Sequence record: OQ845957.1
Length of the DNA stretch: 64,000 nt
Reading direction: 5' to 3' (one strand)
Source: Escherichia phage pEC-M719-6WT.1
Below the pieces are notes generated by a model, which searched no databases, had not been told where the DNA came from, and was given only the letters and a program-made list of their open reading frames with translations. This document shows, one piece after another, positions 1 through 64,000 of this stretch. Numbering within the stretch: the stretch's first letter is position 1; the number at the start of each line of letters is the position of its first letter. Made by a program: the position numbers and the translations under genes.

Positions 1-1602
1 ATGGATTTAAATGCTATTAAGCAGAAGCGAGTGGAAGATGTAAGGAAAGTCCTAGCTGGAGAGTTGGGGCTTTCTGAAGAAGTAAAAGAAATTATCAAAT
101 CATTTGGTAAAGACCCGTCTAAATTCCTTCCTACTCAGATTCTGACTTTATTAAGATATTCACCAGACCAAGTAAGACTCATCTTTAAATTGATGACTGA
201 CAAGAACTACGTAGCTCCACAGCCTGGGTCTCAGGAAGTATTCTTGAACACTAATGCTGACTTGGTGCTATATGGTGGTGCTGCTGGTGCTGGTAAAACG
301 GCTGCCCTTTTAATGGACTCATTACGATTCATTGAAGACCCTAACTATAATGCTGTATATTTCCGTCGAAATACTACGCAGCTACAAGGTGGTTTATGGC
401 CTGCTGCTAAAAAGTTATTTGGTAAGTTTGGTGGTACTCCACACGAACAGAAAATGACTATTACATTCCCTTCAGGAGCTACTATTAAGTTTACTTACTT
501 GGAACTTGAAAAACACTCAGAAGGTCACCAAGGGATTGAATACTCAGCTATCTACTTTGACGAAGGTACACACTTCTCAGCTTCACAGATTTCATATCTA
601 CAAACACGTTTACGTTCTGGTGCTGAAGGTGATTCATACATGAAGATTTCTATGAACCCTGATAGAGACCACTTCATCTATGATTGGGTAGAACCTTTCC
701 TTGACGAAGACGGTTATCCAGACCCTGACAAGTGCGGTAGGATTCGTTGGTATGTTATGAATGATGGTGTGATGGTTTCTGATTGGGACAGAGACAAGAT
801 TCTTGAAATGTTCCCTCTTGAGATTCCTCAAACGTATACCTTCATTTCTGGTACAATCGATGATAACCCAATCCTTGACTTCTTGGAACCTAAGTATCGT
901 GGTAAGCTTGAAAACAACACTCCAGTTAACGTAGCAAGACTTCGTTTTGGTAACTGGAAAGCTCGTGCTGAAGGTTCTAGCTATTGGCAAAGACAATGGT
1001 GTGAGATTGTTGACAGTGTTCCACCAGATATCTTTGACGTTCGAGCATGGGACTTAGCGGCTACTTTACCATCTGAAGTTAACCCTAACCCTGACTGGAC
1101 AGCAGGTGTCAGAATGGCTAAATCTAAAAAAGATGGTTGCTATTATGTCATGAACGTAGTAAGATTTAGGGATAGACCTTCTGGAGTCGAGACACAAATT
1201 AACTTGACTGCTGAAAGCGACGGTAAGCGCACAGGTATTTTTATCCCTCAAGACCCCGGCGCTGCTGGTAAATCCTACGCAACATCCCTTATCAGAAAGC
1301 TTGCTGAGAAAGGCTACAGAGCAAGAGCAAAACCAACAAATAAAGATAAAGTCACCCGTTTTGCGGGTTTCTCTGCTGCTTCTGAAGCAGGATTGGTTAA
1401 GATTGTCAGAGGTAGCTGGAACGAAGCTTACTTCCAAGAACTAGAAGGTTTTTGTGGAGATGGTAAGACCAAGGATGACCAAGTGGATGCTACAAGTGAT
1501 GCTTTCAACAGTCTCAATGAGGTAAAACTGTTTAAGCCACCTTCAATGGGAACTCACACAGACTTAGTGAGAAATAACCCTTATGAGGGACTTAGACGCT
1601 AA
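1..1602 (+). CDS. Terminase large subunit (ATPase + nuclease); may be 5'-truncated by the window edge
   Basis: 533 aa; Walker A-like GGAAGAGKT near N-terminus; sits immediately upstream of portal gene. Confidence 0.8.
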   Translation: MDLNAIKQKRVEDVRKVLAGELGLSEEVKEIIKSFGKDPSKFLPTQILTLLRYSPDQVRLIFKLMTDKNYVAPQPGSQEVFLNTNADLVLYGGAAGAGKTAALLMDSLRFIEDPNYNAVYFRRNTTQLQGGLWPAAKKLFGKFGGTPHEQKMTITFPSGATIKFTYLELEKHSEGHQGIEYSAIYFDEGTHFSASQISYLQTRLRSGAEGDSYMKISMNPDRDHFIYDWVEPFLDEDGYPDPDKCGRIRWYVMNDGVMVSDWDRDKILEMFPLEIPQTYTFISGTIDDNPILDFLEPKYRGKLENNTPVNVARLRFGNWKARAEGSSYWQRQWCEIVDSVPPDIFDVRAWDLAATLPSEVNPNPDWTAGVRMAKSKKDGCYYVMNVVRFRDRPSGVETQINLTAESDGKRTGIFIPQDPGAAGKSYATSLIRKLAEKGYRARAKPTNKDKVTRFAGFSAASEAGLVKIVRGSWNEAYFQELEGFCGDGKTKDDQVDATSDAFNSLNEVKLFKPPSMGTHTDLVRNNPYEGLRR

Positions 1603-1618
1603 TGAAGCGGTGAGATGA

Positions 1619-3085
1619 ATGACAGATATTACAGAAACACAAGAAAGCCTACCACCATTTAGAATGGGTGAGGTTGGGAGTCTTGGTATCAAAGTTCGTA
1701 ATGGAAGAATCTATGAAGAACCTAGACAAGCCTTAAGATTCCCAGAAAGTATCAAGACTTTCCAACTTATGATGCGTGACCCTGCTGTAGCAGCATCTGT
1801 AAACATTATTAAGATGTTTGTTAGAAAAGTCAACTGGAGATTTGTTCCACCGAAAGGTAAAGAGCAAGACCAGAAGATGATTGAGCGAGCAGACTTCTTT
1901 AACTCTCTGATGGATGACATGGAACATGATTGGGCTGACTTTATTAACTCTGTAATGTCATTCTGTACTTACGGATTCTGCGTGAATGAGAAAGTTTACA
2001 AGAAGCGTCAGGGTAATAAAGGGAAATATCCTTCAAGATATAATGACGGATTAATTGGTTGGGCTAAACTCCCAATTAGAAATCAGTCAACTCTTGATAA
2101 GTGGTATTTTGACGAAGATTACAGAAAAGTAATTGGTGTTAGACAGAACCTTAGAAATGTTTCACATATTGCTGGAGCAATTAATCTTGGAGAAAGACCT
2201 CTGACAAGGAAACTTCCAAGAAGTAAATTTATGCTGTTCAAATATGACGATGAATATGGAAACCCAGAGGGACGTTCACCATTACTTAATGCTTATGTAC
2301 CTTGGAAATATAAAGTTCAGATTGAAGAGTATGAAGCTGTAGGTGTTTCCAGAGACTTAGTAGGTATGCCAAAGATTGGTTTACCACCTGATTATCTGGA
2401 TGAGAATGCAGAACCTGAAAAGAAAGCTTTCGTAGAATACTGCAAAGCTGTAGTAAATGATATGATTGCAAATGACCGAGCAGGTTTAATCTGGCCTAGA
2501 TTTATCGACCCAGAAACTAAAGAGGATATTTTCGAGTTCTCCCTAGTTTCTAGACAGGGTGCTAAAGCATACGACACAGGGGCTATCATTGACCGTTATT
2601 CAAAACAGATTATGATGGCGTTTATGTCAGATGTACTTGCAATGGGACAATCAAAGTACGGTTCATTCTCTTTGGCAGATTCTAAGACAAGCTTACTGGC
2701 AATGTCTGTAGATATTCTTCTGAAACAAATTAAGAACGTTATTAATCGTGACCTAGTAGCACAGACTTATGCTCTTAATATGTGGGATGATGAAGAACAC
2801 ATAGAAATTGTCTATGACGATATTGAAACTCCAGACCTAGAAGCTATCGGTGCTTATATTCAGAAGACCGTTGCAGTTGGTGCTATGGAAGTTGACAAGC
2901 AATTGTCAGACAAGCTTAGAGAGAATATTGGCTTGCCACCTGCTGATGAATCTAAACCTGTGTCTGAAGCTTTATCTCCAAATACTCAGAGTCGTTCTGG
3001 TGATGGTTATAAGACTGCTGGAGAGGGAACTGCTAAGACTCCTTCAGCAAAAGACCCAAGTACAGCTAATAAGGCAAACAAATAA
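1619..3085 (+). CDS. Portal protein
   Basis: 488 aa ORF directly after terminase and before protease/capsid genes; size and position typical of portal. Confidence 0.75.
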   Translation: MTDITETQESLPPFRMGEVGSLGIKVRNGRIYEEPRQALRFPESIKTFQLMMRDPAVAASVNIIKMFVRKVNWRFVPPKGKEQDQKMIERADFFNSLMDDMEHDWADFINSVMSFCTYGFCVNEKVYKKRQGNKGKYPSRYNDGLIGWAKLPIRNQSTLDKWYFDEDYRKVIGVRQNLRNVSHIAGAINLGERPLTRKLPRSKFMLFKYDDEYGNPEGRSPLLNAYVPWKYKVQIEEYEAVGVSRDLVGMPKIGLPPDYLDENAEPEKKAFVEYCKAVVNDMIANDRAGLIWPRFIDPETKEDIFEFSLVSRQGAKAYDTGAIIDRYSKQIMMAFMSDVLAMGQSKYGSFSLADSKTSLLAMSVDILLKQIKNVINRDLVAQTYALNMWDDEEHIEIVYDDIETPDLEAIGAYIQKTVAVGAMEVDKQLSDKLRENIGLPPADESKPVSEALSPNTQSRSGDGYKTAGEGTAKTPSAKDPSTANKANK

Positions 3086-3585
3086 TGGCAGAAGTTATCT
3101 CTATTTCCAATGCTACGAGAGTGCATTCTTATAGAGGTGTCTTAGTCATTACTGACAATTTAACTGTGGAGGCTGGCTCAAGGGTCAGCCTTACAGGGTT
3201 TGTTAGTGATGGTGGAACCTCGAACGTTTTCACAATTTGCAGGTTACTTGATGCTCCAATGAGCGGAAAATCGTTTATTCCACAAAATTGTTACGAAATT
3301 GTTAAAATTCCATTTGACAGTTCATGCCTTTTGGGTGTAAAGTTATATAACTGTGAGAACAAACGTATTAACGTTAACAGCGTTGAAGCTGCTTTCATTA
3401 CCATTGACACAGCATTTCAATCTCCTATGACAGTAAACAAAGAGACTAACAGACTCGAATACATTTTTTCACAAAATGATTACAAAGTACTTGTCAAAGG
3501 TAAAGTTTATGATATGATTGTAAATGTGGTGGATGAATCTGGTAACCATTCAACAGTCCTTAAACAGAAAGTAAGGTTTAATTAA
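3085..3585 (+). CDS. Hypothetical head-module protein
   Basis: 166 aa ORF, start overlaps portal stop (ATGA-type coupling). Confidence 0.5.
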   Translation: MAEVISISNATRVHSYRGVLVITDNLTVEAGSRVSLTGFVSDGGTSNVFTICRLLDAPMSGKSFIPQNCYEIVKIPFDSSCLLGVKLYNCENKRINVNSVEAAFITIDTAFQSPMTVNKETNRLEYIFSQNDYKVLVKGKVYDMIVNVVDESGNHSTVLKQKVRFN

Positions 3586-3917
3586 TGGGAACATTAACTA
3601 TTGATGGTAAGAATAAAATCCTAGCCACACTAACCCCGACGACAATTGTTTTACACAATGTAGACCCAACGGCAGACCCTACAGCAAACAAGGTTACTCA
3701 GCCAGTGGCTATTCTATTTTCAGAACCTAACAACGGGCTAATTGCCTCAGAAGATACAGTTAATATTACTGTACCAGCTTCTGCTACGGTTTCTCATTAT
3801 AGCCTGTGGGATGACAATAACAAGTGCATGGCAACGGGTGCTTTAAGTAGTCCTCAATTCTTTGCTGAAGAAGGTATTTATGTTATCTCTTCAGTATCTG
3901 TGGATTTAAACAAATAG
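3585..3917 (+). CDS. Hypothetical head-module protein
   Basis: 110 aa ORF, coupled to upstream ORF. Confidence 0.5.
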   Translation: MGTLTIDGKNKILATLTPTTIVLHNVDPTADPTANKVTQPVAILFSEPNNGLIASEDTVNITVPASATVSHYSLWDDNNKCMATGALSSPQFFAEEGIYVISSVSVDLNK

Positions 3918-3928
3918 GGTGAAAAAGA

Positions 3929-5272
3929 ATGAGTTCGAATATCTTCAGACTTGCTGATAGATTATTCAACCAGCCTTTACTAGCCACAGAATCACTAGCT
4001 CACTCAGCAGCGACTTATGTTAATAACCGTCTGTTAGGTGAAGTTCAAGCAGCAGTAAACTTTGACAAACCTAAAGGTGAAGCAAGAAGTCTTTTAAAAG
4101 TAAAAGATGACATTGCTATTATTCCTATTATGGGTGGCCTTACACATCGTATGACCTTTATGGATGCTATGTGTACTGGTGGTCTAAGTTCTTATGAAGG
4201 TTTACGCAGAGGCTTCGACGAAGCTTTAGCAGATGAATCTATCAATACTATCTTGCTGCATGTTGATTCAGGTGGTGGTGAAGCGTCAGGTTGTTTTGAG
4301 TTGGCACGTCACATCATGGCCTCAAGAGGCAAAAAGAAAATTATTGCTTATGTAGATGAGTTCGCATGTTCCGCTGCATATGCTCTTGCATCTTCTGCTG
4401 ACGAAGTTATTGCTTCTCCAGATGCTGATGTTGGTTCAATTGGTGTAATTATGGTTCACCAAGAATTAACTAAGGCATTTGAAAAGAATGGCGTAACAAT
4501 TAACGTTATTAAAGCTGGAGAATTTAAAGGTATGGGTTCCCCATTCCAAGCTCTCTCAGAAGAAAGTAAAGCAAGACTTCAGAAACGTATTGACGACACC
4601 TACTCAACCTTTACAGGTTTTGTTGCAGAAGCTCGTGATATCTCTGAAGAAGCTGTAAAGAATACTGAGGCGAATGTTTATTCTGCTCAGGAAGCTCTTG
4701 AACTTGGTTTAATTAATTCAATCATGTCTCAAGATGATTTCTTAAATTACTTACAAGGTTCTGAAGAAGCTCCTGTAAGTTTAAACGTTAACAATTCAGG
4801 TGAAGAAATGACTGAACAAGAAAAGCAAGAACTAGAAGCTTTGCGTCTTCAGGTTGCTCAAATGAAAGCTAAAGAACAAGAAGCTGCTCTGTCAGATTTA
4901 ACTGGCAAGATTTCTGCTTCTGCTGAAGCTTTTGGGTTTGACGCAACAGAAGCTGCTCAGGCTATCTTAGGCGCTGGTCTTGACAACCCTCTGAGTGTTC
5001 TCTTTATGAATGCTATGGAAGGTGCTAACCAGAAACTAAATGAAACTATCGCGGCTCATGCTTCTGCATTGTCAGAGAAAGATTCCGAAATCACTAAGCT
5101 AAAAGAAACTGCTGGTGCTGTTCTGGAACACTCTAACGCAATGGAAGAAATGGGTAATGACGGTGAAGCAGAACTGGTTGACGAAGAAAAACCTTCTGAA
5201 AACGCATCTGATGACACCGCAGAACAACGCAAACTGGCTCTCCAGAATGCTTTGAAATCTCTTATCAAATAA
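3929..5272 (+). CDS. Prohead protease (S49/SppA-like, lambda gpC-type) fused to coiled-coil scaffold-like C-terminal domain
   Basis: 447 aa; N-terminal peptidase-like region, C-terminal E/A/Q-rich coiled-coil; lies between portal and capsid genes. Confidence 0.7.
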   Translation: MSSNIFRLADRLFNQPLLATESLAHSAATYVNNRLLGEVQAAVNFDKPKGEARSLLKVKDDIAIIPIMGGLTHRMTFMDAMCTGGLSSYEGLRRGFDEALADESINTILLHVDSGGGEASGCFELARHIMASRGKKKIIAYVDEFACSAAYALASSADEVIASPDADVGSIGVIMVHQELTKAFEKNGVTINVIKAGEFKGMGSPFQALSEESKARLQKRIDDTYSTFTGFVAEARDISEEAVKNTEANVYSAQEALELGLINSIMSQDDFLNYLQGSEEAPVSLNVNNSGEEMTEQEKQELEALRLQVAQMKAKEQEAALSDLTGKISASAEAFGFDATEAAQAILGAGLDNPLSVLFMNAMEGANQKLNETIAAHASALSEKDSEITKLKETAGAVLEHSNAMEEMGNDGEAELVDEEKPSENASDDTAEQRKLALQNALKSLIK

Positions 5273-5284
5273 GGAACACAAATA

Positions 5285-5662
5285 ATGGCATATGAAGGTT
5301 TTACTCACTTAGGTAACAGAGAACCATTGAATGATATCATTCTTTGGGAACAGATTACACCAACAGGTCACTCTCGTAAAGAGTACGCTCCAGTCGCTTC
5401 TACAGAATACCGTGTCGGTGAAGTCCTGAAAGCTGATGGTACTAAGGTAGCCGCTGGCGAAGAATCTCAGGCTGATTCTGTTTGTATCGTAAACTTCTAC
5501 GCAGACCTGCAACTGTCTTACCACGGTCAGTTGAAAGTTGTTGGTATCTACCGTGATGCTGAACTGAAAGACCTCTTAACTCTGGCTGAAGATGTTGATG
5601 CTGACGCAGTTAAGGCGGCTCTGAAAGCGAAAGGCATTGATTTCGTACCAACTGGCCTGTAA
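5285..5662 (+). CDS. Head decoration protein (lambda gpD-like)
   Basis: 125 aa ORF immediately upstream of major capsid gene; size/position as lambda D; highly-expressed-type codon usage. Confidence 0.55.
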   Translation: MAYEGFTHLGNREPLNDIILWEQITPTGHSRKEYAPVASTEYRVGEVLKADGTKVAAGEESQADSVCIVNFYADLQLSYHGQLKVVGIYRDAELKDLLTLAEDVDADAVKAALKAKGIDFVPTGL

Positions 5663-5692
5663 TAACAATAAGACATTCTGGAGAATTTTATA

Positions 5693-6805
5693 ATGGCATT
5701 AACTAATTCTGAAAAAAGCAGATTTTTCCTTGCTGACCTGACTGGTGAAGTCCAGTCTATCCCAAATACTTACGGTTATATTTCCGGTTTGGGTCTTTTC
5801 CGTTCTGCCCCAATTACTCAGACTACTTTCCTGATGGATTTAACTGAGTCTGACATTAGCTTACTGGATGCAGTAGACCGTACCAGCCGTAAAGCTGAGA
5901 CGAGTGCTCCAGAAAGAGTTAAGCAGATTAGCTTCCCAATGATGTACTTCAAGGAAGTGGAAAGCATTACTCCTGATGAAATTCAGGGTGTACGTCAGCC
6001 AGGCACTGCAAACGAACTGACCACTGAAGCTATCGTTCGTGCTCGTAAGCTGATGAAGATTCGTACCAAGTTCGATATTACTCGTGAGTTCTTGTTCATG
6101 CAAGCTCTGAAGGGTAAAGTAATCGACGCTAACGGTGTTCTGTACGCTGACCTGTTCAAGCAGTTCGACGTTGAGAAGAAGACTGTTTACTTCGACCTTG
6201 ACAATCCAAACGCTGATATCGACGCTGCTATCGAAGAACTTCGTATGCACATGGAAGATGAAGCTAAAGTCGGTACTGTAATCAACGGTGAAGAAATTCA
6301 CATCGTTGTTGACCGTCTGTTCTTCAGCAAACTTATCAAGCATCCGAAGATTCGTGACGCATACCTTGCACAGCAGACTCCGCTGGCTTGGCAGCAGATT
6401 ACCGGCTCTCTTAGAACTGGTGGTACTGATGGCGTTCAGGCGCACATGAACACATTCTACTACGGTGGTGTGAAGTTCGTTCAGTACAACGGTAAGTTCC
6501 AAGATAAGCGTGGTAATACTCACGTTCTGGTAAGCATCAACGGCGTAGCAAACACTGTAGGTGTTGGTCATGCGTTCCCTAACGTTTCTATGTTGGGTGA
6601 AGCTAACAACATCTTCGAAGTTGCATATGGCCCATGTCCTAAGATGGGTTACGCAAATACTCTTGGTCAGGAACTGTATGTATTCGAATACGAAAAAGAC
6701 CGTGACGAAGGTATTGACTTCGAAGCTCACTCTTACATGCTGCCATACTGCACACGTCCTCAGTTGCTGGTAGACGTTCGTTCTGACGCTGCACCACAAG
6801 ACTAA
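5693..6805 (+). CDS. Major capsid protein (lambda gpE-like family)
   Basis: 370 aa; strong GGAG-type RBS; biased codon usage typical of abundant structural protein; position after protease/decoration genes. Confidence 0.8.
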   Translation: MALTNSEKSRFFLADLTGEVQSIPNTYGYISGLGLFRSAPITQTTFLMDLTESDISLLDAVDRTSRKAETSAPERVKQISFPMMYFKEVESITPDEIQGVRQPGTANELTTEAIVRARKLMKIRTKFDITREFLFMQALKGKVIDANGVLYADLFKQFDVEKKTVYFDLDNPNADIDAAIEELRMHMEDEAKVGTVINGEEIHIVVDRLFFSKLIKHPKIRDAYLAQQTPLAWQQITGSLRTGGTDGVQAHMNTFYYGGVKFVQYNGKFQDKRGNTHVLVSINGVANTVGVGHAFPNVSMLGEANNIFEVAYGPCPKMGYANTLGQELYVFEYEKDRDEGIDFEAHSYMLPYCTRPQLLVDVRSDAAPQD

Positions 6806-6826
6806 TACTTGAAAGGAGGGTTATAA

Positions 6827-7279
6827 ATGTGTTATACAGGCGACCCCGCCAATAACCCTCTTGATAGAGTAAGAATCCTCTGCACCGACACCAATAACGA
6901 TGAACTTCTTATTGAACAGTCGGTGCTAGAGTGGTTCTATGTGGAATCTGGTAAAGACGAAAAGAAAGCAGCCATCAAAGCTCTTAAATATTTACTCTTT
7001 CAAGTAGCCAAGATGGGAGATGAGAAAGTTGGTGGTGTTTACTTACGTAACTCTTCCAGATTCAAGTCTCTAAAAGCTGTCTACGACGACCTGATTAAAA
7101 GTTCAGTGTCTGGTCTACCTTATGCGGGTGGGATTAGTCAGTGTGATATTGATATCAGGCGTCAACAGAATCCTTGCTCTGTCAAGAAATATACTGAATA
7201 TGGCGATGCTGCTAGATATCATGGTAGAGACTTCTGCCATAATGTCAATGGCGTATTTGTAATTGAGCGAGATGAATAA
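6827..7279 (+). CDS. Hypothetical head-tail joining/completion protein
   Basis: 150 aa ORF in head-to-tail junction region. Confidence 0.5.
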   Translation: MCYTGDPANNPLDRVRILCTDTNNDELLIEQSVLEWFYVESGKDEKKAAIKALKYLLFQVAKMGDEKVGGVYLRNSSRFKSLKAVYDDLIKSSVSGLPYAGGISQCDIDIRRQQNPCSVKKYTEYGDAARYHGRDFCHNVNGVFVIERDE

Positions 7280-7761
7280 TGGTAAAAAGGGTTATTCACC
7301 CCGCTAGAGCTAAATTAGTCGGGGCTATGAAGAACTTGCAAACGGCTAATGCTCAAGTTGGGTATTTTCAAGAACAAGGTCAACATAGCTCTGGTTTTTC
7401 TTATCCTGCTTTAATGTACTTACACGAAGTTATAGGGGTTCCCTCAGCTTCTGGTAAGGTTTATCGTAGGCTGTTTGAAATCACTATGATGCTACACAAA
7501 CAGACCTTGTTAGAGCAGACTAAGAAGAATCTCTATAAGCAACTAAACAGTCTTACTGTAGACCCTTCAAATACCTTGGAAGCATTTGCAAAGAGTGCTC
7601 AAGGGGCAATTAAAAGAGGTTTTGGTAATACTGCTATCCTTCCTCCTAACGCACCTTCCACAGTAGCTAAAAAAGGTTTTAACGCTCCACTTGTGGAAAC
7701 AGGTGACTTAAGAGAAAACCTTGCTTATAAAATTTCTACTAAAAAGGGCATTAAGAAATGA
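7279..7761 (+). CDS. Hypothetical head-tail connector protein
   Basis: 160 aa ORF, coupled start. Confidence 0.5.
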   Translation: MVKRVIHPARAKLVGAMKNLQTANAQVGYFQEQGQHSSGFSYPALMYLHEVIGVPSASGKVYRRLFEITMMLHKQTLLEQTKKNLYKQLNSLTVDPSNTLEAFAKSAQGAIKRGFGNTAILPPNAPSTVAKKGFNAPLVETGDLRENLAYKISTKKGIKK

Positions 7762-8159
7762 GACTCTTAAACAGACACAGCTTTGTAGTTAAACGCAAAG
7801 TATCTGAAGATGGCTATTACAATAACGATGGTGATTGGATTGCTTCTCAAGATATTGTTGAGGTAAACTGCAAAGGTAATATTCAACCCTATATTAAGGG
7901 TTCTGTAAAGAATGGTACGCAGATTGTTTTACCTGAAGGTATCAGACTGACAGATACAAGAATCCTTTTCACTGTAGCTCAACTGAGAACGTCTGATGAC
8001 GTTGATTGGACTGAAGCAGATATTGTAATGATTGATAGTCACGAATACGAAGTATTTATGACGATGGATTGGTCTAATCAGTTAGCTCACACATCCCATT
8101 ATGAATATATCATCATTAGAAGGGATAAAATGAATGCAGTTAGAAACAGCAGAACTTGA
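7758..8159 (+). CDS. Hypothetical tail completion protein
   Basis: 133 aa ORF, overlapping start/stop. Confidence 0.5.
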   Translation: MRLLNRHSFVVKRKVSEDGYYNNDGDWIASQDIVEVNCKGNIQPYIKGSVKNGTQIVLPEGIRLTDTRILFTVAQLRTSDDVDWTEADIVMIDSHEYEVFMTMDWSNQLAHTSHYEYIIIRRDKMNAVRNSRT

Positions 8160-8733
8160 GAAGGGTATTGTAAGAACTCTGGTAACAATTATTGGTCACA
8201 GGTTAGCTCGTGATAAGAATAACAGACCAAACGTTATCAGGGCATACCCATCTGACAACTCAAATGATAAAGGTCTAAAACCTGACCAGCCATTTATTAC
8301 AGTTTACTGTCAAGATGCTACAACACCTTATGGGTGGGTACTTGATAAATTCGTGGAAGATGATGTAGTTTGTTACAGAATTGCTTTTCAGATTCCAGTG
8401 TTAATTACTGTGAATGGTAAAGGTGCTCATAGTATTATGCTAGAGCTAAAACAGAGATTAGAGATGAGTTCCACAAGGGATTTATTAGCTGAGGAAACAG
8501 GAGCATCCGTTCTTGATACCGGAGCTATCCCAAATGATTACACTTATCTTAATACAGACTTTGAAAATTCTGCACCTCTTGTTGTAATACTCGTAAAAAA
8601 TTCAGTATTAAAAGATGAACGTGGAAGTATTATTGAACGTGTCATTGTTGATGGTGAGTTAGTTTATGAGGAAGGACAGGAGCCACCAGAATATACTATC
8701 CATCTAGATGTAGACTCCAAAGGGGTAAAATAA
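8134..8733 (+). CDS. Hypothetical tail protein
   Basis: 199 aa ORF upstream of sheath gene. Confidence 0.5.
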   Translation: MQLETAELEKGIVRTLVTIIGHRLARDKNNRPNVIRAYPSDNSNDKGLKPDQPFITVYCQDATTPYGWVLDKFVEDDVVCYRIAFQIPVLITVNGKGAHSIMLELKQRLEMSSTRDLLAEETGASVLDTGAIPNDYTYLNTDFENSAPLVVILVKNSVLKDERGSIIERVIVDGELVYEEGQEPPEYTIHLDVDSKGVK

Positions 8734-10086
8734 ATGTGGAATCCAATTGTTAATGTAGATATTACATTGAACACAGCAGGGACTACGAGAGAAGGTTTTG
8801 GACTGCCATTATTCTTAGCTTCAACAGATAACTTTGAAGAAAGAATTCGTGGTTATACTTCACTGACTGAAGTTGCCGAAGACTTTGATGAAAGTTCTGC
8901 TGCATACAAAGCTGCAAAACAGCTATGGAGTCAGACTCCAAAAGTAACTCAACTTTATATTGGTAGACGTTCTATGCAGTATACCGTTGCTGTTCCTGAT
9001 GCCGTTGCTGAGAGTACAGAATACTCTCTGACAGTTGCTGTAGGTGGTGGCGTATCTCAACCATTCCAGTACACAGCTAAGGCCGATGATACAGCCCTGA
9101 TTGTTCTAAATGAATTTAAAACTCAGATTGAAGCAAGCCCTGCTGTTAAAGATGGTGTTCAGGTCAATGTAACAGGTACTGGTGACTCAGCTACAATGCT
9201 TATCTCCAAAGCAGGTGATAATGATTTTGTAAAAGTTACTACAACTGGACAGACTCTTTCAATCTCTTCTACGACTGCTGACAGTGCTTCGACTGCCCTC
9301 TCTGCAATTGAAACGTACTCAACAGATTGGTACTTCATTGCTGCTGAAGACAGAACTTCACAGTTTGTCTTGGCGATGGCGTCTGAAATTCAGGCTCGTA
9401 AGAAGATTTTCTTCACAGCTAACGCTGATGTGAAAGCTCTACAAGGAACTGATTTAGCTTCTGCTACAGACGTACCAGCACAGCTTGCTAAATCCAAGTA
9501 CACTCGTACAGTCTGCTTGTGGCATCACACTGCTGAGTTTGATTACCCAGAAATGGCTTACATTGCTTATGGTGCTCCATATGATGCAGGTTCTATTGCA
9601 TGGGGTAACGCTCAGTTGACTGGTGTTGAAGCATCTTATCAGCCAGCTAACCAGAGACCTCTGACAAGCATTCAGAAATCTGCACTAGATGCACGTAGCT
9701 GTAACTTCATTGACCTTGATGGTGGTGTTCCGGTTGTGCGTAGAGGTATCACTTCAGGTGGGGAATGGATTGATATCGTTCGTGGTGTCGATTGGCTGAC
9801 TTCTGACTTGAAAACTTCTCTGAGAGACTTGCTAATTAATCAGAAGGGTGGTAAGATTACTTATGATGATACTGGTATTACTCGTATTCGTCAAGTCATT
9901 GAAACATCTCTTCAGAGAGCGGTTAACAGAAACTTTTTATCATCTTACACCGTTAATGTACCTAAAGCTTCTCAGGTTTCTTTAGCAGATAAGAAAGCAC
10001 GTATCCTGAAAGATATTACCTTCCACGGTATTATCGCAGGGGCTATCTTGGATGTTGACCTGAAAGGTACAGTGGCTTACGAATAA
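8734..10086 (+). CDS. Tail sheath protein
   Basis: 450 aa ORF immediately upstream of a ~150 aa tube-like ORF, chaperone pair and tape measure (P2-like order). Confidence 0.65.
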   Translation: MWNPIVNVDITLNTAGTTREGFGLPLFLASTDNFEERIRGYTSLTEVAEDFDESSAAYKAAKQLWSQTPKVTQLYIGRRSMQYTVAVPDAVAESTEYSLTVAVGGGVSQPFQYTAKADDTALIVLNEFKTQIEASPAVKDGVQVNVTGTGDSATMLISKAGDNDFVKVTTTGQTLSISSTTADSASTALSAIETYSTDWYFIAAEDRTSQFVLAMASEIQARKKIFFTANADVKALQGTDLASATDVPAQLAKSKYTRTVCLWHHTAEFDYPEMAYIAYGAPYDAGSIAWGNAQLTGVEASYQPANQRPLTSIQKSALDARSCNFIDLDGGVPVVRRGITSGGEWIDIVRGVDWLTSDLKTSLRDLLINQKGGKITYDDTGITRIRQVIETSLQRAVNRNFLSSYTVNVPKASQVSLADKKARILKDITFHGIIAGAILDVDLKGTVAYE

Positions 10087-10101
10087 TAGGAGTACTTTGG
10101 A

Positions 10102-10548
10102 ATGGCTATGTATCAGCAATATTCCCCTAAAGATGTAGTTTGTAGCTGGAATGGTATTGCCATTGAAGGCTTTGCTCCAGACTCTTTCCTACGTCTACAG
10201 AGAACGTCACCACTTGTTACACCAGTTGTTGGTGCAGGTGGTCAGGTAGCTCTGACAAGAAACGCAGATAAGACAGGTACTATTGAGATTGAGCTAATGC
10301 AGACCTCTCTATCTAACCAGATTCTTTCTGCGATTCAAGCTAAACAGGATGATATGGAACTTGAAGCAGATATCTCTTCTAACTTCGTAATCTATGACCC
10401 TTCAGGGTCTGTAATGGCAACTGGTATTAATGCTTGGTTGCAAGAACTTCCACAGGTTGAGTTAGGTCGTGACCAGAACTCTAAGACGTGGATTTTCGGA
10501 TGCGAACGTTTAGACTATACTTCTACAGTACCAGCGTCAAGCGTTTAA
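10102..10548 (+). CDS. Tail tube protein
   Basis: 148 aa ORF between sheath and chaperone genes; followed by strong terminator. Confidence 0.65.
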   Translation: MAMYQQYSPKDVVCSWNGIAIEGFAPDSFLRLQRTSPLVTPVVGAGGQVALTRNADKTGTIEIELMQTSLSNQILSAIQAKQDDMELEADISSNFVIYDPSGSVMATGINAWLQELPQVELGRDQNSKTWIFGCERLDYTSTVPASSV

Positions 10549-10561
10549 TAAAGCCTAATAA

Positions 10562-10595
10562 GGGGGAGACTGTAAAAGGTCTTCCCCTTTTGTGT
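10562..10595 (+). terminator. Rho-independent terminator after tail tube gene
   Basis: GGGGGAGAC-loop-GTCTTCCCC stem followed by TTTTGTGTTTTTG. Confidence 0.6.
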
Positions 10596-10626
10596 TTTTG
10601 TACACCAATAATTTTAAGGAATCACA

Positions 10627-11034
10627 ATGAAGACTCAAACCAAACATATTAACGGAAAGAAAGTAACTATTATTCTTTTAGGTGCAAGAGAAGGTATTAA
10701 AATGTCTATGAAGCTCGGTAAAGTAGTTGTACCGACATTTGCACAGATGCTTTCTAGTTTGACCGGAAATAAAGAAGCTGAAGAAGCTCCAAAGGTTCCA
10801 TTTAAAGAACTTGTAGAAGCTTGCTTTGACAGAATTGATGAGTTGGATATTGACTCAATGGCAGAATTACTATTTCAGGGGGCAACAGTTGATGACTTCC
10901 CACTGAAAGTTGACTCTTACTTCCAAGGAAACTACGGAGAATTTATTGACTTCTTAGCATTTGCTCTGGAGGCTAATTTCGGAAGTTTTTTCGAGGCAAG
11001 CATTTTCAAAAGCCTAACTTCTCAGGAAGCTTAA
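10627..11034 (+). CDS. Tail assembly chaperone (gpE/gpG-like)
   Basis: 135 aa ORF between tube and tape measure; contains T_TTT_TTC slippery heptamer near 3' end. Confidence 0.6.
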   Translation: MKTQTKHINGKKVTIILLGAREGIKMSMKLGKVVVPTFAQMLSSLTGNKEAEEAPKVPFKELVEACFDRIDELDIDSMAELLFQGATVDDFPLKVDSYFQGNYGEFIDFLAFALEANFGSFFEASIFKSLTSQEA

Positions 11035-11270
11035 GATATGCTATGCAGACCCCACTGACTGATGGGGCTGTAGAAGCAACTTATGAAGAAGCAGATGAGA
11101 TGAAATTTGTGCTTGCTATTTACGGTATGGAAGGGTGCAAAGAAACACTTGACCAACTTTTCTCTATGTCCTTCACTGACCTTCTATCATTACGTCAGTA
11201 TCTGGAAATCCAGAGGTCATACAAAGAGGAAATTGCTTACAACGAACTTAGAAAGGCAGGTAAAATTTAA
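10986..11270 (+). CDS. Tail assembly chaperone -1 frameshift extension (gpE'/gpGT-like); ORF track shows its ATG-delimited part as 11043-11270
   Basis: -1 frame open from slippery site T TTT TTC at 10986-10992 through stop at 11270. Confidence 0.5.
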   Translation, partial: FFRGKHFQKPNFSGSLRYAMQTPLTDGAVEATYEEADEMKFVLAIYGMEGCKETLDQLFSMSFTDLLSLRQYLEIQRSYKEEIAYNELRKAGKI

Positions 11271-13507
11271 TGGCACAATATACAGTTGATAGTTTTATTG
11301 TTGAGTTGGGCTTTAGTGAAAAGGTTGTGAAGGGTTTACAAAGAGTTGAAAAGATGGCTATGCAATCTGCACAACGAATTGAAAGAAACCTGAATAAAGC
11401 CTTTGATGTGAAGCCAAATAAAAACTCTCAAGAAGCTTTAAACAGACTTGTTAAAAACGCTCAGACTGCTTCGGGCAGAATCAATAAAGCCCTGAACAAC
11501 TCCCTTAACTTAGACTCCCAAGGTGCAAAGTCTCTGAAGAAATTAGAGACACAAGGTAAGAAGACTGCAAAGGAAATTAATAAAGCCCTGAGACAAGCTA
11601 TGAAAGTTGATGGTAAAGTTAATATCCGTACAGGTGGAAAAGGTAAAGGTGGGAATACTATTCCTCCTATTGGTGGTGGTTCACCAAGACCTACAAGACC
11701 TGATATTGCACAGAGACAGATGGAAAGAATGTTTAATAACAACTTCTATTCTGGTCTGACACGTCGCCTTGAAACTATTGGTGGACAAGGTAACCAAATG
11801 GCTACTTCTTTCAGAGGTAGCTTGCAGGGTATCTATAACAAGTACAAAGGTAGTGGTAAAGTTGGTGAATATGAGCTAGAAGTTAAAAAGCTTATTGATG
11901 TAACCAAAAGATGGGTAATTGCAGAAAATGCTAGACTCAAGGCAGTCAAAGAATCAGCATGGCTACAGGATAGAGCAAATTCTTCACTAAGACAATTAGT
12001 AGGTGGTTTTGTTTCTGCATATGCTATGCTAGAATTGGCTCAGAAGACTATTGATGCAGGTGTTAAAAGACAGTCTGCACAGTTAGCTTCTACAGCAATC
12101 TTTGGAGCAGATACACAGCAAGCTAGAATGTTCGCTGCATCGTTCGCTCACCAGATTGGACAGAACTACACAGACACTATGAAGCAGTATTCAAACTTTG
12201 CTGCTGGTGCTCAACCAACACTTGGTTTCCAAGGTACTCAAGAGTTCTATAAGAACGCTGCTATGTTTGCCCGTATTAGAGGGGCATCTGACGAAGACCT
12301 GAAAGGTATCATGGTTGCTTTCCAACAGATGGCTTCTAAAGGTAAGATTCAGGCTGAAGAACTTCGTGGACAGTTAGGTGACCGTTTAGCTGGTGCTGTT
12401 CAGTTGTTCTCTGACGCGATTGGTAAGACTCCACAGGAACTGGATAAACTGATGCAGGATGGTAAACTTCTTGCTAAAGACGTTCTTCCTCAAGTTTCTG
12501 AGAAGATGAGAGAGTTAGTAGAAGCAGCAGGTGGTATGAATGCTGTGTCTAAGCAGACAGCTACTTCTATGGGTCAAGCAAAAGCGATGTGGGATAACAC
12601 TCTTGTAGCATTGTTTAACAACTCTAGTGAAGGTATTTCACAGTTGTCTAACTCAGTTGCAATGTTCTTACAAGGCTCCCTTGGTACTGCTGAAGCTTTA
12701 GGTACTGGTATCGGATACCTGTTAAAAGGTGCTGGAAACTTACTTGATTTCATTACAGACATTATGTATAGAATCTCTGGAATGTACTACCTATCTATGG
12801 GGTATTTCAACGAATTAGATGCTAGTCAACAGAAACTAATCAAAGATTCTGCTGAGTTAGTTACTACATTCACTGCTATTGGTGTTTCAATTGCAGCTAT
12901 TACAAAAGTCGCTAAAATCTTTGGTGGTACTGTAGCGTTTGTCAAGAGTGTTTTTGAAGAAGGTATCTTAGCTAAGATTGCTCAAAAGCTTGGTCTGACA
13001 ACAGCAGCAGAGACAGCAGCTACAACGGCTGGTGTAACAGGAACTAGAATGGCTCTTGGTGTAGTCGGCTCTACATTAATGTTGTCTGGTTCATCTGACA
13101 AGAACGCTGGAAAGAGGTTTAACGAGGTTAATACACCTAACCCTTTCAATGAAGCTGTTTCAGAAATCACTAATCCAAAACGTCCAATGTTCTTTGACCA
13201 GAATGGGCAATTGAGGTTTGCACAATATACAGCTGACACTGATGGTAATATCCGAAGAGTTGATAAGGGTATGTCAAATTGGGATATCATTATGAGCAAT
13301 CTGGCACAGTCTCTGAACAACTTTGCAAATAAGTTCAATCAGACCCCTATGATGATGACGCCTTCTGGATTACCTATGCAAACTAAACAGACTCTTAATG
13401 TCACGTTTAACCTTGATGGTAACCAGATTGCTACTAAGATGGTTGATATTTCCAACAAGAACCAAGAAGATATTTTGTTAAACTCAGCTTACCCAGAGGA
13501 TAATTAA
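11270..13507 (+). CDS. Tail tape measure protein
   Basis: 745 aa, coiled-coil-rich N-terminus, Gly/Ala-rich hydrophobic segments; canonical position after chaperone pair. Confidence 0.8.
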
Positions 13508-14319
13508 TGTTATGGGATAACAACATGCAAATCAAGTACTCTGGAAAGGATGGTATTTATTTCCATCTTAGAGATAATGTAGACGCATTCTTGACATTAT
13601 CTGCAACAGAGCAAATGGAGTATGACTCACCTATGTTGGTGACTACTCAAGCAATGCAAAGTGGTCAGACTATTACTGACAACGTGCAACGTTCCCCTAA
13701 GACAATTTCTATTTCTGGTGTTGTGGTAGTTGGCTACGAAGGTAGCCTTCTACGCACTCGTCAAGGTCAATTAGTAGAAAACTTTATTTCAACTGTAGAG
13801 ACTTGGAGAGACCAGAAGCAGATTATTTCAATCGTCTGTAAAGATGGTATTAAGATTGACGACGCTGTAATTACCCAATTTAAAGCTTCTAAAGAACACA
13901 CAATTTCTAATGGTCTTCGTATTCAGATGACCTTCCAAGAAATTAACTTTAAATCCGTTGTAGGGACTACAGATGTTAGTGCAGCAACTGGTAAAACATC
14001 CACAACTAAAGATGACGGTGTAACTTCTAAAAAGAACACTGGTAATACTACAACATCTCTTGGAAGTGGTAAATTGAATTGTCAATTGCTTTATGATATC
14101 CAAGCAAGTGGTGTGAGGATTCTTTCTAGTGCAGAGCAAAAAGCACTAGGTAACTGTGGTTTATCTGCAAATACTAATAAGGGAGTAACCACATTTAGTG
14201 ACAAAGCTAATGCTGGAGCAGCTAATGCAATCAGACAATCCTCAGCCAACCAATCAGCAGGTAAAGGGAATGCTTTACAGACTCATTCAGTAAATCCTAA
14301 CAAGAAAGGAAATTATTAA
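13507..14319 (+). CDS. Hypothetical tail/baseplate protein
   Basis: 270 aa ORF, coupled start. Confidence 0.5.
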
Positions 14320-14660
14320 TGTCACAATATATTCCTGTCCCAGATACTGCATGGTCAACTCAAACAGTTACTTTAGATGGTTCTGTGTTTATTATTGAGT
14401 TGAAATACAAAGGTAGGCTTGACAGATGGTTCTTGACGCTCACAGATGTTGATGGTAATGTATTACTATCTGAAAAGAAATGTCTTGCTGACCAATCATT
14501 AACAGGCCGCTATGTAATCCCCTCCTTGGCTGGTGAAATCTTCGTTGAGAAAATCTATGGAACTGATAAGCAACCTACTAGAAATAATTTTGGAAGGGGG
14601 AAAGCCTTTGAACTTAACTATTATACGGCAGCAGATATGAGAATTATGGAGAACTTATAA
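14319..14660 (+). CDS. Hypothetical tail protein
   Basis: 113 aa ORF. Confidence 0.5.
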
Positions 14661-15637
14661 TGTCTATCCAAGATAACACTGCTGGAGCATCTTTCAGGTG
14701 TTATCAACTGGCTGTAGGGAGTGAATCTACAGCCTTTAATGATAAGCCTACAAGTCATGCAAAAGACTCTCAAGAGATGGTTTATTTCGACAATTTACAG
14801 TTCACATGTAATGTCTCTTACACGTCTCAAAAGAACAAGGTGACAACTGATGATACCACGTTTGAAATTTATAACCTGAATAAAGAGATGAGAGCAAAGT
14901 TTAAAACAGTTGGTGGTACGGTAATGCTACGTGCTGGCTATACAACTGGCTTCAAGAGAGACTCAAACGGTGATTTGATTATTGAATATGATAACCTGCC
15001 ACTCATCTACTTAGGCACTATTGAGTATGCTTATACTTATAGACGTGGTGTGGACATGATTACTAAGGTAATCTGTTCAAATGACAAAATGGAAAGAACC
15101 ACTATCAAGAGTTCTATTTCATATAAAGCTGGAACATCCAGACAGAGTGTTATTAAAGACCTAGTTTCAAGACTTGGTTTCACACTTATTGATGAAGACC
15201 TTTCTAATATCCAAGGTTACACTTACAAGAATGGTTACAGTGTTTGGGGAAGTACAGCAGAGGCACTAACAAAGGTCTGTGAAGAAAGCGGTTTAAGATG
15301 GTACACATTCAATAAGCAAATTAGGATTGTACCTTTCAATGCTAAAGCTAAACAATTATCTTGGGAGATTTTCCCATACAACGTTATTGACTTTCTTCAA
15401 GGTTACTACAGAAGAACTAGAAAGGTTCTGAAGAAACAGAATAAGACTGAGATTAAAGTTAAAACTGGTGTACGTTGTAAAATCCACCTTGACGGAAGAA
15501 TTAAGATGGGAGACAACGTGACTATTCGTGAAAGTGAAGACTTTGAAGGTCAATACAGAGTAAAAGGTTTAGCACACAGCCTAGATTATTCAGGTGGTGC
15601 TTGGACAACTGAATTAGATTTGGAGAAGGTAGAGTAA
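14660..15637 (+). CDS. Tail/baseplate protein (P2 gpD-like position)
   Basis: 325 aa ORF preceding baseplate genes. Confidence 0.45.
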
Positions 15638-16278
15638 TGAAATCCCCTGTAACAAGAATGTCAGGGTACGTTACTGAGTGTTTGGATGAATTTAAAAAGG
15701 AACTCTACACTGGTTTACCAGCTATTATTGTTTCCTATGATGCTAAAACACAATCTGCAACGGTAAGGCCATTATACTCTATTGATGGTCTTCCAATGCC
15801 AGAGATTACAGGTGTTCCAGTTCAATTCCCTAGTGGTGGTGGAGCATCTTTAACGTTCCCTGTAAAGACAAATGACAGATGCTGGTTAGCATTCTCTATG
15901 CTTCCACTTGATGACTATGTAGTTAATGACAAGAACGTACAGATGGAAACAAATCTAAGAAGAACACACGACATGACTGACTGTGTAGCTTTTGTAGGTA
16001 TCTGTACAAGAACTCAGAACTTTAATCCTGACCCAACAGCAGTAAGGTTACACTACGGAGATTCGGTATTAAGAATCACTGATGATGGTAATTTCTGGTT
16101 CACTGGTGATGTTCATATTTCTAAGAATCTTTACGTTGAAGAAGATGTAATTGCCAAAGGTGAAGTTCATGGTTCAGATTTTGTCAGTGATACTACAGGT
16201 GTTAGTTTCAATGAGCATAACCACCATTACTACTGGACTGACGGTGGCGGTGAAGCTGATACAACAGAGGCACAATAA
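15637..16278 (+). CDS. Baseplate central spike protein (gpV-like)
   Basis: 213 aa; size and position match P2 gpV-type spike. Confidence 0.5.
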
Positions 16279-16694
16279 TGAAGACAGACTTTGCAATTAA
16301 CCTTGGTGGAGACTACGTAGCTAAAATGGGTTCAGACTCTGTTTACGTAGCCCACGGAGATTTAAAAATTATTGGTAACCAAATTAGAATTATCCCTGAA
16401 GATGATAAAGCTACACAGGTTGCACAAAGATTACATATTAGATGTTTGCTAAGGGCTGGAGAAGTGTTCTTCAATACTTCTGCTGGATTCCCTTATTTGC
16501 AGCTTGCTAAGTTCAAGCAGAGAACATCTATTTTTGATAACTATATGAAAGGCTACCTTGTTGAGACAAGAGATGTGACAAATATCTACAATTACTCTTC
16601 AACAATGGATAGTGCCATGAGAAAAGTTTCAGTCAGCTTTAGTGCAACTACAACTGCTGATACTGTAGAAATTAATGAAGAGGTAAACATTTAA
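16278..16694 (+). CDS. Baseplate wedge protein (gpW/gp25-like)
   Basis: 138 aa ORF following spike gene. Confidence 0.5.
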
Positions 16695-18163
16695 TGGCTG
16701 GATTAACTACAACTGGTTTGCAGACAAAAAGATATCAAGAAATCTTAGATGATATTAAAGAAAGCCTATACAGAGATATTTCACCTAACCTTGATGTATC
16801 TGAAGATAGCCAGCTTGGACTCTTCTTAGCTTCTGTTTGTAGAGCCTTGGCAGATGCACATGAAATCTTGTCAGAAATCTATGATGGTGGTACTATTGAC
16901 AAAGCTGAGGGATTTAGCCTTGATGATGTAACAGCACTGAACGCTGTATACAGATATGTTGCACAAGCTACGAGAGGTCAGGCTGAGTTTACTGGTACAT
17001 CCGGTTCTCCAGTTCCCTCTACAACAAGACTAAGAAGTACAGCAGGTAATATTTTCTACCCTGTATCAACATTTACACTAACTCCGTCTTACTGCGTTGA
17101 AGCAAATTTGGAAGTTAACTCTTTACGTACTGACTCAAACTATGTTATTATTATTGATAACGTTGAATACTCATATCAACCAACAAGCTCAGATACTGTT
17201 ACAACACTTTTACAGCACTTAGCAGACTCTATCAATGGTGGTCTCGTTGCTAAAGCTGAAGTTGTTAATGATGGTTCTGTGTTGAAAATCTATAAAGATA
17301 CTGGAGATATTGTTGCCAGAACAAACCCTATGGTTGTAACTGCGACAACCTTCTTGACATTCACAAAGATTACTACGATTAATGATGTAGTGGCTGAACA
17401 GACAGGCGCTTTACCAACTCTGGCAGGAACACTTATTGAGATTGAAACAACTGTAGATGGTCTTGACGGTGTATTTAACAGATATGACCTAGTAACTGGA
17501 CGTGATGAAGAATCTGACACAGAACTACGTCAGCGTTACCTAGAATCTTTAGCAGTTACTGGTGTGGGTACTTTAGATGCTATCGTTGCTGCTGTCAAGA
17601 GAGTTCAAGGTGTATCTGATGCTTCTGGTGTAGAAAATGACACAGAGACTACTTCTTCTGGTGGGTTACCTCCAAAGTCTTTCAAGATTGTCGTTGTAGG
17701 TGGTCAGAACGACAACGTAGCACAGGCTATCTGGGATGCTAAACCTGCTGGTATTAGAGCATACGGCTCTATCTTTGGAACAGCTTATGACTTAGGTGAC
17801 TTACCACATAATGTCTACTTTAGCAGACCAATGCCTAAGTATGTTTTTGTCAAGGTAAAATACTCAATGTACGATGAAGAATCTTTGAACATCCCTGAAC
17901 AGGATATCCATGACAGAGTTGTGCAGGGTATTAACGCTTATGGTAGAACCTTGAAAGTTGGTAATGACGTTATCCCTAACAGAATCTATGGATATGTTTA
18001 TGACGTTATCCAAGGTATTGAGATTAATGAAATCAAAGTAGCCTTGGCAAATAACCAATCAGTACCTCCAGCAGATGACCAGTATACCACTGCAAGAATC
18101 ACAGTTGATGGTGACCAGTATACCGTATGGGAAAGCAGTCAGTATACCATTACTAAGGAATAA
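16694..18163 (+). CDS. Baseplate protein (gpJ-like)
   Basis: 489 aa ORF following gpW-like gene. Confidence 0.5.
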   Translation: MAGLTTTGLQTKRYQEILDDIKESLYRDISPNLDVSEDSQLGLFLASVCRALADAHEILSEIYDGGTIDKAEGFSLDDVTALNAVYRYVAQATRGQAEFTGTSGSPVPSTTRLRSTAGNIFYPVSTFTLTPSYCVEANLEVNSLRTDSNYVIIIDNVEYSYQPTSSDTVTTLLQHLADSINGGLVAKAEVVNDGSVLKIYKDTGDIVARTNPMVVTATTFLTFTKITTINDVVAEQTGALPTLAGTLIEIETTVDGLDGVFNRYDLVTGRDEESDTELRQRYLESLAVTGVGTLDAIVAAVKRVQGVSDASGVENDTETTSSGGLPPKSFKIVVVGGQNDNVAQAIWDAKPAGIRAYGSIFGTAYDLGDLPHNVYFSRPMPKYVFVKVKYSMYDEESLNIPEQDIHDRVVQGINAYGRTLKVGNDVIPNRIYGYVYDVIQGIEINEIKVALANNQSVPPADDQYTTARITVDGDQYTVWESSQYTITKE

Positions 18164-18166
18164 TTA

Positions 18167-19024
18167 ATGTTACAAAAAATTGACAACATCTATGAAAAGA
18201 CGTTGGACGAAAGAACTGTAACACAATTCAAAGACAAGTTTATTTACACAAGTCTATTGAAATCTATCACAGATGAGTTACAATTGATTGAGGATATTAG
18301 TTTTCAGTTATACACTGAACGCAATATTCGTACAGGTGTAGGTCAGCAATTAGATAACATTGGGGCTTTGATTAAAGTCCCTAGACCTATTGGTGCTACA
18401 GACGAAGCTTACAGAGCTATCCTATATATCCAAATCTTTCTAAGACGTTCTGACACGACTCCAACGTTTCTTCAAAAAGCTATTATGACTCTTTACAATG
18501 CTACATTCAGTCAAATCTTTGAGCATATTACTCCTATGACTGGAGGTATTGTTATCAGAGTTAACACCAGAAACAACGTTGTAGATACAGCATACACACT
18601 TTCAAAGATTGCTGCAACAACTATCGGTTCAGCAGTCATCTTGAGGGATGTTACTTTGAATGGTACTGCATGGACACCTGTAGAGGTTGCTGACTCAGCT
18701 TTAGCAATCACTGATGACAAGAATAACTGGTTCGTTACAGATAACAACAAAGGTCTTGTAACAAACAACACAGGTGGCTCTCTTGAGGCTAACTTATTAG
18801 GAAGTTTAGCAGATGCTGGTGTAAGGGACGGCTACATGAGAGTTGATAAAACTGGTGGAAGTACCAGTAAAGATTACTTCAAAGTCTCTAAGACAGCAAA
18901 CGGTAATGATTATTTCATTGCTGGTAAAGAAACAGTCACAGGTGGTGATTATGGTGTAATGGCTGAAGTTGCACAAATCATCAAGGGCAGAAAAGATAAA
19001 TCCCAACAAGAAGGAAGTTCATAA
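18167..19024 (+). CDS. Baseplate/tail fibre attachment protein (gpI-like)
   Basis: 285 aa ORF between baseplate J-like and fibre genes. Confidence 0.45.
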
Positions 19025-19326
19025 TGGCAGATTTAAATTGGGCTACAGACTCAGTAGATGCTGATGGTAACCAGCTTAAAGTATTACCACCACCAGAAGT
19101 TCAAGCAACTGGTCTTTTAAGGGGTGAACCTATGGGTCGTCAGTGGTTTAACTATATCCTAAACTATCTTCTGGTAAGAGTAAACGGGACGGTAGGTGAA
19201 GTCAAATCTTTTGCCACTGAACAACCTGATTTAGTTGCAAGTGGTTGGACTCTTATTAAAACAGAAACAGGTACTGCAACAACATCGACAACAAACCTAT
19301 ACACATATGAATATGTAGGGGGCTAA
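19024..19326 (+). CDS. Hypothetical tail protein
   Basis: 100 aa ORF. Confidence 0.45.
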
Positions 19327-19328
19327 TA

Positions 19329-20516
19329 ATGGCAGTTGGTGAAATTCAAATTAGTGCATTACCTCAAGCCTCTCTACCAATCGGGCTTAGTGATATTTTT
19401 CACTTGAAGCAGGGTATTGAGGATAAAAGGTGTACACTAGAGCAATTACTTGCTCCACACGCATCTTTAAAGAATAACCCACACGAAGTTACAAAAAATC
19501 AGGTTGGTTTGAGTAGTGTTATTAACGCACTCCAATTAGTTGCTGCTAATAACTTGTCAGATGTTGTTAATGTTCAGGAAGCTAGAACAAACTTAGGAAT
19601 CCTTTCAAGTGACCAAGTTAATGCTCTTATTCAGGCTCACATTGATGACAAGAATAACCCTCACAATACTACGAAGAGTCAAGTTGGATTAGGTAATCTT
19701 CAGAACTGGACATACTCTAATTCATACTCTGAAGATGCTGACAGATACGCCACAGCAAGGGCTGTAAATGCTCTGTATAGAGCTATTCAGGATAGCTACC
19801 CAATTGGGACAATCCACTTATCAGTTAACCCTGCAAACCCATCTTCATATCTTCTTTGTGGTGGTACTTGGGAGTTAGTTTCAAAGGGTAGGTCTCTTGT
19901 TGGTTATGATACTGCATCAAGACCTGTAGAGTCAACATTTGGTAGTCAGACTGTCACACTCGGTTCAAATAACTTGCCAGCACACACACACTCTGTGTAC
20001 TTAGCGGGTGGTTCACACAATCATGACGCAATTGTTAGTATCTCCGGTTTTGATTATGGTGTTAAATCATCAAGTTCATTTGACTATGGAACAAAAACAT
20101 CAAATTTAACTGGTGCTCATAAACACACAATCAGTGGTACTGCTGCAAGCAACGGTAGCCACTCACATACGTCAACAGACTACTTTATTAATGAAGTTGT
20201 GGCTGGAAATAACTATGCCTTAAATGGTGGTGGTGGGGGCTACCAACATATTGCAACAAGGGACACTAGCAGTGCTGGGTTACACACACACTCAATCAGT
20301 GGGTCTACTTCATCTTCTGATGCTCACGCGCATACTGTAAGCATTGGTGCTCACGAGCATACTGTAAACATTGGTGCTCATAACCACAATGGAAGTGTAA
20401 GTATCTCAAGTACTGACCACACTCACTCAGGTACAACTGGTGCTGCTGGTGCAGGGCAAGGATTCAGTATTGAACAACCATCTTACGTTGTTTACGTGTG
20501 GAAGAGAGTAGCTTAA
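19329..20516 (+). CDS. Tail fibre protein with His-rich HxH-repeat C-terminal tip
   Basis: 395 aa; many HTHS/HAHT/HEHT/HNHN motifs; shares SFDYGTKTSN.TGAH.HT.SG module with next fibre. Confidence 0.7.
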   Translation: MAVGEIQISALPQASLPIGLSDIFHLKQGIEDKRCTLEQLLAPHASLKNNPHEVTKNQVGLSSVINALQLVAANNLSDVVNVQEARTNLGILSSDQVNALIQAHIDDKNNPHNTTKSQVGLGNLQNWTYSNSYSEDADRYATARAVNALYRAIQDSYPIGTIHLSVNPANPSSYLLCGGTWELVSKGRSLVGYDTASRPVESTFGSQTVTLGSNNLPAHTHSVYLAGGSHNHDAIVSISGFDYGVKSSSSFDYGTKTSNLTGAHKHTISGTAASNGSHSHTSTDYFINEVVAGNNYALNGGGGGYQHIATRDTSSAGLHTHSISGSTSSSDAHAHTVSIGAHEHTVNIGAHNHNGSVSISSTDHTHSGTTGAAGAGQGFSIEQPSYVVYVWKRVA

Positions 20517-20562
20517 TTATTTTTAAGGGGGCTGTAAAGCCCTCTATTAAGAGGATTGATAA

Positions 20563-22914
20563 ATGGCTGAATACAAACTAAGTGAACTAAACAGTGTTGA
20601 TACAGTTCGCTCAGACGACCTATTACATTTGAGAGTTATTAAAAGACCTGAAATGTTAGGTGACGAAGACCGTAAAATTACTTACGCAAATTTTCTAGCC
20701 TCATTTAGACTTGAAAGATTCCTGCAATTATCTGGTGGAAATATGACAGGTAATTTGGGAATTGTGAAGTTAACTTACGGTGGAAAAGATTTATTTGACC
20801 CTACAAATTCTTCTGAAATTTCTATTGGGGATACTGCAAAGACTTTTAAAGTTAATGCAAATGGTCTTGCTTTAAAAGTTGCCGATGCAACAAGAACTGC
20901 ATTTGTTTATCACACTCTGAATAAACCAAGTCCAGCAGATTTGGGTATGAGAACAAATGCTGAAAATGATGCAAGATATGCTATTAAGAATGCAGAGAAC
21001 ACCTTTGCAGCTAGACAGATTGTTAATATTAACGGTGCTGGTATTACCCTGAAAAGTATCTTACCAGATACTGGAGCATATTTTGAAGCAAGAGACTCTA
21101 ACAATGCTTTGAGATTTACTGTAGGTAACTTGGATGCAAGTTCAGATGTTACTTTAGTGAACAGTAAAGGTGCTAAGTTGACTCTTGGTTCAAACTCTGT
21201 TAGTGTTGATAAGAGTTTTGTGATTACTGGACAAGTTCAACCAAGTGACTTTGCAAACTTTGATGCAAGATACTTCACTCAGAATGCTGCTGACCAAAGA
21301 TTTGTAAGACTGACTTCAAATAACACCTTATCGGGTGCTAACAATTTCACAAACTATCAGACAATCATTTCTGATGGGGCTTTGCTGAGATTGAAGCCAG
21401 CTACAGCAAATGGCGCAGTGTTTGTTCAAGCCTACGCAGGTTCTGGCTCAGAGTCTTGGTATCTTGGTCAACCTGACGGGACTAAGCAGGATGTTAACTT
21501 GTTTAACCAGATGACAGGTGCAACTATGAGACTCTCTACAGAGTTCTTCTTCAGTAAAGCACTAAACGTTACTGGACAGGTTAAGCCAAGTGATTTCTCT
21601 AATTTTGATTCAAGATATGTACCAAGTTCTCTGACAAGCGTTATTGCTAGAACTAACTCTGCAAACACTTTTAATGGTTATCAAGCTATTATTTCTGATG
21701 AAACTCCACTTCTTCTTAAGAATAGCACACTGAATGCTCCTTTGTACATCTCAGGTATTAATGCCAATAATGTAAGAAGATGGTATCTTGGTAATGGTAG
21801 CCCAAATAACCCAGAAAGTTTATTTTTATCTAATGATACAACTGGTGCAGCTATTGTATTAAGTAACACTATTAATGTAACTAAAACAGTGTCAATTACT
21901 GGTCAAGTTCAGCCAAGTGACTTCTCAAACTTTGATTCAAGATATTACACAAAAGGTGTTTCAGATTCAAGGTTTATGAATACAACTGCAATTGGTGCTG
22001 CTGCGGCTGCTGATGGTGGTGTTTTATGGAATGCTAAAACAGGTTTGTATAGCCTGACTACGGAAACTGGTGGTTCAACAGACTTACTTTTGCATCTATT
22101 CCAAGGAACATCTTCTACACCATCTGCACAATTAAGGGTAAGGTACAGAAACGGTGGTGTTTGGTATAGGAGTGCCAGAGATGGTTATGGTTTTGAAGAA
22201 TCTTGGACAAAAATCTACAACGAGCGCGACAAACCAACACCTGCTGAATTGGGGGCTTATACTAAAGCTGAAACTGACCAGAAGATTGCAACAGCTATCA
22301 CAAACTCTACAGACCTTAATATGATTTACCCTGTGGGTATGGTTACACTTTTTGCCTCTAATGTCAACCCTAACGTAGCCTTTGCAGGAACTACTTGGAC
22401 TTACTTGGCAAATGGACAGTTCAGAACTATTAGGGTAGCTGCTGAGGATGGTTCAGATGTTGGTTCAATTGGTGGTTCAGACTCTAGAACACTTTCTGTA
22501 GGCAACATCCCAAGCCATACACATAGCTTCTCTGCAACCACAAGCTCATTTGACTATGGTACAAAAACATCTAATACAACTGGTGCTCACACTCACACAG
22601 TAAGTGGTAGTGCAGGTTCTGCTGGTGCTCACACACACACAGTTAGTGGAGTATGGACAAGTAGTACAAAACGTAGTGGTGGTTCTGATTGGAATACTCC
22701 TTCTACTGTTAGTACTGTAACGTCATCATCATCTGGTGCTCACACTCACTCCGTTAGTGGTACTGCTGCAAGTAATGGTAACCATGCTCATACAGTTAAT
22801 ATTGGTGCTCACGACCACACTTTCAGTGGTAATACTGATGGTACGGGTTCTGGTGCAGCATTTGACGTCACTAACGCATTCATTAAATTGATGGCATGGG
22901 TTAGAACTGCGTAA
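20563..22914 (+). CDS. Tail fibre protein (long) with three internal ~110 aa repeats and HxH-repeat C-terminal tip
   Basis: 783 aa; TGQVQPSDF.NFD.RY motif three times; C-terminal GAHTHTVSG repeats. Confidence 0.7.
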   Translation: MAEYKLSELNSVDTVRSDDLLHLRVIKRPEMLGDEDRKITYANFLASFRLERFLQLSGGNMTGNLGIVKLTYGGKDLFDPTNSSEISIGDTAKTFKVNANGLALKVADATRTAFVYHTLNKPSPADLGMRTNAENDARYAIKNAENTFAARQIVNINGAGITLKSILPDTGAYFEARDSNNALRFTVGNLDASSDVTLVNSKGAKLTLGSNSVSVDKSFVITGQVQPSDFANFDARYFTQNAADQRFVRLTSNNTLSGANNFTNYQTIISDGALLRLKPATANGAVFVQAYAGSGSESWYLGQPDGTKQDVNLFNQMTGATMRLSTEFFFSKALNVTGQVKPSDFSNFDSRYVPSSLTSVIARTNSANTFNGYQAIISDETPLLLKNSTLNAPLYISGINANNVRRWYLGNGSPNNPESLFLSNDTTGAAIVLSNTINVTKTVSITGQVQPSDFSNFDSRYYTKGVSDSRFMNTTAIGAAAAADGGVLWNAKTGLYSLTTETGGSTDLLLHLFQGTSSTPSAQLRVRYRNGGVWYRSARDGYGFEESWTKIYNERDKPTPAELGAYTKAETDQKIATAITNSTDLNMIYPVGMVTLFASNVNPNVAFAGTTWTYLANGQFRTIRVAAEDGSDVGSIGGSDSRTLSVGNIPSHTHSFSATTSSFDYGTKTSNTTGAHTHTVSGSAGSAGAHTHTVSGVWTSSTKRSGGSDWNTPSTVSTVTSSSSGAHTHSVSGTAASNGNHAHTVNIGAHDHTFSGNTDGTGSGAAFDVTNAFIKLMAWVRTA

Positions 22915-23000
22915 TCAACTTATTGACTAATTGTTAAGATGGTGTTAATATTTCTTAGTAGGTATTCTCACCATCTTGGCTTAAGAAGTAAGGTGATTAA

Positions 23001-23195
23001 ATGCCAACTATCCTAGCAATCCTCTTAAAAAACCTTGGGGCATTCTTCTGGAAGCTTGCACTTTCTCTTCTAAGTGAATACATGATTGAAAAAGCGTTCT
23101 TCAGACTTGCAAGATACCTTGCGAGTAAGACTCACACGCCTATCGATGATGAATTTGTAGATAACTTGGAAAAAGCTTTTAAAGGTGAGAAATAA
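23001..23195 (+). CDS. Small hydrophobic protein (function unknown)
   Basis: 64 aa ORF with ATG and AAGGTGA RBS downstream of fibre genes. Confidence 0.45.
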   Translation: MPTILAILLKNLGAFFWKLALSLLSEYMIEKAFFRLARYLASKTHTPIDDEFVDNLEKAFKGEK

Positions 23196-23569
23196 TGAAG
23201 TGGTTAGAAGATGCTTTCAAGAATAATATCGGTGCAATTGTTGTAGGTATTTTCAGTGTAATTGGGATGTACACTACAATGCAGGTCTCTGACGGAAAGC
23301 AGGAAGTTTCCGTTTCGACAAAGTTACAACAGCTTGATAGTTACAGCAAAGGCAACTATTCAGCTATTCGTGATTTACAATCTGACATGAAACTCCTGCA
23401 ATTAGGCATGGAGAACCAGAAGGTTCAGTTAGAGAATGTAAAGGGTGAAAACGCCAAGTTGACCAAAACCCTTGATAAATTCTCTGACAGTGTTAACAAC
23501 CTAGCACAGTCTGTATCAGCTTTGCAAGCAATCACTGAACAGAACACTCAAAATGCTAAGAAAAAATAA
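23195..23569 (+). CDS. Membrane-anchored coiled-coil protein
   Basis: 124 aa; N-terminal hydrophobic helix (IGAIVVGIFSVIGMY) then coiled-coil. Confidence 0.5.
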   Translation: MKWLEDAFKNNIGAIVVGIFSVIGMYTTMQVSDGKQEVSVSTKLQQLDSYSKGNYSAIRDLQSDMKLLQLGMENQKVQLENVKGENAKLTKTLDKFSDSVNNLAQSVSALQAITEQNTQNAKKK

Positions 23570-23574
23570 GTTTA

Positions 23575-23601
23575 AGGCTCCCGTAAAAAGGAGCCTTTTT
23601 T
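23575..23601. terminator. Stem-loop terminator between convergent gene blocks
   Basis: AGGCTCC-CGTAAAAA-GGAGCCT followed by TTTTTT. Confidence 0.65.
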
Positions 23602-23608
23602 GTATCTA

Positions 23609-24505
23609 TCAACCTACTGACAAGGGAGCTTCAATCTTCCCTGCATGTCGATAGTCTTTGAAACCACCGATAAAGTCACTTGCAGTCATATGTTTGAGGT
23701 CATCCAGACATTTCAAATCTTGAACAATCTCAAACTTCGGTGCAGGAAACTCTTCATTACCTAAAAGCTGGAATACCTGATTCATGTGGTTCTGGTAAAT
23801 CTGAGTATCACCAAAAGTACCAATCAGATAACGAGGTGTATATCCAGTCATCTTGCAAAGCACTTCTAAGATAAAACCATAAGATGCAATGTTAAATGGC
23901 AAACCTAAGAAGCTGTCTACAGAACGTTGATACCATTTTAAATCCACTTCACCAGTATTCGAGATGTAAATCTGGAAAAGCACATGACAAGGTGGTAAAG
24001 CCATTGCATTAGCTGAGATATCAGCAGCATTCCAAGCATTAACCAGCATGTAACGGTCTGTAGGAGACTTTTTCATCTTGGTAATCAGATTGTCTAGCTG
24101 GTCAACTGTAACACCACCATGACCTTCTGAGGCTCTCCACTGTACACCGTAGATACGTCCACCTGCATCATCTAACCAATCTTGCTCGCTTGCATACGTT
24201 GTTTTAAGCCAGCGTCTAAAGTCATTTGTCCAGATTGTCCAACGCTCTCCATCGTTTTCTCCCCAAGTACGATAACGAAGATGACCAAGTTTATTCTCAC
24301 CGTTCAAGAACCATAAAGCTTCCCCGATAACTTGTCTGGTCAGAACCTGTTTAGAGGTCAGTAAAGGGAAACCAGTACGCATATCAAAACGAAACTCTGG
24401 AGGTGAGAACGTTGAAATTACAGAACCAGTTCTGGTTTTACGTTGCTCACCAACTGTTAAAACGTGGTTCAAGATATTTTTGTAGCTTACATCTGCTTGT
24501 GACAT
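23609..24505 (-). CDS. thyA: Thymidylate synthase
   Basis: 298 aa; LPPCH active-site motif and LGLPFNIASY motif present. Confidence 0.9.
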   Translation of the reverse strand: MSQADVSYKNILNHVLTVGEQRKTRTGSVISTFSPPEFRFDMRTGFPLLTSKQVLTRQVIGEALWFLNGENKLGHLRYRTWGENDGERWTIWTNDFRRWLKTTYASEQDWLDDAGGRIYGVQWRASEGHGGVTVDQLDNLITKMKKSPTDRYMLVNAWNAADISANAMALPPCHVLFQIYISNTGEVDLKWYQRSVDSFLGLPFNIASYGFILEVLCKMTGYTPRYLIGTFGDTQIYQNHMNQVFQLLGNEEFPAPKFEIVQDLKCLDDLKHMTASDFIGGFKDYRHAGKIEAPLSVG

Positions 24506-24506
24506 A

Positions 24507-25052
24507 TCAGAATCGTCCTCTTACTTGTGGAACATAAATGTTGAATACAACGCTGTCATCCTTCGATGGTTTTGACTGTATTCTAGCAAAGGTTGACTCA
24601 TCATACAAGTACTCAAAGAAACCCTTGTAAGGAAGCTTCACAGTTGCTTCTTCAGTGACTTCACGAATATATGTTTGGCAAACTGCATCTGCATATGGTA
24701 AAGCTTGGATTAGAATGCTTACCCCGCCAATTATACAAACATCTTGCTCGATACTATTATCAAGATGTTTTAAGAATGCCCCAAAAGCGTCTGAATGAAC
24801 CTTAGCAAACATTACATCTTCTCTACCAAAATCTATACCTTCATACGGTAATGAGTTTGTCAGAACAAGATTATCACGGTCTGGTAAAGGTTTGCTTCCA
24901 AGACTCTTGAAAGTGTCATTACCCATAACTACCAATTGACCTGTGGTAATCTTTTTGAACTCTTGCATGTCTTGCTTATTACGAGGCCAAGGCATACCAG
25001 AAGGGCAACCAAACTCCCCGTTAAGGCCATTTGCAAAAACTAATTTAATCAT
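24507..25052 (-). CDS. Dihydrofolate reductase
   Basis: 181 aa; DHFR-like N-terminus (GMPWP, VVMGNDTFKSLG, PLPDRDNLVLT). Confidence 0.8.
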   Translation of the reverse strand: MIKLVFANGLNGEFGCPSGMPWPRNKQDMQEFKKITTGQLVVMGNDTFKSLGSKPLPDRDNLVLTNSLPYEGIDFGREDVMFAKVHSDAFGAFLKHLDNSIEQDVCIIGGVSILIQALPYADAVCQTYIREVTEEATVKLPYKGFFEYLYDESTFARIQSKPSKDDSVVFNIYVPQVRGRF

Positions 25053-25321
25053 TGTGTGAACCCATTTACAATAAACCAGTTAGCAATATTCTTCACAGTT
25101 CTTACTGGATGGAACACTAAACGTGGTTGTGGTTGATAACTACCATAAGCCCAGAAAGAGATGATGTTATTACAATCAGTGCAACGTGTGTACTCTTCTG
25201 CTACATTACCTGTGACAATCTCTGTAACCTCACCTTGGAAATTTGTACCCCCACAATGGGGGCATTTTAAAGGTTCGCCGTCTTGACTGTAGCATTGCTC
25301 AAACTTCTCAAACAGTTTCAT
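25049..25321 (-). CDS. Small zinc-ribbon protein
   Basis: 90 aa; CPHCGG ... CTDCNN cysteine pairs. Confidence 0.5.
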   Translation of the reverse strand: MKLFEKFEQCYSQDGEPLKCPHCGGTNFQGEVTEIVTGNVAEEYTRCTDCNNIISFWAYGSYQPQPRLVFHPVRTVKNIANWFIVNGFTQ

Positions 25322-25839
25322 TTTTTATTCACCTTAAAAGTTTGCTGGATATCAACTACAAAATCTAAGTCATCATGTTCACTTGAACAGAAATCTGTAA
25401 AGTGTTTTGGAACAAAGCTTAGGAACTCCATAGAGCCATAATCACCAGTTAAGGTAATTGAATAGCCATTAGGACATTCAGCGTTTACCACATGTCTTCC
25501 AGCAATAGGCTTAACAATCTCTCTGATATCCTCTATGAAGATATTCAGCAGTGCTTTAAAGCTTTTAGGGTACTGTGTACCAGTGTACAACTCAATGCTT
25601 GCATCCAAACTCACAGTTATGGATTTAGAATCTCTCAACTCAGTTGTAAACAAATGAGATGGAAGAATGCACAGTGAGTCTCCAGTATCTGAATCAACAA
25701 AATCTATAGTTCCAGCATCATAGTTTGTCTCTATCAAAAACTCACCTTCAAGCAAGTTACGATTTTTTAAATGGCTAAGAATCGTACTTTTAAGCAAGAC
25801 TGCTTCGGGTTGCTCTAGTGTAGTTCCTATCTTCTGCAT
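25318..25839 (-). CDS. Hypothetical protein
   Basis: 173 aa ORF, overlapping (coupled) starts/stops with neighbours. Confidence 0.5.
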   Translation of the reverse strand: MQKIGTTLEQPEAVLLKSTILSHLKNRNLLEGEFLIETNYDAGTIDFVDSDTGDSLCILPSHLFTTELRDSKSITVSLDASIELYTGTQYPKSFKALLNIFIEDIREIVKPIAGRHVVNAECPNGYSITLTGDYGSMEFLSFVPKHFTDFCSSEHDDLDFVVDIQQTFKVNKK

Positions 25840-25840
25840 A

Positions 25841-26344
25841 TCAAACCTCTACAAATGTTTGCTTCACGTTATCGTATGAGTAGAATTTTATACACTTTTG
25901 AGTATTCCAGTCAACCTTTTCTTTGTAAGAGATACCTTTTGAGATTCTCTTACCAAGAGTTTGATAGATGATATCTCGCAGCTTTCTGTACTCAGGTGCA
26001 TCATCTAAAACTTTTGCATCTGTAGTTGCCTTGTAACCATCTATAGAACGTTGATTCCAATCCTGCTGAGTTGGTGACATTGGCTTGTAAAGCTGTGGTA
26101 GATGGTTGTAAAGCATGTTACCTTCTTCTAAAGCAAGCTTCAGTTGGTGAAGATACTCATTCAAACGACCATCCTCTTCAAGCCATTCATACAGAGACTG
26201 TAAAGCTCCTAGATTGTTATTGTAATGTGCAGCACGTTTCACAGAACCTTTGTCAGTACGATAAGGTGACTTTGGCAGACTCAGTATCTGACCTTTCAAC
26301 ACATTAAACCCAAAGACCAAATCTATTTTCATGGGAAGAGACAT
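25841..26344 (-). CDS. Hypothetical protein
   Basis: 167 aa ORF. Confidence 0.5.
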   Translation of the reverse strand: MSLPMKIDLVFGFNVLKGQILSLPKSPYRTDKGSVKRAAHYNNNLGALQSLYEWLEEDGRLNEYLHQLKLALEEGNMLYNHLPQLYKPMSPTQQDWNQRSIDGYKATTDAKVLDDAPEYRKLRDIIYQTLGKRISKGISYKEKVDWNTQKCIKFYSYDNVKQTFVEV

Positions 26345-26688
26345 TTGATATCCTCATTTTTAAATACAAAAGTTGTGTAGTTAGTACCTTCAACATCTAA
26401 CCAGATAGCAGTAGCATCAACACCATCAAGGTTGTTGAAAAGTTCTTTGATGAACGAGTTACGAACATCCTTTGCACAGGTTGTCTCAAGTTTAATGTTT
26501 GAGATTGCTGAACCAATTGCCATATAGCCTTTGACACGATTCTTCTCAGAATGCTTGATATCACCTTTCTGTAGTTTAGCAATCATCTCTACAAGAATCC
26601 CATGCCCCCATACCTTCTCAGCCTCTGTAGGCTTACTATAAAAACCAATTGCAAAGTTGCCTTTAAAGATTGCATTTTCACGTTTCAT
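26329..26688 (-). CDS. Hypothetical protein
   Basis: 119 aa ORF. Confidence 0.5.
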   Translation of the reverse strand: MKRENAIFKGNFAIGFYSKPTEAEKVWGHGILVEMIAKLQKGDIKHSEKNRVKGYMAIGSAISNIKLETTCAKDVRNSFIKELFNNLDGVDATAIWLDVEGTNYTTFVFKNEDIKCLFP

Positions 26689-26689
26689 A

Positions 26690-26989
26690 CTAATCTACCT
26701 TACTTAAGTTGAAGTTTAAGCCAAGTTTATCACAAACACTAATCATGTAGTCAAGAGATACTTTCCCACTACCATTCAGAATGTTTGAGACTCTGGCTTG
26801 AGATATTTCACAAATCTTTGCTACCTGAATCTGTGAAAGGTTGTTTCTTTTCATGTGGATGTTTAACTTTTCAGAGATGTAAAACTTCATCTCATCAACA
26901 TCCATTCCTGCTATATAAGCTTCCATTTCAGCCTCTCTATCTGCCCCCCAATCATCTTGAGGTGCATAAGGGTCAAAGATACTATTCAT
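26690..26989 (-). CDS. XRE-family helix-turn-helix DNA-binding protein
   Basis: 99 aa; LSQIQVAKICEISQARVSNILNG helix-turn-helix-like segment. Confidence 0.55.
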   Translation of the reverse strand: MNSIFDPYAPQDDWGADREAEMEAYIAGMDVDEMKFYISEKLNIHMKRNNLSQIQVAKICEISQARVSNILNGSGKVSLDYMISVCDKLGLNFNLSKVD

Positions 26990-27185
26990 CTTTCTTTCTC
27001 CGTTTACGAGAAGTGTCGATTAACGAATCAAGGTTAGTAGCTCTAACTTGTTCACGAGTACCATTGATGTAGTTATCAAGGGACTCTACAACAGTGTTGA
27101 AGTCTTTAGCCCAAACTCTGTAAATAACTACGCCGTCATCGTCAATAACTTCACCATAGTCTACTCTACAGATACTCTTCTTCAT
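26982..27185 (-). CDS. Small hypothetical protein, overlaps HTH gene by 8 nt
   Basis: 67 aa ORF, basic C-terminus. Confidence 0.45.
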   Translation of the reverse strand: MKKSICRVDYGEVIDDDGVVIYRVWAKDFNTVVESLDNYINGTREQVRATNLDSLIDTSRKRRKKDE

Positions 27186-27562
27186 TGTGGAAGACCCATG
27201 CAGTGACGGTTAATGATAAAGTGTTCAACACCGTCTAAAGCACCCTGAGAAACGTGCTCTTTCACAACTTCAATTTCAGCAATCTGCTCAGGGTTAAGAA
27301 CGTCAATGTTTTCTGTAACCATCATATCAGAAACATCAAGGTAGTACTGCCCCATTGTGTGGTAATTGAAATCAATTATCTTGTCAGTTAATTCATAAAC
27401 AGTGTCTTGAGAAATTGGCTTGGTCAATTCTCCAGCTTTAGAAACAACCTTTTTAGCAACCTGACAAGCTTCTACTCTGACGTTGTTGTAATCAATCTTT
27501 GGCATATCTGCATAAGCATTGAGGCTTAGTGCTGCAAAGAGACATAATGTAATCTTTTTCAT
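27182..27562 (-). CDS. Secreted/periplasmic protein
   Basis: 126 aa; N-terminal signal peptide MKKITLCLFAALSLNAYA with AYA-D cleavage-like site. Confidence 0.55.
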   Translation of the reverse strand: MKKITLCLFAALSLNAYADMPKIDYNNVRVEACQVAKKVVSKAGELTKPISQDTVYELTDKIIDFNYHTMGQYYLDVSDMMVTENIDVLNPEQIAEIEVVKEHVSQGALDGVEHFIINRHCMGLPQ

Positions 27563-27737
27563 AACTTACTCCTATATAATATTTTGTATATCTACGAGTA
27601 TAAAAATAAGCTATAACACCTGACTTGTCAACAGATTTTATAGCTTATTTGGCAGATTTTTTATAAGGCTACTGCCATCCTTCCATACCTTACCACACAA
27701 GACCAAACCATGCCGTACTCCACTTCACAGTACCAAG

Positions 27738-27775
27738 CATCACTTAAAAATCCTCTTAAAGACCCTTAAGTGATG
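27738..27775. promoter_or_regulatory. Palindrome CATCACTTAA-N18-TTAAGTGATG (copy 1)
   Basis: Perfect 10-bp inverted arms read directly from sequence. Confidence 0.6.
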
Positions 27776-27824
27776 TAAGTCTCATTTTAATGTAGCTGAG
27801 ACTAACTACCCATACCATGCCTTA

Positions 27825-27892
27825 CACCACCGAACCACACCAAACCACACCAAACCATACCAAACCATACCAAACCATACCATACCAAACCA
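27825..27892. repeat. Tandem ~10-bp repeat array (CAAACCA[C/T]AC x ~6-7)
   Basis: Direct reading: ccaccgaacc acaccaaacc acaccaaacc ataccaaacc ataccaaacc ataccatacc aaacc. Confidence 0.8.
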
Positions 27893-27916
27893 GAGCCTAC
27901 TATACCATACCGAACC

Positions 27917-27953
27917 TCACTTAAAAACCCTCTTAGAAGACTCTTAAGTGATG
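27917..27953. promoter_or_regulatory. Palindrome TCACTTAA-N19-TTAAGTGA (copy 2 of flanking palindrome)
   Basis: Near-identical to copy 1 including loop (AAAACCCTCTTAGAAGACTC vs AAATCCTCTTAAAGACCC). Confidence 0.6.
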
Positions 27954-28017
27954 CTGGTGAGTACCCGTTGGTTTATGCTGCTCAGTATACTCACCAAATT
28001 TTCTATGTCAACAACTT

Positions 28018-29118
28018 TTATTCATAATCTCGAATAACTAACCCAACAGGGAACTGTAAAGAACCCTTACGAGTCATCTTCTGGAACTGAACCGTTAAAG
28101 GTTTCCCGATAAACTCTTCAGGATGTTCAGCAAGATACTGTTTCTTCTCATGGGTAGTCTTCCATGAAACATCTACAAAGACATTAGGAAGAGTCTCTAC
28201 AACGAACTTACCATGACCACGCTTATCAGTCTTCACACCAGTTACTTTAAATTCCTCTGTGTGCATCTTCTTATGTTTAATCAGGAAGTAAGAACGGTGA
28301 CCACACTCATAGAAAGAATCTGCTGAAATGGAACGGTACATTGCCCCTTCAAACTTCAGCTTAACCCAATTATCATGGGCTTTGTCAAACTCTTCCCAAG
28401 AGTTAACACGTATAGTTTGAACAGGTACAACCTTGCAAGCATCGCCAAGTTCAACGATTGGTGAATTATCAATGATTTCACGTCGCTCAGGCCAAGACTT
28501 AGTGCTATCACAGATATCATACCAGTAGAACTTAAGAAGGTGACGGTCTGGATTGTCAGCATTCTTAATCATTGAAACAATATCTTCCAAATCCCAACCA
28601 TGAGCATAAATCTCACCATCGAAGTCTGCAACTTGTGGATGGCATTTAAGCAGTAAAAGTAAGTCTGGAATTAACTCTTCAGGTACGTTGTACACAGTAT
28701 TTTCACGGGAATAAGCTGTGAAGTTCACTGAGTCAACATCTCTTGAAATCCTGCAACGAACACCATCAAGTTTTGGTTGAGCGTCAGCAGGGAATTTCAA
28801 ATACTTTGCATGACTAACCTTGGAAGCATCATGAGCAAGCTGTACACCTACCTTTTCAGTATTCTGTGCAGACTCTTTTGTGTAAGCATAACCTTTGCGG
28901 TCAACTTGCTTCTTGTACTTAGCAGCAACTTCAAAGAGAGCTTGCTGTTCAGCGTTACGCTCATTCTTTTTACCGATGTTTTTCGGTTCTGCTGTGTACT
29001 CTTCAAACATCATCTTGCCATTCTCTTTACCATAGGTGGTAACAACTTTGTCACCTACAGCAACACATGACCAGACGTTAAAGGAACCATCTTTATTTTG
29101 TTTGTACAGAATTGTCAT
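28018..29118 (-). CDS. ATP-dependent DNA ligase
   Basis: 366 aa; nucleotidyltransferase motif I KLDGVRC (KxDGxR); size similar to T7-type ligase. Confidence 0.7.
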   Translation of the reverse strand: MTILYKQNKDGSFNVWSCVAVGDKVVTTYGKENGKMMFEEYTAEPKNIGKKNERNAEQQALFEVAAKYKKQVDRKGYAYTKESAQNTEKVGVQLAHDASKVSHAKYLKFPADAQPKLDGVRCRISRDVDSVNFTAYSRENTVYNVPEELIPDLLLLLKCHPQVADFDGEIYAHGWDLEDIVSMIKNADNPDRHLLKFYWYDICDSTKSWPERREIIDNSPIVELGDACKVVPVQTIRVNSWEEFDKAHDNWVKLKFEGAMYRSISADSFYECGHRSYFLIKHKKMHTEEFKVTGVKTDKRGHGKFVVETLPNVFVDVSWKTTHEKKQYLAEHPEEFIGKPLTVQFQKMTRKGSLQFPVGLVIRDYE

Positions 29119-29209
29119 TTATTTCTTTCCTCACAAGCTATGCAGCCTTTTGAATAGAAGGAGTGCCAAGCACATCCACCAAAGTCTTCTTCAATGATAC
29201 TATAAATCT

Positions 29210-29416
29210 TCATTGCCATTTACCCTTTAAGTGTACATTAACAATTTGGTGGTCGTAGCCAGTTTTCAGTTTGTGTTCAATAAATTCAACTTTGTGCTTC
29301 CAACCATCAATTTCAACAATCTCACCTTCTCGTGGGATTACCGGATTTCTTTGAGCAACGGTTGTAGTAGAGTGGACAACATCATAACGGTAGATATAGT
29401 TTACTAAAACTTGCAT
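29210..29416 (-). CDS. Hypothetical protein
   Basis: 68 aa ORF. Confidence 0.4.
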   Translation of the reverse strand: MQVLVNYIYRYDVVHSTTTVAQRNPVIPREGEIVEIDGWKHKVEFIEHKLKTGYDHQIVNVHLKGKWQ

Positions 29417-29425
29417 AGGTTTTCC

Positions 29426-29638
29426 TTAAAAGAATAAGTCAGATGCTTTTGGAGAATCTTGCACAATACTCCAACCAGTCTTCTGCCAATCATACCCACA
29501 ATACCATGAAGCCATTGGGTAACCCATCTCACATACAATCTTTCCATCTTTCATTTCAAAGAACTCATCAGATGTGAAGTTCTTGTTACGAACTTTCTTA
29601 CCTTTCTTCATTGCTTCAACAGCTTCTTCATAAGTCAT
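29426..29638 (-). CDS. Hypothetical small protein (start moved to ATG after TTGGAGATACCAAAA leader)
   Basis: ORF track start at 29653 is TTG; ATG at 29638 has conserved GGAG-containing leader. Confidence 0.45.
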   Translation of the reverse strand: MTYEEAVEAMKKGKKVRNKNFTSDEFFEMKDGKIVCEMGYPMASWYCGYDWQKTGWSIVQDSPKASDLFF

Positions 29639-29786
29639 TTTTGGTATCTCCAATATTCAATATCAATAAGTTCTTGTGCAATGCTTTTCAGATTACCTTT
29701 CGTAGTCTAAGCCCCTGCTCCAAGCGTCAGCGATTAAGGCTGTAGCTTTATCTTTGCTTCTGATAACTTCATCAGATTTTTCAATC

Positions 29787-29942
29787 TTACTGTTCACGAT
29801 GCTCTACCTCTCTGTATGTTTGTCGGTAATTTATAATAAGTTGTGCCAACTCGTTACTCTTGACGTTTGAACGTAGAAGTTGCCAATCAAAGCCTTTACC
29901 AACCCTGCCATATAAGCTAAACAGTTTTACCTTGCGTTTCAT
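29787..29942 (-). CDS. Small hypothetical protein (51 aa), not in ORF track
   Basis: ATG preceded by same leader TATTGGAGATACCAAAA as neighbouring gene. Confidence 0.35.
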   Translation of the reverse strand: MKRKVKLFSLYGRVGKGFDWQLLRSNVKSNELAQLIINYRQTYREVEHREQ

Positions 29943-29960
29943 TTTTGGTATCTCCAATAC

Positions 29961-30173
29961 TCAAAAGTCAATATTAATACGCTCACCCTTAAGGACTCCT
30001 GTACGGTCTCTTGCAATCTTACCGTCAACAATAAGGATATGTGCAGCCCTTAAAGAGTCACGATTAAAACCTTTTACAAACTTACTAGTCATCACCACAA
30101 TAAGCATCTCCTGAATTAAATCTGGAGTGTAGCAGTTGTCGTGGAGTTGTTGAATAACGTCTGCAAGTGTCAT
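29961..30173 (-). CDS. Hypothetical protein
   Basis: 70 aa ORF with AGGAGG RBS. Confidence 0.5.
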   Translation of the reverse strand: MTLADVIQQLHDNCYTPDLIQEMLIVVMTSKFVKGFNRDSLRAAHILIVDGKIARDRTGVLKGERINIDF

Positions 30174-30234
30174 ATGGCCTCCTATATAAGTTATTGTATA
30201 AGGTACTCTTCCATGAGCACCTTGTCAATACCAA

Positions 30235-32934
30235 TCAGTGTACCTCATACCAGCTTTTACCAACCTTACCAGTGCCAGTTACAAGCGTCTCACTCTTCAA
30301 ACCTAAATTCTTAGATGCCTGACCATACATCCAGTCAGTTATAGCTTTAACTTCTTGAGTCATACTTTCTGGGCATTCCCAACTGTTTTCATCGTGGTAT
30401 GCCAGCAAAAGTCTAGCACCGATTGCTGGTTTTCGTCCATTTAATTTTGTCAACCCTTCTTCACATGCCCTTCTACAAGCAAGGTTAATTGCCTCGTTCT
30501 GAATCTGGCTTTCCGAACCCATGAGCAAATAATTCAATAACTTATGTGGAGATTTACACCACAACCACGCTCCAGCAACCTGAACAAACCCACCTTTAGC
30601 AATTGCAGCAGTCTTCCCAAAGACCTCTTCAAGAGCCTTCTTAGTCGCTTTAAAATCAGCTTCTAAGTTATCAATCAGTTTCTTAATCTTCGGCAAACGA
30701 ACAAAGTAAGTCTGCTTAGTCAATGCACCTTCCTGAGTAGTTGCTGCTTTAATGGTCTTAGCAAACTTCTCATCACCTGCACCGAACAGCAGTGCATAGA
30801 TACCATTCTTAGCTTTCTTACGACCCTTACTAATCTCGTGAAGAAGATTTTCATCCTGTGTCATACGACAAGTCAAGATATCCTGCTCATCATTCAAGCT
30901 AAAGTAAATACTGTTCAGCGTGTGAGCATCAGTACCTGAATAAACTACGTACAAGTCGTTTTCAGAGTCATAACGCAGATACTTGTCAATTTCTGGATTA
31001 AGGTATTCGTCAAAGTGTTTGCAGTAATAGCGACCATCTTCTTGACGAATAAACTCAACCTCTTCCTTACCTTCTGTTACCGCTTTGGTGAACTCTTTGT
31101 CACCCATAAAGTTACACAGTAGAACAAGCTGTGCAGAGTTCATATCAACAGATACTACGTTGGTTCCCTCTTCACAAATCCAGACTGCCCTCATTGGTTC
31201 ACCGTAAACAGCAGCACCAGAAGGTACGTTTACAATACCATATTGTGTCATACGACCAGTTGAAGTACCAAACACCATTGCACCAGCACTTAAACGACCA
31301 TCTGGACGAATCTGGTTCAACCAACCTTTCTCATCATCCTTTGAGTTCTCAATAGTTCTGCGTCGGTGCATCAAAGTATAGTACTTCGCAATCTTCTGCC
31401 CAAGTTCACCTTCGATGGTATCATAAGAAGATTCAGTCAGTTTTGGTGAAGTACGAATCAAGCAAGGTTCAAGCACATCTGTGTATTTCTTCACAGACCA
31501 ATTATGCTCGATGTACTGTACCCCTTCATGCTCAACATAGTTTAAACCGCAGCGTTCAACCATTTCATCCCACTTAGGATGTTTACGAATCATCTTCTTA
31601 TTATCTTTGAAGCGACAAACCTTAACAGGACGACCATCTGAGTCTTTCTTGTAGTTCCAATCATCAGGAATCCAACCAACAGATTTCAGATACTCTTTAA
31701 CTACTGCAACCTGAGTCATGCGTGAAACTTCAAACTCAATTGGTGTATATGGTGCATCAATCAAACCTGTGTAACGACTTGACTCAAGTTCAAAGTGATT
31801 AACAACATGATTGTTGTAGTACTTGACAGTCTTAACAGTTTTAACTGGCTTCCAATCTTTGCACTTCTTGTCAACCTTCGCATTTAGCTCATTACATACT
31901 GCACGAGCATCTTTCATTGCCACGAAACCTTCTTTGTACTCTTCTCCGGTTACCGTGTTAGTTGGTGTGTAGCAGTTACGTTTCTCTACGCTGAAAATCT
32001 TGGTAGTTGGTTTACCAAATGGCTTAATAGGATAACTTTGCATTTCCCCATTACGAACCTGCTGACGATACTTTGTCTTAGGATACTTGGTAATGCGTTT
32101 CAAACCATCTGCTTCACCAAAAGTTTCAACATACTCATTCCAAGCTTTTGCAAATTCTTCACCAGTAACTTTCCCTTTTGTCTTGATAGTTGGTGGTAAG
32201 AATGGCTCAACATCTGAAGCAAGGTCAGCAGTCATCTTATCAAGCTCTTTAACACAACTCTTCATCATGTTAATGTCAGCTTTCCAACCATTGATAGCTT
32301 GCTGGCTCATCCAGAAAGATGTTTCTTTAGCTCGCATGTAGGTTTCGTAGGTATCCACACCACACTTCTTCAGCTTCACATACTCATTATCAAGGGCACG
32401 TTTAGTTTTGGCGTTGATTCGAATATCCTCAACAACACGAGTTAAGATTTCAGCGTTCCAAACTCCCCACTCTTCAATCTCAGGCTTACGGACACCGACA
32501 CGAGCACCCCATGCAGCCAAACCATGAGAACCTTTGTAACCTTTAGGTGTAGGTCTGTCCATCCACTGAACACGAGATTGGATAAGTGAATCTTGTAAGA
32601 AATTACCCCAAGGTTTGCATTTAGGGTTATCAAAGTTCCACAGGTCAGGTGCAATGTGGTTGAACACCCACCAGTCATAACCAAGACCATTGTGAATGCA
32701 AAGACGTTTCGCCTTTAAAGCAAACTCAACACCTTCTCTCAAGCCACCCTTGATATACTTGGTGTACTTGTGACCAAGAATAGGCTCATCAGTGAATACC
32801 CACACAGGTGGTTCGTCACTGTCATCTTTGTAATCTGCAAAAGCCATTACGTGAGCTTTAGTGAACTCAAGCAGTAATCCGTCAGTTTCTGTATCGCCTA
32901 CCAGATGCAAATTTTTAAAGTCTACGTTTTCCAT
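30235..32934 (-). CDS. DNA polymerase, family A (T7/PolI-like) with 3'-5' exonuclease domain
   Basis: ~899 aa; Exo motif DTETDGL near N-terminus; PolA motif KAKNGIYALLFGAGDEK; ORF-track start at 32940 is GTG, ATG at 32934 follows GAGGGAG RBS. Confidence 0.85.
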   Translation of the reverse strand: MENVDFKNLHLVGDTETDGLLLEFTKAHVMAFADYKDDSDEPPVWVFTDEPILGHKYTKYIKGGLREGVEFALKAKRLCIHNGLGYDWWVFNHIAPDLWNFDNPKCKPWGNFLQDSLIQSRVQWMDRPTPKGYKGSHGLAAWGARVGVRKPEIEEWGVWNAEILTRVVEDIRINAKTKRALDNEYVKLKKCGVDTYETYMRAKETSFWMSQQAINGWKADINMMKSCVKELDKMTADLASDVEPFLPPTIKTKGKVTGEEFAKAWNEYVETFGEADGLKRITKYPKTKYRQQVRNGEMQSYPIKPFGKPTTKIFSVEKRNCYTPTNTVTGEEYKEGFVAMKDARAVCNELNAKVDKKCKDWKPVKTVKTVKYYNNHVVNHFELESSRYTGLIDAPYTPIEFEVSRMTQVAVVKEYLKSVGWIPDDWNYKKDSDGRPVKVCRFKDNKKMIRKHPKWDEMVERCGLNYVEHEGVQYIEHNWSVKKYTDVLEPCLIRTSPKLTESSYDTIEGELGQKIAKYYTLMHRRRTIENSKDDEKGWLNQIRPDGRLSAGAMVFGTSTGRMTQYGIVNVPSGAAVYGEPMRAVWICEEGTNVVSVDMNSAQLVLLCNFMGDKEFTKAVTEGKEEVEFIRQEDGRYYCKHFDEYLNPEIDKYLRYDSENDLYVVYSGTDAHTLNSIYFSLNDEQDILTCRMTQDENLLHEISKGRKKAKNGIYALLFGAGDEKFAKTIKAATTQEGALTKQTYFVRLPKIKKLIDNLEADFKATKKALEEVFGKTAAIAKGGFVQVAGAWLWCKSPHKLLNYLLMGSESQIQNEAINLACRRACEEGLTKLNGRKPAIGARLLLAYHDENSWECPESMTQEVKAITDWMYGQASKNLGLKSETLVTGTGKVGKSWYEVH

Positions 32935-33131
32935 TTCCACTCCCTCTCAAACATATGACTCCATACCTTACTGCAAAACGACACAAAAAGCAAGTTGACA
33001 AATCACTTGACAGGGTGTTAGTCTTGTATGCAGTGGGTTTTAACTTAAAAGACTCCCTTTACAGATTAACTATACAGATTCTTTAAAACCCTTAAAAGAC
33101 TTTTAATAGCTTTTAAAAAGCTTTAAAGTAT

Positions 33132-33148
33132 TACGTATAGAATACGTA
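33132..33148. promoter_or_regulatory. Palindrome TACGTAT-AGA-ATACGTA in divergent intergenic region
   Basis: Perfect 7-bp inverted repeat read from sequence; lies between divergently transcribed pol and plus-strand genes. Confidence 0.5.
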
Positions 33149-33191
33149 AAGAAAGAGATTAAGACTTAATAGAAACTATAAAGAGGCTGCC

Positions 33192-33614
33192 ATGCAGAGA
33201 ATGTTTGTTCACCCTGACGTAGCAAATTTCCTAAAAGCTTTGGAGAAGTTAGAAGAACTTGACATAGCTGCTCAGAAAGAATATGCTTACCATCATCGTC
33301 GAATGGTTGATGTTCAACACGAGATAGAACTTTCAGAAGGTTACGACGAAGATTTGAAATGCTCTGTTTTCGAGCATATGAAAGAGATTGCTTCTGATAG
33401 GCGTAAAGCAAAAGATACATGTTTTTTGATAGATGCCTTAAAAAAGAAGTTGCAAAGTGGAACAGACTTGTGTAGTCTAGCAACACTTCTTCAGGATGTT
33501 GAGAGTTCTTGGGATAGACATTACTTCCCAAGGTCTGAAAAGACACTTGACTTCTCTTCACCGGAAGGATTAAAATTATCACGACTTACATTAAACAAAA
33601 TGAGAGAGAAATAA
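33192..33614 (+). CDS. Hypothetical protein
   Basis: 140 aa ORF with AAGAGG RBS. Confidence 0.55.
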   Translation: MQRMFVHPDVANFLKALEKLEELDIAAQKEYAYHHRRMVDVQHEIELSEGYDEDLKCSVFEHMKEIASDRRKAKDTCFLIDALKKKLQSGTDLCSLATLLQDVESSWDRHYFPRSEKTLDFSSPEGLKLSRLTLNKMREK

Positions 33615-33615
33615 T

Positions 33616-34416
33616 ATGAAAACTGTAAATGAAATGCTGGCAGAAAAGAACATCAACGAACAATTCCTATTAACTACTGTGGAAAGCCTTGCTGTAATTT
33701 TCCGTAGCAATACTTTCACTTCTGGCTTTATGCCAGAATCACTTAAAGTTACAGATATTGACAGTGACGAATCTTTCCGCTCAACTGTAGAGTTGCTTAC
33801 CAGCAATCGTAAAATTGCTCTGGCCTCTATCGTTGTTGGTGTTGACTCTCTGGCTAAATTTCTGTTTGAGAACATGCAGAGTGGTGATTACTCTAGCATG
33901 GATGAACAAAGCATTAATATGCTGCTTAACGAGATGACTGAACAGCAAATGGTAATGGGTATTGTTGGTGGAGTATCAAGTGTCATGGCTATGCTGGAAA
34001 AGCGTATGGAAGATAAATCTTCACGCTATGACAAACTTGATTGGGGTTTCAATGTAATTTCTGAACGTGCTAAAGCGCTGGCTATTGAAACTTACCAGAA
34101 ACTGGAAGACTTGACTAAACAGGATGTAGACATTAAACTTGATGACATTCAGGTGATGGTCACTGCTCTGACGCCTGCAATTATGGTTATCATGAATATT
34201 CACGCAATTCTTGAAGTTGCAGATTTGCTGAAGTCTCCACCTTCTTTCATTGAAGAAGTCAGTGGTGGTGCAAGTGTATCTGCTTTACAAGATGTTCTTA
34301 TGCAGACTAACGTAGCAATTGTACGTGAGAAAATTGCCATTAACTTTGGTGATGAGTTCTTGCAGCAGATTGAAGCAATGGCTGAAAAGAACGGTGAAGC
34401 TATTACAATCCACTAA
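33616..34416 (+). CDS. Hypothetical protein
   Basis: 266 aa ORF. Confidence 0.55.
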   Translation: MKTVNEMLAEKNINEQFLLTTVESLAVIFRSNTFTSGFMPESLKVTDIDSDESFRSTVELLTSNRKIALASIVVGVDSLAKFLFENMQSGDYSSMDEQSINMLLNEMTEQQMVMGIVGGVSSVMAMLEKRMEDKSSRYDKLDWGFNVISERAKALAIETYQKLEDLTKQDVDIKLDDIQVMVTALTPAIMVIMNIHAILEVADLLKSPPSFIEEVSGGASVSALQDVLMQTNVAIVREKIAINFGDEFLQQIEAMAEKNGEAITIH

Positions 34417-34431
34417 TTGTTAATACCCAAA

Positions 34432-34458
34432 TAGCCTCCTTAATTGGGGGCTTTTTAT
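34432..34458 (+). terminator. Putative terminator
   Basis: AGCCTCC-TTAATT-GGGGGCT followed by TTTTTATT. Confidence 0.45.
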
Positions 34459-34474
34459 TATGGAGAGACTAAGT

Positions 34475-35215
34475 ATGAAAAGTATTATTGCATTCACTGG
34501 TAAGGCTCGTTCTGGAAAAGACACTTCCTGTACTCTGGTAAGAAATGCCTTGACTGAGAAAGGTTACGAAGTTAAAGTTTTTGCGTTTGCAGATAACCTT
34601 AAAAACACTGCTGGAGATATCTTCAACCTGACTTGGGAAGATTTGTATGGAGACACAAAAGAAACTCCACAGGTCTTCACACTGACTCATGCAGCACTGT
34701 CTTCACAGGTTATTTGGGCTTTTTTCAGACACATGCAAGATAAGAATATCCATAAGGATTCAAAACTGTGTGGTGAATTAACCGATAAACTAATCAAAGA
34801 ACTGAAAAAGGTTGGTAAACCAACATTACTCACCAGACTCGGCTTGCGTAATGAATATAAAGTCTCTTCACGTCAAATCCAACAAGTTTGGGGAAGTGAA
34901 GTTGTCCGTAAAATCTTGGGTGAAAGGTTCTGGATTATTGACTTAGCAGAACGCATGGAGAAGTTCTTTGGTGAATGCCATACAGAAGACCATGAAGGTA
35001 TTGCACTAATCTGTGATTTAAGATTTGACATTGAGGCTGAGTTTCTGCAAAGTTATGACAGTCAAATCATTGAGGTGAAGAGAAGCAACGCTACACAAGT
35101 TGCTTCACATCATTCTGAGAAAGGTATTTCAACCTTATTTGAGCGTGACATTATTCAAAACAATGGCACAGTTGATGAGCTTGAAAGTAAATTAAAAGCT
35201 ATCGTTGGAATTTAA
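34475..35215 (+). CDS. Deoxynucleoside monophosphate kinase (T4 gp1-like)
   Basis: P-loop GKARSGKDT near N-terminus; GGAGAG RBS 7 nt upstream of this ATG (ORF track starts 15 nt earlier). Confidence 0.7.
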   Translation: MKSIIAFTGKARSGKDTSCTLVRNALTEKGYEVKVFAFADNLKNTAGDIFNLTWEDLYGDTKETPQVFTLTHAALSSQVIWAFFRHMQDKNIHKDSKLCGELTDKLIKELKKVGKPTLLTRLGLRNEYKVSSRQIQQVWGSEVVRKILGERFWIIDLAERMEKFFGECHTEDHEGIALICDLRFDIEAEFLQSYDSQIIEVKRSNATQVASHHSEKGISTLFERDIIQNNGTVDELESKLKAIVGI

Positions 35216-35231
35216 AAAGAGAGATATTAAG

Positions 35232-35423
35232 ATGAGAGTAGATAATTTAAAAGTAATTGACCACCGTTCTGTAGAACTCTCATCTCTTTCTAAAGAAGTA
35301 ATGATGGAGCGACTTGAAAGGGTCGCTTCACGAAGGAAAGAGATTGCTGAGGAAATTCATGAACTAGACAAGATTGAAAATGGTTTAAAAGCTGAACTGC
35401 AACGTAGAGGTGCTAATGTCTAA
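35232..35423 (+). CDS. Small coiled-coil protein
   Basis: ~63 aa from internal ATG with AAGAGAGA RBS. Confidence 0.4.
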   Translation: MRVDNLKVIDHRSVELSSLSKEVMMERLERVASRRKEIAEEIHELDKIENGLKAELQRRGANV

Positions 35424-37332
35424 AGGTCGTAAATTGAAAGAAGCTGGTCAGTTTGTTGGTCACTGTGCATGTCCTAAGTGTGGTTCATCAGATGCAGGGT
35501 CTATCTATCATCATGACGATGATTCTTATTCGATGACTTGCTTTAGCTGTAACAAAGGTTTTCCAGAGTGGGATTTTGATAAGGGTCAGATTGTGAGCAC
35601 ATATTCTACAGGTTCTGATAATAAGAATCGTACTTTCCGTGGTATGGATTTAGATGAAGTAAAAGAAAACCTTGAAGCAATGGATTTAAAAGACCGAAAG
35701 ATTCCTGCAAAGGTTCTTGAACGTCTTGGTATTAAGGTTGACATTGATGAAAACGGTGATATTGACGCTCACTTTTACCCAACTTATAAGAAAGATGAAA
35801 ATGGGAAGTTGAAACATGTTGGTTATCGTGTTCGCCACAAATACCCTGAAGACCACCCTAAAGAGCATCTTCGTGGCAAGTTAAAAGACTTCTCAGGTGG
35901 TGTAGGAGACATTAAAGGTGAACTGGCTATGTTCGGTTCATGGATTGCTCCAGAAGGTGGTAACCGTCTTTTCATTTGGGAAGGAGAGATGGAATGTGCT
36001 ACAGCAATCTATATGACTTCTTTGGCAATCAAAGATAAGTCACGTAGAAAGAATTACTGTCACGTTTCTGTACCATCTGGTGCAAACATTAAGTCTATCA
36101 AAGAAAACTATCAGTACATTACATCGTTTGATGAGATTTACCTGTGCTTTGATAATGACGAAGCTGGAGCCAAAGTAACTAAAGAAGCTGCTGGTATTCT
36201 GCCTATCGAAAAGGTTCGTTTATTCCAGTATCCAGAAGGTGTTAAAGACCTTAGCGAGTGGTGGACTAAATTCTTCAAAGACAAAGATACAGTCCTTGAA
36301 GGGTTTAAGCAGAGAATTTACAATGCACCTCGTTACTGCCCTGCTGGTATCAAGAACTTCGCAGATGGTTTTGAGGCTATGAAGAATCGTGGTCAGATTC
36401 CACTGATTCCCTTCCCAGATTCCTTCGGAGACCTTAACAGGTTGACTTATGGAGGTTATGGTTTAGGGGAAATCACAACTCTGGCTGCACCATCTTCAGT
36501 TGGTAAATCCGCATACACTCGTGAAATGATTTACACAGCTTGGAAAGAAACTGACTACAATATCGGTGTAATTCCTGTGGAAGACACCTATGAAGAGTTA
36601 ATGGAAATGCTCTGTGCAATTCACCTGAGTAAGCAGATTTCAGAAATTCCTTATGATGAACGTAATTGGGATGAAATCAAGGTTGCACATGCTGAATTGT
36701 CTGCTGGTCGCCGTATCCATATCGTTGACCACCAAGGAGCAATTGACCAAGATAACCTTCTGGAGTTTGTTGACTATCTGGTTAACAGTCTAGGTTGCAA
36801 GATTATTATTCTTGACCCTATTACGTTGGCACTGTCACGTTCTGATACAGATGAAGAAGAAGTTCTGTCTGAGTTACTTCGTCGTTGCAAGCGTTACCAA
36901 TATGCACAGGTAAACGTCTGTCACGTTCGTAAGAGTGCAGGTGGTCAGAAAGCTAACTCTGAAGGTGGTGATATTTCTGAAGAGGATATCAAGGGTTCTG
37001 GTGCATACTTCCAGATTTCCATGAACAACATTCTGTTAATGCGTAACAAGGTTGACCCAGACCCTGTGAAGAAAAACTTGACCAAAATCAAGTTAACTAA
37101 ATGTCGTCGTCATGGTAAGTCAACTGGTATTGCTGGTCACACTTGGTATAATCCAGATACAGGCCGTCTTATCAAGGCTGCTGGCAGTGGTGTTGATATT
37201 GATGGTGCAGCAGAGAATATTCGTCAGCAGTTTGGTATTGGTGAAGCCGATGACCACTATGATGATTCTATGTCACATTATGATGATGAAGCCTTTGACC
37301 GTGATACTGGAGAAATTTATACTCAAGAGTAA
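35416..37332 (+). CDS. DNA primase-helicase (T7 gp4-like)
   Basis: N-terminal Cys4 zinc finger CACPKCG...CFSCNKG; helicase Walker A AAPSSVGKSAYT; ORF track start at 35410 is GTG. Confidence 0.85.
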   Translation: MSKGRKLKEAGQFVGHCACPKCGSSDAGSIYHHDDDSYSMTCFSCNKGFPEWDFDKGQIVSTYSTGSDNKNRTFRGMDLDEVKENLEAMDLKDRKIPAKVLERLGIKVDIDENGDIDAHFYPTYKKDENGKLKHVGYRVRHKYPEDHPKEHLRGKLKDFSGGVGDIKGELAMFGSWIAPEGGNRLFIWEGEMECATAIYMTSLAIKDKSRRKNYCHVSVPSGANIKSIKENYQYITSFDEIYLCFDNDEAGAKVTKEAAGILPIEKVRLFQYPEGVKDLSEWWTKFFKDKDTVLEGFKQRIYNAPRYCPAGIKNFADGFEAMKNRGQIPLIPFPDSFGDLNRLTYGGYGLGEITTLAAPSSVGKSAYTREMIYTAWKETDYNIGVIPVEDTYEELMEMLCAIHLSKQISEIPYDERNWDEIKVAHAELSAGRRIHIVDHQGAIDQDNLLEFVDYLVNSLGCKIIILDPITLALSRSDTDEEEVLSELLRRCKRYQYAQVNVCHVRKSAGGQKANSEGGDISEEDIKGSGAYFQISMNNILLMRNKVDPDPVKKNLTKIKLTKCRRHGKSTGIAGHTWYNPDTGRLIKAAGSGVDIDGAAENIRQQFGIGEADDHYDDSMSHYDDEAFDRDTGEIYTQE

Positions 37333-37381
37333 CGTCAGAGTTCTACCATCCCACCAGTGTTAAACGAAGACGGAGAAGACG

Positions 37382-37660
37382 ATGACTGCCCGTTTGAAAC
37401 TGACTGATACGTATCTTAAGGAGGGCTTTACACCCTTCTATGAAGAAACAAATTCAGTAAAATTTAAAAAAGAGTGCTTGACTCGTATAGACGATTTCTG
37501 TAAAGTACTCATCAACAAAGGACATACGGTTGAGTTAGAATATAGAGAACTTGAGAGTGTCCTTGATGGAATCTTAGTTTCTGTTGATAATGATACCGGA
37601 TATATGTTTAGGTTAACTGACAAAACATTTGAATACGAAATTTATCGGAGAGTTGTATGA
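37382..37660 (+). CDS. Hypothetical protein
   Basis: 92 aa ORF. Confidence 0.45.
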   Translation: MTARLKLTDTYLKEGFTPFYEETNSVKFKKECLTRIDDFCKVLINKGHTVELEYRELESVLDGILVSVDNDTGYMFRLTDKTFEYEIYRRVV

Positions 37661-37879
37661 AACATTCTAAAGCGTTTGAAAAAGTATTTGGCGATTCACT
37701 GAAAGCAACTGCTGGTAAGTCTGCTGCACATTATGAAGCAAAGCGTGTTCGCACTGGTAAGACAGCACGTAAAGCAGCTAAGAAAGCTGCTTAAAAAGAT
37801 TTGACAAAGGAGTATGAAGTCTGTAACATTGTACTCCTTCAAGTTTGAAAGAAATAATTTTGAGAAAGAGGATTTAAGA

Positions 37880-38731
37880 ATGTCTAAAGTTGTTAAAATG
37901 AAATCTCCGGTAGAAAAATACAACGGTACTGAACGTCAGACTCTGCGTTACTTGCTGAAAGATGTTTGGTTCTACTACCTGAACACTATTCCACGTCCGG
38001 GAAAAGGTAAGTCAGTTGACAAGAAATTCCCAGGCAAAGACTGTAACTACAGCGTTTCGATTCTGGCAAAAGACGGTAACAAACTCTTCAAAGAGTTCAC
38101 CAAGTCTAAAAAGAATCCTGATGGTTGGGACAAGGTTACAACTGAAGCAGTTGATGCAGATGACTTCGAAGAGAAGTTTGGTTGCAAACCACCATTTGAA
38201 GCAGATACTTATCACATTCTGAAAGTAAGTCGTGCTGCTGCTTATAAAGATGGTGCAGTCTGGACAGCGAAACAGTCATTCCCTGTTATGCTGATTGAAG
38301 AAGTTAATGGTAAACGTGTTGCAGTTAAACAGCCGATGAAGAAAATCAAGGCTCAACATTCTGACAAACACGATGACGACAAAACTTATGATATTATTCA
38401 CCCAGATATCGCAGTCGGTAACGGTTCATTTGGTAGTGTGATTCTTGCAACTCACTTCTACACTTTTGAAAGCAACGTTCTGACGAAGCCGATTCAGGAA
38501 CAGTTTATCATTGATACTCTGGTTCCGTACACTGGTGGTACAGGTGGTAACGGTGAGCCTGAACTGGATGAAGATGAACTGGCTCTGCTTGGTCTGGATG
38601 GCGTTGAAGATAACGGTGAAATTACCGAAGAAGATGCGAAGGATTCTGAAGATACTAACTCTGACGATGACGACGATGATATGCCAGACCCAGATGACTA
38701 CGACGAAGAAGATTTCGATACTGAAGATTAA
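37880..38731 (+). CDS. Single-stranded DNA-binding protein (T7 gp2.5-like) with acidic C-terminal tail
   Basis: C-terminus DDDDDDMPDPDDYDEEDFDTED; GAGG RBS before this ATG; biased codon usage. Confidence 0.55.
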   Translation: MSKVVKMKSPVEKYNGTERQTLRYLLKDVWFYYLNTIPRPGKGKSVDKKFPGKDCNYSVSILAKDGNKLFKEFTKSKKNPDGWDKVTTEAVDADDFEEKFGCKPPFEADTYHILKVSRAAAYKDGAVWTAKQSFPVMLIEEVNGKRVAVKQPMKKIKAQHSDKHDDDKTYDIIHPDIAVGNGSFGSVILATHFYTFESNVLTKPIQEQFIIDTLVPYTGGTGGNGEPELDEDELALLGLDGVEDNGEITEEDAKDSEDTNSDDDDDDMPDPDDYDEEDFDTED

Positions 38732-38793
38732 TTCTCAGTAGTTACTACAAAGCCCTGTACTTAGTATGGGGCTTTTTCGTATTGGAGATACAA

Positions 38794-39834
38794 ATGGAAA
38801 AGTACACGTTAACAAAACTCCCAGATACTGTGACACATGTCTTTATTGACTCTGACAGCATCGCTTACAAGGGAGCCTGTGTCGTTGAGAAAGCAAAGTA
38901 CAAGTATGTGAATAAACTCACTGCTGAAGGGTCTGATGCCTTTGAAAGTGCTAAAGATGCTAATCAATGGCTATCTGACCAGAGAGTTCTGACAGAGGAA
39001 CTTGGTCTTGCATTCGATGAAGATGAATGGGAAAGACAATCTTGGAAAGAAGCAAAGAGTGAGAAAGAAGCTATTATGGCAACTCAACAAGTTCTTCAGG
39101 AATGGTTGAAAGTTGTCGGTAAAGAACGAACTTGGATGGGATACCTCACTGAGAAAGGTGTACATAAACACAAAGACATTAAAGGTCTTGAACACCAGTA
39201 TCAAGGTAACCGTAAAGAATCAGTAACCCCTACGCATTTAGTTGCTTGTCGTGAGTATCTTCTGTCACGACCTGAGTTTAAGCTTCTCAAAGGTGGCTTT
39301 GAAGCTGACTCCATTGTTATTGCAAAAGCTGAGAAGATGGGTAAGAAGGCTGCTCTTATGAGCATTGATAAAGACCTTCGCCAAGCGGAAGGAACTTACT
39401 GTATTGATATGACTTACGAGAAAGCCCCTCTTATTTTCATTGCAGATGGTAACGTAGGTAATATTTGGGATTGCCCTATCAAGTCTAAGCCGAAAGCTAA
39501 AAAGACTGTTGGTGTAGGCTTCAAATTCCTCTGCTATCAAGCTGTAGCAGGAGATAACGCAGATAACTACTTTGGCCTTAAGGGTGCAGGGAAAGTTGCT
39601 GTAATGAATGCTCTGGAAGGTAAAGAGACCTATAAAGAATGCCTTGATGCTATCTATGAACTTTACGCTAAGAAAGAGTCATACACTTATGAATCGTGGG
39701 ATGGTCAGGTGATTACAAGAACACCTCTTGAACTGATGCACCAGCACTTCTGGATTGCCTATCAAGAGCGTAACCCTAAAGATGATTTCACCTTTGCTAA
39801 ATATGGTTGGGAGCCTGTTATGAATGAAGATTAA
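38794..39834 (+). CDS. 5'-3' exonuclease / flap endonuclease (T7 gp6-like)
   Basis: VFIDSDSIAYKGA and SIDKDLRQ acidic motifs resembling FEN/gp6 metal-binding clusters; ORF track start at 38782 is TTG. Confidence 0.6.
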   Translation: MEKYTLTKLPDTVTHVFIDSDSIAYKGACVVEKAKYKYVNKLTAEGSDAFESAKDANQWLSDQRVLTEELGLAFDEDEWERQSWKEAKSEKEAIMATQQVLQEWLKVVGKERTWMGYLTEKGVHKHKDIKGLEHQYQGNRKESVTPTHLVACREYLLSRPEFKLLKGGFEADSIVIAKAEKMGKKAALMSIDKDLRQAEGTYCIDMTYEKAPLIFIADGNVGNIWDCPIKSKPKAKKTVGVGFKFLCYQAVAGDNADNYFGLKGAGKVAVMNALEGKETYKECLDAIYELYAKKESYTYESWDGQVITRTPLELMHQHFWIAYQERNPKDDFTFAKYGWEPVMNED

Positions 39835-40324
39835 AGGTTTTGGCAATTGCCCTGAATATGGACATTGGATTTCACTGTGCGGGGAGATTGACCCCGCTAA
39901 GTATTTTGGTTTCGTTTACTTAGTGTACTGCAAAAAGACTGGACAGTACTATTTGGGTAAGAAGCAGTTTAACAATGTCACCAAGAAGAAAGTAGCTGGA
40001 AAGACCAGACGTAAGATTGTGACAAAAGAGAGTGACTGGATGGTTTACCAGACCTCTTCTGAATACATTAAGAAAGATATTGAAACTTTCGGTGAAAAAG
40101 AGTTTGACTTCTATATTGTCCAAACTTATTATACGCGAGGTGGGTTGGTCTACGGAGAAGCTAACCTTCAGCATAAGTTTGACGTCATGACAAAAAGGAT
40201 TGACTCCAAGCTTCGACTCTTCTACAATGCAAACATTGCAGCAATCAAGTTTCTGACTAAAGAGACTTATGAAGATGCTGAGAAGAGAATCCATAAAATC
40301 ATGAAACTTAATGAGAGAGAATAA
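39824..40324 (+). CDS. GIY-YIG-like domain protein (possible nuclease)
   Basis: FVY-x10-YLG arrangement (FVYLVYCKKTGQYYLGKK). Confidence 0.4.
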   Translation: MKIKGFGNCPEYGHWISLCGEIDPAKYFGFVYLVYCKKTGQYYLGKKQFNNVTKKKVAGKTRRKIVTKESDWMVYQTSSEYIKKDIETFGEKEFDFYIVQTYYTRGGLVYGEANLQHKFDVMTKRIDSKLRLFYNANIAAIKFLTKETYEDAEKRIHKIMKLNERE

Positions 40325-40538
40325 TATGATATTTAACAAAATTAATAATGACCACGTAGCTAAGATTGACAGCCACATTGCAGCACTGAAAGATGCAATC
40401 GTAAAAGCGAAAGCAGCTACGGAGTCCGAAATGGAGGCTCTTGAGTCCCAGATTCAGCACCTGATTAACAAACGTGTTGAACTGAAAGGCCGACTGGATT
40501 ATATTGAGTCTCAGCAGAAACTGTTTCAGGAGGTTTAA
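40311..40538 (+). CDS. Small coiled-coil protein
   Basis: 75 aa ORF. Confidence 0.4.
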   Translation: MRENNMIFNKINNDHVAKIDSHIAALKDAIVKAKAATESEMEALESQIQHLINKRVELKGRLDYIESQQKLFQEV

Positions 40539-41293
40539 TGTTTAATTCCAGAGAATCCGTTTTAACTTGGAATCAGCGTTGTGGTAATACCCCGTTGACT
40601 CCTTATACACCTGAGTATTGGTCTTCAATGCATAGTCAAGCACTTTGCATGTTAGAAGAGGCAAAAGAGCTTTTGAAAGCCATTGATGAAAAAGACCCTA
40701 TTGAGGCTCTTGATGCTCAGGCAGATTTACAGTATGTTCTTGATGGACTGATTTACCTTTCACAGCATGACCATGACGGAGCTATGAAAGCAGTCTGTCA
40801 GAATAACAACCTGAAGTATACCGATAACTACGAAGAAGCTTTGAAGCGTCTTGCAGATATCGAGAAGCGTACTGGTGATGAATGTCGTGTACGTGCTTCA
40901 ATGATTGACGGAAAAGAATGGTACGCCATTGTCCGTGAATCTGATAAGAAGATTATGAAGCAGTCTAATCTTCCTAAAGTACAGCTTGCAGAGTTCATCG
41001 CGGAACTTGAAAGCAAAGAATTGTTCGTGGTAACATCTGACACATGTGTTATCTGTAAAGGTCTTGTAGGAAGTTTGAAAGACCTTGGATTGAGTGACTT
41101 CACAGAAGTTCGACCAATCAGTTCGAAAGCAGACAAAGACTTCTGCCGAGAAAACGGATTATGGCTTGCAGATATTGTTTACTATGACGGTGAGAAGTTC
41201 CATGTGACCTCATACCCGAAACTGAACTATGATGCAAATAACCTGAAGAATTGGTTAAAAGGGGTTGGTTATAATGGATTCACAGAACATTAA
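40538..41293 (+). CDS. MazG-like nucleotide pyrophosphohydrolase domain protein with C-terminal thioredoxin-fold-like region
   Basis: N-terminal LEEAKELL...DAQADLQYVLDG acidic-helix pattern; C-terminal CVIC and YYDGEKF motifs. Confidence 0.4.
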   Translation: MFNSRESVLTWNQRCGNTPLTPYTPEYWSSMHSQALCMLEEAKELLKAIDEKDPIEALDAQADLQYVLDGLIYLSQHDHDGAMKAVCQNNNLKYTDNYEEALKRLADIEKRTGDECRVRASMIDGKEWYAIVRESDKKIMKQSNLPKVQLAEFIAELESKELFVVTSDTCVICKGLVGSLKDLGLSDFTEVRPISSKADKDFCRENGLWLADIVYYDGEKFHVTSYPKLNYDANNLKNWLKGVGYNGFTEH

Positions 41294-41597
41294 TACTGAA
41301 GAGGTGGCTCCAAAGAGCCATTTCTCAAACTATAATCTCTCTATGACAGTGTTTATGAATGATTCACTGCTAGAGAAATATGGTGAGACTCCAGATACTA
41401 TTCTGGACAATGAGCAAGTCTTACGGGCAGTTCTTTACAAATATGGGCTAGATATTGATAAAGACTACTCTTATGAGATTTGTCAGCACAGAAACACTTT
41501 TGGTAAAGTTGTTCTGGCTCCACTATTCATGGGTGTTGAGCGCGTCGATGAACAGTGGACTTACTTAAAACGTAACTTGGATAGATACCATGTCTAA
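41265..41597 (+). CDS. Hypothetical protein
   Basis: 110 aa ORF. Confidence 0.45.
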   Translation: MVIMDSQNINTEEVAPKSHFSNYNLSMTVFMNDSLLEKYGETPDTILDNEQVLRAVLYKYGLDIDKDYSYEICQHRNTFGKVVLAPLFMGVERVDEQWTYLKRNLDRYHV

Positions 41598-41925
41598 AAC
41601 TAAAAAGTTGACAGTAGAAGAAATCAAATCGGGTGTTGAACTCGGTGTCGATAAGTTTGGAGAATCAATTCATTTCGGTGACTTTGTAATGTACACTCAG
41701 GACTGTAAAGGCCGTAGTAACATTTGCTTTGGTAGAGTTGTCTGTAAAGTTCGTGGTAACTTTGCAATAGCCAGAATTGATGACAACATTTACGAGAAGC
41801 TTGATAGGGTTATGGGTGAGAACTACGGATACTGGTATTGCAATGCAATGTCAAAAGGTTCTATCACCAAAGTCTCTCAGAAGTTTTATGAACTCTGGGA
41901 AAATAAAAAGATTTTTAGCATTTAA
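41590..41925 (+). CDS. Hypothetical protein
   Basis: 111 aa ORF. Confidence 0.45.
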   Translation: MSKTKKLTVEEIKSGVELGVDKFGESIHFGDFVMYTQDCKGRSNICFGRVVCKVRGNFAIARIDDNIYEKLDRVMGENYGYWYCNAMSKGSITKVSQKFYELWENKKIFSI

Positions 41926-41932
41926 TCTCTAA

Positions 41933-41957
41933 GGGGTCTCTTCGGAGACCCTTTTTC
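41933..41957 (+). terminator. Rho-independent terminator
   Basis: GGGGTCTC-TTCG-GAGACCC followed by TTTTTC. Confidence 0.75.
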
Positions 41958-41977
41958 ACCTGTAGGACTCTAAAATA

Positions 41978-44212
41978 ATGATTAAGACCATTCGCAAATC
42001 TGACGGTACAATCGTACCGTTCGAACCAGAACGTTTAAACAAATGGGCTTCATGGGCTGACAAACGAGGAATCATTTGGTCAGAAGTCACTATGGAAGCT
42101 ATGAAGCATATCTATGAAGGTTGCTCTACCAAAGAGATGCACCAAGCTATGATTGACGTTTGTATTGATAAGCAGACTCAAGAATACTCTGATATGGCTG
42201 GTCGATTACTTCTTGGTATCATCTACAAAGAAGCTTTTGGGGGTTTCACAAAAGTTCCTCAACTGTTTAACTTCGTCATGAAGATGGAGCAGATGGGTTT
42301 GTGGGAACACATGGATTACACTGAACAAGAGATTGACTATTTACAAGGTCACATTGTTCACTCAAAAGATATCTCTTACGGTTATGCAGTACTGAAACAG
42401 TTCCGTGACAAATACGGTATCCGAGATATCAAGTCAGGTCGTCTGTTTGAGTCTCCACAATTTATGTTTATGGGTATGGCTATGAAAGCCTTTGAGAGAC
42501 AACCTAAGCACCGTAGACTGGAAGATGTTATCAAACTGTACACTTACCTGTCTGACCTGAAGATTAACGCTCCTACGCCTTATCTGAATGGTTTACGTGC
42601 TACTAAGTCAGGTTATGCGTCATGTTGCTTAATCAAAGCTAATGACACTGCTGAGTCTCTTGGCATTGCTACTAAGGTAGCTTATGATATGACCACGAAG
42701 CAAGCTGGTATTGGTATGCTGATGGAGACCCGTACAATTGGTGACGGTATTCGTCAAAACACCATTGAACACATGGGTAAGCTGCCTTATTACAAGCTTG
42801 TACGTGCTGCTGTAGAGGCCAATAAGCAGAAGAGTCGTGGTGGTTCAGCTAACAACTTCTACACTGCCCTAGACCCGCAGATTGAAGATTTACTACGTTT
42901 GAAGCATCCTACAACGGTTCTTTCGAAGCGTATTAATGAGATGGACTATTCATTTGGTGCAAATGACTATTTCTGGCAGTGTGTGCAGTACGATACAGAT
43001 TGGTTGCTGTTCTCTTACAAGGACGCTCCAAAGCTTTATGACATGTTCTACACAGCATCTGCTGATGAGTTTGCTATGGCAGTTGGTCACGCAGTTCATT
43101 CAGGTGTTAAGCATAAGCGTGTTAAGGCTCGTGAAGTTGCCAAGCTGTTCATCCAGCAACGTTATGCTACAGGTCGTGTGTATCCGTTCTTTACGAACAA
43201 TGCAAACACTCACACACCGTTTAAAGAACCTTTGAAAATGTCTAACCTGTGTATGGAGATTGTATTGCCAGTTCATGGATTCGAAGATGAACGTGACCTT
43301 TACAGTTACACAGCACCTAAAGAAGATGGTGAAGTTGCTCTTTGCTTCTTGGCTAGTCTGGTAGCAGGGAGAATCACAGAAGATGAATACGCTGACGTTG
43401 CTTATTATGCTCTTGCAATGGTTGACTCCGTTATTGACCTTATGGACTATCCGTATCCGTCAATGCGTAACCACGTTCAGAAACGCCGTTCTGTTGGGAT
43501 TGGCCTTACGAATGTGGCTCACTACCTTGCGAAGAACTACGTGAACTATTCTTCAAGAGCAGGTAAAACGAGACTGCATGAACTTGCAGAGATGCACTCT
43601 TACTATCTGCATGAGGCATCATTAAGACTTGCAAAAGAACGTGGTGTACCTGAGTATATGCAGTTCACCAAGTATCCTGAAGGTTGGGTTCCTCCGAAGA
43701 CAGCTAACAGGAAGATTGATACAAAACACGATGCAAAACTTCGTTATGATTGGGATGACTTAGCAGACCGTATTAAGGCAAACGGTGGTATCAGAAACTC
43801 TGTGCTTGAGGCTTACATGCCTAACGAGAGTTCTTCACTGGCAACTAATACAACAAACGGTTTGTACCCAATTCGTGACTTCATCTTAACCAAGAAGTCA
43901 GCAACTGGTAACGTACTGTTTATCGTTCCAGACTACGAAGAGTTGAAGTATATCTATGAAATTGCTTGGGATATTGACACCTTTGATATGATTGATTGCT
44001 ATGCAATTGTTCAAAAATTCACTGGTCAAGCTATCTCTTCAGATTTCTATGTTGACTATTCAAAATCAAAAAAGGTATCATTAGAGCAAGCTTTGAAGTA
44101 CATGATTTATGCTAACTCAGTTGGGATGAAAACTATGTACTACCTTAACAGTCGTATTGGTGTTGGTAAGTCAGCACTTCAAGATGCTTACTGTGAAGGT
44201 TGTGGCGTTTAA
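41978..44212 (+). CDS. nrdA: Ribonucleotide reductase class Ia alpha subunit
   Basis: 744 aa; N-terminal ATP-cone-like region, C-terminal CxxC tail (CEGCGV), typical NrdA length. Confidence 0.85.
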   Translation: MIKTIRKSDGTIVPFEPERLNKWASWADKRGIIWSEVTMEAMKHIYEGCSTKEMHQAMIDVCIDKQTQEYSDMAGRLLLGIIYKEAFGGFTKVPQLFNFVMKMEQMGLWEHMDYTEQEIDYLQGHIVHSKDISYGYAVLKQFRDKYGIRDIKSGRLFESPQFMFMGMAMKAFERQPKHRRLEDVIKLYTYLSDLKINAPTPYLNGLRATKSGYASCCLIKANDTAESLGIATKVAYDMTTKQAGIGMLMETRTIGDGIRQNTIEHMGKLPYYKLVRAAVEANKQKSRGGSANNFYTALDPQIEDLLRLKHPTTVLSKRINEMDYSFGANDYFWQCVQYDTDWLLFSYKDAPKLYDMFYTASADEFAMAVGHAVHSGVKHKRVKAREVAKLFIQQRYATGRVYPFFTNNANTHTPFKEPLKMSNLCMEIVLPVHGFEDERDLYSYTAPKEDGEVALCFLASLVAGRITEDEYADVAYYALAMVDSVIDLMDYPYPSMRNHVQKRRSVGIGLTNVAHYLAKNYVNYSSRAGKTRLHELAEMHSYYLHEASLRLAKERGVPEYMQFTKYPEGWVPPKTANRKIDTKHDAKLRYDWDDLADRIKANGGIRNSVLEAYMPNESSSLATNTTNGLYPIRDFILTKKSATGNVLFIVPDYEELKYIYEIAWDIDTFDMIDCYAIVQKFTGQAISSDFYVDYSKSKKVSLEQALKYMIYANSVGMKTMYYLNSRIGVGKSALQDAYCEGCGV

Positions 44213-44230
44213 CTAAACAGGGGGCTGTAA

Positions 44231-44250
44231 AGCCCCTTTTGGAGAAACCA
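44231..44250 (+). terminator. Putative terminator/attenuator after nrdA
   Basis: GGGGCT-GTAA-AGCCCC-TTTT. Confidence 0.55.
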
Positions 44251-44525
44251 TGTTAGAACTCATTCAAGATGCAAGGAGCAGAGAACCAAACTGTGCTTTG
44301 TATCTGTATTATATTCCAAGGGAGTCTCTATATTATATCGCAGACTATCACCTGAAAGTTAAAATGCCAGATGGTTCTTGGAAAGAGCATCTCCGTTACA
44401 TTGATTGCTTTAATCCAAGCAACACTTATGCAAGGTCTCTTGACATGTTTAAAGTTGACCGTTGGCAAGTTTTAACAGCGTCAGAAGCCAGAGAATTTTA
44501 TGAAACAGGAAACCTACCATTATGA
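44250..44525 (+). CDS. Hypothetical protein
   Basis: 91 aa ORF between nrdA and nrdB. Confidence 0.45.
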   Translation: MLELIQDARSREPNCALYLYYIPRESLYYIADYHLKVKMPDGSWKEHLRYIDCFNPSNTYARSLDMFKVDRWQVLTASEAREFYETGNLPL

Positions 44526-45595
44526 TTAACCAACATCCAATCTTTTTAGGCGGTGAGCGAAAAACTTTTGACTCACTCAACAAACACTATCCAAAAATCT
44601 TTGAACTGTACAAACAGCAGAAAGCACAAGACTGGTCTGAAGATGAGTTCCCATTTGAGCAGTCACGATTAGATTTTGAAAGTGTTCCAGAATCAATGTC
44701 TGGTGTAATGCTTGAGATTCTTAAGTGGCAGTGGGAAGCTGATACACAGGTTGCTAAGAGTTTGGCATTTGCTTTTGCACCATTCATCTCTGATGATATC
44801 TACGCAACGGCAATTATGAAGCAATCTGAAATTGAGAACCTTCATGCCTTAACTTATTCAGAGATTGTTCGTCAGTGTATTAAGAATCCTGAAACAATCC
44901 TTGATGAGATTAACCAGAATGCTGCTGTACAAGACCGTCTGAAGACTGTGAACAGAGCACTGGAAGAACTACTTGACGAAGGTATCAACTATCGTCTAAG
45001 TTATGTTCGTGATTCACTGCTTGATAAAGACCCTTTACACTTCCACAAAGTGATTTTGAAAGGTCTCTTTGCAGTAACAGCCTTGGAAGGTGTATCCTTT
45101 ATGGCATCCTTTGCATGTACCTTTGCACTTGATGCACAAGATAAGTTCCAAGGTATTGCTCAGGCAGTACAGAAAATTATGCTTGATGAAATCCTTCACA
45201 CGAAGATTGACATTGAAGCACTGAAAGAGACTTTGAAAGATGAAGAATGGCAAGAAGCTTTCCGTCAGGTTCTTCCAGAAATCAAAGTAATTCTTGATGA
45301 AGTAGTTGAAAGTGAAGAGAAATGGTCTTATTATATTTTCTCTGAAGGTCGTGCCGTAGTTGGTTTGAATACAAAACTTCTGCATGAGTGGGTTTACTAT
45401 AATGCTGCACCATTGTATGATATGTTTGGTATTCCAAGAGACTTCGTAGCTCCTAAAGAACCACCTTTGAAATACATGATTAAGAAGATGGAAATTGACA
45501 AAGAGCAGAATGCTAACCAAGAGCAACAAAACGGTGCGTACTTGTTGAATACCGTTGTAGATGATTTAAACTCAGGATATTTAGAGGTTCCTTAA
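44522..45595 (+). CDS. nrdB: Ribonucleotide reductase class Ia beta subunit
   Basis: 357 aa; ferritin-like di-iron pattern (E...EILH), position directly after nrdA. Confidence 0.85.
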   Translation: MINQHPIFLGGERKTFDSLNKHYPKIFELYKQQKAQDWSEDEFPFEQSRLDFESVPESMSGVMLEILKWQWEADTQVAKSLAFAFAPFISDDIYATAIMKQSEIENLHALTYSEIVRQCIKNPETILDEINQNAAVQDRLKTVNRALEELLDEGINYRLSYVRDSLLDKDPLHFHKVILKGLFAVTALEGVSFMASFACTFALDAQDKFQGIAQAVQKIMLDEILHTKIDIEALKETLKDEEWQEAFRQVLPEIKVILDEVVESEEKWSYYIFSEGRAVVGLNTKLLHEWVYYNAAPLYDMFGIPRDFVAPKEPPLKYMIKKMEIDKEQNANQEQQNGAYLLNTVVDDLNSGYLEVP

Positions 45596-45837
45596 TGACT
45601 TACGTAATTTACTCCAAAACTGGTTGCCCTCAGTGCGAAACTGCAAAGAACTTTGCGAAGGCTCGTGGTATTGACCACGTTGTAAGAATGTTGGGGCAGG
45701 ATTATGAACTGTCAGACCTGATGGATATTGCACAGATGCCAGTTCGTCAGATGCCATTCATCATGAAGACTGACGACACTGTTCTGACTCCGGTTGGAAC
45801 ACTACAAAACTTTATGGCAGAGGTGAACAATACTTAA
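45595..45837 (+). CDS. nrdH: Glutaredoxin/NrdH-like redoxin
   Basis: 80 aa; CPQC active-site motif at residues 11-14. Confidence 0.7.
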   Translation: MTYVIYSKTGCPQCETAKNFAKARGIDHVVRMLGQDYELSDLMDIAQMPVRQMPFIMKTDDTVLTPVGTLQNFMAEVNNT

Positions 45838-46041
45838 GCGTTTGTGGGAAGGTTTCACAGTTGATGCACCGATGATTGTACTAGGTTTCTTCTTTGTGAA
45901 CCTGTTTATTGATATCAAACAAGGTGCTTTGTTTGGTGCTATGTTAGTATGGGTAATCTTTGAGATTCTAGAAATCCATCTTGACATTAGCGGAAAACTT
46001 AAAAAGTTTGTTGAGAAGATTTTCAAAAAGAATTAATATAA

Positions 46042-46064
46042 GGGTCTCTTCGGAGACCTTTTTC
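46042..46064 (+). terminator. Rho-independent terminator (identical stem to 41933 copy)
   Basis: GGTCTC-TTCG-GAGACC-TTTTTC. Confidence 0.7.
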
Positions 46065-46082
46065 GTATATAAAGGAGCACAA

Positions 46083-48224
46083 ATGGTCAAAGTACAAATT
46101 ATTAAAAAGAATGGCTCACTTGAAGAACCAGATATTAAGAAAGTCCTAGCAGCAGTTACAAAATCAGCTAACCGAGTTGGCTATAAAGAACTCCCGTTAG
46201 AAGTTGTTCATGCTCTTGAGTCAGCTTTTATGCGGATTCTTGTAAAGGCTTCTAACCAGAATGCTTTGCTGATTTCTGTAGATGATATTCACAGCATTGT
46301 TGAAGGGACTTTAGCAGAAGTTAATCACGAGATTTATGAATCTTATTCAACCTATCGTAACTACCGTAAAGAGGTTGCACAGAATTGGGATGAACTCTAT
46401 CAGAAGACTAAAGACACCCTCTTCTTAGGTGACCGTGAGAACGCTAACTTTGACAGCAGTTTAATCTCTACAAAGGGTTCTATCATTCGTGGATATCTGA
46501 CTAAAGAAATCTTCAAGCAGTATCACTTGACACCAGAAGAACTCGAAGCTATTGAAGCAGGTTTCATCTACATTCATGACCTGAGAGATTTGGTATTTGG
46601 TGGTATTAACTGCTGCCTGTTTGACATTGGTAAAGTCCTGAAAGGTGGCTTTGAAATGTCTGGTATTGAATACTGTGAACCAAAGTCTGTTCTGTCAGCT
46701 TTACAGGTTATTGGTGATGTTGTATTGTCAGCAACTGCACAGCAATTTGGTGGATTTACTTTAGCAGAGATTGATAAGGTGCTTGTACCGTATGCTAAGA
46801 AGTCTCTACGCTATCATGCTGAGAAAGCAGCATCTTACGGTATCCCTAAAGAACATTACCACAATTATGTCATGGAGCAGCTACAGATTGAATTAACTCA
46901 AGGTTTTCAGTCACTTGAGATGAAACTGAATACTGTACCTTGCAGCCGTGGTGACTTTGCATTCACAACTTTAACATTTGGTTTACTTGACTCAGACATG
47001 TCTAATGAAGACAACCGACTACAATACATGATTGCAAGCACTCTCCTAGATGTTCGTATGAATGGACAAGGTAAGAGCAAGAAGCCTGTTGTATTTCCTA
47101 AACTGGTTTATATCTATGACCAGAAGAGACATGATGAAAATATCTGTCAAGGACACCTGTACAGTAAAGCTATTGAGTGTTGCTCTAAAGCAATGTATCC
47201 AGACTTCTTAAGCGTATCTGGTCATGGTGCTGTAGCAGAAGCTTTTGAGCGTTCTGGCAAGGTAATTTCACCGATGGGTTGCAGAGCGTTTTTATCACCA
47301 TATCTTAACGAAGATGGTGAAGAATTTTATGTAGGTCGTGCAAACATTGGTGCAGTATCTTTGAACTTGCCAATGATTTACCAGTATGCTAGAGAGAATG
47401 GTTTAGACTTCTGGAGAGAGATTGACAAATACCTTGAAATGATTCGCAGTTTTCATAAGAAACGTTATGAGATGATTGCTAACATGCCAGCAAGTTCAAA
47501 CCCTCTAGCATTCACACAAGGTGGATTGTACAAAGGGAATAAGAAGCCAACTGATAAGATTGGTTGGGATACTGTGAAATCCTTCACAGCATCTTTCGGT
47601 GTAACTGCACTTGATGAGCTTTCTGTACTGGCTGGAGAAGGTAGACTGCATGAGTCTCAGAAAGTGATTGCACAGCAAGTTCTAGACTACCTGAATGACC
47701 GTCTGGCATACTTTAAAGAGCAAGATGGCTTCTTGTATGCCCTTTATGGTACACCTGCTGAGAGCCTTTGTGGGACGCAATTGAAGCAGTTCCGTAATAT
47801 GTTTGGTGTTGTGAAAGATGTGTCTGATAAAGAATACTTCACTAACAGCTTCCATATGAACGTTGCAGCAGATATTACTCCGTATCAGAAGCAAGACTTG
47901 GAAGAATCTCTGTTCCATAGCTGTAATGGTGGTCACATCCAGTACATTCGTCTGGCTAACCCAGAGAACCATAAAGCTATCAGGGCTTGTGTCTCAAGAG
48001 GCATGGGTAAAGGATTCTATCAAGGGGTTAACTTTGACTTAGCAATCTGTGAGAATTGTGGTCATCGCCCTAATTCAGATGTTGAAGAGTGTCCTAAGTG
48101 TCATTCACATGATATCTCAGTTATCAACCGTGTCTGTGGTTACCTTGGATGGACTAAGATTAAAGGAACCTCAAGAATGAATGATGCAAAAATTGCTGAG
48201 ATTCGTGACAGAAAATCTATGTAA
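46083..48224 (+). CDS. nrdD: Anaerobic ribonucleoside-triphosphate reductase
   Basis: C-terminal CENCGH...CPKCH zinc site and glycine-radical motif RVCGYLG; ORF-track start at 45981 is TTG, ATG at 46083 follows AAGGAG RBS. Confidence 0.85.
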   Translation: MVKVQIIKKNGSLEEPDIKKVLAAVTKSANRVGYKELPLEVVHALESAFMRILVKASNQNALLISVDDIHSIVEGTLAEVNHEIYESYSTYRNYRKEVAQNWDELYQKTKDTLFLGDRENANFDSSLISTKGSIIRGYLTKEIFKQYHLTPEELEAIEAGFIYIHDLRDLVFGGINCCLFDIGKVLKGGFEMSGIEYCEPKSVLSALQVIGDVVLSATAQQFGGFTLAEIDKVLVPYAKKSLRYHAEKAASYGIPKEHYHNYVMEQLQIELTQGFQSLEMKLNTVPCSRGDFAFTTLTFGLLDSDMSNEDNRLQYMIASTLLDVRMNGQGKSKKPVVFPKLVYIYDQKRHDENICQGHLYSKAIECCSKAMYPDFLSVSGHGAVAEAFERSGKVISPMGCRAFLSPYLNEDGEEFYVGRANIGAVSLNLPMIYQYARENGLDFWREIDKYLEMIRSFHKKRYEMIANMPASSNPLAFTQGGLYKGNKKPTDKIGWDTVKSFTASFGVTALDELSVLAGEGRLHESQKVIAQQVLDYLNDRLAYFKEQDGFLYALYGTPAESLCGTQLKQFRNMFGVVKDVSDKEYFTNSFHMNVAADITPYQKQDLEESLFHSCNGGHIQYIRLANPENHKAIRACVSRGMGKGFYQGVNFDLAICENCGHRPNSDVEECPKCHSHDISVINRVCGYLGWTKIKGTSRMNDAKIAEIRDRKSM

Positions 48225-48235
48225 GTAGTTGACAA

Positions 48236-48273
48236 GGTAGTGTAGGTCTTGATAGGCTTGCACTACCTTTTTT
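48236..48273 (+). terminator. Rho-independent terminator after nrdD
   Basis: GGTAGTG...CACTACC stem followed by TTTTTT. Confidence 0.6.
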
Positions 48274-48379
48274 ATTGGATGTTAGATATGGCAGAGAACA
48301 TCATTGGACTATTCATAGTTTCAATCTTACTAGGGTTCTTTTTAGGACTCCTTTATTGTGAATTAAGAGGAAAGTTAAA

Positions 48380-48778
48380 ATGTTTAAAATCTCAAAAGCG
48401 TTAATGGAAGTGCTGAAAGAATGCACGTTAGATGATGGAAAGTGTGAGAAAGAGCATCGTCGTGGTTCAAGCTTTTATCTCACCAGTGAACTCACAATCA
48501 CTCAAGAGCTAATTGACTCAATCAAAGAGGATGAAAACTTAGTAGTGCCTGATTGGTTACTTGATAAAATCATTACCATAACAGGTACTTGGGACGGTGA
48601 TTGGGGAACTGAGATTTTTGATATCTCATTCTACAGCTACATCCAGAAGATGAATCCTAAGTATGTGGCCTTGATGACTGCTGCGCAAGATAGTAAAATC
48701 TTGCAAGACTTCATTTACAAACACTGTCCAGAATATGTTATATCTTACGAAAAGATTGAAGTGGAGGTAGTAGAATGA
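48380..48778 (+). CDS. Hypothetical protein
   Basis: 132 aa ORF between nrdD and nrdG. Confidence 0.5.
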   Translation: MFKISKALMEVLKECTLDDGKCEKEHRRGSSFYLTSELTITQELIDSIKEDENLVVPDWLLDKIITITGTWDGDWGTEIFDISFYSYIQKMNPKYVALMTAAQDSKILQDFIYKHCPEYVISYEKIEVEVVE

Positions 48779-49260
48779 ATTTTATGGAAATTCGAGGATT
48801 CGATACAGCTAATGGTGAAGGTGCTCGTGTGAGTATCTTTGTAGCTGGTTGCAAGCATCACTGTGAAGGTTGTTTCAACAAAGAATCTTGGAAATTCAAT
48901 GCAGGTAAAGAGTTTACTGATTTTGATATGGCTGATATCTTAGCTATGTTGAAAGATGATGGTATAGAAGGTTTGTCAGTGTTAGGTGGGGAACCTTTAG
49001 AAGAACGAAACATTGACACTGTAGCGTATATCTGCAAGACTGTTAAAGAGCATTATCCAGAGAAATCTATCTGGCTTTGGACAGGTTTCCAGCTTCACCA
49101 AAAAATTCACCATGAAGTAATGGAATATGTTGACGTGGTGATTGATGGTAAGTATGATGCTTCTAAACCAACGAACAAACCGTATCGTGGTTCTGATAAC
49201 CAAAACCTTTGGAGAAAAGAATATGGCTGGCAAGGCGATTGTCAATGGCGTACAGAGTAG
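48775..49260 (+). CDS. nrdG: Anaerobic RNR activating enzyme (radical SAM)
   Basis: 161 aa; radical-SAM-like cysteine cluster CKHHCEGC. Confidence 0.8.
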   Translation: MNFMEIRGFDTANGEGARVSIFVAGCKHHCEGCFNKESWKFNAGKEFTDFDMADILAMLKDDGIEGLSVLGGEPLEERNIDTVAYICKTVKEHYPEKSIWLWTGFQLHQKIHHEVMEYVDVVIDGKYDASKPTNKPYRGSDNQNLWRKEYGWQGDCQWRTE

Positions 49261-49543
49261 TGGTGGATTCAAACGTGGCGAGATTGTTATGGTAACCTGT
49301 AACATGTCTCTGTTTGGTAGCTACAAAGTCAATCCAGAAACTCTCGAAGAGTGGAGAAACTACACAAAAAGCCTATTTGATTCCACTGGAATGATAGCCT
49401 TGAAGCAGATTGAGGACGCTGGAGTATTTAAAGTAAAATACAAAGCACATTTCTCAAACTTTTACGCGACAAACTTGAGAGTTGATGATAAAGTTGTCGC
49501 AGTTACCGAAGAAGAACTGAATAAGTTCTGTATTAAACTTTAA
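49223..49543 (+). CDS. Hypothetical protein
   Basis: ATG at 49223 preceded by GGAGAAAAG; ORF track extends further upstream. Confidence 0.45.
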   Translation: MAGKAIVNGVQSSGGFKRGEIVMVTCNMSLFGSYKVNPETLEEWRNYTKSLFDSTGMIALKQIEDAGVFKVKYKAHFSNFYATNLRVDDKVVAVTEEELNKFCIKL

Positions 49544-49559
49544 TAAGAGAGATATTAAA

Positions 49560-49817
49560 ATGGGAATTTTTAGCAATATGAAAGCTGGTTTCTTAGCGGC
49601 ACTGGCAAAAGCAGCAGCAATTGTTTCTATGACAGGTAAGCAAGTTGGTGTAGATGCTTCAGCAGTTGCACAGGTTCTTGCAAGCCAGATTGAAAACCAA
49701 CCTTACATTCACGTTGGACGTGGTAAAGGTGGTAAGAAGCAAGCTCACCGTCAGTCTGGTGCAGCAGCAATTAAACGTGCAGCTAAGAAAGCACGTAACC
49801 GTAAACGTAACAAGTAA
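49560..49817 (+). CDS. Small basic protein
   Basis: 85 aa; Lys/Arg-rich C-terminus. Confidence 0.45.
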   Translation: MGIFSNMKAGFLAALAKAAAIVSMTGKQVGVDASAVAQVLASQIENQPYIHVGRGKGGKKQAHRQSGAAAIKRAAKKARNRKRNK

Positions 49818-49828
49818 GGAAAATTGTC

Positions 49829-50140
49829 ATGAGCAAGATTTATAACACTCGTAAAATTCAGATTTTAGCACTGTGCCAGTTTATGTATGACAAACACAAT
49901 GCACACTATTGTGGTACAGGCTTTCAATCTTTTAGTGGTGAGTACACACCATTTAAAAAGGCTGTTGAGATGTACAACACTCAGGATGAATCTGATAAAG
50001 AACTGCATCAACTGAAGCTGACTTATGACAAAAAGCACAAGAAGATTGTATGCACAAACAACCTTGTCAAGCCATCTGAATCACTCAAGATGGATGTAAC
50101 CCAAGAAGGGTTTGTAAGAGTCTTGAAAAAGCTTCAGTAA
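49829..50140 (+). CDS. Hypothetical protein
   Basis: 103 aa ORF. Confidence 0.45.
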   Translation: MSKIYNTRKIQILALCQFMYDKHNAHYCGTGFQSFSGEYTPFKKAVEMYNTQDESDKELHQLKLTYDKKHKKIVCTNNLVKPSESLKMDVTQEGFVRVLKKLQ

Positions 50141-50152
50141 TTCGTTATGATT

Positions 50153-50180
50153 AGGGAACTGTAAAAGGTTCCCTTTTTAT
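50153..50180 (+). terminator. Rho-independent terminator
   Basis: GGGAAC-TGTAAAA-GGTTCCC followed by TTTTTATTTT. Confidence 0.7.
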
Positions 50181-50192
50181 TTTGGACAGAAA

Positions 50193-50708
50193 ATGTACTT
50201 ATCTAACTTGAAACGTGCTGCTGCAATGTCTGTTCTAAGACTTGACTTTGATGAACGTCAAGAGTTCATTGATTCCCATCAGTACGACCCTTCTAATTCT
50301 AATCACATGGTTCTTTGGAATCGTGGGAAGTTTCGTGACAGTTCCCTCTTTGCATACTACCCTCATTATACAATTGACAATCTTTATGAGTACTGTGTTG
50401 TCAAGAACACTATTGCAACTCTTAACAAGCTTTGTCATTATTCTGGCAAGCAAGCCTTTACATTAGGCCACCACAAACCCGTCACAAAGGGTGGTGAACA
50501 TCATTGCTCTAACTGGTTTATCCAGACTCAGCTTGATAACCAGAAGCAGGGAGAAACTATTCTGGACACTCCTAAGATGACTTATGAAGAACAAAAGGCT
50601 TATCTTAAAAATAATATGCCACCAATGCTTGACAAAGAATATGCAACTCTGGCAATATCTCTCTTGTTGAAGTTCGAGACAGTTTATAGGGCAACTTATC
50701 ATGGCTAA
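50193..50708 (+). CDS. HNH endonuclease (possible homing endonuclease)
   Basis: 171 aa; His-Me finger-like segment CHYSGKQAFTLGHHKPVTKGGEHHCSNWFIQTQLDN. Confidence 0.55.
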   Translation: MYLSNLKRAAAMSVLRLDFDERQEFIDSHQYDPSNSNHMVLWNRGKFRDSSLFAYYPHYTIDNLYEYCVVKNTIATLNKLCHYSGKQAFTLGHHKPVTKGGEHHCSNWFIQTQLDNQKQGETILDTPKMTYEEQKAYLKNNMPPMLDKEYATLAISLLLKFETVYRATYHG

Positions 50709-50988
50709 AGAGAAATGGGAAATCTTACAATTAATTAGTGATGCTGGCAATGGTTGTGAGATGTATATGATTCGTGGTCATGTACCAGACTCATTAGCTC
50801 TTGAGATGCTTGACCATCACACAAACGGATTCTACAAAGAACTATGTGAACTTGGTGAACCACGTATCCAACGCACTTGGACAAAACCAGTACCAGATGG
50901 CACAGGCAACTGTTCAGTCATCTATCACATTGTGAATCCACAAAAATGTAAAACAGCTATGGCTGTGACCTTTGTAACTTTTGATTGA
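50701..50988 (+). CDS. Hypothetical protein
   Basis: 95 aa ORF. Confidence 0.45.
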   Translation: MAKEKWEILQLISDAGNGCEMYMIRGHVPDSLALEMLDHHTNGFYKELCELGEPRIQRTWTKPVPDGTGNCSVIYHIVNPQKCKTAMAVTFVTFD

Positions 50989-51000
50989 GAGAGATTAAAG

Positions 51001-51882
51001 ATGAAAACTATTATTAGCGTACTGTTGCAATCACAGAAAAAAGGTGCTTACCAAGAAGAGTTCAACATTATCCAGTTCCCGTCTGGAGAAATTGGTGGTA
51101 ACTTCCCTGAAGACCTTGTAACCTATGCTGAAGAGAACGCTTCCCAGATTGAGAACGTAATCTTCACTGTACGGGGTTACGACAAAGACACTCTGTTTGC
51201 TTTAGCTCTGGCAAAAGAGGCAATCGACAAAATGATTCCTCAGAAAGCAACTATGAAGACTGTCATCTTTGCTTATCTTCCAAATGCTCGATATGACCGT
51301 CACATGTTTAAAGGTGATGCAGCAGCACTGAAAGTGTTTGCTAATCTGGTTAATGCAATGGATTTTGATGCAGTATGTGCTCTGGATGCTCACAGTGACG
51401 TTGCAGACAACCTGTTCAAATGCTTCCAGAACATCCATCAAAAAGATGTTGCAGCACACTATGCCAGTGAGCCTACCATTGATTTCTTGGTAGCACCAGA
51501 TGCAGGGGCAGCTAAGAAGATTGCAGAGACCGCTAAAGAGGTTGATAAGCCTTATGTAACAATGGCTAAGGTTCGAGACCTGAAGACTGGTGAGATTACG
51601 GGTATGCGTCTCCTTGATGATGTAGACCTGACTGGTAAAACTGTGCTAATCATTGATGATATCTGTGATGGTGGTCGTACATTCATCGAAGCAGCTAAGT
51701 ATCTACGTGAAGCTGGAGCAGCTAAAGTTGAATTGTATGTAACACATGGTATTTTCTCAAAAGGTGTTGAAAACCTGCTTGACAATGGGATTTCACACAT
51801 CTACACTACAGACTCTTTAGGTAGTGCAAAAGACCGTGGCATTACTCATTTCGGTCAAGTAACTGTAGCAAACATTGAATAA
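51001..51882 (+). CDS. Ribose-phosphate pyrophosphokinase (PRPP synthetase) family protein; candidate ADPR-pyrophosphate synthetase of a NAD+ reconstitution pathway
   Basis: Prs-like motifs FPSGEIGG, AYLPNARYDR, ALDAHS, VAPDAGAAKK, VLIIDDICDGGRTF. Confidence 0.8.
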   Translation: MKTIISVLLQSQKKGAYQEEFNIIQFPSGEIGGNFPEDLVTYAEENASQIENVIFTVRGYDKDTLFALALAKEAIDKMIPQKATMKTVIFAYLPNARYDRHMFKGDAAALKVFANLVNAMDFDAVCALDAHSDVADNLFKCFQNIHQKDVAAHYASEPTIDFLVAPDAGAAKKIAETAKEVDKPYVTMAKVRDLKTGEITGMRLLDDVDLTGKTVLIIDDICDGGRTFIEAAKYLREAGAAKVELYVTHGIFSKGVENLLDNGISHIYTTDSLGSAKDRGITHFGQVTVANIE

Positions 51883-51929
51883 AAACTTTAAAGGGGCTGC
51901 ATAGCCCCCACTTTGAGAGAGACAAGAAG

Positions 51930-53756
51930 ATGACTAAATCAATCTACGCAGTTCCAGCAGGTCTTAATGCAGATGCCTACAAAGCAGGTCACGTCTACCA
52001 GTATCCAAGTGCTACACAGTATTTGATGCTGAACCTTACACCTCGTGGTGATAAGTGGTTTAACAGCCCCTTAGAAGTTGACGGTGTAGTTGCTTTCGGT
52101 ATTCAACGTTTCGTTAAAGATTACTTAGTAGACCATTGGAACGAAACTTTCTTCGAACGTGATAAGAAAGAGGCTGTTGATGAAATCTTGGAAATCATGA
52201 ATGGTGTTCTTGGTGCAGATGCTATCAAGCGTCATCATTGGGAAGAACTTCACGACTTGGGTTATCTGCCAGTTGCAGTGTACTCTGTTGAAGAAGGTAC
52301 AATCGTTCCTATGCGTGTTCCAATGATTATCTTCAAAAATACCGTTGAAGGTTTCCATTGGGTAGCTGGTTATCTGGAAGATGCTTTCTCTGCTGAAATC
52401 TGGAAAGCTTGTACCATTGCCACTATTGCACTGCATTACAAACGTATCTGTAAGTCTTGGGCTGAGAAGACCTGTGACAATGACTTCCATCTTCCTTGGC
52501 AGTGTCATGACTTTGCAATGCGTGGTATGTCTGGCTTCACAGATGATGCTTTCAATGCTGTAGGTCACCTGACCAGCTTTAAAGGCACTGATAGCTTCCC
52601 TGCTGTGTATACTGCTAAACGTGCATATGGTCAGTTCATGACTGTAAGTGATATTGGTAACTCTGTTCCAGCAACTGAACATTCCGTTATGTGTGCAAAC
52701 ATTTCATGGAATATGAAAGACCTGACAGAAGATAACATTCACTCACAGTACATCATGCAGTCTGATAGCTTGCTGGATGCTAAACGCTGGCGTGGAGAGG
52801 TTCAAACCTTTAAGCACCTGCTGGTAGATGTTTACCCAACTGGTATTGCAAGTGTTGTGTCCGATACTTACAACTTCTGGCGTACAGTTACAGAGATTCT
52901 TTCAGAACTCCGTGAAGTAATCTTGAATCGTGATGGTAAGCTGGTAATCCGTCCAGATTCTGGTGACCCTGTACACATTGTTACTGGTTATCGTGCAATT
53001 GAATGGGAAAATGCTAAGAGCATGTATTACAAACACATGGCAACCATTTCTCCTGACAATACTTATCTGCTTGATGCAATCTTGAATTGTAACATGACAG
53101 ATATGGGTTACGGTTTCTCTGCTTGGCTAATCTCTGAAGGTTATGAGTTAGTTGTTGATGCAGAAGACTTTAACGTTGCCGATACAGTTAACCTGAAAGA
53201 GACTTACAAGACTGGTAAAGTTGTTGTTAAACGTATGCTGACAGCAGAAATTGATGGTGCTATCAAGACTCTGTACAACATCTTTGGAGGCACTGTAAAC
53301 TCTAAAGGTTACAAAGTTCTTGATGAACACATTGGCTTAATCTACGGTGATTCTATCACTCTGGAACGTGCTGAAGAGATTCTTAGCCGTCTTGCTGAAA
53401 AGGGCTTTGCAAGTTCTAACGTTGTCTTTGGTGTTGGTTCATACACTTACCAGTACCTGACTCGTGATACCTTTGCATTCGCTGTTAAAGCAACTCTTGC
53501 ACAGATGGATGGTGAAGAAATCATGCTGGCAAAAGACCCTAAAACTGACAGTGGTCTGAAGAAGTCTGCTTTTGGTGGTGTAGTCCCTATGTGGGATGGT
53601 GATAAGCTGGAAGCTGTAGATGGTTTTGGTTTTGCAGAGTTTGAAAGTGTACTGGATAACCCTCAGTGTGCTCTGAAGCTGGTATTCTGTGACTCTCAGC
53701 CATATGGCTACGTTAACCTTTGTGATGTACGAAATGTTATTGACAGAGAGCTTTAA
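51930..53756 (+). CDS. Nicotinamide phosphoribosyltransferase (NAMPT/NadV) family protein
   Basis: 608 aa; N-terminal DAYKAGHVYQYP resembling NAMPT DSYKVTHYKQYP signature; adjacent to Prs-like gene. Confidence 0.8.
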   Translation: MTKSIYAVPAGLNADAYKAGHVYQYPSATQYLMLNLTPRGDKWFNSPLEVDGVVAFGIQRFVKDYLVDHWNETFFERDKKEAVDEILEIMNGVLGADAIKRHHWEELHDLGYLPVAVYSVEEGTIVPMRVPMIIFKNTVEGFHWVAGYLEDAFSAEIWKACTIATIALHYKRICKSWAEKTCDNDFHLPWQCHDFAMRGMSGFTDDAFNAVGHLTSFKGTDSFPAVYTAKRAYGQFMTVSDIGNSVPATEHSVMCANISWNMKDLTEDNIHSQYIMQSDSLLDAKRWRGEVQTFKHLLVDVYPTGIASVVSDTYNFWRTVTEILSELREVILNRDGKLVIRPDSGDPVHIVTGYRAIEWENAKSMYYKHMATISPDNTYLLDAILNCNMTDMGYGFSAWLISEGYELVVDAEDFNVADTVNLKETYKTGKVVVKRMLTAEIDGAIKTLYNIFGGTVNSKGYKVLDEHIGLIYGDSITLERAEEILSRLAEKGFASSNVVFGVGSYTYQYLTRDTFAFAVKATLAQMDGEEIMLAKDPKTDSGLKKSAFGGVVPMWDGDKLEAVDGFGFAEFESVLDNPQCALKLVFCDSQPYGYVNLCDVRNVIDREL

Positions 53757-53770
53757 ATAAGTATTATAAG

Positions 53771-53793
53771 AGGCTCCTACTGGAGCCTTTTTA
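53771..53793 (+). terminator. Rho-independent terminator
   Basis: GGCTCC-TACT-GGAGCC-TTTTT. Confidence 0.7.
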
Positions 53794-53809
53794 ATTTCTG
53801 GAGAATGTT

Positions 53810-54145
53810 ATGAAAATTAAGCAGATGAATGTCAATCTTGTCTTGGAAGAGAATTGGGATGACATTAAGCGTCCAGAGGATGGTCACAAGTTCATTAACA
53901 GCCTGATAGTAGCAGCCAGAGATGAGCTACAAAGTGATATCCTTACCACAGTCACACTGAAAGTGTTTATTAAAGGTTTACCACAAAATCACCAATTAGC
54001 ACTTGACCAATTCTTAGACGGGTTCTATAATCCGAACAAGAAAATACTTGAAGACAGTTTTGCAGTTTCTTCAAGCATTGTCCATGACAGAAGCTTCACA
54101 CTTTATAAAACTGTTGGAGAAAAGTTATGCAAGGTTATTGGTTAG
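53810..54145 (+). CDS. Hypothetical protein
   Basis: 111 aa ORF with GGAG RBS. Confidence 0.5.
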   Translation: MKIKQMNVNLVLEENWDDIKRPEDGHKFINSLIVAARDELQSDILTTVTLKVFIKGLPQNHQLALDQFLDGFYNPNKKILEDSFAVSSSIVHDRSFTLYKTVGEKLCKVIG

Positions 54146-54306
54146 AAGTTGCTCTTTCACTAGGTTGCATTGTTGCTATTGCAGTGGTACTTTGTAAGTA
54201 CTTTGCAGAGACCGAACCTTGTGAAGAGTGTGAAGGAACTGGTGTAGTAGGTATGGGGCATTGTTGCCCTCACTGTAATGGTTCGGGAAAGAAATTTAAA
54301 AAATAA
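54127..54306 (+). CDS. Small membrane-anchored zinc-finger protein (CxxCxGxG x2), not in ORF track
   Basis: 59 aa: hydrophobic helix then CEECEGTG...CPHCNGSG DnaJ-like cysteine repeats. Confidence 0.4.
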   Translation: MQGYWLEVALSLGCIVAIAVVLCKYFAETEPCEECEGTGVVGMGHCCPHCNGSGKKFKK

Positions 54307-54370
54307 TTTGACAGGGCTATACAGTTTTCTGCATAGCCTCTTAACCAAAACAACATAGAGGAATATAGTT

Positions 54371-56746
54371 ATGCGCATGGTAAATGACCACGCAGAAGTA
54401 ATTAAGAGTTCAACCACGTTAGAGACTGCTCAAGCATCGATTACCATGACTCCTGAGATGTTTAGTCTTCTGAGTTCTGGTGTATACACACATAAGGAAC
54501 GTGCTGTAATTCGTGAGCTTTCCTGTAATGCTGTAGATGCTCATGTAGAAGCTGGAAATCCAGATAAACCATTCAGGGTTCACTTACCAACTCGTTTTGA
54601 ACCTTACTTTGAAGTACGAGATTTTGGGACTGGTTTAACACACGATAAAGTAATGTCTCTGTATCTCAACTACGGAGAATCAACAAAGAATGATTCTAAT
54701 GATTACATTGGTGCAATGGGTATTGGTTCAAAGTCACCCTTTGCAATTGCTCAATCATTCACTGTGTCAAGCTATGTAGATGGTGTTGTAAACAAGTATT
54801 CTGTATATCTGGAAAACGGTATTCCGAGGGTTACTAAACTGACAACTAACCCTACTGTTGAACCAAACGGATTAGCTGTACGTGTAGCAGTTTCTGACCA
54901 ACGTATCAGCAAGTTTGCAGATGAAGCAAGTAACGTATTCTCTTACTTCAAAGTAAAACCGGAATGTAACATTAAGTATCGTGATATCCTTGCAGAGATG
55001 ACTTCAATCTCTCGTGAAGCAAATGTCTACGATGCTATGAAGTACAAAGAGAACTGGCGTTCAAGCAACAACGTAGTTAACTTTAACGTGGTCATGGGTA
55101 ATATTGCATACCCTGTTGATGTACCAACTTTGTTTGAAGGTAACTATGCAGATGCTGTTCCACAGTTCTTCAGGAATGCAGTAGACCTTGTTAACATCTA
55201 TATGCCAATTGGTTCAGTAGCTATTGCTGCATCTCGTGAAGCACTACAGATGAATGAGGCAACTAAACAGAAGATTATTGATGCTGTTAACCGTATCACA
55301 GAGACTATTGTTGCAGACGTTATTAAGGCTGTTGCTGATAAGCCAACTTTGCTGGATGCTGCACAAGCTTATAGTGACATGTTTAAAGATTCTCGTGAAA
55401 TCTTCATGCACGTTCAAAACAAGCTTGAGTGGAATGGTCAGAACTTAGCAGAACTTGACAGAAAACTTAACAGTATTCGTCGTGGTCAGTTAACTGAAGC
55501 AGATGGTTCACCGTCATTTATGAAGAATGATGCAGGTGATTTCATGCTTGATAAAGATGGTAATAAGATTCCTAACATTGGGAACCTATATGAACCAGTA
55601 GCTTATTATAAGTTTAGCAGTCTTGAGAACCGTATACGTGCAACTTCAGCAACTTATACACAAGACTCTTCAATGTTCAATATCTTCAGTGGTATGAGCA
55701 AAGATAAACTGTATAACTACATGTTTATGATTAATGACCGTCGAAACAAAAACGGTACTGAGAAGACAACTGGTAAGAATCAGATTATCCGTGGAGCTTG
55801 CCGTGACCGTGAACTTGAAGAACCTAAGTTCCGTCGCTACAATGGTATAGTTTTCATGTTTAGTTCTGAAGAACAATTGGATGACTTTATCAAGCTTCAT
55901 ATGCTGGATAAGAGCTTGCTTAATATTGTCACAATGTCTTCTAAAGAGCACCACTATGTTAAGCGTACCGTTGTACGTGGTGTTGTTAAGCTGTATAAAG
56001 CATTCATGGATAGTACACCACGGATTGCCTATACAGAAGTGAAAGAGAACTTTGATGATATTGAAGAACCTCAATATTACATCAAGGCACAAAGTGATAC
56101 TGTTGTGGGTGATATCTTCAGTTGTTCCCCAGAGACAGCAGCAAAACTGACTGCTCAACTTATTGGACAACCTGTGTATGTCTTCCGTAAGGCTAACTGG
56201 AAGAAAGTACCTGAAGATTGGATTGAAATCAGTGACCAAGTTTTCAAAGATTTTATTGACAGCAGTTATTGGGTTGATTATAATCGCTACCTCACTCACC
56301 AGTACATGAGTGGAAGTAAAGGTACTAGCATTCTTGACTGTAATGTTATCTCAAGAAACTTCACATTTAAGGATAAGAAGATTTCTAAAGGTTACGTGTA
56401 CAGCAAAGACTTTGAGAAGGTAATGTTCCTTGAAGGGAATGAAGAAGCAATTGAGGATGTATTCGGTCGAATCGCCTACACTGCTGCACCTATTGCTTAC
56501 ATGTTTGAGACAAGTGTTTTAAATGACATTCGTCGTCACACAAAGAGTGGAAGCAAAATTAACAAGAGTCTAAAGAAAGCTAAGAACCATATGGAGAAGA
56601 AACTTGAAGTTTATTTCTCTAAAAGAAAGTCAAAAAACTTCTTGCTTTCACATCTTGATTGGGGTAAAGTAAGCCCTGTTGAAGTGAGTAACTTCTTAGG
56701 TCACCAAGTCCGGTCAATCCCTTCAGATACAACTGCTTGGGACTAA
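54371..56746 (+). CDS. rIIA: rIIA-like protein (GHKL-type ATPase N-terminal domain)
   Basis: 791 aa; N-terminal HATPase-like motifs (ELSCNAVDA, DFGTGL, GAMGIGSKS); size and pairing with downstream rIIB-like gene. Confidence 0.65.
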   Translation: MRMVNDHAEVIKSSTTLETAQASITMTPEMFSLLSSGVYTHKERAVIRELSCNAVDAHVEAGNPDKPFRVHLPTRFEPYFEVRDFGTGLTHDKVMSLYLNYGESTKNDSNDYIGAMGIGSKSPFAIAQSFTVSSYVDGVVNKYSVYLENGIPRVTKLTTNPTVEPNGLAVRVAVSDQRISKFADEASNVFSYFKVKPECNIKYRDILAEMTSISREANVYDAMKYKENWRSSNNVVNFNVVMGNIAYPVDVPTLFEGNYADAVPQFFRNAVDLVNIYMPIGSVAIAASREALQMNEATKQKIIDAVNRITETIVADVIKAVADKPTLLDAAQAYSDMFKDSREIFMHVQNKLEWNGQNLAELDRKLNSIRRGQLTEADGSPSFMKNDAGDFMLDKDGNKIPNIGNLYEPVAYYKFSSLENRIRATSATYTQDSSMFNIFSGMSKDKLYNYMFMINDRRNKNGTEKTTGKNQIIRGACRDRELEEPKFRRYNGIVFMFSSEEQLDDFIKLHMLDKSLLNIVTMSSKEHHYVKRTVVRGVVKLYKAFMDSTPRIAYTEVKENFDDIEEPQYYIKAQSDTVVGDIFSCSPETAAKLTAQLIGQPVYVFRKANWKKVPEDWIEISDQVFKDFIDSSYWVDYNRYLTHQYMSGSKGTSILDCNVISRNFTFKDKKISKGYVYSKDFEKVMFLEGNEEAIEDVFGRIAYTAAPIAYMFETSVLNDIRRHTKSGSKINKSLKKAKNHMEKKLEVYFSKRKSKNFLLSHLDWGKVSPVEVSNFLGHQVRSIPSDTTAWD

Positions 56747-56758
56747 ACAAAAGCTTGA

Positions 56759-56778
56759 CGGGGGCTGAAAAGCCCCTT
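56759..56778 (+). terminator. Stem-loop after rIIA (weak T-tract)
   Basis: GGGGGCT-GAAA-AGCCCC. Confidence 0.4.
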
Positions 56779-56824
56779 AGGATACGAAACACAAACTTTT
56801 AAACAATAAAGAGAGAGATTTAAA

Positions 56825-57934
56825 ATGACTACTAAGACTAAAGCACAAATTGATGCAGAAATCTATGCACTGGTTCAGGAAGGTAAACTGACCAAAACCG
56901 CCATTGCAATGAAGTATAACACTTCTACTCGTTCCGTTGGTCGTGCTGTAGAACGTCACGAAGCAACACTGAAAGGTGCTAAGAAAGCAACTTCCAAGCC
57001 AGCTAAACAGACTCTGAAACAGATTGCAAAGTCTGCTAAGAAGACGGCTACTAAGCCAGTTGCCAAGGCTGTTAAAGAGGCAGTGAAGAAAGAGCCTGTT
57101 AACCAACTGCACGAAGCAATGCAGAATGGTAACCAGATTGAGTACATGATTACTGGTGATTCTGTTATCATGACTTTCGGTGCAGATTCTGAAATCGTAG
57201 AGTCTACCCATCCGAACTACAAAGAAATCGTGATGGCTGTTGTAGGTGGTGAGTACAAGAAAGCTTTCGAACTGATGAACATTCGTAAGTCTATCGAGAA
57301 CTTCACTCAGGGTGCAATCACTATCAAAGGTGATAACCTGTACTACGGTGCTGTTCAAATGCGCTCCACTCTGGTAGACCGTATTCTGGACATGATGAAA
57401 GTTGGTGATGATGGCTTTAAACGTCTGGTAGCATTCTTCGAAAAACTGATGGAAAACCCATCCAAAGATTCTGTAGAACAACTTTGGGGTTTTGTGTCTC
57501 ACCTCGATGTTGAGATTGATGAAGAAGGTTATATCATCGGTTGGAAGAAAGTTACAACTCGTGGTGGTAAGCTGTTTGACTCCCGTACCTGCAAAGTTCC
57601 TAATGATTTGGGTAACGTTGTAGAGATGCCACGCTGGATGGTTGATAATGACCGTACAGTAACTTGCTCTCAAGGTCTGCACGTTGGTGCTTGGGGTTAT
57701 GTACGTAGCTTCTCTGGTGATACTATCCTGAAAGTTCGTGTACATCCACGAGACGTTGTATCTGTACCAACTGACTATAAAGATATGAAAATGCGAGCTT
57801 CCCGTTATGAAGTTGCAGCAATCGTGAATGGTCAGCGTCAGGTTGTCAAAGAGTGGGATGGCAAATCTGAAGCACTGCATATTGTTGTAGGTACTGCTGG
57901 TGAACTGATTTCTCAGCGTAAACGTGAAATCTGA
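56825..57934 (+). CDS. rIIB: rIIB-like protein
   Basis: 369 aa directly downstream of rIIA-like gene; strongly biased codon usage. Confidence 0.5.
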   Translation: MTTKTKAQIDAEIYALVQEGKLTKTAIAMKYNTSTRSVGRAVERHEATLKGAKKATSKPAKQTLKQIAKSAKKTATKPVAKAVKEAVKKEPVNQLHEAMQNGNQIEYMITGDSVIMTFGADSEIVESTHPNYKEIVMAVVGGEYKKAFELMNIRKSIENFTQGAITIKGDNLYYGAVQMRSTLVDRILDMMKVGDDGFKRLVAFFEKLMENPSKDSVEQLWGFVSHLDVEIDEEGYIIGWKKVTTRGGKLFDSRTCKVPNDLGNVVEMPRWMVDNDRTVTCSQGLHVGAWGYVRSFSGDTILKVRVHPRDVVSVPTDYKDMKMRASRYEVAAIVNGQRQVVKEWDGKSEALHIVVGTAGELISQRKREI

Positions 57935-57949
57935 TAAGTAAATTCTTAA

Positions 57950-57973
57950 AGGGCTGCTTCGGCAGCCTTTTTT
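57950..57973 (+). terminator. Rho-independent terminator
   Basis: GGGCTGC-TTCG-GCAGCC-TTTTTT. Confidence 0.75.
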
Positions 57974-58034
57974 ATTTGTGTTTTGTGCAGAGTAGTGTAT
58001 AATTACCCCTATGTTTAATAAAATAGGAGAACCA

Positions 58035-58583
58035 ATGAAGAAATTCATTTTAGGTTTGTGCTTACTTTTTACAGCACAAGTAGCTGTGGCAACTGACTGC
58101 CCTGAGTTAACTATCGGCCAGAAAGTAAACATGCTTAAAGCTTACAACTATGGCGAAAACAAAATGGGAAAAGGTTGGGGCATTACACTTGCAGCTATAG
58201 CCTTACAAGAGTCAGAGTTAGGTCTTAACCTAGAAAATAGAAAGACACATGATTATGGCATCTTCCAGAATCACTTGAAGACTGTTGTAAAGCGTAACAA
58301 AGTTAACCCTAATGTAGCTAGGAAGAAGCTTATCAGAGACTTTCAATATGCTGCACAGGAGACTCACAAAGAACTTGAATTCTGGACTAAGGTACATGGT
58401 ACACCAAAAGGGAAGAAGTCTCTTAAAAAGGTGTTAGCCTCTTACAATGCAGGATATAGCTACAGCATCCCAAAAGCTAGACAGTACTCTAAAGATGTGT
58501 ATAATAATATGAAAGTGCTTGCTCAATGTGAGTTTGCAACAAACATTCAAAAGGTAAAACATGAGCGTATTAAGTCAATCTGA
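58035..58583 (+). CDS. Lytic transglycosylase (SLT domain) with N-terminal signal peptide
   Basis: Signal peptide MKKFILGLCLLFTAQVAVA; SLT motifs AIALQES and DYGIFQ; AGGAGA RBS; TATAAT-like -10 upstream. Confidence 0.55.
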   Translation: MKKFILGLCLLFTAQVAVATDCPELTIGQKVNMLKAYNYGENKMGKGWGITLAAIALQESELGLNLENRKTHDYGIFQNHLKTVVKRNKVNPNVARKKLIRDFQYAAQETHKELEFWTKVHGTPKGKKSLKKVLASYNAGYSYSIPKARQYSKDVYNNMKVLAQCEFATNIQKVKHERIKSI

Positions 58584-59256
58584 TAGTGTCCTGTGTCATG
58601 CTTATGACATTCAACCACTTGACTTAGGTCTGAGTGCAGCAAGCTGGGCAGACTGGATGAAGGAAGATTTTGCAGACACCGCAAGGCTTGTTGAGTGTGA
58701 ATTTGAAGAGTTCCATTCACCAAAATCTTTTGTCTGTTGTATAGATGTGACAACTAGAAAGGTTGTATCTGTAAAGCGTGACAGTTTGATACTTGTCGCA
58801 AAAGAATTTGACGTTAAACGTAAGATGGTGCTTACTGATATTGACGGTGTGCTAACACGATTTGATAAGTCACTGAATGCAACTTACTTGCAAGATGGTA
58901 CTAAATCACAGTACACCAATCTGGTTGATTCTGTTCATGCAGAAGCTACTTATGTGTTTAACATCCTGAGAGCTATCTCAAAGAATGCTGATATTGGTGT
59001 ATTAACTGCTCGTGGTGATTCACAAAGAATCCCTACTGAGTTGTTTTTAAACGAACATCTTGACAGCATGTACTCACTCTTTATGCGAGGCTTTGGATGC
59101 AATAAGATGAGTGCAGAAAGTTTGAAAGTTCGTATGATTCAGTCTTGCATTCTCCCATACTATGACGTAGAATGTTTTATAGAAGATACAGTAAGGAATG
59201 TGCAGAAGGTTAATAGAATCCTTCCACATATTAAAACAATGATTGTTAAACACTAA
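58561..59256 (+). CDS. HAD-superfamily phosphatase-like protein (possible nucleotidase)
   Basis: HAD motif I DIDGV at residue ~93 (true start may be internal ATG at 58825), VLTARGD motif II-like. Confidence 0.45.
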   Translation: MSVLSQSDSVLCHAYDIQPLDLGLSAASWADWMKEDFADTARLVECEFEEFHSPKSFVCCIDVTTRKVVSVKRDSLILVAKEFDVKRKMVLTDIDGVLTRFDKSLNATYLQDGTKSQYTNLVDSVHAEATYVFNILRAISKNADIGVLTARGDSQRIPTELFLNEHLDSMYSLFMRGFGCNKMSAESLKVRMIQSCILPYYDVECFIEDTVRNVQKVNRILPHIKTMIVKH

Positions 59257-59266
59257 GAGAGAAATC

Positions 59267-59731
59267 ATGCAAAACATTATCACTGTAGCAATTGATGCAA
59301 CTGGTAACAAATCACAAGTTGTACGTAACATCATCAAGGAAAACTTTGATGGTAAAATCTTTCGTGCAGTAAACGTTAAAGCTGACGGAGAAATCCGTGA
59401 ATATCGTGCAATGCTTAACGTTACTAAGCATGTCAAAGGTGTCGGTTCTACTACAGCACATAAAGAAAACCTGATGACCATCTATGACATGGGTATGGCT
59501 TCAGAGTTGGGTGCTAAAGGAATTGTACAGTCCGGTGCTCCGTACCGCTCTTTCAATCTGGAAACTGCTCTTATGCTTTCCTTTACAAGTGGTTCACAAA
59601 CTACCACATATCTCTTTACTGATGCTGCAACGGTATCTGCCATTAAGGATAGCACTATCAAGGCTGGTGTAGCTGCTGCTGCAAAAGCTTCAACGATGGC
59701 TGCAAATGTCCTTGCTAAAGTCCTCGGTTAA
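59267..59731 (+). CDS. Hypothetical protein
   Basis: ATG at 59267 after AAGAGAGA RBS; ORF-track start at 59243 is TTG. Confidence 0.5.
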   Translation: MQNIITVAIDATGNKSQVVRNIIKENFDGKIFRAVNVKADGEIREYRAMLNVTKHVKGVGSTTAHKENLMTIYDMGMASELGAKGIVQSGAPYRSFNLETALMLSFTSGSQTTTYLFTDAATVSAIKDSTIKAGVAAAAKASTMAANVLAKVLG

Positions 59732-59742
59732 GGTTACTATAT

Positions 59743-59765
59743 AGGCTCCTTCGGGAGCCTTTTTC
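59743..59765 (+). terminator. Rho-independent terminator
   Basis: GGCTCC-TTCG-GGAGCC-TTTTT. Confidence 0.75.
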
Positions 59766-60071
59766 GTTTATGTAAGGGGGTACATTATGATTAAAGTTAT
59801 CAAGATAATACCATCATTGGTAATGCTTATAGTAGGAGTAGGTATAATACTTATGCTTTGCCCTGCTTTTTGGCCTTTTATCTTATAAGATTCTAGGAGA
59901 TTATTATGAAGTACAAAGTCTACATTGTAATACAAGGTGTTGAGATTGCTATTGATATCTACTCTGACACAGATTCTGATGATGCTTATGAGCTTGAAGA
60001 AGAACTTAGAATGAAAGCCAAACTATTATTCCCACATGCAGAATGCTGTTATCTTTAAGAGGGTGAGTTAA

Positions 60072-60419
60072 ATGACATTTAAAGAATTTTGTCAAGCTGC
60101 TTTCATAGTTGTTTTTCTGATTGGTGTAGGTGTCTGGGGAGGTTATTCTTACAAGGATTACCAAGTCACTCAGACAGAGTTGGCTAATCAGAAACTTATC
60201 AGTGTTGCTAAGGATGCTTACCAAGAGGGTTTAGCAAATCTTAGCTCCAGTTACAAAAATGATTTGAAAGACGTGCTTGCTAAAAACAAACACACAAAAG
60301 AGGTATTGACATATGAAAAGACTAAGCCAGAGTTTTATAACATTTGTGCTACTGATACTTATGTCAGGGTGTTCAACGAACAAAGCGAACTTTACGTTCA
60401 AAAACTCCCAAGTAAGTGA
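60072..60419 (+). CDS. i-spanin (Rz-like): N-terminal TM helix plus periplasmic domain
   Basis: 115 aa; TM segment AAFIVVFLIGVGVWGG; contains embedded lipoprotein ORF in +1 frame. Confidence 0.55.
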   Translation: MTFKEFCQAAFIVVFLIGVGVWGGYSYKDYQVTQTELANQKLISVAKDAYQEGLANLSSSYKNDLKDVLAKNKHTKEVLTYEKTKPEFYNICATDTYVRVFNEQSELYVQKLPSK

Positions 60420-60582
60420 AAGTGATAAGTACACTCAAGAAGAATCACGCTATGTTGTCAAGGGTAATACAGGCACAGACCTGTCACAAGCCCTTGAATT
60501 TTATCGTGATGGGTACTATCAATGTACGATGAAAGCAAATAATTTGATTGATATGATTTTGTTAGGGAATAAGCAGCAATGA
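60313..60582 (+). CDS. o-spanin (Rz1-like outer-membrane lipoprotein), overlapping/embedded in Rz-like gene
   Basis: 89 aa; lipobox LLILMSGC then Ser/Thr-rich mature N-terminus; classical Rz/Rz1 overlap architecture. Confidence 0.55.
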   Translation: MKRLSQSFITFVLLILMSGCSTNKANFTFKNSQVSESDKYTQEESRYVVKGNTGTDLSQALEFYRDGYYQCTMKANNLIDMILLGNKQQ

Positions 60583-60848
60583 GTCAAGAGACAGAACTGT
60601 TCTACACAGAAGGTTATCTACTTCTTCCAAGACCAAAAGATACTTACATGCGCATTGACTTTATGCCGATGGTTATGGATGATGTGATGTGCCATATCTT
60701 TATGAAGGGTATCACAACACAGTTGAAAGATACTGGAAGAGATTGCAAATTAAAGATTGACACTCATCCAGAAATCAAAGAGAATCACTACACATGGTTC
60801 TTAGAAGATAGCAAAGAAATTATGGCAGTTCTCAAAACGAGGAAGTAG
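60579..60848 (+). CDS. Hypothetical protein
   Basis: 89 aa ORF. Confidence 0.45.
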   Translation: MSQETELFYTEGYLLLPRPKDTYMRIDFMPMVMDDVMCHIFMKGITTQLKDTGRDCKLKIDTHPEIKENHYTWFLEDSKEIMAVLKTRK

Positions 60849-61006
60849 CATGTCAAGCAAAGAGAAGTTGATTAAACTCATTAAAGAATACGGTCAAGCA
60901 CGTTACAACGTTGCTGGAGAAAGCTGTTGTGGTGATATTGACAGTATGATGATGTGGGAAGAAACTTCAGAAGCAATTCTACAACAAATTGAAGAGGTAA
61001 TCTCTG

Positions 61007-61333
61007 ATGGAGTTGAACGGTAAAACCTTTGTAGCTGTCATTCAAGATAGTGAAAAAGATATTGGTGTAGCACAAGTCACATATGGTAACGGTGAGTTCC
61101 TTTATGGTGTTGTGGCAATGGTTGGTACAAGAGGTGACACACCAACCTTTCATGATTGTGTAGATAAACTCGAAGAGTCTGTCAGGAATTATTGGTGTCT
61201 TATCTGGATGAATGAGAAAGATATCAAAGAGCGATATGCTAAACTCGGTATTGACATTGCTGGCATAGAACATGTAGACTTGTATGAGTTGACAGAGAAA
61301 GTTCTCTTTGAAAAAGGTAAAGAAAATGGCTGA
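61007..61333 (+). CDS. Hypothetical protein
   Basis: 108 aa ORF with GAAGAGG RBS. Confidence 0.5.
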   Translation: MELNGKTFVAVIQDSEKDIGVAQVTYGNGEFLYGVVAMVGTRGDTPTFHDCVDKLEESVRNYWCLIWMNEKDIKERYAKLGIDIAGIEHVDLYELTEKVLFEKGKENG

Positions 61334-61526
61334 TTTTTGCAAAGACTGCTCTATCGAAATGTTTGGACGTGACACAGGAGACTTGAAAGGTCTTATCTCT
61401 GAAGAAGAGTTCAAAGCTGGTTATGCTATGCCAACACTCTGTGAAGGTTGTGGTGGAATCTGGGTAGACCACGAAGGACAGCGCGTGAAGCCTTCTAAAG
61501 ATAAAGAATCATGGGAGAAATGGTAA
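61326..61526 (+). CDS. Small cysteine-containing protein
   Basis: ATG at 61326; CKDC...CEGCGG pairs; ORF-track start at 61308 is TTG. Confidence 0.45.
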   Translation: MADFCKDCSIEMFGRDTGDLKGLISEEEFKAGYAMPTLCEGCGGIWVDHEGQRVKPSKDKESWEKW

Positions 61527-61527
61527 A

Positions 61528-62310
61528 ATGGGTATTGTAAAAGTCATCAAAGGTGATATCTTCGCAGACTTTGAGAAAGGTAAGTTTGATATCATCGGTC
61601 ACGGTTGTAACTGTATGAATCTGATGGGTGCAGGTATTGCTGACAAGATTTCTAAGGGCTACCCAAAAGCCTATGAAACTGATGCTGAAGTCTACCGTGT
61701 AGCAGGAGGAAGAGAGCATAAACCTTGTCAGAAACTGCTTGGTAAACTCTCTGTAGCACGTCTTAAACAAGGCCGTATTGCTAACCTGTACACTCAGTTG
61801 AAGACTGGTAAAGATGCTCGCTATGATGCTCTTGAGAGCGCTCTGTTGAGCCTTAACCAGTACTGCAAAGTGAATAGACTGAAGAAAGTTGGGCTTCCAA
61901 TGATTGGTGCAGGGATTGGTGGGCTTGACCCGAAAGCTGTTGTGGTGATTATGAATCACATCCTGAAAGATGTTGATGTTTACCTTTACGTGTTTGAAGA
62001 GGCAATGTTTAATACTCTGTCAACATGGGGTAATCACAGTGAGCCACAATACTTTGCAGGTGTAGCCGTTGTCAACGAAGATGGAGTTACCCTCTTCAGG
62101 CATCGCCAGTACAAGGTACATCGGAGTAACCCTCCGGTTGAGCGAATGTCTCTAAGTAACGCTCAAGTTACCCCGCCGTTGAAAGGTAGTATGCAACGTG
62201 CAGTGACATTTGGAAGTGAACCTGATGTGTACATTCTTGCAGCAAATGAGAAAGATGCTGAAGCAATTATAGACATTTCTAATATCAAGTTCTTAGCTGC
62301 AAAGAACTAA
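61528..62310 (+). CDS. Macro-domain protein (ADP-ribose binding/processing) with ~110 aa C-terminal extension
   Basis: N-terminal GDIFA...DIIGHGCNCMNLMGAGIADKI and later GLPMIGAGIGGLDP resemble macro-domain glycine-rich ADP-ribose binding loops. Confidence 0.6.
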   Translation: MGIVKVIKGDIFADFEKGKFDIIGHGCNCMNLMGAGIADKISKGYPKAYETDAEVYRVAGGREHKPCQKLLGKLSVARLKQGRIANLYTQLKTGKDARYDALESALLSLNQYCKVNRLKKVGLPMIGAGIGGLDPKAVVVIMNHILKDVDVYLYVFEEAMFNTLSTWGNHSEPQYFAGVAVVNEDGVTLFRHRQYKVHRSNPPVERMSLSNAQVTPPLKGSMQRAVTFGSEPDVYILAANEKDAEAIIDISNIKFLAAKN

Positions 62311-62343
62311 GAAACTCTGTAGCATATTCACAATAGACTAAGC

Positions 62344-62387
62344 CTTTCTTATCTGGTGAATTTTCAGGTAAGGAGGGCTTTTTCATT
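62344..62387 (+). terminator. Rho-independent terminator
   Basis: 13-bp stem CCTTTCTTATCTG/CAGGTAAGGAGGG (with G-U pairs) followed by CTTTTTC. Confidence 0.5.
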
Positions 62388-62578
62388 TTAAAATTGTGCA
62401 GGTAAAAGTCTGGACAGAAATCTGTAGAGAAAATTTTGAACTCCAAAGGGAAAATTCATTTTCAATTTGTGCAGGTGGACTCCAAAGAGATTTTTCATTT
62501 TCAAAACGTGCAGTCCCGGCGAGTGTCGGGCAAGAAAAATCATTTTAGAATTGTGCAGGTAGGTGGGTGCAGGTGGGG
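62382..62578. repeat. Array of four ~22-bp repeats TTCATTTT-N-AATTGTGCAGGT plus extra GTGCAGGT copy
   Basis: Copies at 62382-62403, 62455-62476, 62494-62515, 62539-62560; irregular spacing 73/39/45 bp. Confidence 0.75.
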
Positions 62579-62738
62579 ATGCCACCATTTCTCACAAGGC
62601 TACCACATCTGAAAAGAAAAGTCAACAGAAAAATTTGTAGTGGATTGAAAAATAATTCTTGATTGTAGTTCTGTTTTGTGATAGTTGCATGTGCCCGTCT
62701 CATTACAGTTTTTGCAAAAAATATTTTTAAAAATTTGC

Positions 62739-62767
62739 TTGACCTGTAAAACAAAGGCGTTTAGTAT
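62739..62767 (+). promoter_or_regulatory. Sigma70-like promoter TTGACC-N17-TAGTAT, bracketed by inverted repeat TGCCCGTCT/AGACGGGCA
   Basis: Direct reading; AT-rich UP-like tract upstream; inverted repeat arms at 62692-62700 and 62775-62783. Confidence 0.55.
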
Positions 62768-62816
62768 TTGCATCAGACGGGCAAGCAAGCCCACTTCCTA
62801 AACTGGAGATTCCAAA

Positions 62817-63023
62817 ATGTTATATCAACGCCAATTGATGATTGTAGACAATAACAAGACTAAAAAGCGCCGTTTCTTTATGCTTATCTGTGACGTGTGG
62901 CAAAGAATATCAGAAAAAGATTTTGATAAGTATGTTGATACGTCTATCAAGTCAGATTGTTACTTGACAAATCACACAAGACAGTTTACAAGACATACAG
63001 CAATTTACTACTATGACGTTTAA
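62817..63023 (+). CDS. Small early-type hypothetical protein
   Basis: 68 aa; conserved leader CTAAACTGGAGATTCCAAAATG. Confidence 0.5.
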   Translation: MLYQRQLMIVDNNKTKKRRFFMLICDVWQRISEKDFDKYVDTSIKSDCYLTNHTRQFTRHTAIYYYDV

Positions 63024-63202
63024 AAGGTCTTGACAATGATTAAAGAAGACTATGTAATAAAATACAAAGGTAGTGACGGATACACAAAAATAGGTCGCGT
63101 CTTCTACCTTTACAAGTCAGTTACGGGTAATGACTGCATAGCTCTAACAAATGGCGACAAAATAACCATGAAAGATTTTATAAAAATTATTTCATAAAGT
63201 AC

Positions 63203-63231
63203 TTTACATGGGGTTTAGAGTTCGATAGTAT
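63203..63231 (+). promoter_or_regulatory. Sigma70-like promoter TTTACA-N17-TAGTAT overlapping hairpin TGGGGTTTA/TAAGCCCCA
   Basis: Direct reading; same -10 hexamer and spacing as 62739 promoter. Confidence 0.55.
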
Positions 63232-63281
63232 AAGCCCCAGATAAAGAGCTTTACCAACAATCCTAAACTGGAGAATCTAAA

Positions 63282-63665
63282 ATGAAAAAATACTACATGC
63301 CTAAATTCATCAAAAAAGAAAACTTTCGTGGTGCTCTGGAAAAATCTATGGGCGAACAATTCAAAGGCAAAATAATTGTTGTACACGCATATAATTTTAA
63401 GTATGATGTAAATGGTAACAAGATAAACCACTATAAAGCTACACTGTTAGATGGTACACTCTCAGGAGAAAAGGCTGTTATCCATGCACTTGCAGGACGT
63501 GGTAAGACGCTAATCCGTTGCGATAAACGCCGCTATCAAGGTAGTGCTTACGGTTATGAGGATGCAATCTATCATCTTGATAATATGGGTTACAACGTGG
63601 TAAAAGCTGGAGTATCCCAAATGATTGGTAGTGATGGTTACGTAACAATCTTTGAAATTAACTAA
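63282..63665 (+). CDS. Early-type hypothetical protein
   Basis: 127 aa; conserved leader CTAAACTGGAGAATCTAAAATG. Confidence 0.55.
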   Translation: MKKYYMPKFIKKENFRGALEKSMGEQFKGKIIVVHAYNFKYDVNGNKINHYKATLLDGTLSGEKAVIHALAGRGKTLIRCDKRRYQGSAYGYEDAIYHLDNMGYNVVKAGVSQMIGSDGYVTIFEIN

Positions 63666-63673
63666 TAAAGTGC

Positions 63674-63702
63674 TTTACATGGGGTTTATAAATTGCTAGT
63701 AT
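63674..63702 (+). promoter_or_regulatory. Sigma70-like promoter TTTACA-N17-TAGTAT overlapping hairpin TGGGGTTTA/TAAGCCCCA (second copy)
   Basis: Near-identical to 63203 module. Confidence 0.55.
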
Positions 63703-63754
63703 AAGCCCCAGATAAAGAACTTTATCCAACAACCTAAACTGGAGATTCAAAAAA

Positions 63755-64000
63755 TGGCTACTATCAAAAACATCATTGTTACTGCAAAATCTCGTGATGA
63801 TGCTCGCGCAACTGCTAAAAAATTAAATGGTAAAGTGGTTGACAATGGTAAAAATTCTAATGTAAGATGGGGTGTAAAGACAGACAAAGAATTAACCTTG
63901 AAACATAGCTCTAAAAACCTGTTTAAAGGTGTACAGACTATCGGTAAAACAAATGTATTTACAAAACAAGGTTACAAAATGCACTTGGCATTAACTGACA
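63755..64000 (+). CDS. Early-type hypothetical protein, 3'-truncated by window end
   Basis: ATG after conserved leader CTAAACTGGAGATTCAAAAAATG; open to window end. Confidence 0.5.

Follow-up and report, generated by a model that had tools for sequence, protein, structure and literature searches.

Felix O1-like phages are widely used in typing of Salmonella and E. coli, in biocontrol, and in therapy, and the "MazG-like" gene of these phages has been annotated from its first 90 residues only. What is the rest of this protein, and why should it be attached to a nucleotide pyrophosphohydrolase? We addressed this question in Escherichia phage pEC-M719-6WT.1 (sequence record OQ845957.1), using a stretch of 64,000 nucleotides, called the window below, to which all coordinates refer. 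A preliminary description of the window had proposed a MazG-like pyrophosphohydrolase domain apparently fused to a thioredoxin-fold-like region, and our analysis upholds this architecture; the predicted thioredoxin-fold CxxC module makes up a third of the protein and corrects the existing annotation. The gene family is known and has been deposited hundreds of times, and the gene itself is not new. What is new, at the level of an annotation discovery, is a MazG-type pyrophosphohydrolase with a lineage-restricted CxxC thioredoxin-fold domain that lacks the cis-proline. Our literature searches found no description of a MazG-thioredoxin-fold architecture and no functional data on the protein, whose only mention there concerned mutations gained by the mazG-like gene of Felixounavirus P10 (PMC13155118). 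The narrow distribution limits the generality of the finding, which is not a surprise on the scale of a new system.

A two-domain gene conserved in Felix O1-like phages

The fusion gene occupies 40538..41293 (+), starts with ATG, and encodes a two-domain protein of 251 amino acids, a MazG-like pyrophosphohydrolase followed by a thioredoxin-fold domain, as delimited by the open reading frame list, the match to PHROG 2144, and tblastn. The reading frame and all the sequence strings quoted in the preliminary description were located exactly: EEAKELL corresponds to residues 40 to 46, DAQADLQYVLDG to residues 59 to 70, CVIC to residues 170 to 173, and DIVYYDGEKF to residues 212 to 221. A Shine-Dalgarno sequence, AGGAGG, can be read at 40528..40533 (+), 4 nucleotides ahead of the ATG, and the start codon overlaps the stop codon of the upstream 75-residue open reading frame in the sequence TAATG. 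Scanning for promoters and terminators around the gene revealed nothing above expectation, with 22 promoter-like sites against 19.1 ± 5.0 in shuffled sequences.

By megablast, the region 39800 to 42000 of the window is 92 to 94% identical to Salmonella phage PC79-13 and Escherichia phages SUSP1 and SUSP2, and 80 to 83% identical to many Felixounavirus and Mooglevirus genomes; by these matches the source phage is a Felix O1-like member of the Ounavirinae, SUSP-like (Suspvirus). The whole protein matches PHROG 2144, "MazG-like pyrophosphatase," over its full length (E = 2e-94), and members of this PHROG are annotated in Felixounavirus, Suspvirus, Mooglevirus, and Kolesnikvirus genomes. Many deposited phage proteins of the family are 77 to 98% identical to ours. 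Full-length fusion proteins were found by tblastn in 301 phage records, the lowest identities (37 to 40%) being those of Erwinia phages of the genus Kolesnikvirus, and the homologues are labeled "MazG-like pyrophosphatase," "phosphoribosyl-ATP pyrophosphohydrolase," or "hypothetical protein." Current annotation of PHROG 2144 covers the N-terminal domain only; Pfam, NCBIfam, and PHROGs all leave the C-terminal 90 residues (profile positions 198 to 290) without a label. Compared with SUSP2 and garuso, both domains gave dN/dS values of 0.08 to 0.14; both are under purifying selection of similar strength.

The N-terminal half is a MazG/HisE-type domain

The N-terminal domain (residues 1 to 150; 40538..40987, +) was delimited by the PF01503 match, the predicted helices, and the alignment of a shorter relative, P0065, to residues 1 to 155. 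The Pfam PRA-PH profile (PF01503) matches residues 12 to 86 with an E value of 5e-7 and 30.4 bits, above the gathering cutoff of 21.3, and PHROGs 671, 37824, and 715, which are labeled MazG-like or nucleotide pyrophosphohydrolase, also match the N-terminal part. In the AlphaFold2 model, helices are predicted at residues 25 to 50, 54 to 76, 79 to 93, and 98 to 112 and strands at 116 to 123 and 126 to 133, with a helix and β-hairpin extension spanning residues 94 to 140.

The acidic metal-binding residues are intact. In the alignments A1 and A4, which comprise the fusion proteins and stand-alone relatives of 134 to 140 residues, the acidic motif E40-E41-x-x-E44 of helix 1 (40655..40669, +), the predicted metal ligands, is invariant; in the D59-x-x-x-D63 motif of helix 2 (40712..40726, +), D63 is invariant and D59 nearly so. 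This acidic metal-binding set on two adjacent helices, EExxE ... (E/D)xxxD, is conserved in fusions and stand-alone relatives alike, as are N90, K93, and the R..D.K..K hairpin. The EExxE and DxxxD motifs and the NNxxK helix are common to the fusion protein and the all-alpha NTP pyrophosphohydrolases (MazG, HisE/PRA-PH of PF01503, DR2231, and the dimeric dUTPases), and the C-terminal hairpin, of the form DGK..v.R.sDgKi.K, is shared with the stand-alone phage and bacterial relatives. However, those relatives end after the hairpin, whereas the fusion protein goes on to the thioredoxin-fold domain and also contains an insertion of about 27 residues (helix 98 to 112 plus a strand). MazG structures were not among the matches listed in fold searches with the full model, where generic helical bundles and thioredoxins crowded the list, and the PDB profile matches of the domain to HisE, 3nl9, and DR2231 are weak. 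On the strength of profiles and motif conservation, we assign the domain to the all-alpha MazG/HisE-type NTP pyrophosphohydrolases, an assignment that is secure at the superfamily level and agrees with the domain first suspected here.

One further residue of this domain deserves mention. C87, in the V-C-x-N-N-x-x-K helix (residues 80 to 93; 40776..40816), is conserved in almost all fusion proteins; the position holds Gln in the stand-alone relatives, Leu in P0065, and Ser in the fusion member P0064. We considered an intramolecular redox switch between C87 and the CxxC pair, and the Ser of P0064 weakens this idea, which cannot be general.

A predicted thioredoxin fold tethered to the C terminus

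The two domains are joined by a linker (residues 151 to 159; 40988..41014, +), the site at which P0065 ends. The predicted local confidence (pLDDT) falls below 50 at residues 154 to 158, and pTM drops from 0.79 when the C-terminal domain is modeled alone to 0.41 when both domains are modeled; together these values suggest that the linker would act as a flexible tether.

The C-terminal domain (residues 160 to 245; 41015..41272, +) is predicted to adopt a minimal thioredoxin fold. Its elements follow the order β1 (161 to 165), α1 (171 to 182), β2 (189 to 191), α2 (197 to 205), β3 (212 to 216), β4 (221 to 225), and α3 (233 to 242) in the model, and this complete β1-α1-β2-α2-β3-β4-α3 topology, with the CxxC at the start of α1, is superimposable on solved members of the thioredoxin fold. 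The DIVYY and FHVTS strings form the predicted strands β3 and β4, and the top Foldseek matches include structures of NrdH. The model was built on a shallow alignment of 11 to 13 sequences. Searches with the C-terminal half against Pfam (E ≤ 10), NCBIfam, and PHROGs, and by phmmer and hmmsearch against PDB sequences, returned no significant match, the best PDB profile scores being those of Grx3 (E = 0.44) and 2fgx (E = 0.39), neither significant; PHROG 22, which recognizes the phage's own glutaredoxin, was not matched either. The likeness to glutaredoxin folds first noticed in this region is supported by the size of the predicted fold and the position of the CxxC. It seems near-certain from the model that, as an architecture, the C-terminal 85 residues or so form a glutaredoxin-sized thioredoxin fold.

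The CxxC motif lacks the hallmarks of canonical redoxins

C170-V-I-C173 lies at the N terminus of helix α1 (41045..41056, +), and neither cysteine varies in any cluster of the family, even at domain identities of about 29 to 36%. The dipeptide between them varies widely (VI, II, AI, EI, FI, SM, TQ, SL, TL, and TK), giving a family motif of C-[VIAEFST]-[ILMQK]-C. A cis-Pro loop is almost universal in CxxC proteins of the thioredoxin fold, where it takes part in the binding and release of substrates and shields the thiolates from metals (PMC2665069). Judged by the register of secondary-structure elements in the models, the equivalent position, just before β3, appears to be A211 (41168..41170, +). 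All members have A, G, or S at this site, and the α2-β3 loop and β3 are free of proline in every family member examined.

Other redoxin signatures were sought in the same domain. No CPYC, TVP, or GGxD/GSH-binding motif of glutaredoxins was found, the sequence reading YYDGEKFHVTSYP. NrdH redoxins are marked by a C-[VM]-Q-C active site, typically CVQC, and by the WSGFRP[DE] motif, and nothing like the latter was found in the C-domain family. Compared with glutaredoxins, NrdH, and small thioredoxin-like proteins of solved structure (cGrx1, 7c10; BC3987, 3zij; XcR50, 1xpv; Mycobacterium tuberculosis NrdH, 4hs1; and E. coli NrdH, 1h75), the domain thus lacks not only these motifs but also significant profile similarity and any free-standing occurrence, and its dipeptide is variable. 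It has the size of a glutaredoxin or NrdH redoxin fold and the CxxC in the right place, yet by these features it belongs to neither group, and it lacks one hallmark of the redox-active superfamily. The loss of the cis-Pro together with a freely varying dipeptide is unusual for a tuned oxidoreductase.

The module is confined to the MazG fusion

An exhaustive search of 1.84 billion representative sequences with a profile of the C-domain recovered only six clusters at 50% identity, all of 244 to 251 residues with the domain at the C terminus; among these representatives, the domain was found neither standing alone nor in any other fusion. Four further matches (P0027 to P0030) are long repeat proteins aligned over several short stretches and were treated as spurious; P0028, the one that we read, is a tandem-repeat protein.

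The MazG core, on the other hand, can exist without the C-domain, which is not known without the core. P0065 is a relative of 158 residues that consists of the MazG part only (E = 1e-37 to the family profile; BLASTP E = 3e-24 over residues 1 to 155); it keeps the core and the insertion and ends exactly at the linker. Because the domain occurs nowhere else in the 1.84 billion representatives and a MazG-only relative is at hand, the thioredoxin-fold module is, as far as these sequences tell, a lineage-specific accessory in the Ounavirinae, added to a MazG core that exists without it. Gene fission, with the thioredoxin domain as the next gene, was ruled out for P0065, since the gene that follows it (L008, 1422..1685, 87 residues) is a homologue of the small open reading frame at 41265..41597 of the window (BLASTP E = 2e-13). 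The MazG core and this small open reading frame may form a conserved gene pair. The other neighbors of P0065 differ from those in the window, a DNA ligase following there rather than nrdA.

We also asked whether the module could be a copy of the phage's own glutaredoxin and rejected this origin: BLASTP gave no alignment, hhalign aligned 24 columns at a probability of 6.6%, and a global alignment scored z = 1.2 against shuffled sequences in a meaningless register.

The fusion gene lies ahead of the ribonucleotide reductase genes

The fusion gene lies in the nucleotide-metabolism block, in a region of about 40% GC. The gene order is exonuclease, SegE-type endonuclease, 75-residue coiled-coil open reading frame, fusion gene, two small open reading frames, nrdA, an open reading frame, nrdB, glutaredoxin, and nrdD. 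The exonuclease occupies 38782..39834 (+). Immediately downstream of the fusion gene, a small open reading frame of 110 residues assigned to PHROG 4007 (41265..41597, +) starts within the 3' end of the fusion gene. The nrdA gene for the large subunit of class I ribonucleotide reductase (RNR) lies at 41978..44212 (+), according to its translation and the annotation of homologous loci, and nrdB for the small subunit at 44522..45595 (+), from the annotated context. NrdA ends in ...YCEGCGV (44180..44212, +), a C-terminal CxxC tail; in class I RNR, tails of this type pass reducing equivalents from redoxins on to the active site.

A canonical glutaredoxin of 80 residues follows (45595..45837, +), its start sharing the last base of nrdB (45595). 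It has the C11-P-Q-C14 active site and the cis-Pro loop QMP54F and matches PF00462 (E = 4e-7) and PHROG 22, "thioredoxin domain" (E = 8e-14). All genomes checked have this glutaredoxin beside nrdB together with the fusion, the divergent carriers L005 and L007 included, and its identity between genomes is 51 to 70% where that of the fused domain reaches only 29 to 38%. The carrier contigs that we inspected are collinear, Ounavirinae-like genomes.

Proposed role of the fusion protein

The MazG part would most likely convert (d)NTP to (d)NMP and PPi, and may thereby trim or clean the dNTP pool during replication of the phage genome of about 40% GC. The preliminary description had mentioned degradation of alarmones or modified nucleotides as a proposed function of phage MazG proteins. 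We favor a dNTP-pool role over alarmone degradation because of the position among dNTP-synthesis genes, the GC content of about 40%, and the experimentally shown specificity of a cyanophage MazG, which prefers dGTP and dCTP and does not hydrolyze (p)ppGpp (PMC6850273). The analogy is partial: both enzymes are phage encoded, and the cyanophage protein, for which a dNTP-pool role has been proposed in a phage whose GC content is below that of the host, is a single-domain member of a different MazG subfamily without a thioredoxin-fold appendage (PMC6850273).

For the C-domain, we infer that the likeliest role is that of an accessory thiol or metal module on a dNTP-pool enzyme. The CxxC module would make and break a disulfide, or dock on a partner that carries a dithiol, for instance the CxxC tail of NrdA. 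In this way, how active the pyrophosphohydrolase is, or where it acts, would be linked to the redox state or the machinery of phage dNTP synthesis. Taking the fusion architecture and the role as one package, we give a probability of roughly 45% to an accessory thiol module that regulates the pyrophosphohydrolase or localizes it relative to RNR and the dNTP machinery; within the package, the architecture is near-certain and the mechanism weak. If the module does regulate or localize the enzyme, it would illustrate in compact form how redox can control a dNTP-pool enzyme of a virus and what becomes of a thioredoxin fold once the cis-proline is lost; if it is only a second redoxin, the gain would be a modest improvement of annotation.

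A metal or iron-sulfur module, rather than a disulfide oxidoreductase, is unlikely but has definite points in its favor. MazG/HisE-type enzymes are obligate dimers or tetramers, and such oligomers would bring two tethered CxxC domains together; the two CxxC motifs of a dimer might then share a Zn ion or a [2Fe-2S] cluster, which would stabilize the oligomer or render it sensitive to O2 or iron. The absence of the cis-Pro from every member would suit metal binding, and an unconstrained dipeptide fits a ligand role better than a tuned redox potential. Nevertheless, each chain has two conserved cysteines only, the domain has no further conserved His or Cys (C203 is Ala in several members), and a CxxC at the N terminus of α1 is a hallmark of redox activity.

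Another reading is that the fused domain serves the class I RNR of the phage as its own hydrogen donor and reduces the CxxC tail of NrdA. In all Ounavirinae-like genomes, nrdA follows shortly after the fusion gene, NrdA ends in CEGCGV, the fold has the size of a glutaredoxin or NrdH and draws NrdH structures in Foldseek, and CVIC resembles the CVQC of NrdH. A glutaredoxin fused to NrdB works as RNR reductant in Facklamia ignava (PMC6187632), a precedent that shares with the phage protein the covalent attachment of a small dithiol module of redoxin fold to a dNTP-metabolism enzyme; there, however, the partner is RNR itself and the glutaredoxin is canonical and experimentally active, whereas the phage partner is a pyrophosphohydrolase and its redoxin atypical and predicted. 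Against a donor role, every genome checked has the better conserved canonical glutaredoxin right after nrdB, to which the task of reducing RNR was already given in the Felix O1 genome paper (PMC3185647), while the cis-Pro loop, WSGFRP, and GSH-binding motifs are all missing from the fused domain. Nor does synteny with nrdA add independent evidence, given that every carrier is an Ounavirinae-like genome collinear with the others. Since the canonical glutaredoxin always accompanies nrdB and the fused domain lacks the substrate-holding cis-Pro loop, the latter is probably not the principal RNR reductant. We regard the dedicated donor, with a MazG fusion that simply colocalizes two activities of the dNTP pathway, as distinctly unlikely.

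The accessory thiol module that we prefer also has a bolder form, which is a long shot: the cis-Pro-less CxxC domain may represent a new, phage-restricted class of redoxin-like sensors that turns a dNTP pyrophosphohydrolase on or off as the redox state of the infected cell changes. The switch might be a reversible disulfide or, as part of the same speculative proposal, a metal or Fe-S bridge between the two tails of a MazG dimer. Were this true, trimming of the dNTP pool would be coupled to RNR turnover or to oxidative or defense responses of the host.

Many thioredoxin-fold domains are noncatalytic, and the C-domain could likewise be a redox-inert binding or scaffold adaptor, for example for a host factor or a target in defense or counterdefense, with structural cysteines. 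The fusion protein is 29 to 54% identical between genomes in which NrdA is 71 to 80% identical, and faster evolution is typical of host-interaction proteins; moreover, the mazG-like gene of Felixounavirus P10 gained mutations during experimental coevolution with hosts (PMC13155118). However, both cysteines are strictly invariant amid a divergent domain, which argues for a chemical role, and a dN/dS of about 0.13 indicates purifying rather than diversifying selection; we regard such an adaptor as quite improbable. That the C-terminal half has no thioredoxin fold at all, being an unrelated α/β region in which AlphaFold overinterprets a shallow alignment of 11 to 13 sequences, is very improbable, even though no profile, from Pfam and PHROG 22 to the PDB (E of about 0.4) and hhalign (6.6%), reaches significance.

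Other features of the region

Several observations on neighboring genes were made in passing. The SegE-type GIY-YIG endonuclease (39824..40324, +; 166 residues; Pfam PF19835, E = 2.5e-26) has homologues labeled "NAD synthetase" in several RefSeq or derived records (SUSP2, phiSUSP1, Moogle, Mordin, and Erwinia phages), and this label looks like a propagated misannotation. The small open reading frame downstream of the fusion gene (41265..41597) also matches phrog_3506 (115 positions, "thymidylate synthase") with an E value of 2e-11; the protein is too small for this label, which is implausible. On L005, which carries the fusion protein P0026, a D12-class N6-adenine DNA methyltransferase (PF02086) is encoded at 9440..10252, between the small open reading frames and nrdA; it is absent from the matching position in the window. 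Finally, upstream of the exonuclease, an open reading frame of 305 residues (37814..38731, +) encodes a protein whose C-terminal tail (...DSEDTNSDDDDDDMPDPDDYDEEDFDTED) is extremely acidic and resembles the acidic tails found on single-stranded-DNA-binding proteins of phages, and the frame is followed at 38749 to 38775 by a terminator-like hairpin with a 12-bp stem.

Follow-up and report, generated by a model that had tools for sequence, protein, structure and literature searches.

Identical cUUCGg hairpins on either side of the aerobic ribonucleotide reductase genes of a SUSP2-like phage: predicted terminators, one of them next to a conserved promoter motif

Described hairpins of related types

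The original work of 1988 is said to have described CUUCGG hairpins in the intercistronic regions of phage T4. Hairpins of this class have exceptional stability (PMC4371310). In phage Felix O1, the tabulated rho-independent terminators include t111 (gagcctcttcggaggctctttt) and t116 (ggtctcttcggagaccttttt) (Whichard et al. 2010, PMC3185647, Table 2). In T4-like phages, promoter-early stem-loop (PeSL) cassettes combine a promoter and a terminator in one composite element (Arbiol et al. 2010, PMC2839356; Comeau et al. 2014, PMC4122927).

The window analysed here is a 64,000-nucleotide stretch of Escherichia phage pEC-M719-6WT.1 (OQ845957.1), a SUSP2-like phage of the Felix O1 type (Ounavirinae). 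Two hairpins in it (hairpins 1 and 2, Table 1) are located within a long rightward array of early/middle genes. With the T4 hairpins they share a UUCG loop closed by C-G, a short GC-rich stem, an intergenic location and a virulent coliphage as carrier; this is a likeness of structural class, and no homology by descent is implied. Their closest counterparts are t111 and t116, at the same positions in Felix O1, before nrdA and between nrdD and the small ORF that follows the glutaredoxin gene. The orthologues of the two hairpins are thus already on record as terminators.

Table 1. Features of the RNR region and hairpin-containing elements elsewhere in the window
Feature	Position	Strand	Basis or sequence
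111-aa ORF, function unassigned; stop 8 nt 5' of hairpin 1	41590..41925	+	ORF list, profile search
Hairpin 1, predicted intrinsic terminator/attenuator; Felix O1 t111 orthologue	41933..41957	+	sequence, folding, relatives
nrdA, class I ribonucleotide reductase large subunit	41978..44212	+	Pfam Ribonuc_red_lgC 4.5e-90, lgN, ATP-cone
Third hairpin, intra-block, between nrdA and 91-aa ORF	44221..44240	+	GGGGCT gtaa AGCCCC + T4
91-aa ORF, function unassigned	44250..44525	+	ORF list, profile search
nrdB, class I ribonucleotide reductase small subunit	44522..45595	+	Pfam Ribonuc_red_sm 3e-34
Glutaredoxin/NrdH-like redoxin, 80 aa	45595..45837	+	Pfam Glutaredoxin 4.4e-07; glutaredoxin annotation in SUSP2
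Small ORF, 64 aa with TTG start (SUSP2 annotation: 68 aa)	45842..46036	+	ORF list, SUSP2
Sigma70-like promoter	46011..46039	+	-35 TTGAGA 46011-46016, 17-nt spacer, -10 TAATAT 46034-46039
Hairpin 2, predicted intrinsic terminator; Felix O1 t116 orthologue	46042..46064	+	sequence, folding, relatives
nrdD, anaerobic class III ribonucleotide reductase	46083..48224	+	Pfam NRDD 1.4e-112
Composite element	50123..50178	+	TTGAAA-17-TATGAT, 2 nt, GGGAAC tgtaaaag GTTCCC + T5
Composite element	53740..53792	+	TTGACA-16-TATTAT, 4 nt, GGCTCC tact GGAGCC + T5
cUUCGg terminator; Felix O1 t2 orthologue	57952..57973	+	GGCTGC ttcg GCAGCC + T6
Weaker composite element; Felix O1 t5 orthologue	59712..59764	+	TTGCTA-17-TACTAT, 3 nt, GGCTCC ttcg GGAGCC + T5
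GGCTCC...GGAGCC family	23576, 53772, 59744		hairpin census
GGGGCT...AGCCCC; GGGCT...AGCCC	44221; 20529		hairpin census

Structure and conservation of the two hairpins

Both hairpins lie on the coding strand, directly 3' of a stop codon, and the next ATG is 24-26 nt further on. The order of the genes between them is nrdA, 91-aa ORF, nrdB, glutaredoxin and 64-aa ORF. The small ORF ends 6 nt 5' of hairpin 2 and is overlapped at its 3' end by the promoter hexamers. The first gene past hairpin 2 is nrdD, with the SD sequence AAGGAG at 46072-46077.

Hairpin 1 (GGGGTCTCTTCGGAGACCCTTTTTC) has a Watson-Crick stem of 7 bp (41934-41940 with 41945-41951), a TTCG loop (41941-41944) and a T5 run (41952-41956), and its predicted RNA folding energy is -15.6 kcal/mol. 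In hairpin 2 (GGGTCTCTTCGGAGACCTTTTTC), the stem has 6 bp (46043-46048 with 46053-46058), with the TTCG loop at 46049-46052, T5 at 46059-46063 and a predicted energy of -12.3 kcal/mol. The longest exact stretch common to the two is 17 nt (GGGTCTCTTCGGAGACC). The window contains the 16-mer GGTCTCTTCGGAGACC with a T5 run behind it twice, at 41935-41950 and at 46043-46058, on the plus strand in each case, and no further copies of the 16-mer were found at up to two mismatches. The sequence-only reading had identical hairpins flanking the aerobic RNR genes, and the exact 16-mer at both sites bears this out. The GGCTCC...GGAGCC and GGGGCT...AGCCCC families that it saw recurring were likewise located elsewhere in the window by a hairpin census. 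A first terminator scan missed both hairpins on the plus strand, because its greedy stem extension accepted G-T and A-T pairs and so ran on into the T-run; the census, which was separate, recovered both.

A third hairpin is located inside the block, with a predicted energy of -15.6 kcal/mol, and it can form a hairpin on the minus strand as well. Relatives have a different hairpin at this site (GAGGGTC gtaaaa GACCCTC).

Comparison with relatives shows that base pairing has been maintained. In the hairpin alignment, 98.9% of the cells are paired, and at two stem positions both partners change, one being U-A, A-U or C-G and the other G-C or A-U; none of 500 shuffles matched the observed covariation score. 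Hairpin 2 has the same sequence as t116 (ggtctcttcggagaccttttt) and is unchanged in all of about 30 loci of the E. coli/Salmonella/Citrobacter type, despite differing flanks. At site 1, three different stems are found across lineages. The relatives of hairpin 1 fall into two alleles that differ by compensatory pair changes: t111 equals hairpin 1 in the loop, the tail and the downstream sequence, whereas its stem, GAGCCTC/GAGGCTC, is two compensated pair changes away. The two sites have the same hairpin only in the Suspvirus/Mooglevirus-like lineages, which include the window, and not in the Felix O1-type ones. In phage Moogle, the orthologue of hairpin 1 carries a 'terminator' annotation.

Taken as far as sequence goes, the earlier designation of the two as terminator hairpins stands, on the GC-rich stem, the cUUCGg loop, the T5 run, the compensatory changes and the prior listing. 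They are probably Rho-independent terminators or attenuators. In RNA arriving from upstream, the GC-rich stem of 6-7 bp with its UUCG loop would form before the five-U tract and release part of the polymerases; the efficiency of termination may be low, because the tract consists of five U only. A literature search found no RNA 3'-end or 5'-end data for any Felix O1-like phage.

The promoter motif at hairpin 2 and transcription units

There is one clear difference between the two sites. The stem of hairpin 2 begins 3 nt past the -10 hexamer of a sigma70-like promoter, whereas no such promoter was found upstream of hairpin 1 in any lineage (best match 5-6/12). At site 2, all lineages have a promoter match of 8-10/12 in the corresponding position, and the sequence of its spacer varies: the -35 is TTGAGA, TTGAAA, TTGATA or TTGCGA, followed by 16-17 nt, a -10 of TAATAT, TAAAAT or TATAAT, a gap of 3-5 nt, and GGTCTC. 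This phasing recurs among three divergent genomes: of their 33 hairpins, 7 follow a promoter match whose -10 ends 2-4 nt short of the stem. The expectation is about 0.19 per 5-nt bin, and no other bin holds more than one.

The promoter and hairpin 2 may thus form one composite promoter-terminator, with the hairpin as its stem-loop part. The predicted start site (seventh nucleotide past the -10) is at about 46046, inside the 5' arm of the hairpin. Transcripts from upstream would hold the complete hairpin and stop. On the other hand, RNA started locally would be without part of the 5' arm, would not fold into a terminator and would read into nrdD; for RNA begun at 46046, the predicted folding energy is -4.7 kcal/mol. 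In phages of the Felix O1 type, the gap between the -10 and GGTCTC is 5 nt; a local transcript there could keep a stem of 5-6 bp, which weakens the proposed escape through a truncated hairpin.

Hairpin 1 would be a stand-alone, leaky attenuator. Since there is no promoter just upstream of it or in the 26 nt to nrdA, we infer that nrdA, nrdB and the glutaredoxin gene are expressed by read-through. In Felix O1, end-point, semi-quantitative RT-PCR places the peak of ORFs 111, 112, 114 and 115 at 25 min and that of ORF 117 (nrdD) at 60 min. The co-peaking of ORFs 111 and 112, together with the missing promoter, is why nrdA appears to depend on read-through. The suggestion that the hairpins mark a transcription unit is thus borne out on one side: hairpin 2, with its conserved promoter, separates the 25-min ORFs (112, 114 and 115) from the 60-min nrdD, while hairpin 1 is promoterless in every lineage and lies between ORFs that peak together.

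5'-terminal stem-loops stabilise E. coli mRNA, and the hairpins could instead be chiefly RNA-stability elements, blocking 3' exonucleases and, at hairpin 2, shielding the nrdD message from 5'-end-dependent decay. The great stability of cUUCGg hairpins and their location in short intergenic gaps just before an SD sequence and start codon agree with this, as does the -10 that ends 2-5 nt from the stem: if transcription began with the first bases of the stem, the message would open with the hairpin. However, a T-run directly follows every stem, on the coding strand only, and it is needed for termination but not for a stability element. Stability is unlikely to be their chief role, though the two roles can coexist.

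Other elements in the window have the same arrangement. Hairpin 2 and those at 50154 and 53772 (and, more weakly, 59744) resemble PeSLs in that a sigma70-like promoter is joined to a terminator stem-loop and the two precede an SD sequence and start codon. In the first of the three downstream composites, the hexamers are invariant across lineages and the spacer is variable. Mosaic junctions at several composite patches are a further likeness: they are found just 3' of the element at 53740..53792 and within about 40 nt upstream of that at 59712..59764. There is also a junction within the patch of the terminator at 57952..57973, which has no fused upstream promoter. The differences are considerable, however. 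The window belongs to another phage subfamily, its copies have only a hairpin of 16-18 nt in common, compared to a PeSL motif of about 100 bp, and hairpin 1 is promoterless. Moreover, the neighbours of its elements are conserved genes of core metabolism and not those of an ORFan-rich hyperplastic region, and element-bounded indels between close relatives were not found.

The RNR block and the identity of the copies

Identical flanking hairpins could also be footprints of recombination, with nrdA-nrdB-grx acquired or excisable as a cassette through the two copies, for which PeSL-flanked cassettes of T4-like phages provide a precedent (PMC2839356, PMC4122927). Some observations point this way. 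The patch at 41272-41900, which holds the 111-aa ORF, is closer to IMG/VR contig 3300045988_001525 than to SUSP2, and the crossover from 001525-like to SUSP2-like sequence falls inside a conserved patch of about 50 bp that contains hairpin 1. Three more donor switches are at the hairpin patches 53772, 57952 and 59744. About 4 of some 21 switches lie within 60 nt of the 8 hairpins, with about 1 expected; this enrichment was noticed after the fact and is confounded by the general tendency of mosaic junctions to fall at gene boundaries. Pectobacterium phage Arno18 lacks the aerobic block and Erwinia phages lack the anaerobic one; in the Erwinia phage vEam_W_25, the aerobic block likewise lies between two identical hairpins of another sequence.

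The behaviour of the block itself argues against this origin. All 251 records that cover the region have the block, and a hairpin-to-hairpin deletion junction is present in none of 257. The SUSP2-like ancestry tract begins at hairpin 1 but continues through hairpin 2 to the middle of nrdD (about 46600), and the largest pairwise breakpoints are near the 91-aa ORF and within nrdA, not at the hairpins. The 91-aa ORF varies more than any other gene of the block, and its homologue in an Erwinia phage, gp079 (42% identity), has a different genome location. The sequence in common is 16-18 nt, with no longer repeat unit, and the Felix O1-type stems differ between the two sites. Comparison of module boundaries in relatives, the check that the idea of a recombinationally acquired module called for, therefore speaks against it: the block is not a module with the hairpins as its boundaries, and the Felix O1-type pair is not identical. 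The footprint explanation is largely refuted and now improbable; the block did not enter the genome between two copies of a single element. At the depth of the subfamily, the presence of the aerobic RNR block is independent of that of the anaerobic one.

The Erwinia phage vEam_W_25 (Kolesnikvirus) has 6-bp stems with a TTCG loop and T5-6 at both syntenic positions, one before nrdA and one past the small ORFs that follow the glutaredoxin gene, and its two RNR-flanking copies are identical. In comparison with the window, its stem is GGACTC/GAGTCC, with one compensated flip from U-A to A-U, and its 16-mer occurs at 12 sites genome-wide, on both strands, rather than two, so that RNR flanking is not special.

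Could some factor of the phage or the host, for example a nuclease or an RNA-binding regulator, read the exact sequence and so keep the copies identical? The invariance of hairpin 2 amid divergent flanks and the 12 Erwinia copies would fit, but the same 16-mer with its T-tail recurs in many phages that are unrelated and come from unrelated environments, site 1 tolerates three stems, cUUCGg loops are reported not to bind proteins (PMC4371310), and no candidate factor was identified; this is very unlikely. Functionless coincidence, although chance can yield short palindromes, is refuted by the covariation and by the conservation of position across genera, and has next to no probability.

The identity is beyond chance when compared to random sequence: the mean expectation for the 16-mer is 0.05 matches, and two matches were seen in 0 of 100 dinucleotide shuffles. 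Against a null of two terminators taken from a small repertoire of GC-rich 6-bp stems with cUUCGg loops, there is no excess. The 16-mer is present in at least 120 IMG/VR stretches, with many unrelated flanking contexts, and a T-tract follows it in 104 of 123 occurrences among the IMG/VR matches listed. Other identical terminator pairs are t5 and t35 in Felix O1, and 61510(+) and 77791(-) in SUSP2. Because the 16-mer with its T-tract is common elsewhere, site 1 differs in Felix O1-type phages and the Erwinia phage uses its hairpin at 12 sites, the identity of hairpins 1 and 2 carries little information. For their terminators, these phages probably choose among very few near-optimal GC-stem/UUCG hairpins, and the likeness of copies within a genome would then reflect convergence, or short-patch conversion between near-identical hairpins.

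Anatomy and conservation of the two hairpins

The RNR genes are located in an array of genes on the + strand, in the order MazG-like pyrophosphatase, two small ORFs, hairpin 1, nrdA, a third hairpin, a 91-aa ORF, nrdB, glutaredoxin, a small ORF, hairpin 2 and nrdD. This order was assigned from Pfam matches and from the way relatives are annotated. Identity over the region is 95-96% with Salmonella phage PC79-13 and Escherichia phage SUSP2 (Ounavirinae, Suspvirus), and about 84% with around 250 Felix O1-like phages.

Read directly from the sequence, hairpin 1 is GGGGTCTCTTCGGAGACCCTTTTTC and hairpin 2 is GGGTCTCTTCGGAGACCTTTTTC (see the table). They share the 16-mer GGTCTCTTCGGAGACC, found on the + strand at 41935-41950 and 46043-46058, with no third site in the window even at up to 2 mismatches. 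Shuffled sequence gives 0.05 matches on average and never reaches two. The identical cores noticed in the sequence-only reading are borne out. Both hairpins are on the strand of the gene array, with stop codons 8 nt (hairpin 1) and 6 nt (hairpin 2) upstream. The next ATG follows after 26 nt and 24 nt, respectively, and the sole content of these gaps is the Shine-Dalgarno sequence.

The predicted RNA energies are −15.6 kcal/mol for hairpin 1 and −12.3 kcal/mol for hairpin 2 (z-scores of −2.6 and −3.3 relative to shuffles). In both, the UUCG loop is closed by a C-G pair, as it is in the hairpins at 57952 and 59744, giving the cUUCGg tetraloop, a class whose stability has been reviewed (PMC4371310). 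The T5 run abuts the 3′ side of both stems. Strong intrinsic terminators have 7-9 U, and the shorter run suggests partial efficiency at both sites.

A built-in terminator scan missed both hairpins on the + strand, because its greedy stem extension proceeds via G-T and A-T pairs into the T-run. Our own census, which looks for a perfect GC-rich stem followed by a T-run, recovers both. It also recovers in the window the other hairpin families of the sequence-only reading, with GGCTCC...GGAGCC at 23576, 53772 and 59744 and GGGGCT...AGCCCC at 44221. Rfam, at gathering thresholds, has no match anywhere in window 1-64000. The hairpins at 44221-44236 and 53772-53787 are terminator-like on the − strand as well, which gives them a bidirectional look; the region has no converging − strand genes at either.

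Coordinates of the features discussed (window positions unless another record is named; gap, distance from the −10 hexamer to the stem)
Feature	Position	Strand	Description
Hairpin 1	41933-41957	+	7-bp Watson-Crick stem, TTCG loop, T5 at 41952-41956
nrdA	41978-44212	+	Pfam and relatives' annotation
Third hairpin	44221-44236	+	GGGGCT...AGCCCC, between nrdA and the 91-aa ORF
91-aa ORF	44250-44525	+	Between nrdA and nrdB; no Pfam match
Hairpin 2	46042-46064	+	6-bp Watson-Crick stem, TTCG loop, T5 at 46059-46063
nrdD	46083-48224	+	Pfam and relatives' annotation
Composite element	46011-46063	+	TTGAGA-17-TAATAT, gap 3 nt, hairpin 2
Composite element	50123-50178 (hairpin 50154)		TTGAAA-17-TATGAT, gap 2 nt
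Composite element	53740-53792 (hairpin 53772)		TTGACA-16-TATTAT, gap 4 nt
Composite element, weaker	59712-59764 (hairpin 59744)		TTGCTA-17-TACTAT, gap 3 nt
Hairpin-2 promoter match, Moogle			TTGAAA-17-TAATAT
Hairpin-2 promoter match, relative's locus L030			TTGATA-17-TAAAAT
Hairpin-2 promoter match, relative's locus L004			TTAAAA-16-TATAAT
Hairpin-2 promoter match, Felix O1-type phages			TTGCGA-17-TAAAAT or TTCAAA-16-TAAAAT
Same promoter-hairpin layout, Erwinia phage PP079183.1	30126, 71404	+	
Same promoter-hairpin layout, Erwinia phage PP079183.1	1743	−	
Same promoter-hairpin layout, Arno18 MK290738.1	91439	+	
GGACTCTTCGGAGTCC with T-run, vEam_W_25 PP079183.1	30126, 56829, 61117, 62397, 66343, 71404, 74151, 75421	+	
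GGACTCTTCGGAGTCC with T-run, vEam_W_25 PP079183.1	41738, 39805, 2268, 1743	−	
Mosaic patches	41272-41900, 46620-47300, 48020-48720, 49120-49500, 54200-56800, 57900-59400		

Hairpins 1 and 2 are the orthologues of t111 (73004..73025, gagcctcttcggaggctctttt) and t116 (77111..77131, ggtctcttcggagaccttttt), listed as rho-independent terminators in the Felix O1 genome paper (PMC3185647). About 30 aligned loci and Table 2 of that paper place them in the same intergenic slots, with the same or compensated sequence. The Moogle record also has a 'terminator' annotated at the hairpin-1 site, and both hairpins are already in the literature as predicted terminators.

Conservation was assessed with 42 loci fetched from IMG/VR through NrdB. 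Hairpin 2 is unchanged in all of the roughly 30 E. coli/Salmonella/Citrobacter-type loci, and its flanks differ. Hairpin 1 is GGGTCTC/GAGACCC in the SUSP2-, Moogle- and two metagenomic lineages, and GAGCCTC/GAGGCTC, two compensated pair changes away, in Felix O1-type phages. At the syntenic sites of the Erwinia outgroup, the stem is GGACTC/GAGTCC. Each of these three site-1 stem variants has a matching 3′ arm. In the alignment, 98.9% of the cells are paired; one stem position occurs as U-A, A-U and C-G and another as G-C and A-U, and the covariation score is reached by none of 500 shuffles. Pairing is kept by compensatory changes, and the fold is therefore under selection.

Termination is the probable function, given the T-run on the coding strand. 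The terminator reading is supported by the stem and T-run on this strand, the covariation and the Felix O1 assignments of t111 and t116, with termination itself being predicted. A search of the literature found no transcript-end mapping for Felix O1-like phages. In published RT-PCR of Felix O1, ORF 117 (nrdD) peaks at 60 min, later than ORFs 111, 112, 114 and 115 (25 min). This timing is as expected if transcription has a boundary at hairpin 2 and reads through hairpin 1.

Promoter matches abutting some of the hairpins

A sigma70-like promoter match (9/12, 46011-46039) is located directly upstream of hairpin 2. A putative promoter is present at this hairpin in every lineage, with 8-10/12 matches and a spacer that varies in sequence. 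At hairpin 1, no promoter was found either upstream or between the hairpin and nrdA, the best match in any lineage being 5-6/12. TAAAAT at 41971-41976 was considered as the −10 of an nrdA promoter, and rejected as too near the ATG to serve.

Composite elements of this kind recur in the window, in the Erwinia phage and in Arno18 (see the table). Their hexamers are conserved across lineages and their spacers are variable, and synonymous changes are absent from the −35 hexamer where it overlaps coding sequence. Among the 33 strong T-tailed hairpins of these three sequences, 7 are preceded by a promoter match of 9/12 or better, the −10 of which ends 2-4 nt upstream of the stem; 0.19 are expected per 5-nt offset bin. 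The other bins, from −40 to +60, hold 0 or 1 each.

With the +1 placed by the usual 7-nt distance from the −10, transcription is predicted to start at stem nucleotide 3-5, inside the 5′ arm. For RNA starting at 46046, only a 3-bp stem is left and the overall fold is predicted at −4.7 kcal/mol. RNA arriving from upstream would carry the hairpin and terminate, and locally started RNA would be unable to form the terminator, which would make the element a compact insulator. How transcription passes the many terminators was left as a question in the Felix O1 genome paper of 2010 (PMC3185647); re-initiation from a promoter with its start inside the stem would take transcription past them. Felix O1-type phages have a gap of 5 nt at hairpin 2. 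Locally started RNA could retain more of the stem there, and the hairpin might cap the 5′ end instead.

In RNA without the complete hairpin 2, CCUUU, where the U-tract begins, is able to pair with AAAGG in the Shine-Dalgarno region of nrdD (46057-46077). A weak helix is predicted, at about −2.8 kcal/mol.

Reuse of hairpins and history of the RNR block

The exact 16-mer is present in at least 120 stretches of the IMG/VR viral-contig collection. Among the matches listed, a T-tract follows it in 104 of 123 occurrences, in dozens of unrelated flank contexts, and the 16-mer is a generic terminator that is re-invented repeatedly. Identical terminator pairs are common in Ounavirinae (Felix O1 t5 and t35; SUSP2 61510(+) and 77791(−)), and the RNR-flanking hairpins differ from each other in Felix O1-type phages. 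In the Erwinia phage vEam_W_25 (84.7 kb), GGACTCTTCGGAGTCC with a T-run occurs 12 times, on both strands, and a loop variant once more, at 62821. The identical cores of hairpins 1 and 2 therefore need no common origin. The copies share the hairpin only, in unrelated flanks, and are identical because the repertoire of good hairpins is small.

The sites syntenic to the vEam_W_25 terminators carry other stems in E. coli-type phages. Identity within the Erwinia genome, together with compensated differences between genera at syntenic sites, suggests homogenisation of terminators within genomes, which may proceed by conversion between near-identical hairpins or reflect a lineage-specific optimum. 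The outgroups for site 1 have either a third stem (Erwinia) or no gene block (Arno18). The site-1 allele may have arisen by gene conversion from hairpin 2 or by two transition-type compensatory changes via G-U intermediates, two histories that are indistinguishable here. Avoidance of restriction sites was dismissed, as GGTCTC, the BsaI/Eco31I site, is not depleted in the window (9 and 11 observed vs 8.4 and 9.7 expected). Arno18 (L199) has two copies of GCCACCTTAACGGGTGGC, at 11889 and 15535, with identical flanks on both sides (ttaacaag ... tttttcgt). With about 36 nt of near-identical sequence downstream as well, these copies belong to a longer repeat; the repeats elsewhere consist of the hairpin only.

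The sequence-only reading had offered a recombinationally acquired module, with the hairpins as its footprints, as one explanation for the identity. The comparison with relatives argues against this for the RNR block, which is present in all 251 records covering the 6-kb query. When a synthetic junction joining one hairpin to the other, as a deletion would leave it, was searched against 50,697 phage records, none of the 257 matching records covered it; very divergent genomes are beyond the reach of this search, and Arno18, which lacks nrdAB, surfaced via its annotation only. Moreover, the SUSP2-like tract that starts at hairpin 1 crosses hairpin 2 and gives way near 46600, inside nrdD, to a Felix O1-like patch. 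The hairpins bound no indel between close relatives, and only single crossovers coincide with hairpin patches.

Sliding identity and painting by nearest relative show the window to be a fine-grained mosaic. Against a SUSP2-like backbone, it has patches nearest to the IMG/VR contig 3300045988_001525 (001525), to Moogle or, inside nrdD, to Felix O1-type phages. In the rIIA-like gene (54371-56746), for example, identity is 99% with 001525 and 72% with SUSP2. The strongest pairwise breakpoints are around the 91-aa ORF and inside nrdA, and the two hairpins have only minor peaks, in a profile dominated by the variable 91-aa ORF and alignment gaps. This ORF is the most variable gene of the RNR block (32-72% identity among lineages sharing about 97% NrdB). 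Its homologue in Erwinia phage (gp079, 42% identity) is in another slot, after the RNR genes.

One crossover, from 001525-like upstream to SUSP2-like downstream, falls within the conserved patch of about 50 bp that holds hairpin 1. Three further donor switches between 48 and 63 kb are at, or within about 40-70 nt of, the hairpins at 53772, 57952 and 59744. About 4 of about 21 switches are within 60 nt of 8 hairpins vs about 1 expected, a post hoc count that is confounded with a preference for gene boundaries. Phage mosaic junctions favour gene boundaries.

Pairwise ancestry breakpoints also cluster at 39.7-40.0 kb, beside a 166-aa ORF (39824-40324) for a SegE-like GIY-YIG homing endonuclease (Pfam PF19835, 2.5e-26). 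RefSeq labels its SUSP2 and Erwinia-phage homologues 'NAD synthetase'. The SUSP2-like tRNA cluster (82.8-88.3 kb in SUSP2) falls outside the window.

At the depth of the subfamily, RNR gene content is modular, the aerobic and anaerobic blocks being independently present or absent. E. coli and Salmonella types have both blocks. Erwinia phages (L194, 4833-9144) have nrdA-nrdB-grx and lack nrdD/nrdG. Pectobacterium phage Arno18 (L199/L200, 78495-82324) has nrdD/nrdG, its nrdD preceded by a single hairpin, and lacks nrdA, nrdB and grx. The block boundaries are not placeable at the nucleotide level, because the divergence is too great and, in Arno18, because orf124 and orf125 are without clear homologues.

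Relation to promoter-early stem-loop cassettes

In T4-like phages, promoter-early stem-loop (PeSL) cassettes combine a sigma70-like promoter with a stem-loop terminator, and have been proposed as recombination sites; in one subclass, the stem-loop is just downstream of the −10 (PMC2839356, PMC4122927). By analogy, the composite elements of the window would work alike. There are several differences, however. The copies in the window share only the 16-18-nt hairpin and T-run rather than a motif of about 100 bp, hairpin 1 has no promoter, and the elements sit among core genes and bound no indel between close relatives. The PeSL family as defined does not include them.

The hairpin pair itself matters little, since the two predicted terminators had been tabulated for Felix O1 and annotated in Moogle before. 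Leads of modest interest are the phased promoter-terminator elements and the reuse of one hairpin within a genome. The elements would serve as compact natural terminator-promoter parts, and they predict that nrdD, the 50193 gene and the 53810 gene are insulated units. They also offer a concrete, testable answer to the question of 2010 on passage through Felix O1-type terminators. With them, the PeSL idea would reach beyond T4-like phages to a second group, whose members find use in typing and biocontrol of Salmonella and E. coli. A broader and rather doubtful possibility is that the terminator hairpins of Ounavirinae form one evolving repeat family, homogenised within each genome, fused to host-type promoters 2-4 nt away in about one-fifth of cases, and serving as preferred crossover points. 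If true, phages other than the T4-like ones would have a PeSL-like system, and the passage of Felix O1 transcription through its many terminators would be explained.

Follow-up and report, generated by a model that had tools for sequence, protein, structure and literature searches.

The question raised by this locus is whether two adjacent genes resembling those for PRPP synthetase (Prs) and NAMPT provide ordinary NAD salvage or rebuild NAD+ that a host defence has depleted. The window, a 64-kb stretch of DNA from a Suspvirus-like Ounavirinae coliphage, carries both genes on the plus strand. The two open reading frames described in an earlier note on this DNA were confirmed: a 293-aa Prs-like protein is encoded at 51001–51882 and a 608-aa NAMPT-like protein of a long form at 51930–53756, with a gap of 47 nt between them. 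The peptides that the note had singled out were also located, the PRPP-binding loop VLIIDDICDGGRTF at 51643–51684 and the NAMPT-type signature DAYKAGHVYQYP at residues 15–26 of the 608-aa protein. By orthology, the first gene is adps, encoding ADP-ribose pyrophosphate synthetase, and the second is namat, encoding nicotinamide ADP-ribose transferase; together they very probably constitute an operon for NAD+ reconstitution pathway 1 (NARP1). Gene presence, orthology, synteny, conservation of motifs and residues, and fold were established directly for this pair. Its chemistry is predicted from published experiments on the SPbetaL1 enzymes and its anti-defence phenotype from a published deletion in phage Bas63, and the window proteins probably do the same as these orthologues.

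NARP1 was discovered by deletion and metabolomics in genes 79 and 80 of Bas63 (Escherichia phage JohannRWettstein; Osterman et al. 2024, 10.1101/2024.02.11.579819). Bas63 also belongs to the Ounavirinae, although it is a Felixounavirus and the window phage is Suspvirus-like. Adps of the window is 77% identical to gp79 over the full length without gaps, both proteins having 293 residues, and Namat is 75% identical to gp80 over the full length. The gene order and the flanks are common to both phages, with NrdD, NrdG, and two small ORFs upstream and rIIA and rIIB downstream. The closest database phage, Escherichia phage mistaenkt (MN850587), shows 95.6% nucleotide identity across the pair. Its gp34 is identical to the window Adps at 285 of 293 positions (97.3%, eight substitutions), and its gp33 to the window Namat at 593 of 608 positions (97.5%, 15 substitutions), with equal lengths in both cases. 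In the supplementary tables of the same study (10.1101/2024.02.11.579819), mistaenkt gp34 and gp33, as well as SUSP2 gp74 and gp75, already appear as Adps and as "Adps-associated" Namat. Orthology to Bas63 79-80, the same neighbours, and the presence of the published signature that separates Namat from Nampt bear out the NARP1 reading that the earlier note had proposed.

The pair is located in a nucleotide-metabolism module beside the ribonucleotide reductases. Between adps and namat lies an RNA hairpin (51893–51908, plus strand; GGGGCU-loop-AGCCCC), the stem of which is retained in mistaenkt and Bas63 with varying loops (GCAU / UUUA / UGAA). Its centroid fold has an energy of about -11 kcal/mol (z of about -2.2 to -2.5), and it does not resemble a strong terminator because no T-run follows the stem. 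The unit ends with an intrinsic-terminator-like hairpin (53768–53791, plus strand) consisting of a 10-bp stem followed by a T-run (-16.8 kcal/mol, z = -5.1), which is conserved 3′ of Bas63 gene 80.

Profile searches placed the 293-aa protein in a Prs-like family but apart from canonical Prs. It matched PHROG 619, "ribose-phosphate pyrophosphokinase" (1.2e-97), and the Pfam domains Pribosyltran and Pribosyl_synth. The only Prs model passed was TIGR01251, which describes a broad subfamily (3.3e-39; 134.6 bits against a cut-off of 113). Scores against Prs models ranged from 60 to 135 bits, whereas the equivalog cut-offs are 296–536 bits, and the highest NCBIfam equivalog score, 112 bits, fell short of its cut-off of 296. 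Identity to E. coli Prs is just 24%. The PRPP-type loop DDICDGGRT is present, and, in the alignment, K190 falls on the catalytic lysine of the flexible loop (K162 in SPbetaL1 Adps and K197 in B. subtilis Prs). These identities and failed equivalog cut-offs suggest that the protein belongs to the phage Adps clade, and from this membership its specificity for ADP-ribose (ADPR) is predicted. A Namat homologue is found within ten genes in 97% of the Adps clade, and here it directly follows adps. No Adps structure giving the determinants of ADPR specificity was found in the PDB copy or the literature searched.

The 608-aa protein matched PHROG 448, "nicotinamide phosphoribosyl transferase" (2.2e-195), the Pfam families NAPRTase and NAMPT_N, and NF006629 (8.4e-140). 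For both proteins, the family matches lie well outside chance expectation. Its AF2 model (pLDDT 92.7) had the SPbetaL1 Namat crystal structures 9w5x and 9w5w as top structural match, with a TM score of 0.94 on the target. The profile and structure comparisons that the earlier note had suggested for separating the two readings gave a Namat-like fold for the second protein and failure at the Prs equivalogs for the first. The Nampt-like core is conserved (D15, Y17, F195, R198, D221, A248, H251, R341, and D343), as are G473, D474, R512, and D513. The residues that contact NAD+ in the SPbetaL1 crystal structure are all conserved. Eighteen of the 20 ligand-contact positions of SPbetaL1 Namat that were checked are identical in the window protein, with Tyr505 for F392, and the other two (K42 for R40 and A196 for S190) are as in Bas63 Namat.

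Two elements of this protein correspond to the published selectivity clamp. The selectivity-clamp helix (SCH; residues 503–513, 53436–53468, plus strand) has the published Namat motif GSYTYQYLTRD and differs from that of Bas63 at one residue, L510 in place of M. At the same positions, Haemophilus ducreyi NadV has GAQTYQRNTRD and Xanthomonas Nampt has GGALLQKVDRD. The selectivity-clamp loop (SCL; residues 40–48, GDKWFNSPL, 52047–52073, plus strand) has the same D-K-W sequence as Bas63 Namat. In Namats, the residue of this loop that stacks on adenine is either an Arg at position 3 or a stacking residue preceded by Lys or Tyr, and in Bas63 Namat the residue following the Lys is described as adenine-stacking. 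Judging from its sequence, G40-D-K42-W43 of the window loop would supply such a residue.

If the window enzymes act as their orthologues do, the pathway would start with the cleavage of NAD+ to ADPR and nicotinamide by a defence that depletes NAD+ (SIR2-HerA/Nezha, type I Thoeris, DSR1/2, SEFIR, Kongming, or SPARSA). Adps would use ATP to pyrophosphorylate C1'' of ADPR's terminal ribose, yielding ADPR-PP, and Namat would join nicotinamide to ADPR-PP to give NAD+ and PPi, bypassing NMN and host NadR/PncC. Substrate choice by Namat would depend on an adenine-binding clamp to which the GSYTYQYLTRD helix contributes Y505 and Y509 and the β1–β2 loop of the partner subunit contributes K42/W43; this clamp would sit on the Nampt-like catalytic core of D15, Y17, F195, R198, D221, H251, R341, and D343. 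The chemistry follows SPbetaL1 Adps, which makes ADPR-PP from ADPR and ATP, and the phenotype follows Bas63, in which deletion of genes 79-80 gave about 20-fold fewer plaques on SIR2-HerA and the intact genes partly preserved NAD+ in infection; the Bas63 protein purified poorly (10.1101/2024.02.11.579819). Anti-defence rescue has been documented through deletions in Bas63 and FADO and a knock-in in SBSphiJ.

The earlier note had offered classical salvage as its alternative, in which Prs makes PRPP, NadV/Nampt makes NMN, and the host completes NAD+ synthesis through NadR or PncC, as a general boost of NAD+ for phage metabolism. The database names and the Pfam, NCBIfam, and PHROG matches indicate Prs and Nampt/NAPRTase, but the 293-aa protein falls below every Prs equivalog threshold and the 608-aa protein has clamp residues that are absent from true Nampts. 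The position beside the ribonucleotide reductases would suit a metabolic role. In Bas63, however, ADPR-PP was the metabolite seen, detected only when both genes and the defence system were present, and the effect of 79-80 persisted in a pncC nadR double mutant (10.1101/2024.02.11.579819). An assay meant to detect Prs activity yielded nothing measurable with SPbetaL1 Adps, and the authors concluded that it is not Prs (10.1101/2024.02.11.579819). Because SPbetaL1 Namat also forms NMN from PRPP in vitro, the window Namat may, by analogy, have some classical salvage activity; when Namat was offered PRPP and ADPR-PP together, however, only NAD+ was formed. A crude motif scan of six-frame translations detected neither an Nmnat (H/T)xGH motif nor a Nudix box in the 64 kb covered, the whole genome being about 87 kb long. 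Classical salvage has already been largely refuted for the Bas63 orthologue, and we regard it as very unlikely for the window pair.

Still less probable is an arrangement of the NARP2 type, as described for Vibrio phage KVP40, in which a true Nampt would work with an Nmnat of the phage and the sole task of the Prs-like gene would be to supply PRPP. NARP1 Namat and NARP2 Nampt do have a Nampt-like fold and catalytic core in common, but NARP2 Nampts group in a clade of their own, from phages that lack Adps, whereas here Adps adjoins and the 608-aa protein shares 75% identity with a NARP1 Namat. The crude scan of the 64 kb, which gave no Nmnat motif, also speaks against it.

Within the NARP1 reading, the length of the window Namat calls for explanation. 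The excess of about 110 aa noticed previously was confirmed, since SPbetaL1 Namat has 491 aa and the window protein 608, and the guess that it represents an extra domain was essentially right: the approximately 117 extra residues form two internal insertions, of about 29 and about 89 aa, one of which is an autonomous small domain, and none is terminal. Insertion 1 (residues 258–287, 52701–52790, plus strand) is helical and lies immediately past the catalytic His251, with helices at 251–262, 272–277, and 281–301 in the AF2 model. It is missing in SPbetaL1 Namat and in 496-aa bacterial homologues. Bas63 Namat has the same two insertion sites, and the window protein is 15 aa longer than the Bas63 protein, with 14 more residues in insertion 1 (265–278) and one more in insertion 2. 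Insertion 2 (residues 354–442, 52989–53255, plus strand) spans about 89 aa and is a confidently folded α/β mini-domain in the model. A search of 1.84 billion representatives with the insertion profile returned no relative beyond Namat-like proteins, apart from one chance match. This match, a 1880-aa protein of tandem SEA-domain repeats, was rejected, its score being summed over 14 weak repeats. The insertions might change regulation or kinetics, and the domain at 354–442, restricted to this lineage, could serve in docking to Adps or in gating access to the active site, for efficient hand-over of ADPR-PP, an intermediate prone to hydrolysis.

Accessory genes were also searched for around the pair. 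Each of the flanking ORFs tested for accessory domains (three upstream and two downstream) falls into a PHROG of unknown function, and no Macro or RyR accessory gene is among them; the RyR domain (PF02026) gave no match at E values up to 10 in these ORFs or in the two insertions of Namat. A gene at 61528–62310, also on the plus strand and 7.8 kb downstream of the pair, encodes a 260-aa protein that matches Macro profiles and is a candidate Adpp-like accessory protein. This protein might work in trans to the core pair as an Adpp, the phosphatase of ADPR-1''-phosphate, a possibility that supplements the NARP1 reading rather than replacing it and that we consider tentatively, as somewhat improbable. 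A profile built from 13 published, NARP1-associated Adpp sequences gave it a score of 108.8 bits, covering positions 2–152 of 154, compared with 33 bits from the generic Pfam Macro model, and the protein shows 30% identity (E = 1e-16) to the biochemically validated Adpp of Vibrio phage Gary over the whole of that protein. The published survey was confined to the two genes flanking NARP1 on each side, and neither Bas63 nor mistaenkt appears in its Table S1. On the other hand, the PDB matches are similarly weak to OARD1/TARG1-type deacylases and to Poa1p, the protein carries an additional C-terminal region of about 100 aa, and co-occurrence with NARP1 is not specific because the same Macro subfamily is spread over 2762 phage records, including many T4-like phages that are not known to carry NARP1.

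The Adpp-like Macro protein, fused to its C-terminal domain, may extend the pathway in trans to ADPR-1''-P. If so, NAD+ would also be rebuilt after cleavage by aRES (RES-domain) defences, resistance to aRES would be predicted, and a dispersed Adpp would have been overlooked by a survey limited to two-gene neighbourhoods. A fully elaborated Ounavirinae NARP1, combining docking or gating by the domain at 354–442 with this distal phosphatase in trans, is doubtful.

NARP1 is an important form of counter-defence, in which the phage rebuilds the depleted metabolite rather than inhibiting the defence protein. The window pair is of an already known kind and adds no new principle, because NARP1 was found in the same phage subfamily and the nearest relatives are catalogued. 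Its practical value lies in annotation: in public records the two genes still go under the names "ribose-phosphate pyrophosphokinase" and "nicotinamide phosphoribosyltransferase", and the clamp motif GSYTYQYLTRD together with adjacency to Adps offers a rule for relabelling them. Specialists may find a minor lead in the domain inserted in long-form Namats, that of Bas63 among them, and may also be interested in whether distal Adpp-like Macro genes give "NARP1-only" phages resistance to aRES.

Among the other NARP systems, the RyDEP-containing NARP1 of mycobacteriophage DyoEdafos shares the core pair with the window but has an RyR-domain (PF02026) glycosidase gene in addition. NARP1-AP of Vibrio phage Gary (Adps-Adpp-Namat) likewise has the core pair, and an Adpp-like Macro protein is encoded in both genomes; in NARP1-AP, the Macro gene lies within two genes of the pair, in contrast to its distant location here. 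True Nampts (H. ducreyi NadV, 9KE8; Xanthomonas Nampt, 7YQO; and human NAMPT) and the KVP40 NARP2 Nampt have the type II phosphoribosyltransferase fold, the nicotinamide pocket, and the catalytic His and Arg in common with the window Namat, but their SCH has no aromatic residue at position 3 or 7, their substrate is PRPP, and Adps does not accompany them. The biochemically characterised SPbetaL1 proteins, with Namat crystal structures 9W5W and 9W5X (NAR 2026, PMC12774641), are 31% (Adps) and 46% (Namat) identical to those of the window. SPbetaL1 Namat is a short form of 491 aa without both insertions, in contrast to the long form of the window, and uses R40 for SCL stacking in place of the Bas63-type K42-W43. 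Both systems have the same catalytic Lys in Adps, and their Namats agree in the catalytic core, in the SCH motif, and in the fold as a whole.

Re-reading of the sequence confirmed the two plus-strand ORFs of the earlier note, adps at 51001–51882 (Prs-like, 293 aa) and namat at 51930–53756 (NAMPT-like, 608 aa), with the quoted peptides VLIIDDICDGGRTF and DAYKAGHVYQYP located at 51643–51684 and at residues 15–26 of the 608-aa protein, respectively. The 293-aa protein matched PHROG 619 (1.2e-97), Pfam Pribosyltran and Pribosyl_synth, and TIGR01251, and the 608-aa protein matched PHROG 448 (2.2e-195), Pfam NAPRTase and NAMPT_N, and NF006629 (8.4e-140). The pair showed 95.6% nucleotide identity to that of Escherichia phage mistaenkt (Ounavirinae, Suspvirus) and was 82–95% identical to those of about 200 Felix-O1-like phages (Escherichia, Salmonella, Shigella, and Citrobacter). 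Both ORFs are real genes on the strength of their family matches, which exclude chance ORFs.

Namat is discriminated from Nampt by a two-part adenine-binding "selectivity clamp", known from the SPbetaL1 Namat structures 9W5W and 9W5X, one part of which is the variable beta1-beta2 loop giving an additional stacking residue (PMC12774641). Residues 503–513 of the window Namat are GSYTYQYLTRD, whereas the true Nampts HdNadV and Xanthomonas Nampt have GAQTYQRNTRD and GGALLQKVDRD, respectively. The loop G40-D-K42-W43 is identical to that of Namat from Escherichia phage Bas63, in which the stacker is the residue following Lys (PMC12774641). When compared with the SPbetaL1 Namat sequence, taken from its genome and numbered as in the published structures, the window Namat kept the residue at 18 of 20 checked ligand contacts from the publication, including R341 (= R306), D221 (= D215), F195 (= F189), and H251, and F392 corresponded to Tyr505. 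The two differing contacts, K42 for R40 and A196 for S190, agree with Bas63 Namat. The top PDB match of the AlphaFold2 model (pLDDT 92.7) was a Namat crystal structure (TM 0.94 on target), above NadV and human NAMPT.

In the window Adps, K190 aligned to the catalytic K162 of SPbetaL1 Adps. Among the Prs models, the protein passed the broad subfamily one alone, scoring far under every equivalog cut-off. To our knowledge, no structural determinant of ADPR specificity has been described, and no Adps structure was found in the PDB copy searched or by literature search; clade membership, orthology, and adjacency are therefore the grounds for assigning the 293-aa protein as Adps.

The suggestion that the NAMPT-like protein may carry an extra domain held in substance, its added length lying in internal insertions, one of which is predicted to be a domain. 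The window Namat is 117 residues longer than SPbetaL1 Namat, and the excess is almost entirely internal. Insertion 1 (residues 258–287) directly follows the catalytic His, and insertion 2 (residues 354–442) takes the place of an 11-residue surface loop. Bas63 Namat, with an insertion 1 shorter by 14 aa, and a broader set of 560–614-aa phage proteins share the expansion at both sites. High-confidence predictions, made in context and for the isolated segment (pLDDT 92.4, pTM 0.82), fold insertion 2 into an autonomous beta-alpha3-beta2-alpha-beta domain, and its profile, searched against 1.84 billion protein representatives, was found in Namat-like proteins only. The structure paper aligns Bas63 Namat without discussing the insertions (PMC12774641), and Adps docking and active-site gating by insertion 2 are speculations. 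The closest short forms were 495–497-aa chromosomal proteins of Klebsiella, Phytobacter, Kosakonia, and Kluyvera; these bear the Namat-type motif GS[FY]TYQYNTRD, consistent with reported bacterial homologues of NAD+ reconstitution pathway 1 (NARP1).

The pair lies between NrdA/B, NrdD, and NrdG on the 5' side and rIIA and rIIB on the 3' side. Four same-strand ORFs, two small ORFs followed by the pair, are bracketed by terminator-like hairpins at 50153–50174, 5' of the small ORFs, and at 53768–53791 (+), 3' of namat (strong, at -16.8 kcal/mol and z = -5.1; kept in Bas63). The conserved small ORFs, at 50193–50708 (+; PHROG 3500, also faintly HNH-endonuclease-like) and 50701–50988 (+; PHROG 4726), sit between the first hairpin and adps, which makes their co-transcription with NARP1 possible. 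Their association with NARP1 is uninformative because synteny is genome-wide in this phage group. In the distant Erwinia phage Coenus, ORFs comparable by size (about 170 and 94 aa) are also located 5' of adps. Between adps and namat, a hairpin at 51893–51908 (+) has a 6-bp G+C-rich stem (GGGGCU/AGCCCC) with no T-run after it; the stem is kept in mistaenkt and Bas63, the tetraloop varies (GCAU, UUUA, and UGAA), and a role for the hairpin in RNA processing, stability, or attenuation inside the operon is possible. The decamer TTGAGAGAGA occurs at 50985–50994 and 51913–51922 (+), 7–8 nt 5' of the adps and namat start codons, these being its only two copies on the plus strand of the 64-kb window. 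The decamer suggests a translation-initiation region common to both genes, and Bas63 has a similar sequence.

The ORF at 34460–35215 (+) codes for a deoxynucleotide monophosphate kinase (DNMK in Pfam, 1.6e-20). A phage dNMP kinase is the reported trigger of the NAD+-depleting system Kongming, which is counteracted by NARP1, so the phage may carry both trigger and antidote. The replication/nucleotide-metabolism module also contains a SegE-type GIY-YIG homing endonuclease (39824–40324, +; 2.5e-26) and a MazG-like PRA-PH pyrophosphohydrolase (40538–41293, +; 5.1e-07).

Accessory genes within NARP1 operons are described in two 2026 preprints: Adpp, a Macro-domain ADPR-1''-phosphate phosphatase ("NARP1-AP") that counters aRES (2026 preprint), and RyDEP, an RyR-domain glycosidase that linearises cADPR signals (2026 preprint). 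No Macro or RyR domain was detected in the ORFs flanking the pair. A 260-aa Macro-domain ORF is located at 61528–62310 (+), 7.8 kb 3' of the pair on the same strand, with the Macro domain in the N-terminal ~155 aa followed by an Ounavirinae-specific C-terminal region of ~100 aa, and its orthologues in mistaenkt and Bas63 are annotated "putative phosphatase". The protein showed 30% identity to the validated Adpp of Vibrio phage Gary (E 1e-16, across the full Adpp length), and a profile made from 13 published Adpp sequences aligned end to end with its Macro domain at 108.8 bits, indicating that the domain is in the same subfamily as published NARP1-associated Adpp. The published survey covered two genes per side of NARP1, and its table is without Bas63 and mistaenkt (2026 preprint); the ORF at 61528–62310, not being adjacent to NARP1, would therefore have been outside its reach. 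The subfamily spans 2762 phage records, many of them T4-like phages without known NARP1, and this wide occurrence counts against a specific NARP1 link. PDB similarity to OARD1/TARG1 and to Poa1p was equally weak. Adpp acting in trans from this gene is a lead, not a finding.

NARP1, in which Adps makes ADPR-pyrophosphate from ADPR and Namat adds nicotinamide to give NAD+, was discovered at genes 79–80 of the BASEL phage Bas63 (JohannRWettstein, Felixounavirus). Bas63 without these genes was sensitised to SIR2-HerA, wild-type infection better preserved NAD+, ADPR-pyrophosphate was seen only with the Bas63 genes and the defence system both present, and the effect was independent of host pncC and nadR (10.1101/2024.02.11.579819). 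These genetic and metabolomic data on the orthologue, together with the clamp residues of the window Namat, contradict classical salvage, in which Prs and NadV would act via PRPP and NMN. NARP2, consisting of Nampt and Nmnat, is likewise contradicted, as Adps adjoins the NAMPT-like gene and a crude motif scan detected no Nmnat-like motif within the 64-kb window of the ~87-kb genome.

In Bas63 (MZ501086), gp79 is 77% identical to the window Adps (293/293 aa, gapless) and gp80 is 75% identical to the window Namat (593 vs 608 aa), with the same neighbours on both flanks of the pair. NrdD is a single unbroken 747-aa ORF in the window (45981–48224, +), whereas the Bas63 CDS (16631–19517 of the Bas63 sequence) consists of two segments flanking a homing-endonuclease gene; the two phages differ here by presence or absence of a mobile element of intron or intein-like type. 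For mistaenkt, 285/293 residues of Adps and 593/608 of Namat are identical, and the published supplementary tables already include its proteins, like those of SUSP2, under Adps (Namat-associated) and "Adps-associated" Namat (10.1101/2024.02.11.579819). Bas63 orthology, the mistaenkt entries, and the clamp residues thus bear out the NARP1 (Adps + Namat) reading of the earlier note, whose observation is confirmed and whose interpretation is supported. Novelty is left in the insertion domain of long-form Namats and a possible in-trans Adpp. The interest of the locus is low because the system is already known: NARP1 was discovered in this operon and this phage subfamily, and near-identical genes have been catalogued.

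What the first reader, a model, noticed from the sequence alone, without database searches (positions are those of the whole stretch)
61528..62310. Macro-domain protein with an uncharacterised C-terminal extension near the NAD-salvage and lysis genes
The N-terminal ~150 aa carry macro-domain hallmarks (GDIF... HGCNCMNLMGAGIADKI; GLPMIGAGIGGLDP). The C-terminal ~110 aa have no recognisable motif. Macro domains bind or hydrolyse ADP-ribose conjugates. In a phage this points to reversal of host ADP-ribosylation-based defence or toxin activity (DarT-like DNA ADP-ribosylation, ART toxins) or processing of ADPR-derived signals. It could also connect functionally to the candidate ADPR-consuming pathway at 51001-53756.
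Basis: partly seen in the sequence, partly recalled or inferred. Interest (0 to 1): 0.65.

Follow-up and report, generated by a model that had tools for sequence, protein, structure and literature searches.

The report
Two-domain phage macrodomain counter-defence enzyme
This Felix O1-like phage gene encodes a real ADP-ribose-processing (macro) enzyme of a phage subfamily recently shown to defeat bacterial defences, here fused to a fast-evolving extra domain found nowhere else, and its exact target is still untested.

Summary
ORF 61528-62310 (+, 260 aa) has an N-terminal macrodomain (Pfam E=5.8e-8; confident AF2 model; TARG1 TM 0.88) and a C-terminal ~100-aa beta-rich domain with no sequence or fold match.

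The window is a Suspvirus/Felix O1-like phage. The macro half belongs to a phage subfamily (PHROG 335; motifs H-x-x-N, D, Y-T/G-Q, GxGxxGxD). Two members were characterised in 2025-26. T4 Tk.4 is AdfM, needed against DarTG2. Vibrio phage Gary Adpp is an ADPR-1''-phosphate phosphatase that feeds the NARP1 NAD+ pathway against aRES.

The window protein is about equally distant from both (29-36% identity). It keeps the Adpp/Poa1p His and lacks the DarG/TARG1 catalytic Lys. The phage carries NARP1 7.8 kb upstream (77% identical to the validated Bas63 enzymes).

The C-terminal domain occurs only fused to this macro type in Felix O1-like phages (9 hits in 1.84 billion proteins). It is under purifying but relaxed selection and is probably a non-catalytic adaptor.

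Which substrate matters in vivo is unresolved. I lean slightly to AdfM-like removal of ADP-ribose from DNA, with Adpp-in-trans a close rival. It is a new architectural variant of a known kind, directly testable in Bas63 (gene 95).

The parts
61528..62310 (+). Complete CDS, 260 aa: two-domain macro protein (ortholog of SUSP2 gp090 and Bas63 gp95 'putative phosphatase')
   Evidence: ORF list. PHROG 335 E=6e-99 over aa 1-259. 98% identical protein cluster P0001. Orthologs annotated in SUSP2 and Bas63.
61528..61995 (+). Macrodomain, aa 1-156. Key residues are H25, N28, Gly loop 1 (M33-G-A-G-I-A38), D52, T89-Q90 and Gly loop 2 (G127-A-G-I-G-G-L-D134).
   Evidence: Pfam PF01661. PDB profile hits to TARG1 and DarG. 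Foldseek TARG1 TMt 0.88, Poa1p, DarG. Invariant columns. Site table.
61996..62307 (+). C-terminal orphan domain, aa 157-260: a linker helix (158-165), then 6-7 beta strands and one helix
61513..61517 (+). Shine-Dalgarno-like GGGAG, 10 nt before the ATG
   Evidence: Read directly from the sequence.
61326..61526 (+). Upstream 66-aa CxxC...CxxC (zinc-ribbon-like) ORF whose stop lies 1 nt before the macro ATG; possible partner
   Evidence: Conserved and coupled in Suspvirus, Felixounavirus, Mooglevirus and metagenomic L005; 85% identical to Bas63 gp94. No Pfam match.
62340..62380 (+). Terminator-like hairpin plus T-run that ends the co-directional gene block
51001..51882 (+). Adps (PRPS-like ADPR pyrophosphokinase) of NARP1; possible functional partner 7.8 kb upstream
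   Evidence: TIGR01251 match. 76.8% identical to Bas63 gp79, which was validated experimentally.
51930..53756 (+). Namat (NAMPT-like nicotinamide ADPR transferase) of NARP1; possible functional partner
   Evidence: NF006629 match. 77.2% identical to Bas63 gp80. Literature.

Best explanation
The gene encodes a counter-defence ADP-ribose hydrolase. SHOWN: the N-terminal 156 aa form a macrodomain of the Poa1p/TARG1/DarG clade. More precisely, it belongs to the phage 'Tk.4/Adpp' subfamily (H-x-x-N, invariant Asp, Y-T/G-Q, two Gly-rich loops). INFERRED from the motifs: it binds ADP-ribose and cleaves whatever is attached to the distal ribose C1''. LEADING SUBSTRATE (inferred): ADP-ribose placed on phage DNA by DarT2-type toxins, or on another macromolecule, as for its relative T4 Tk.4/AdfM. 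The chemistry would use His/Asn/Asp rather than the Lys of DarG. The C-terminal ~100 aa form a non-catalytic, fast-evolving adaptor that is rigidly packed on the macrodomain, probably next to substrate loop 2. INFERRED: it targets the enzyme to its substrate or to a host defence protein. The same active site very likely also dephosphorylates ADPR-1''-phosphate in vitro, so a contribution to NARP1 is not excluded (see first rival). Confidence is about 0.8 that it is an active ADP-ribose-conjugate hydrolase used in counter-defence, and about 0.4 (the figure given as this explanation's confidence) for the DNA/macromolecule substrate as the main in-vivo role.
For: Macro fold and family membership.

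Same motif set as T4 Tk.4 (34-36% identity), which is required for T4 to resist DarTG2.

The best defence-library hits are the DarG models: PADLOC 1.3e-12 and NCBIfam 1.3e-11.

N28 corresponds to PhiKZ AdfM N23 and DarG N22, both shown to matter for DNA de-ADP-ribosylation.

In Kolesnikvirus orthologs the Adpp-type His is replaced by Gln although NARP1 is retained. This argues against a purely phosphatase role.

The gene is 13 genes away from NARP1, whereas known Adpp genes sit inside the operon.

The extra domain is under purifying but 3-30-fold relaxed selection. It is hypervariable between genera, as expected for a macromolecule-contacting module.

The macro half is strongly basic (pI 9.4, +8.7), unlike the acidic Adpp proteins.

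pTM 0.87 indicates a fixed two-domain arrangement.

The conserved Trp after loop 2 is lost in 11/11 two-domain proteins but kept in 17/17 single-domain relatives.
Against: The residue equivalent to the DarG K80 / TARG1 K84 catalytic Lys is an invariant Gln (Q90), and the DarG W83 equivalent is Thr. K80A inactivates DarG.

Base-linked ADPr hydrolysis has so far been seen only in Lys-bearing TARG1-like macrodomains.

The T4 Tk.4 evidence is genetic only and comes from a preprint.

In the tree the protein does not fall in the Tk.4 clade and is clearly separated from DarG/PhiKZ AdfM.

The C-terminal domain shows no similarity to the DarG C-terminal region.

The net-charge trend is not consistent across the family.

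No Felix O1-like phage has been tested against DarTG.
Confidence: 0.4

Rival explanations
1. Adpp acting in trans. The macrodomain is an ADPR-1''-phosphate phosphatase. It converts the product of RES-type NAD+ phosphorolysis (aRES), and possibly ADPR-1''P arising from ADPR-PP / ADPR-cyclic-phosphate decay, into ADPR. The phage's own NARP1 (Adps + Namat, 7.8 kb upstream) then rebuilds NAD+ from that ADPR. Felix O1-like phages would thus run 'NARP1-AP' with an unlinked phosphatase.
For: H25 aligns with Adpp H24 (H24A abolishes anti-aRES activity) and with Poa1p H23.

The whole motif set H/N/D/Q is shared with the biochemically proven Vibrio phage Gary Adpp and with the Pakpunavirus Adpp proteins, at 29-36% identity.

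The phage carries NARP1 that is 77% identical to the validated Bas63 enzymes.

NARP1 and this gene are co-inherited in a conserved block in every relative examined.

15% of NARP1 operons carry this type of macro gene, and that survey looked only within +/-2 genes, so it would have missed this one.

ADPR-PP decays to ADPR-cyclic-phosphate in Bas63 infections.

A relative (P0025) fuses this macro type to a cyclic-phosphate-processing cREC domain.

The absence of the DarG catalytic Lys fits a phosphatase better.
Against: The gene is not in the NARP1 operon; it is 13 genes downstream.

All 2026-catalogued Adpp proteins are single-domain, 150-170 aa.

The His is replaced by Gln in Kolesnikvirus orthologs that retain NARP1.

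The same subfamily is abundant in T-even phages that lack NARP1.

A small-molecule phosphatase has no obvious need for a fast-evolving extra domain.

Identity to the tested Gary enzyme is only 29%.
Confidence: 0.3
2. Signal or conjugate scavenger. The macrodomain binds or degrades ADPR-derived immune signals or other ADPr conjugates. Candidates are His-ADPR or gcADPR of Thoeris, O-acetyl-ADPR, and ADP-ribosylated RNA or protein such as CmdT-modified mRNA. DNA adducts and ADPR-1''P would not be its main substrates.
For: Macrodomains bind His-ADPR in Thoeris II effectors and are generally promiscuous towards C1''-linked ADPr conjugates. Some orthologs are annotated O-acetyl-ADP-ribose deacetylase. 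TARG1-clade enzymes also act on RNA uracil-ADPr. The basic surface is compatible with RNA.
Against: No member of this subfamily has been shown to have such an activity. The conserved catalytic-type residues (N28, D52, H25) argue for an enzyme rather than a sponge. No literature hit links Felix O1-like phages to these systems.
Confidence: 0.12
3. Housekeeping RNA-repair helper. As with yeast Poa1p after tRNA splicing, it would clear ADPR-1''P generated by a 2'-phosphotransferase during phage tRNA repair, working with the nearby polynucleotide kinase.
For: Poa1p-like motifs. A PNK gene lies 2.3 kb upstream in all relatives.
Against: No RNA ligase, Tpt1/KptA or 2H phosphoesterase is annotated in the SUSP2 or Bas63 regions examined. 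From established knowledge, T4-type PNK/ligase repair does not create a 2'-phosphate junction.
Confidence: 0.03

Closest known systems
T4 Tk.4 = AdfM (anti-DarT factor Macrodomain; HIDEN-SEQ preprint 10.1101/2025.11.20.689424)
   Same: Same phage macro subfamily (PHROG 335). It shares H-G-C-N-C, the invariant Asp, N-L-Y-T-Q and the Gly-rich loop 2, at 34-36% identity over the macro half.
   Different: Tk.4 is single-domain (155 aa) and keeps the Trp after loop 2. It forms its own clade (100% bootstrap) that excludes the window protein, and it sits in a phage without NARP1. Its biochemical activity has not been shown.
Adpp, the ADPR-1''-phosphate phosphatase of NARP1-AP (Vibrio phage Gary KNV71_gp137; preprint 10.64898/2026.01.28.702374)
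   Same: Same subfamily motifs, including the His whose mutation (H24A) kills function. In both cases the phage encodes NARP1.
   Different: Adpp genes lie inside the Adps-Namat operon, are single-domain and acidic, and carry Y-G-Q and GGDW. The window gene is 13 genes away, two-domain and basic, and carries Y-T-Q and GGLD-P. Identity is 29% to Gary and up to 36% to the Pakpunavirus proteins.
DarG antitoxin macrodomain (T. aquaticus 5M31/5M3E, M. tuberculosis 5M3I) and the DarG-like PhiKZ gp104 AdfM
   Same: Same macro clade and same loop-2 length (GxGxGGLD). The Asn equivalent to DarG N22 / PhiKZ N23 is conserved. Both are two-domain layouts with a macrodomain followed by a C-terminal domain.
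   Different: The catalytic Lys is Gln and the stacking Trp is Thr. The H position is N or I in DarG/PhiKZ. Identity is 21-23%. The window protein is separated from them in the tree (DarG+PhiKZ 99%). Its C-terminal domain is unrelated to the DarG CTD by HMM, and its score is far below the NCBIfam DarG cut-off (44 vs 250 bits).
Human TARG1/OARD1 (4J5R/4J5S) and yeast Poa1p (6LFQ-6LFU)
   Same: These are the best structural matches (TARG1 TMt 0.88, Poa1p 0.77). Poa1p's H23 corresponds to H25.
   Different: TARG1 K84 and D125 align with Q90 and G131. Both proteins are eukaryotic, single-domain and not involved in phage defence.

Membership tests
Macro domain superfamily (Pfam PF01661) | Sequence match above the curated threshold | tested here: met
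   33.1 bits against a cut-off of 22, E=5.8e-8, aa 25-142
Macro domain superfamily (Pfam PF01661) | Three-layer alpha/beta/alpha macro fold | tested here: met
   AF2 pLDDT 89.6. Foldseek: TARG1 E=5.8e-11 with TMt 0.88, then Poa1p and DarG.
Macro domain superfamily (Pfam PF01661) | ADP-ribose binding or hydrolysis | not testable with these tools
   Only inferred, from the conserved Asn and the two Gly-rich loops.
Phage Tk.4/Adpp macro subfamily (PHROG 335) | Profile match plus the shared motif set H-x-x-N, Asp52, Y-T/G-Q, GxGxxGxD | tested here: met
   PHROG 335 E=6e-99. Site table: H/N/D/Q identical to T4 Tk.4 and Gary Adpp. The subfamily separates from DarG/TARG1 with 78% bootstrap.
T4 Tk.4-type AdfM | Falls within the Tk.4 clade; single-domain ~155 aa | tested here: not met
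   The Tk.4 clade (100%) excludes it; the protein is two-domain, 260 aa.
T4 Tk.4-type AdfM | Required for phage growth on DarTG2 hosts | not testable with these tools
   Needs a deletion phage. No published data for Felix O1-like phages.
DarG / DarG-like AdfM (PhiKZ gp104) | Catalytic Lys (DarG K80 = TARG1 K84) | tested here: not met
   Invariant Gln (Q90) in 21/21 family members. K80A is inactive.
DarG / DarG-like AdfM (PhiKZ gp104) | Active-site Asn (DarG N22, PhiKZ N23) | tested here: met
   N28 is invariant.
DarG / DarG-like AdfM (PhiKZ gp104) | Trp proposed to stack on the modified thymine (DarG W83) | tested here: not met
   Thr or a variable residue at that column.
DarG / DarG-like AdfM (PhiKZ gp104) | C-terminal DarT-binding domain, and a score above the DarG equivalog cut-off | tested here: not met
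   The PADLOC DarG profile matches only positions 17-146 of 329. NCBIfam DarG scores 44 bits against a cut-off of 250. The C-terminal half alone gives no DarG hit.
Adpp (NARP1-AP phosphatase) | Poa1p-type catalytic His (Adpp H24, Poa1p H23) | tested here: met
   H25 is present in 20/21 family members; it is Gln in the Kolesnikvirus clade.
Adpp (NARP1-AP phosphatase) | Gene embedded in, or within 2 genes of, the Adps-Namat operon | tested here: not met
   It lies 7.8 kb / 13 genes downstream on the same strand. The definition is given.
Adpp (NARP1-AP phosphatase) | Phage encodes NARP1 | tested here: met
   Adps is 76.8% and Namat 77.2% identical to the validated Bas63 enzymes.
Adpp (NARP1-AP phosphatase) | ADPR-1''P to ADPR activity; rescue from aRES | not testable with these tools
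   The aRES phage panel contained no Felix O1-like phage.

The most novel reading that the evidence does not exclude
The orphan C-terminal domain is an independently evolved defence-protein-binding module, for example one that binds DarT2, an aRES-type NADase or another ADP-ribose-handling effector. The protein would then neutralise a host system twice, by enzymatic reversal and by direct inhibition. This would be analogous to DarG's macrodomain plus toxin-binding domain, but with an unrelated fold. Its hypervariability between phage genera would record an arms race with the host target. In this picture Felix O1-like phages, including the NARP1 model phage Bas63, would also run an unlinked 'NARP1-AP'.
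Probability: 0.15. Interest if true: 0.7.

Novelty: new variant of a known kind. Interest (0 to 1): 0.45.

Why it matters
Macrodomains are emerging as a general viral answer to NAD+/ADP-ribose-based immunity. Within one year the same phage subfamily was assigned two different jobs: DNA de-ADP-ribosylation against DarTG2, and ADPR-1''P dephosphorylation against aRES. The Felix O1-like version sits exactly between them. It has the phosphatase-type His, lacks the DarG-type Lys, and belongs to a phage lineage that invented or carries NARP1. It also has an extra domain seen nowhere else.

Working out its substrate would show whether this subfamily is bifunctional. It would show whether NARP1 phages can use an unlinked phosphatase, which the published +/-2-gene survey would have missed. 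It would also show what a lineage-specific adaptor adds to a macrodomain. The answer bears on host range of Felix O1-like phages, which are used for Salmonella and E. coli typing and therapy. Bas63 (gene 95) already has the genetic tools for the test.

Tried and rejected
**Searches for the C-terminal domain**
- The word-index search with the C-terminal 104 aa alone found nothing. The exhaustive profile search replaced it.
- Two long proteins hit by the C-terminal profile (P0036, P0037) are repetitive, so their summed scores are spurious. The 114-aa and 54-aa hits are fragments of the same family.
BFVD was used instead and was uninformative.
- The idea that the C-terminal domain equals the DarG toxin-binding domain was rejected at HMM level. 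No profile-profile test against DarG C-terminal domains was run.
- Similarity to aRad1-type aRES inhibitors is unsupported, because the exhaustive profile search found no outside relatives.

**Tree**
- The first tree script timed out.
- The second gave NaN distances and meaningless bootstraps. It was corrected.
- Even then the backbone inside the phage subfamily is unresolved, so the tree cannot assign the protein to the AdfM or the Adpp side.

**Other partners and artefacts**
- A phage-encoded ADP-ribosyltransferase partner, or a tRNA-splicing-type source of ADPR-1''P, is not supported. No ART, RNA ligase, Tpt1, Nudix or 2H enzyme is annotated in SUSP2 or Bas63.
- A fusion artefact or frameshift was rejected. 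The continuous 246-269-aa ORF is conserved in all relatives and both halves have dN/dS below 1.

**Literature**
- Searches for Felix O1-like phages tested against DarTG or aRES found nothing.

**Side check**
- An Rfam scan of the downstream gap found nothing credible.

Full report
**Observation**

The ORF exists exactly as reported: ATG at 61528, stop at 62308-62310, + strand, 260 aa. It has a GGGAG ribosome-binding site 10 nt upstream. Its start lies 1 nt after the stop of a 66-aa Cys-rich ORF. Pfam's Macro model matches aa 25-142 above threshold (E=5.8e-8). PHROG 335 ('phosphatase') matches the whole length (E=6e-99).

A profile built from 21 full-length homologs hits human TARG1 (4.6e-11) and the DarG antitoxin macrodomains of M. 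tuberculosis and T. aquaticus (8.6e-10, 3.4e-7). Nothing in the PDB matches the last ~100 residues.

The AlphaFold2 model is confident (pLDDT 89.6, pTM 0.87). Foldseek aligns only its first ~155-180 residues to TARG1 (TM 0.88), Poa1p and DarG.

**Genomic setting**

The window is a Felix O1-like myovirus, closest to Suspvirus SUSP2 and CHB7 (~92% nt identity). The gene is the last of a long co-directional block: Adps-Namat (51001-53756), rIIA, rIIB, an SLT-like ORF, polynucleotide kinase, spanins, several small ORFs, then the macro gene. A terminator-like hairpin follows at 62340-62380.

The same order is found in every relative examined:
- Felixounavirus TP1, C600M2 and Bas63
- Mooglevirus Maleficent
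- Kolesnikvirus SunLIRen
- three metagenomic relatives whose macro protein is only 35-45% identical

 The gene is therefore a stable component of this phage lineage, and its nearness to lysis genes is just synteny.

The prs-like/NAMPT-like pair is NARP1. That pathway was discovered in Bas63 genes 79-80. Bas63 is a Felixounavirus, and the window's proteins are 76.8% and 77.2% identical to the Bas63 enzymes. Bas63 gene 95 ('putative phosphatase', 261 aa) is the ortholog of the protein studied here. It is 69% identical overall, 81% in the macro half and 52% in the C-terminal half.

**What the macro half is**

tblastn finds macro-only matches in ~2,760 phage records, but full-length matches in only ~264, all Felix O1-like. 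The T-even matches lie next to the vs gene. In T4 itself that gene is tk.4 ('phosphatase, A1pp motif').

Two recent studies give functions to members of this group.

1. A transposon screen found tk.4 to be the single T4 gene needed on DarTG2 hosts and named it AdfM. A clean knockout was sensitised.
2. Osterman et al. showed that a macro protein inside 15% of NARP1 operons (Adpp, from Vibrio phage Gary) dephosphorylates ADPR-1''-phosphate. That compound is the product of the RES-domain defence aRES. Removing its phosphate lets NARP1 work, and H24A abolishes the effect.

A third protein also named AdfM, PhiKZ gp104, removes DarT2 ADP-ribose from DNA in vitro.

I aligned the window protein with ten two-domain relatives, Tk.4 from T4 and Sf22, eight Adpp sequences from the paper's Table S1, eight other single-domain homologs, PhiKZ gp104, two DarG macrodomains and TARG1. 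The site table splits them cleanly.

| Window position | Two-domain family, Tk.4 and Adpp | DarG / PhiKZ gp104 |
|---|---|---|
| H25 (Poa1p H23, Adpp H24) | His | Asn / Ile |
| N28 (DarG N22, PhiKZ N23) | Asn | Asn |
| D52 | Asp | Tyr |
| Q90 (DarG K80, TARG1 K84) | Gln | Lys |
| T93 (DarG W83) | variable | Trp |

- DarG K80 is the main catalytic residue, and K80A is inactive.
- Base-linked ADP-ribose hydrolysis has so far been found only in Lys-bearing TARG1-like enzymes.

A neighbour-joining tree separates the phage H/N/D/Q subfamily from DarG, PhiKZ gp104 and TARG1 (78% bootstrap). It joins PhiKZ gp104 to DarG (99%). The window protein falls neither in the Tk.4 clade (100%) nor in the Adpp clades, and the backbone is unresolved. 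Identity over the macro half is:
- 34-36% to Tk.4
- 29-36% to Adpp proteins
- 21-23% to DarG and PhiKZ gp104

 The protein scores far below NCBIfam's DarG equivalog cut-off (44 vs 250 bits).

So it is not a DarG-type enzyme. It belongs to the subfamily that contains both T4 AdfM and Adpp, and sequence alone cannot say which of the two it resembles functionally.

**The C-terminal half**

Modelled alone, it is a small beta-rich domain: six to seven strands and one helix, with pLDDT 79 overall and ~85-90 in the core. Every comparison came back empty:
- no Pfam match in any of 17 members
- no PADLOC match
- BFVD: only the SUSP2 ortholog

An exhaustive HMMER profile search of 1.84 billion representative proteins returned nine hits. 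These were the two-domain family itself, two fragments of it and two spurious repeat proteins. The domain therefore exists only fused to this macro type in Felix O1-like phages.

It is real coding sequence under purifying selection (pairwise dN/dS 0.16-0.45). It is 3-30 times more relaxed than the macro half (0.01-0.2). Its protein identity falls to ~20% where the macro half is still ~45% identical. In Kolesnikvirus the equally long extension is no longer detectably related (hhalign probability 0.2%). Only three positions are nearly invariant (P173, G178, Y235), and none is a typical catalytic residue. I therefore take it to be a non-catalytic adaptor.

Two observations suggest that it packs against the macrodomain close to the substrate-binding loop 2. 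This is an inference, not a demonstrated contact.
- The full-length pTM is 0.87, and the linker helix is confident only in the full-length model.
- The Trp that follows loop 2 is present in 17/17 single-domain subfamily members, in DarG and in TARG1. It is replaced by small or aliphatic residues in 11/11 two-domain proteins, and also in a relative that carries a different C-terminal domain (P0025, macro + cREC 'cyclic-phosphate processing' domain).

**Weighing the mechanisms**

For an Adpp-like role:
- the His is present and the DarG Lys is absent
- NARP1 is present and always co-inherited with this gene
- the published Adpp survey looked only within two genes of NARP1 and would have missed this gene
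- ADPR-PP decays to a cyclic phosphate during Bas63 infection
- a relative carries the cREC fusion

Against an Adpp-like role, and for an AdfM-like or other macromolecular substrate:
- the gene is 13 genes from NARP1
- every catalogued Adpp is single-domain and acidic, whereas this macro half is strongly basic (pI 9.4), although the charge trend is not uniform across the family
- the His is replaced by Gln in Kolesnikvirus orthologs that keep NARP1
- the subfamily is most abundant in T-even phages that have no NARP1
- a fast-evolving extra domain makes more sense for an enzyme that must engage a macromolecule or a host protein

No Felix O1-like phage has been tested against DarTG or aRES.

My estimates are:

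| Claim | Probability |
|---|---|
| Active ADP-ribose-conjugate hydrolase used for counter-defence | ~0.8 |
| Main role is removing ADP-ribose from DNA or another macromolecule (AdfM-like) | ~0.4 |
| Physiologically relevant Adpp-in-trans role | ~0.3 |
| Other ADPR conjugates or signals | ~0.12 |
| Housekeeping RNA-repair role | ~0.03 |

The two leading roles are not mutually exclusive, because many macrodomains show ADPR-1''P phosphatase activity in vitro (established knowledge).

**Novelty and verdict**

The gene has long been annotated as 'phosphatase', 'macro domain protein' or 'O-acetyl-ADP-ribose deacetylase', so the macrodomain itself is not new. Two things are new:
- the placement of the Felix O1-like protein inside the Tk.4/Adpp subfamily, with the DarG mechanism excluded
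- the recognition that its C-terminal half is an orphan, lineage-restricted, fast-evolving domain

I rate it a new variant of a known kind, of moderate interest. The deciding experiments are simple and can be done in Bas63.

Noticed in passing
window 62383-62558 (within the non-coding gap 62311-62816): Four direct copies of a 19-bp motif, TCATTTT-N6-GTGCAG, spaced 39-73 nt apart. They occur nowhere else in the 64-kb window (0 of 100 shuffles reach 4 copies). The cluster is conserved at the same place just downstream of the macro gene in SUSP2 (4), Bas63 (4), TP1, Maleficent, SeBD_211 and C600M2 (3 each) and a distant metagenomic relative (1). It has no Rfam match. It may be a protein-binding array, iterons or a phage-specific promoter cluster. 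In Bas63 two tiny minus-strand ORFs are annotated over it.
   Followed up: partly
window 61326-61526 (+): A 66-aa CxxC...CxxC (zinc-ribbon-like) ORF is translationally coupled to the macro gene, with its stop 1 nt before the ATG. The pair is conserved in Suspvirus, Felixounavirus (Bas63 gp94, 85% identical), Mooglevirus and one 45%-identity metagenomic relative. It is replaced by unrelated small ORFs in other relatives. It has no Pfam match and could be a partner of the macro protein.
   Followed up: partly
window 63184-63282, 63655-63753 and 62790-62817: A repeated ~99-nt unit precedes successive small + strand ORFs downstream. It consists of a TTTACA-17-TAGTAT promoter-like site, a GGGGTTTA...TAAGCCCC hairpin and a conserved CCTAAACTGGAGAxTC-AAAATG ribosome-binding/start region. 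This looks like a series of individually promoted early genes.
   Followed up: no
L009 8290-9072 (Erwinia phage SunLIRen gp14) and protein P0021: Kolesnikvirus orthologs have Gln instead of the Poa1p/Adpp-type His (AQGCNC). Their C-terminal ~105 aa are no longer detectably related to the domain in the window protein, while NARP1 and the synteny are retained.
   Followed up: yes
protein P0025 (339 aa, metagenomic): A relative of the same macro subtype (GGLD-P loop, no Trp) is fused to a Pfam cREC_REC 'cyclic-phosphate processing receiver' domain. This suggests that some members of this group process ADPR cyclic or 1''-phosphates.
   Followed up: partly
window 51001-53756: The 'ribose-phosphate pyrophosphokinase' and 'nicotinamide phosphoribosyltransferase' genes are the NARP1 enzymes Adps and Namat (77% identical to the validated Bas63 proteins). 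Database product names for this pair in Felix O1-like phages are therefore functionally misleading.
   Followed up: yes
L014 40624-41124 (SUSP2 gp057, 'NAD synthetase', 166 aa) and gp059 (MazG-like): Further nucleotide/NAD-related annotations occur in the replication module of the closest relative. The 166-aa 'NAD synthetase' is too short for a canonical NadE and may be misannotated.
   Followed up: no
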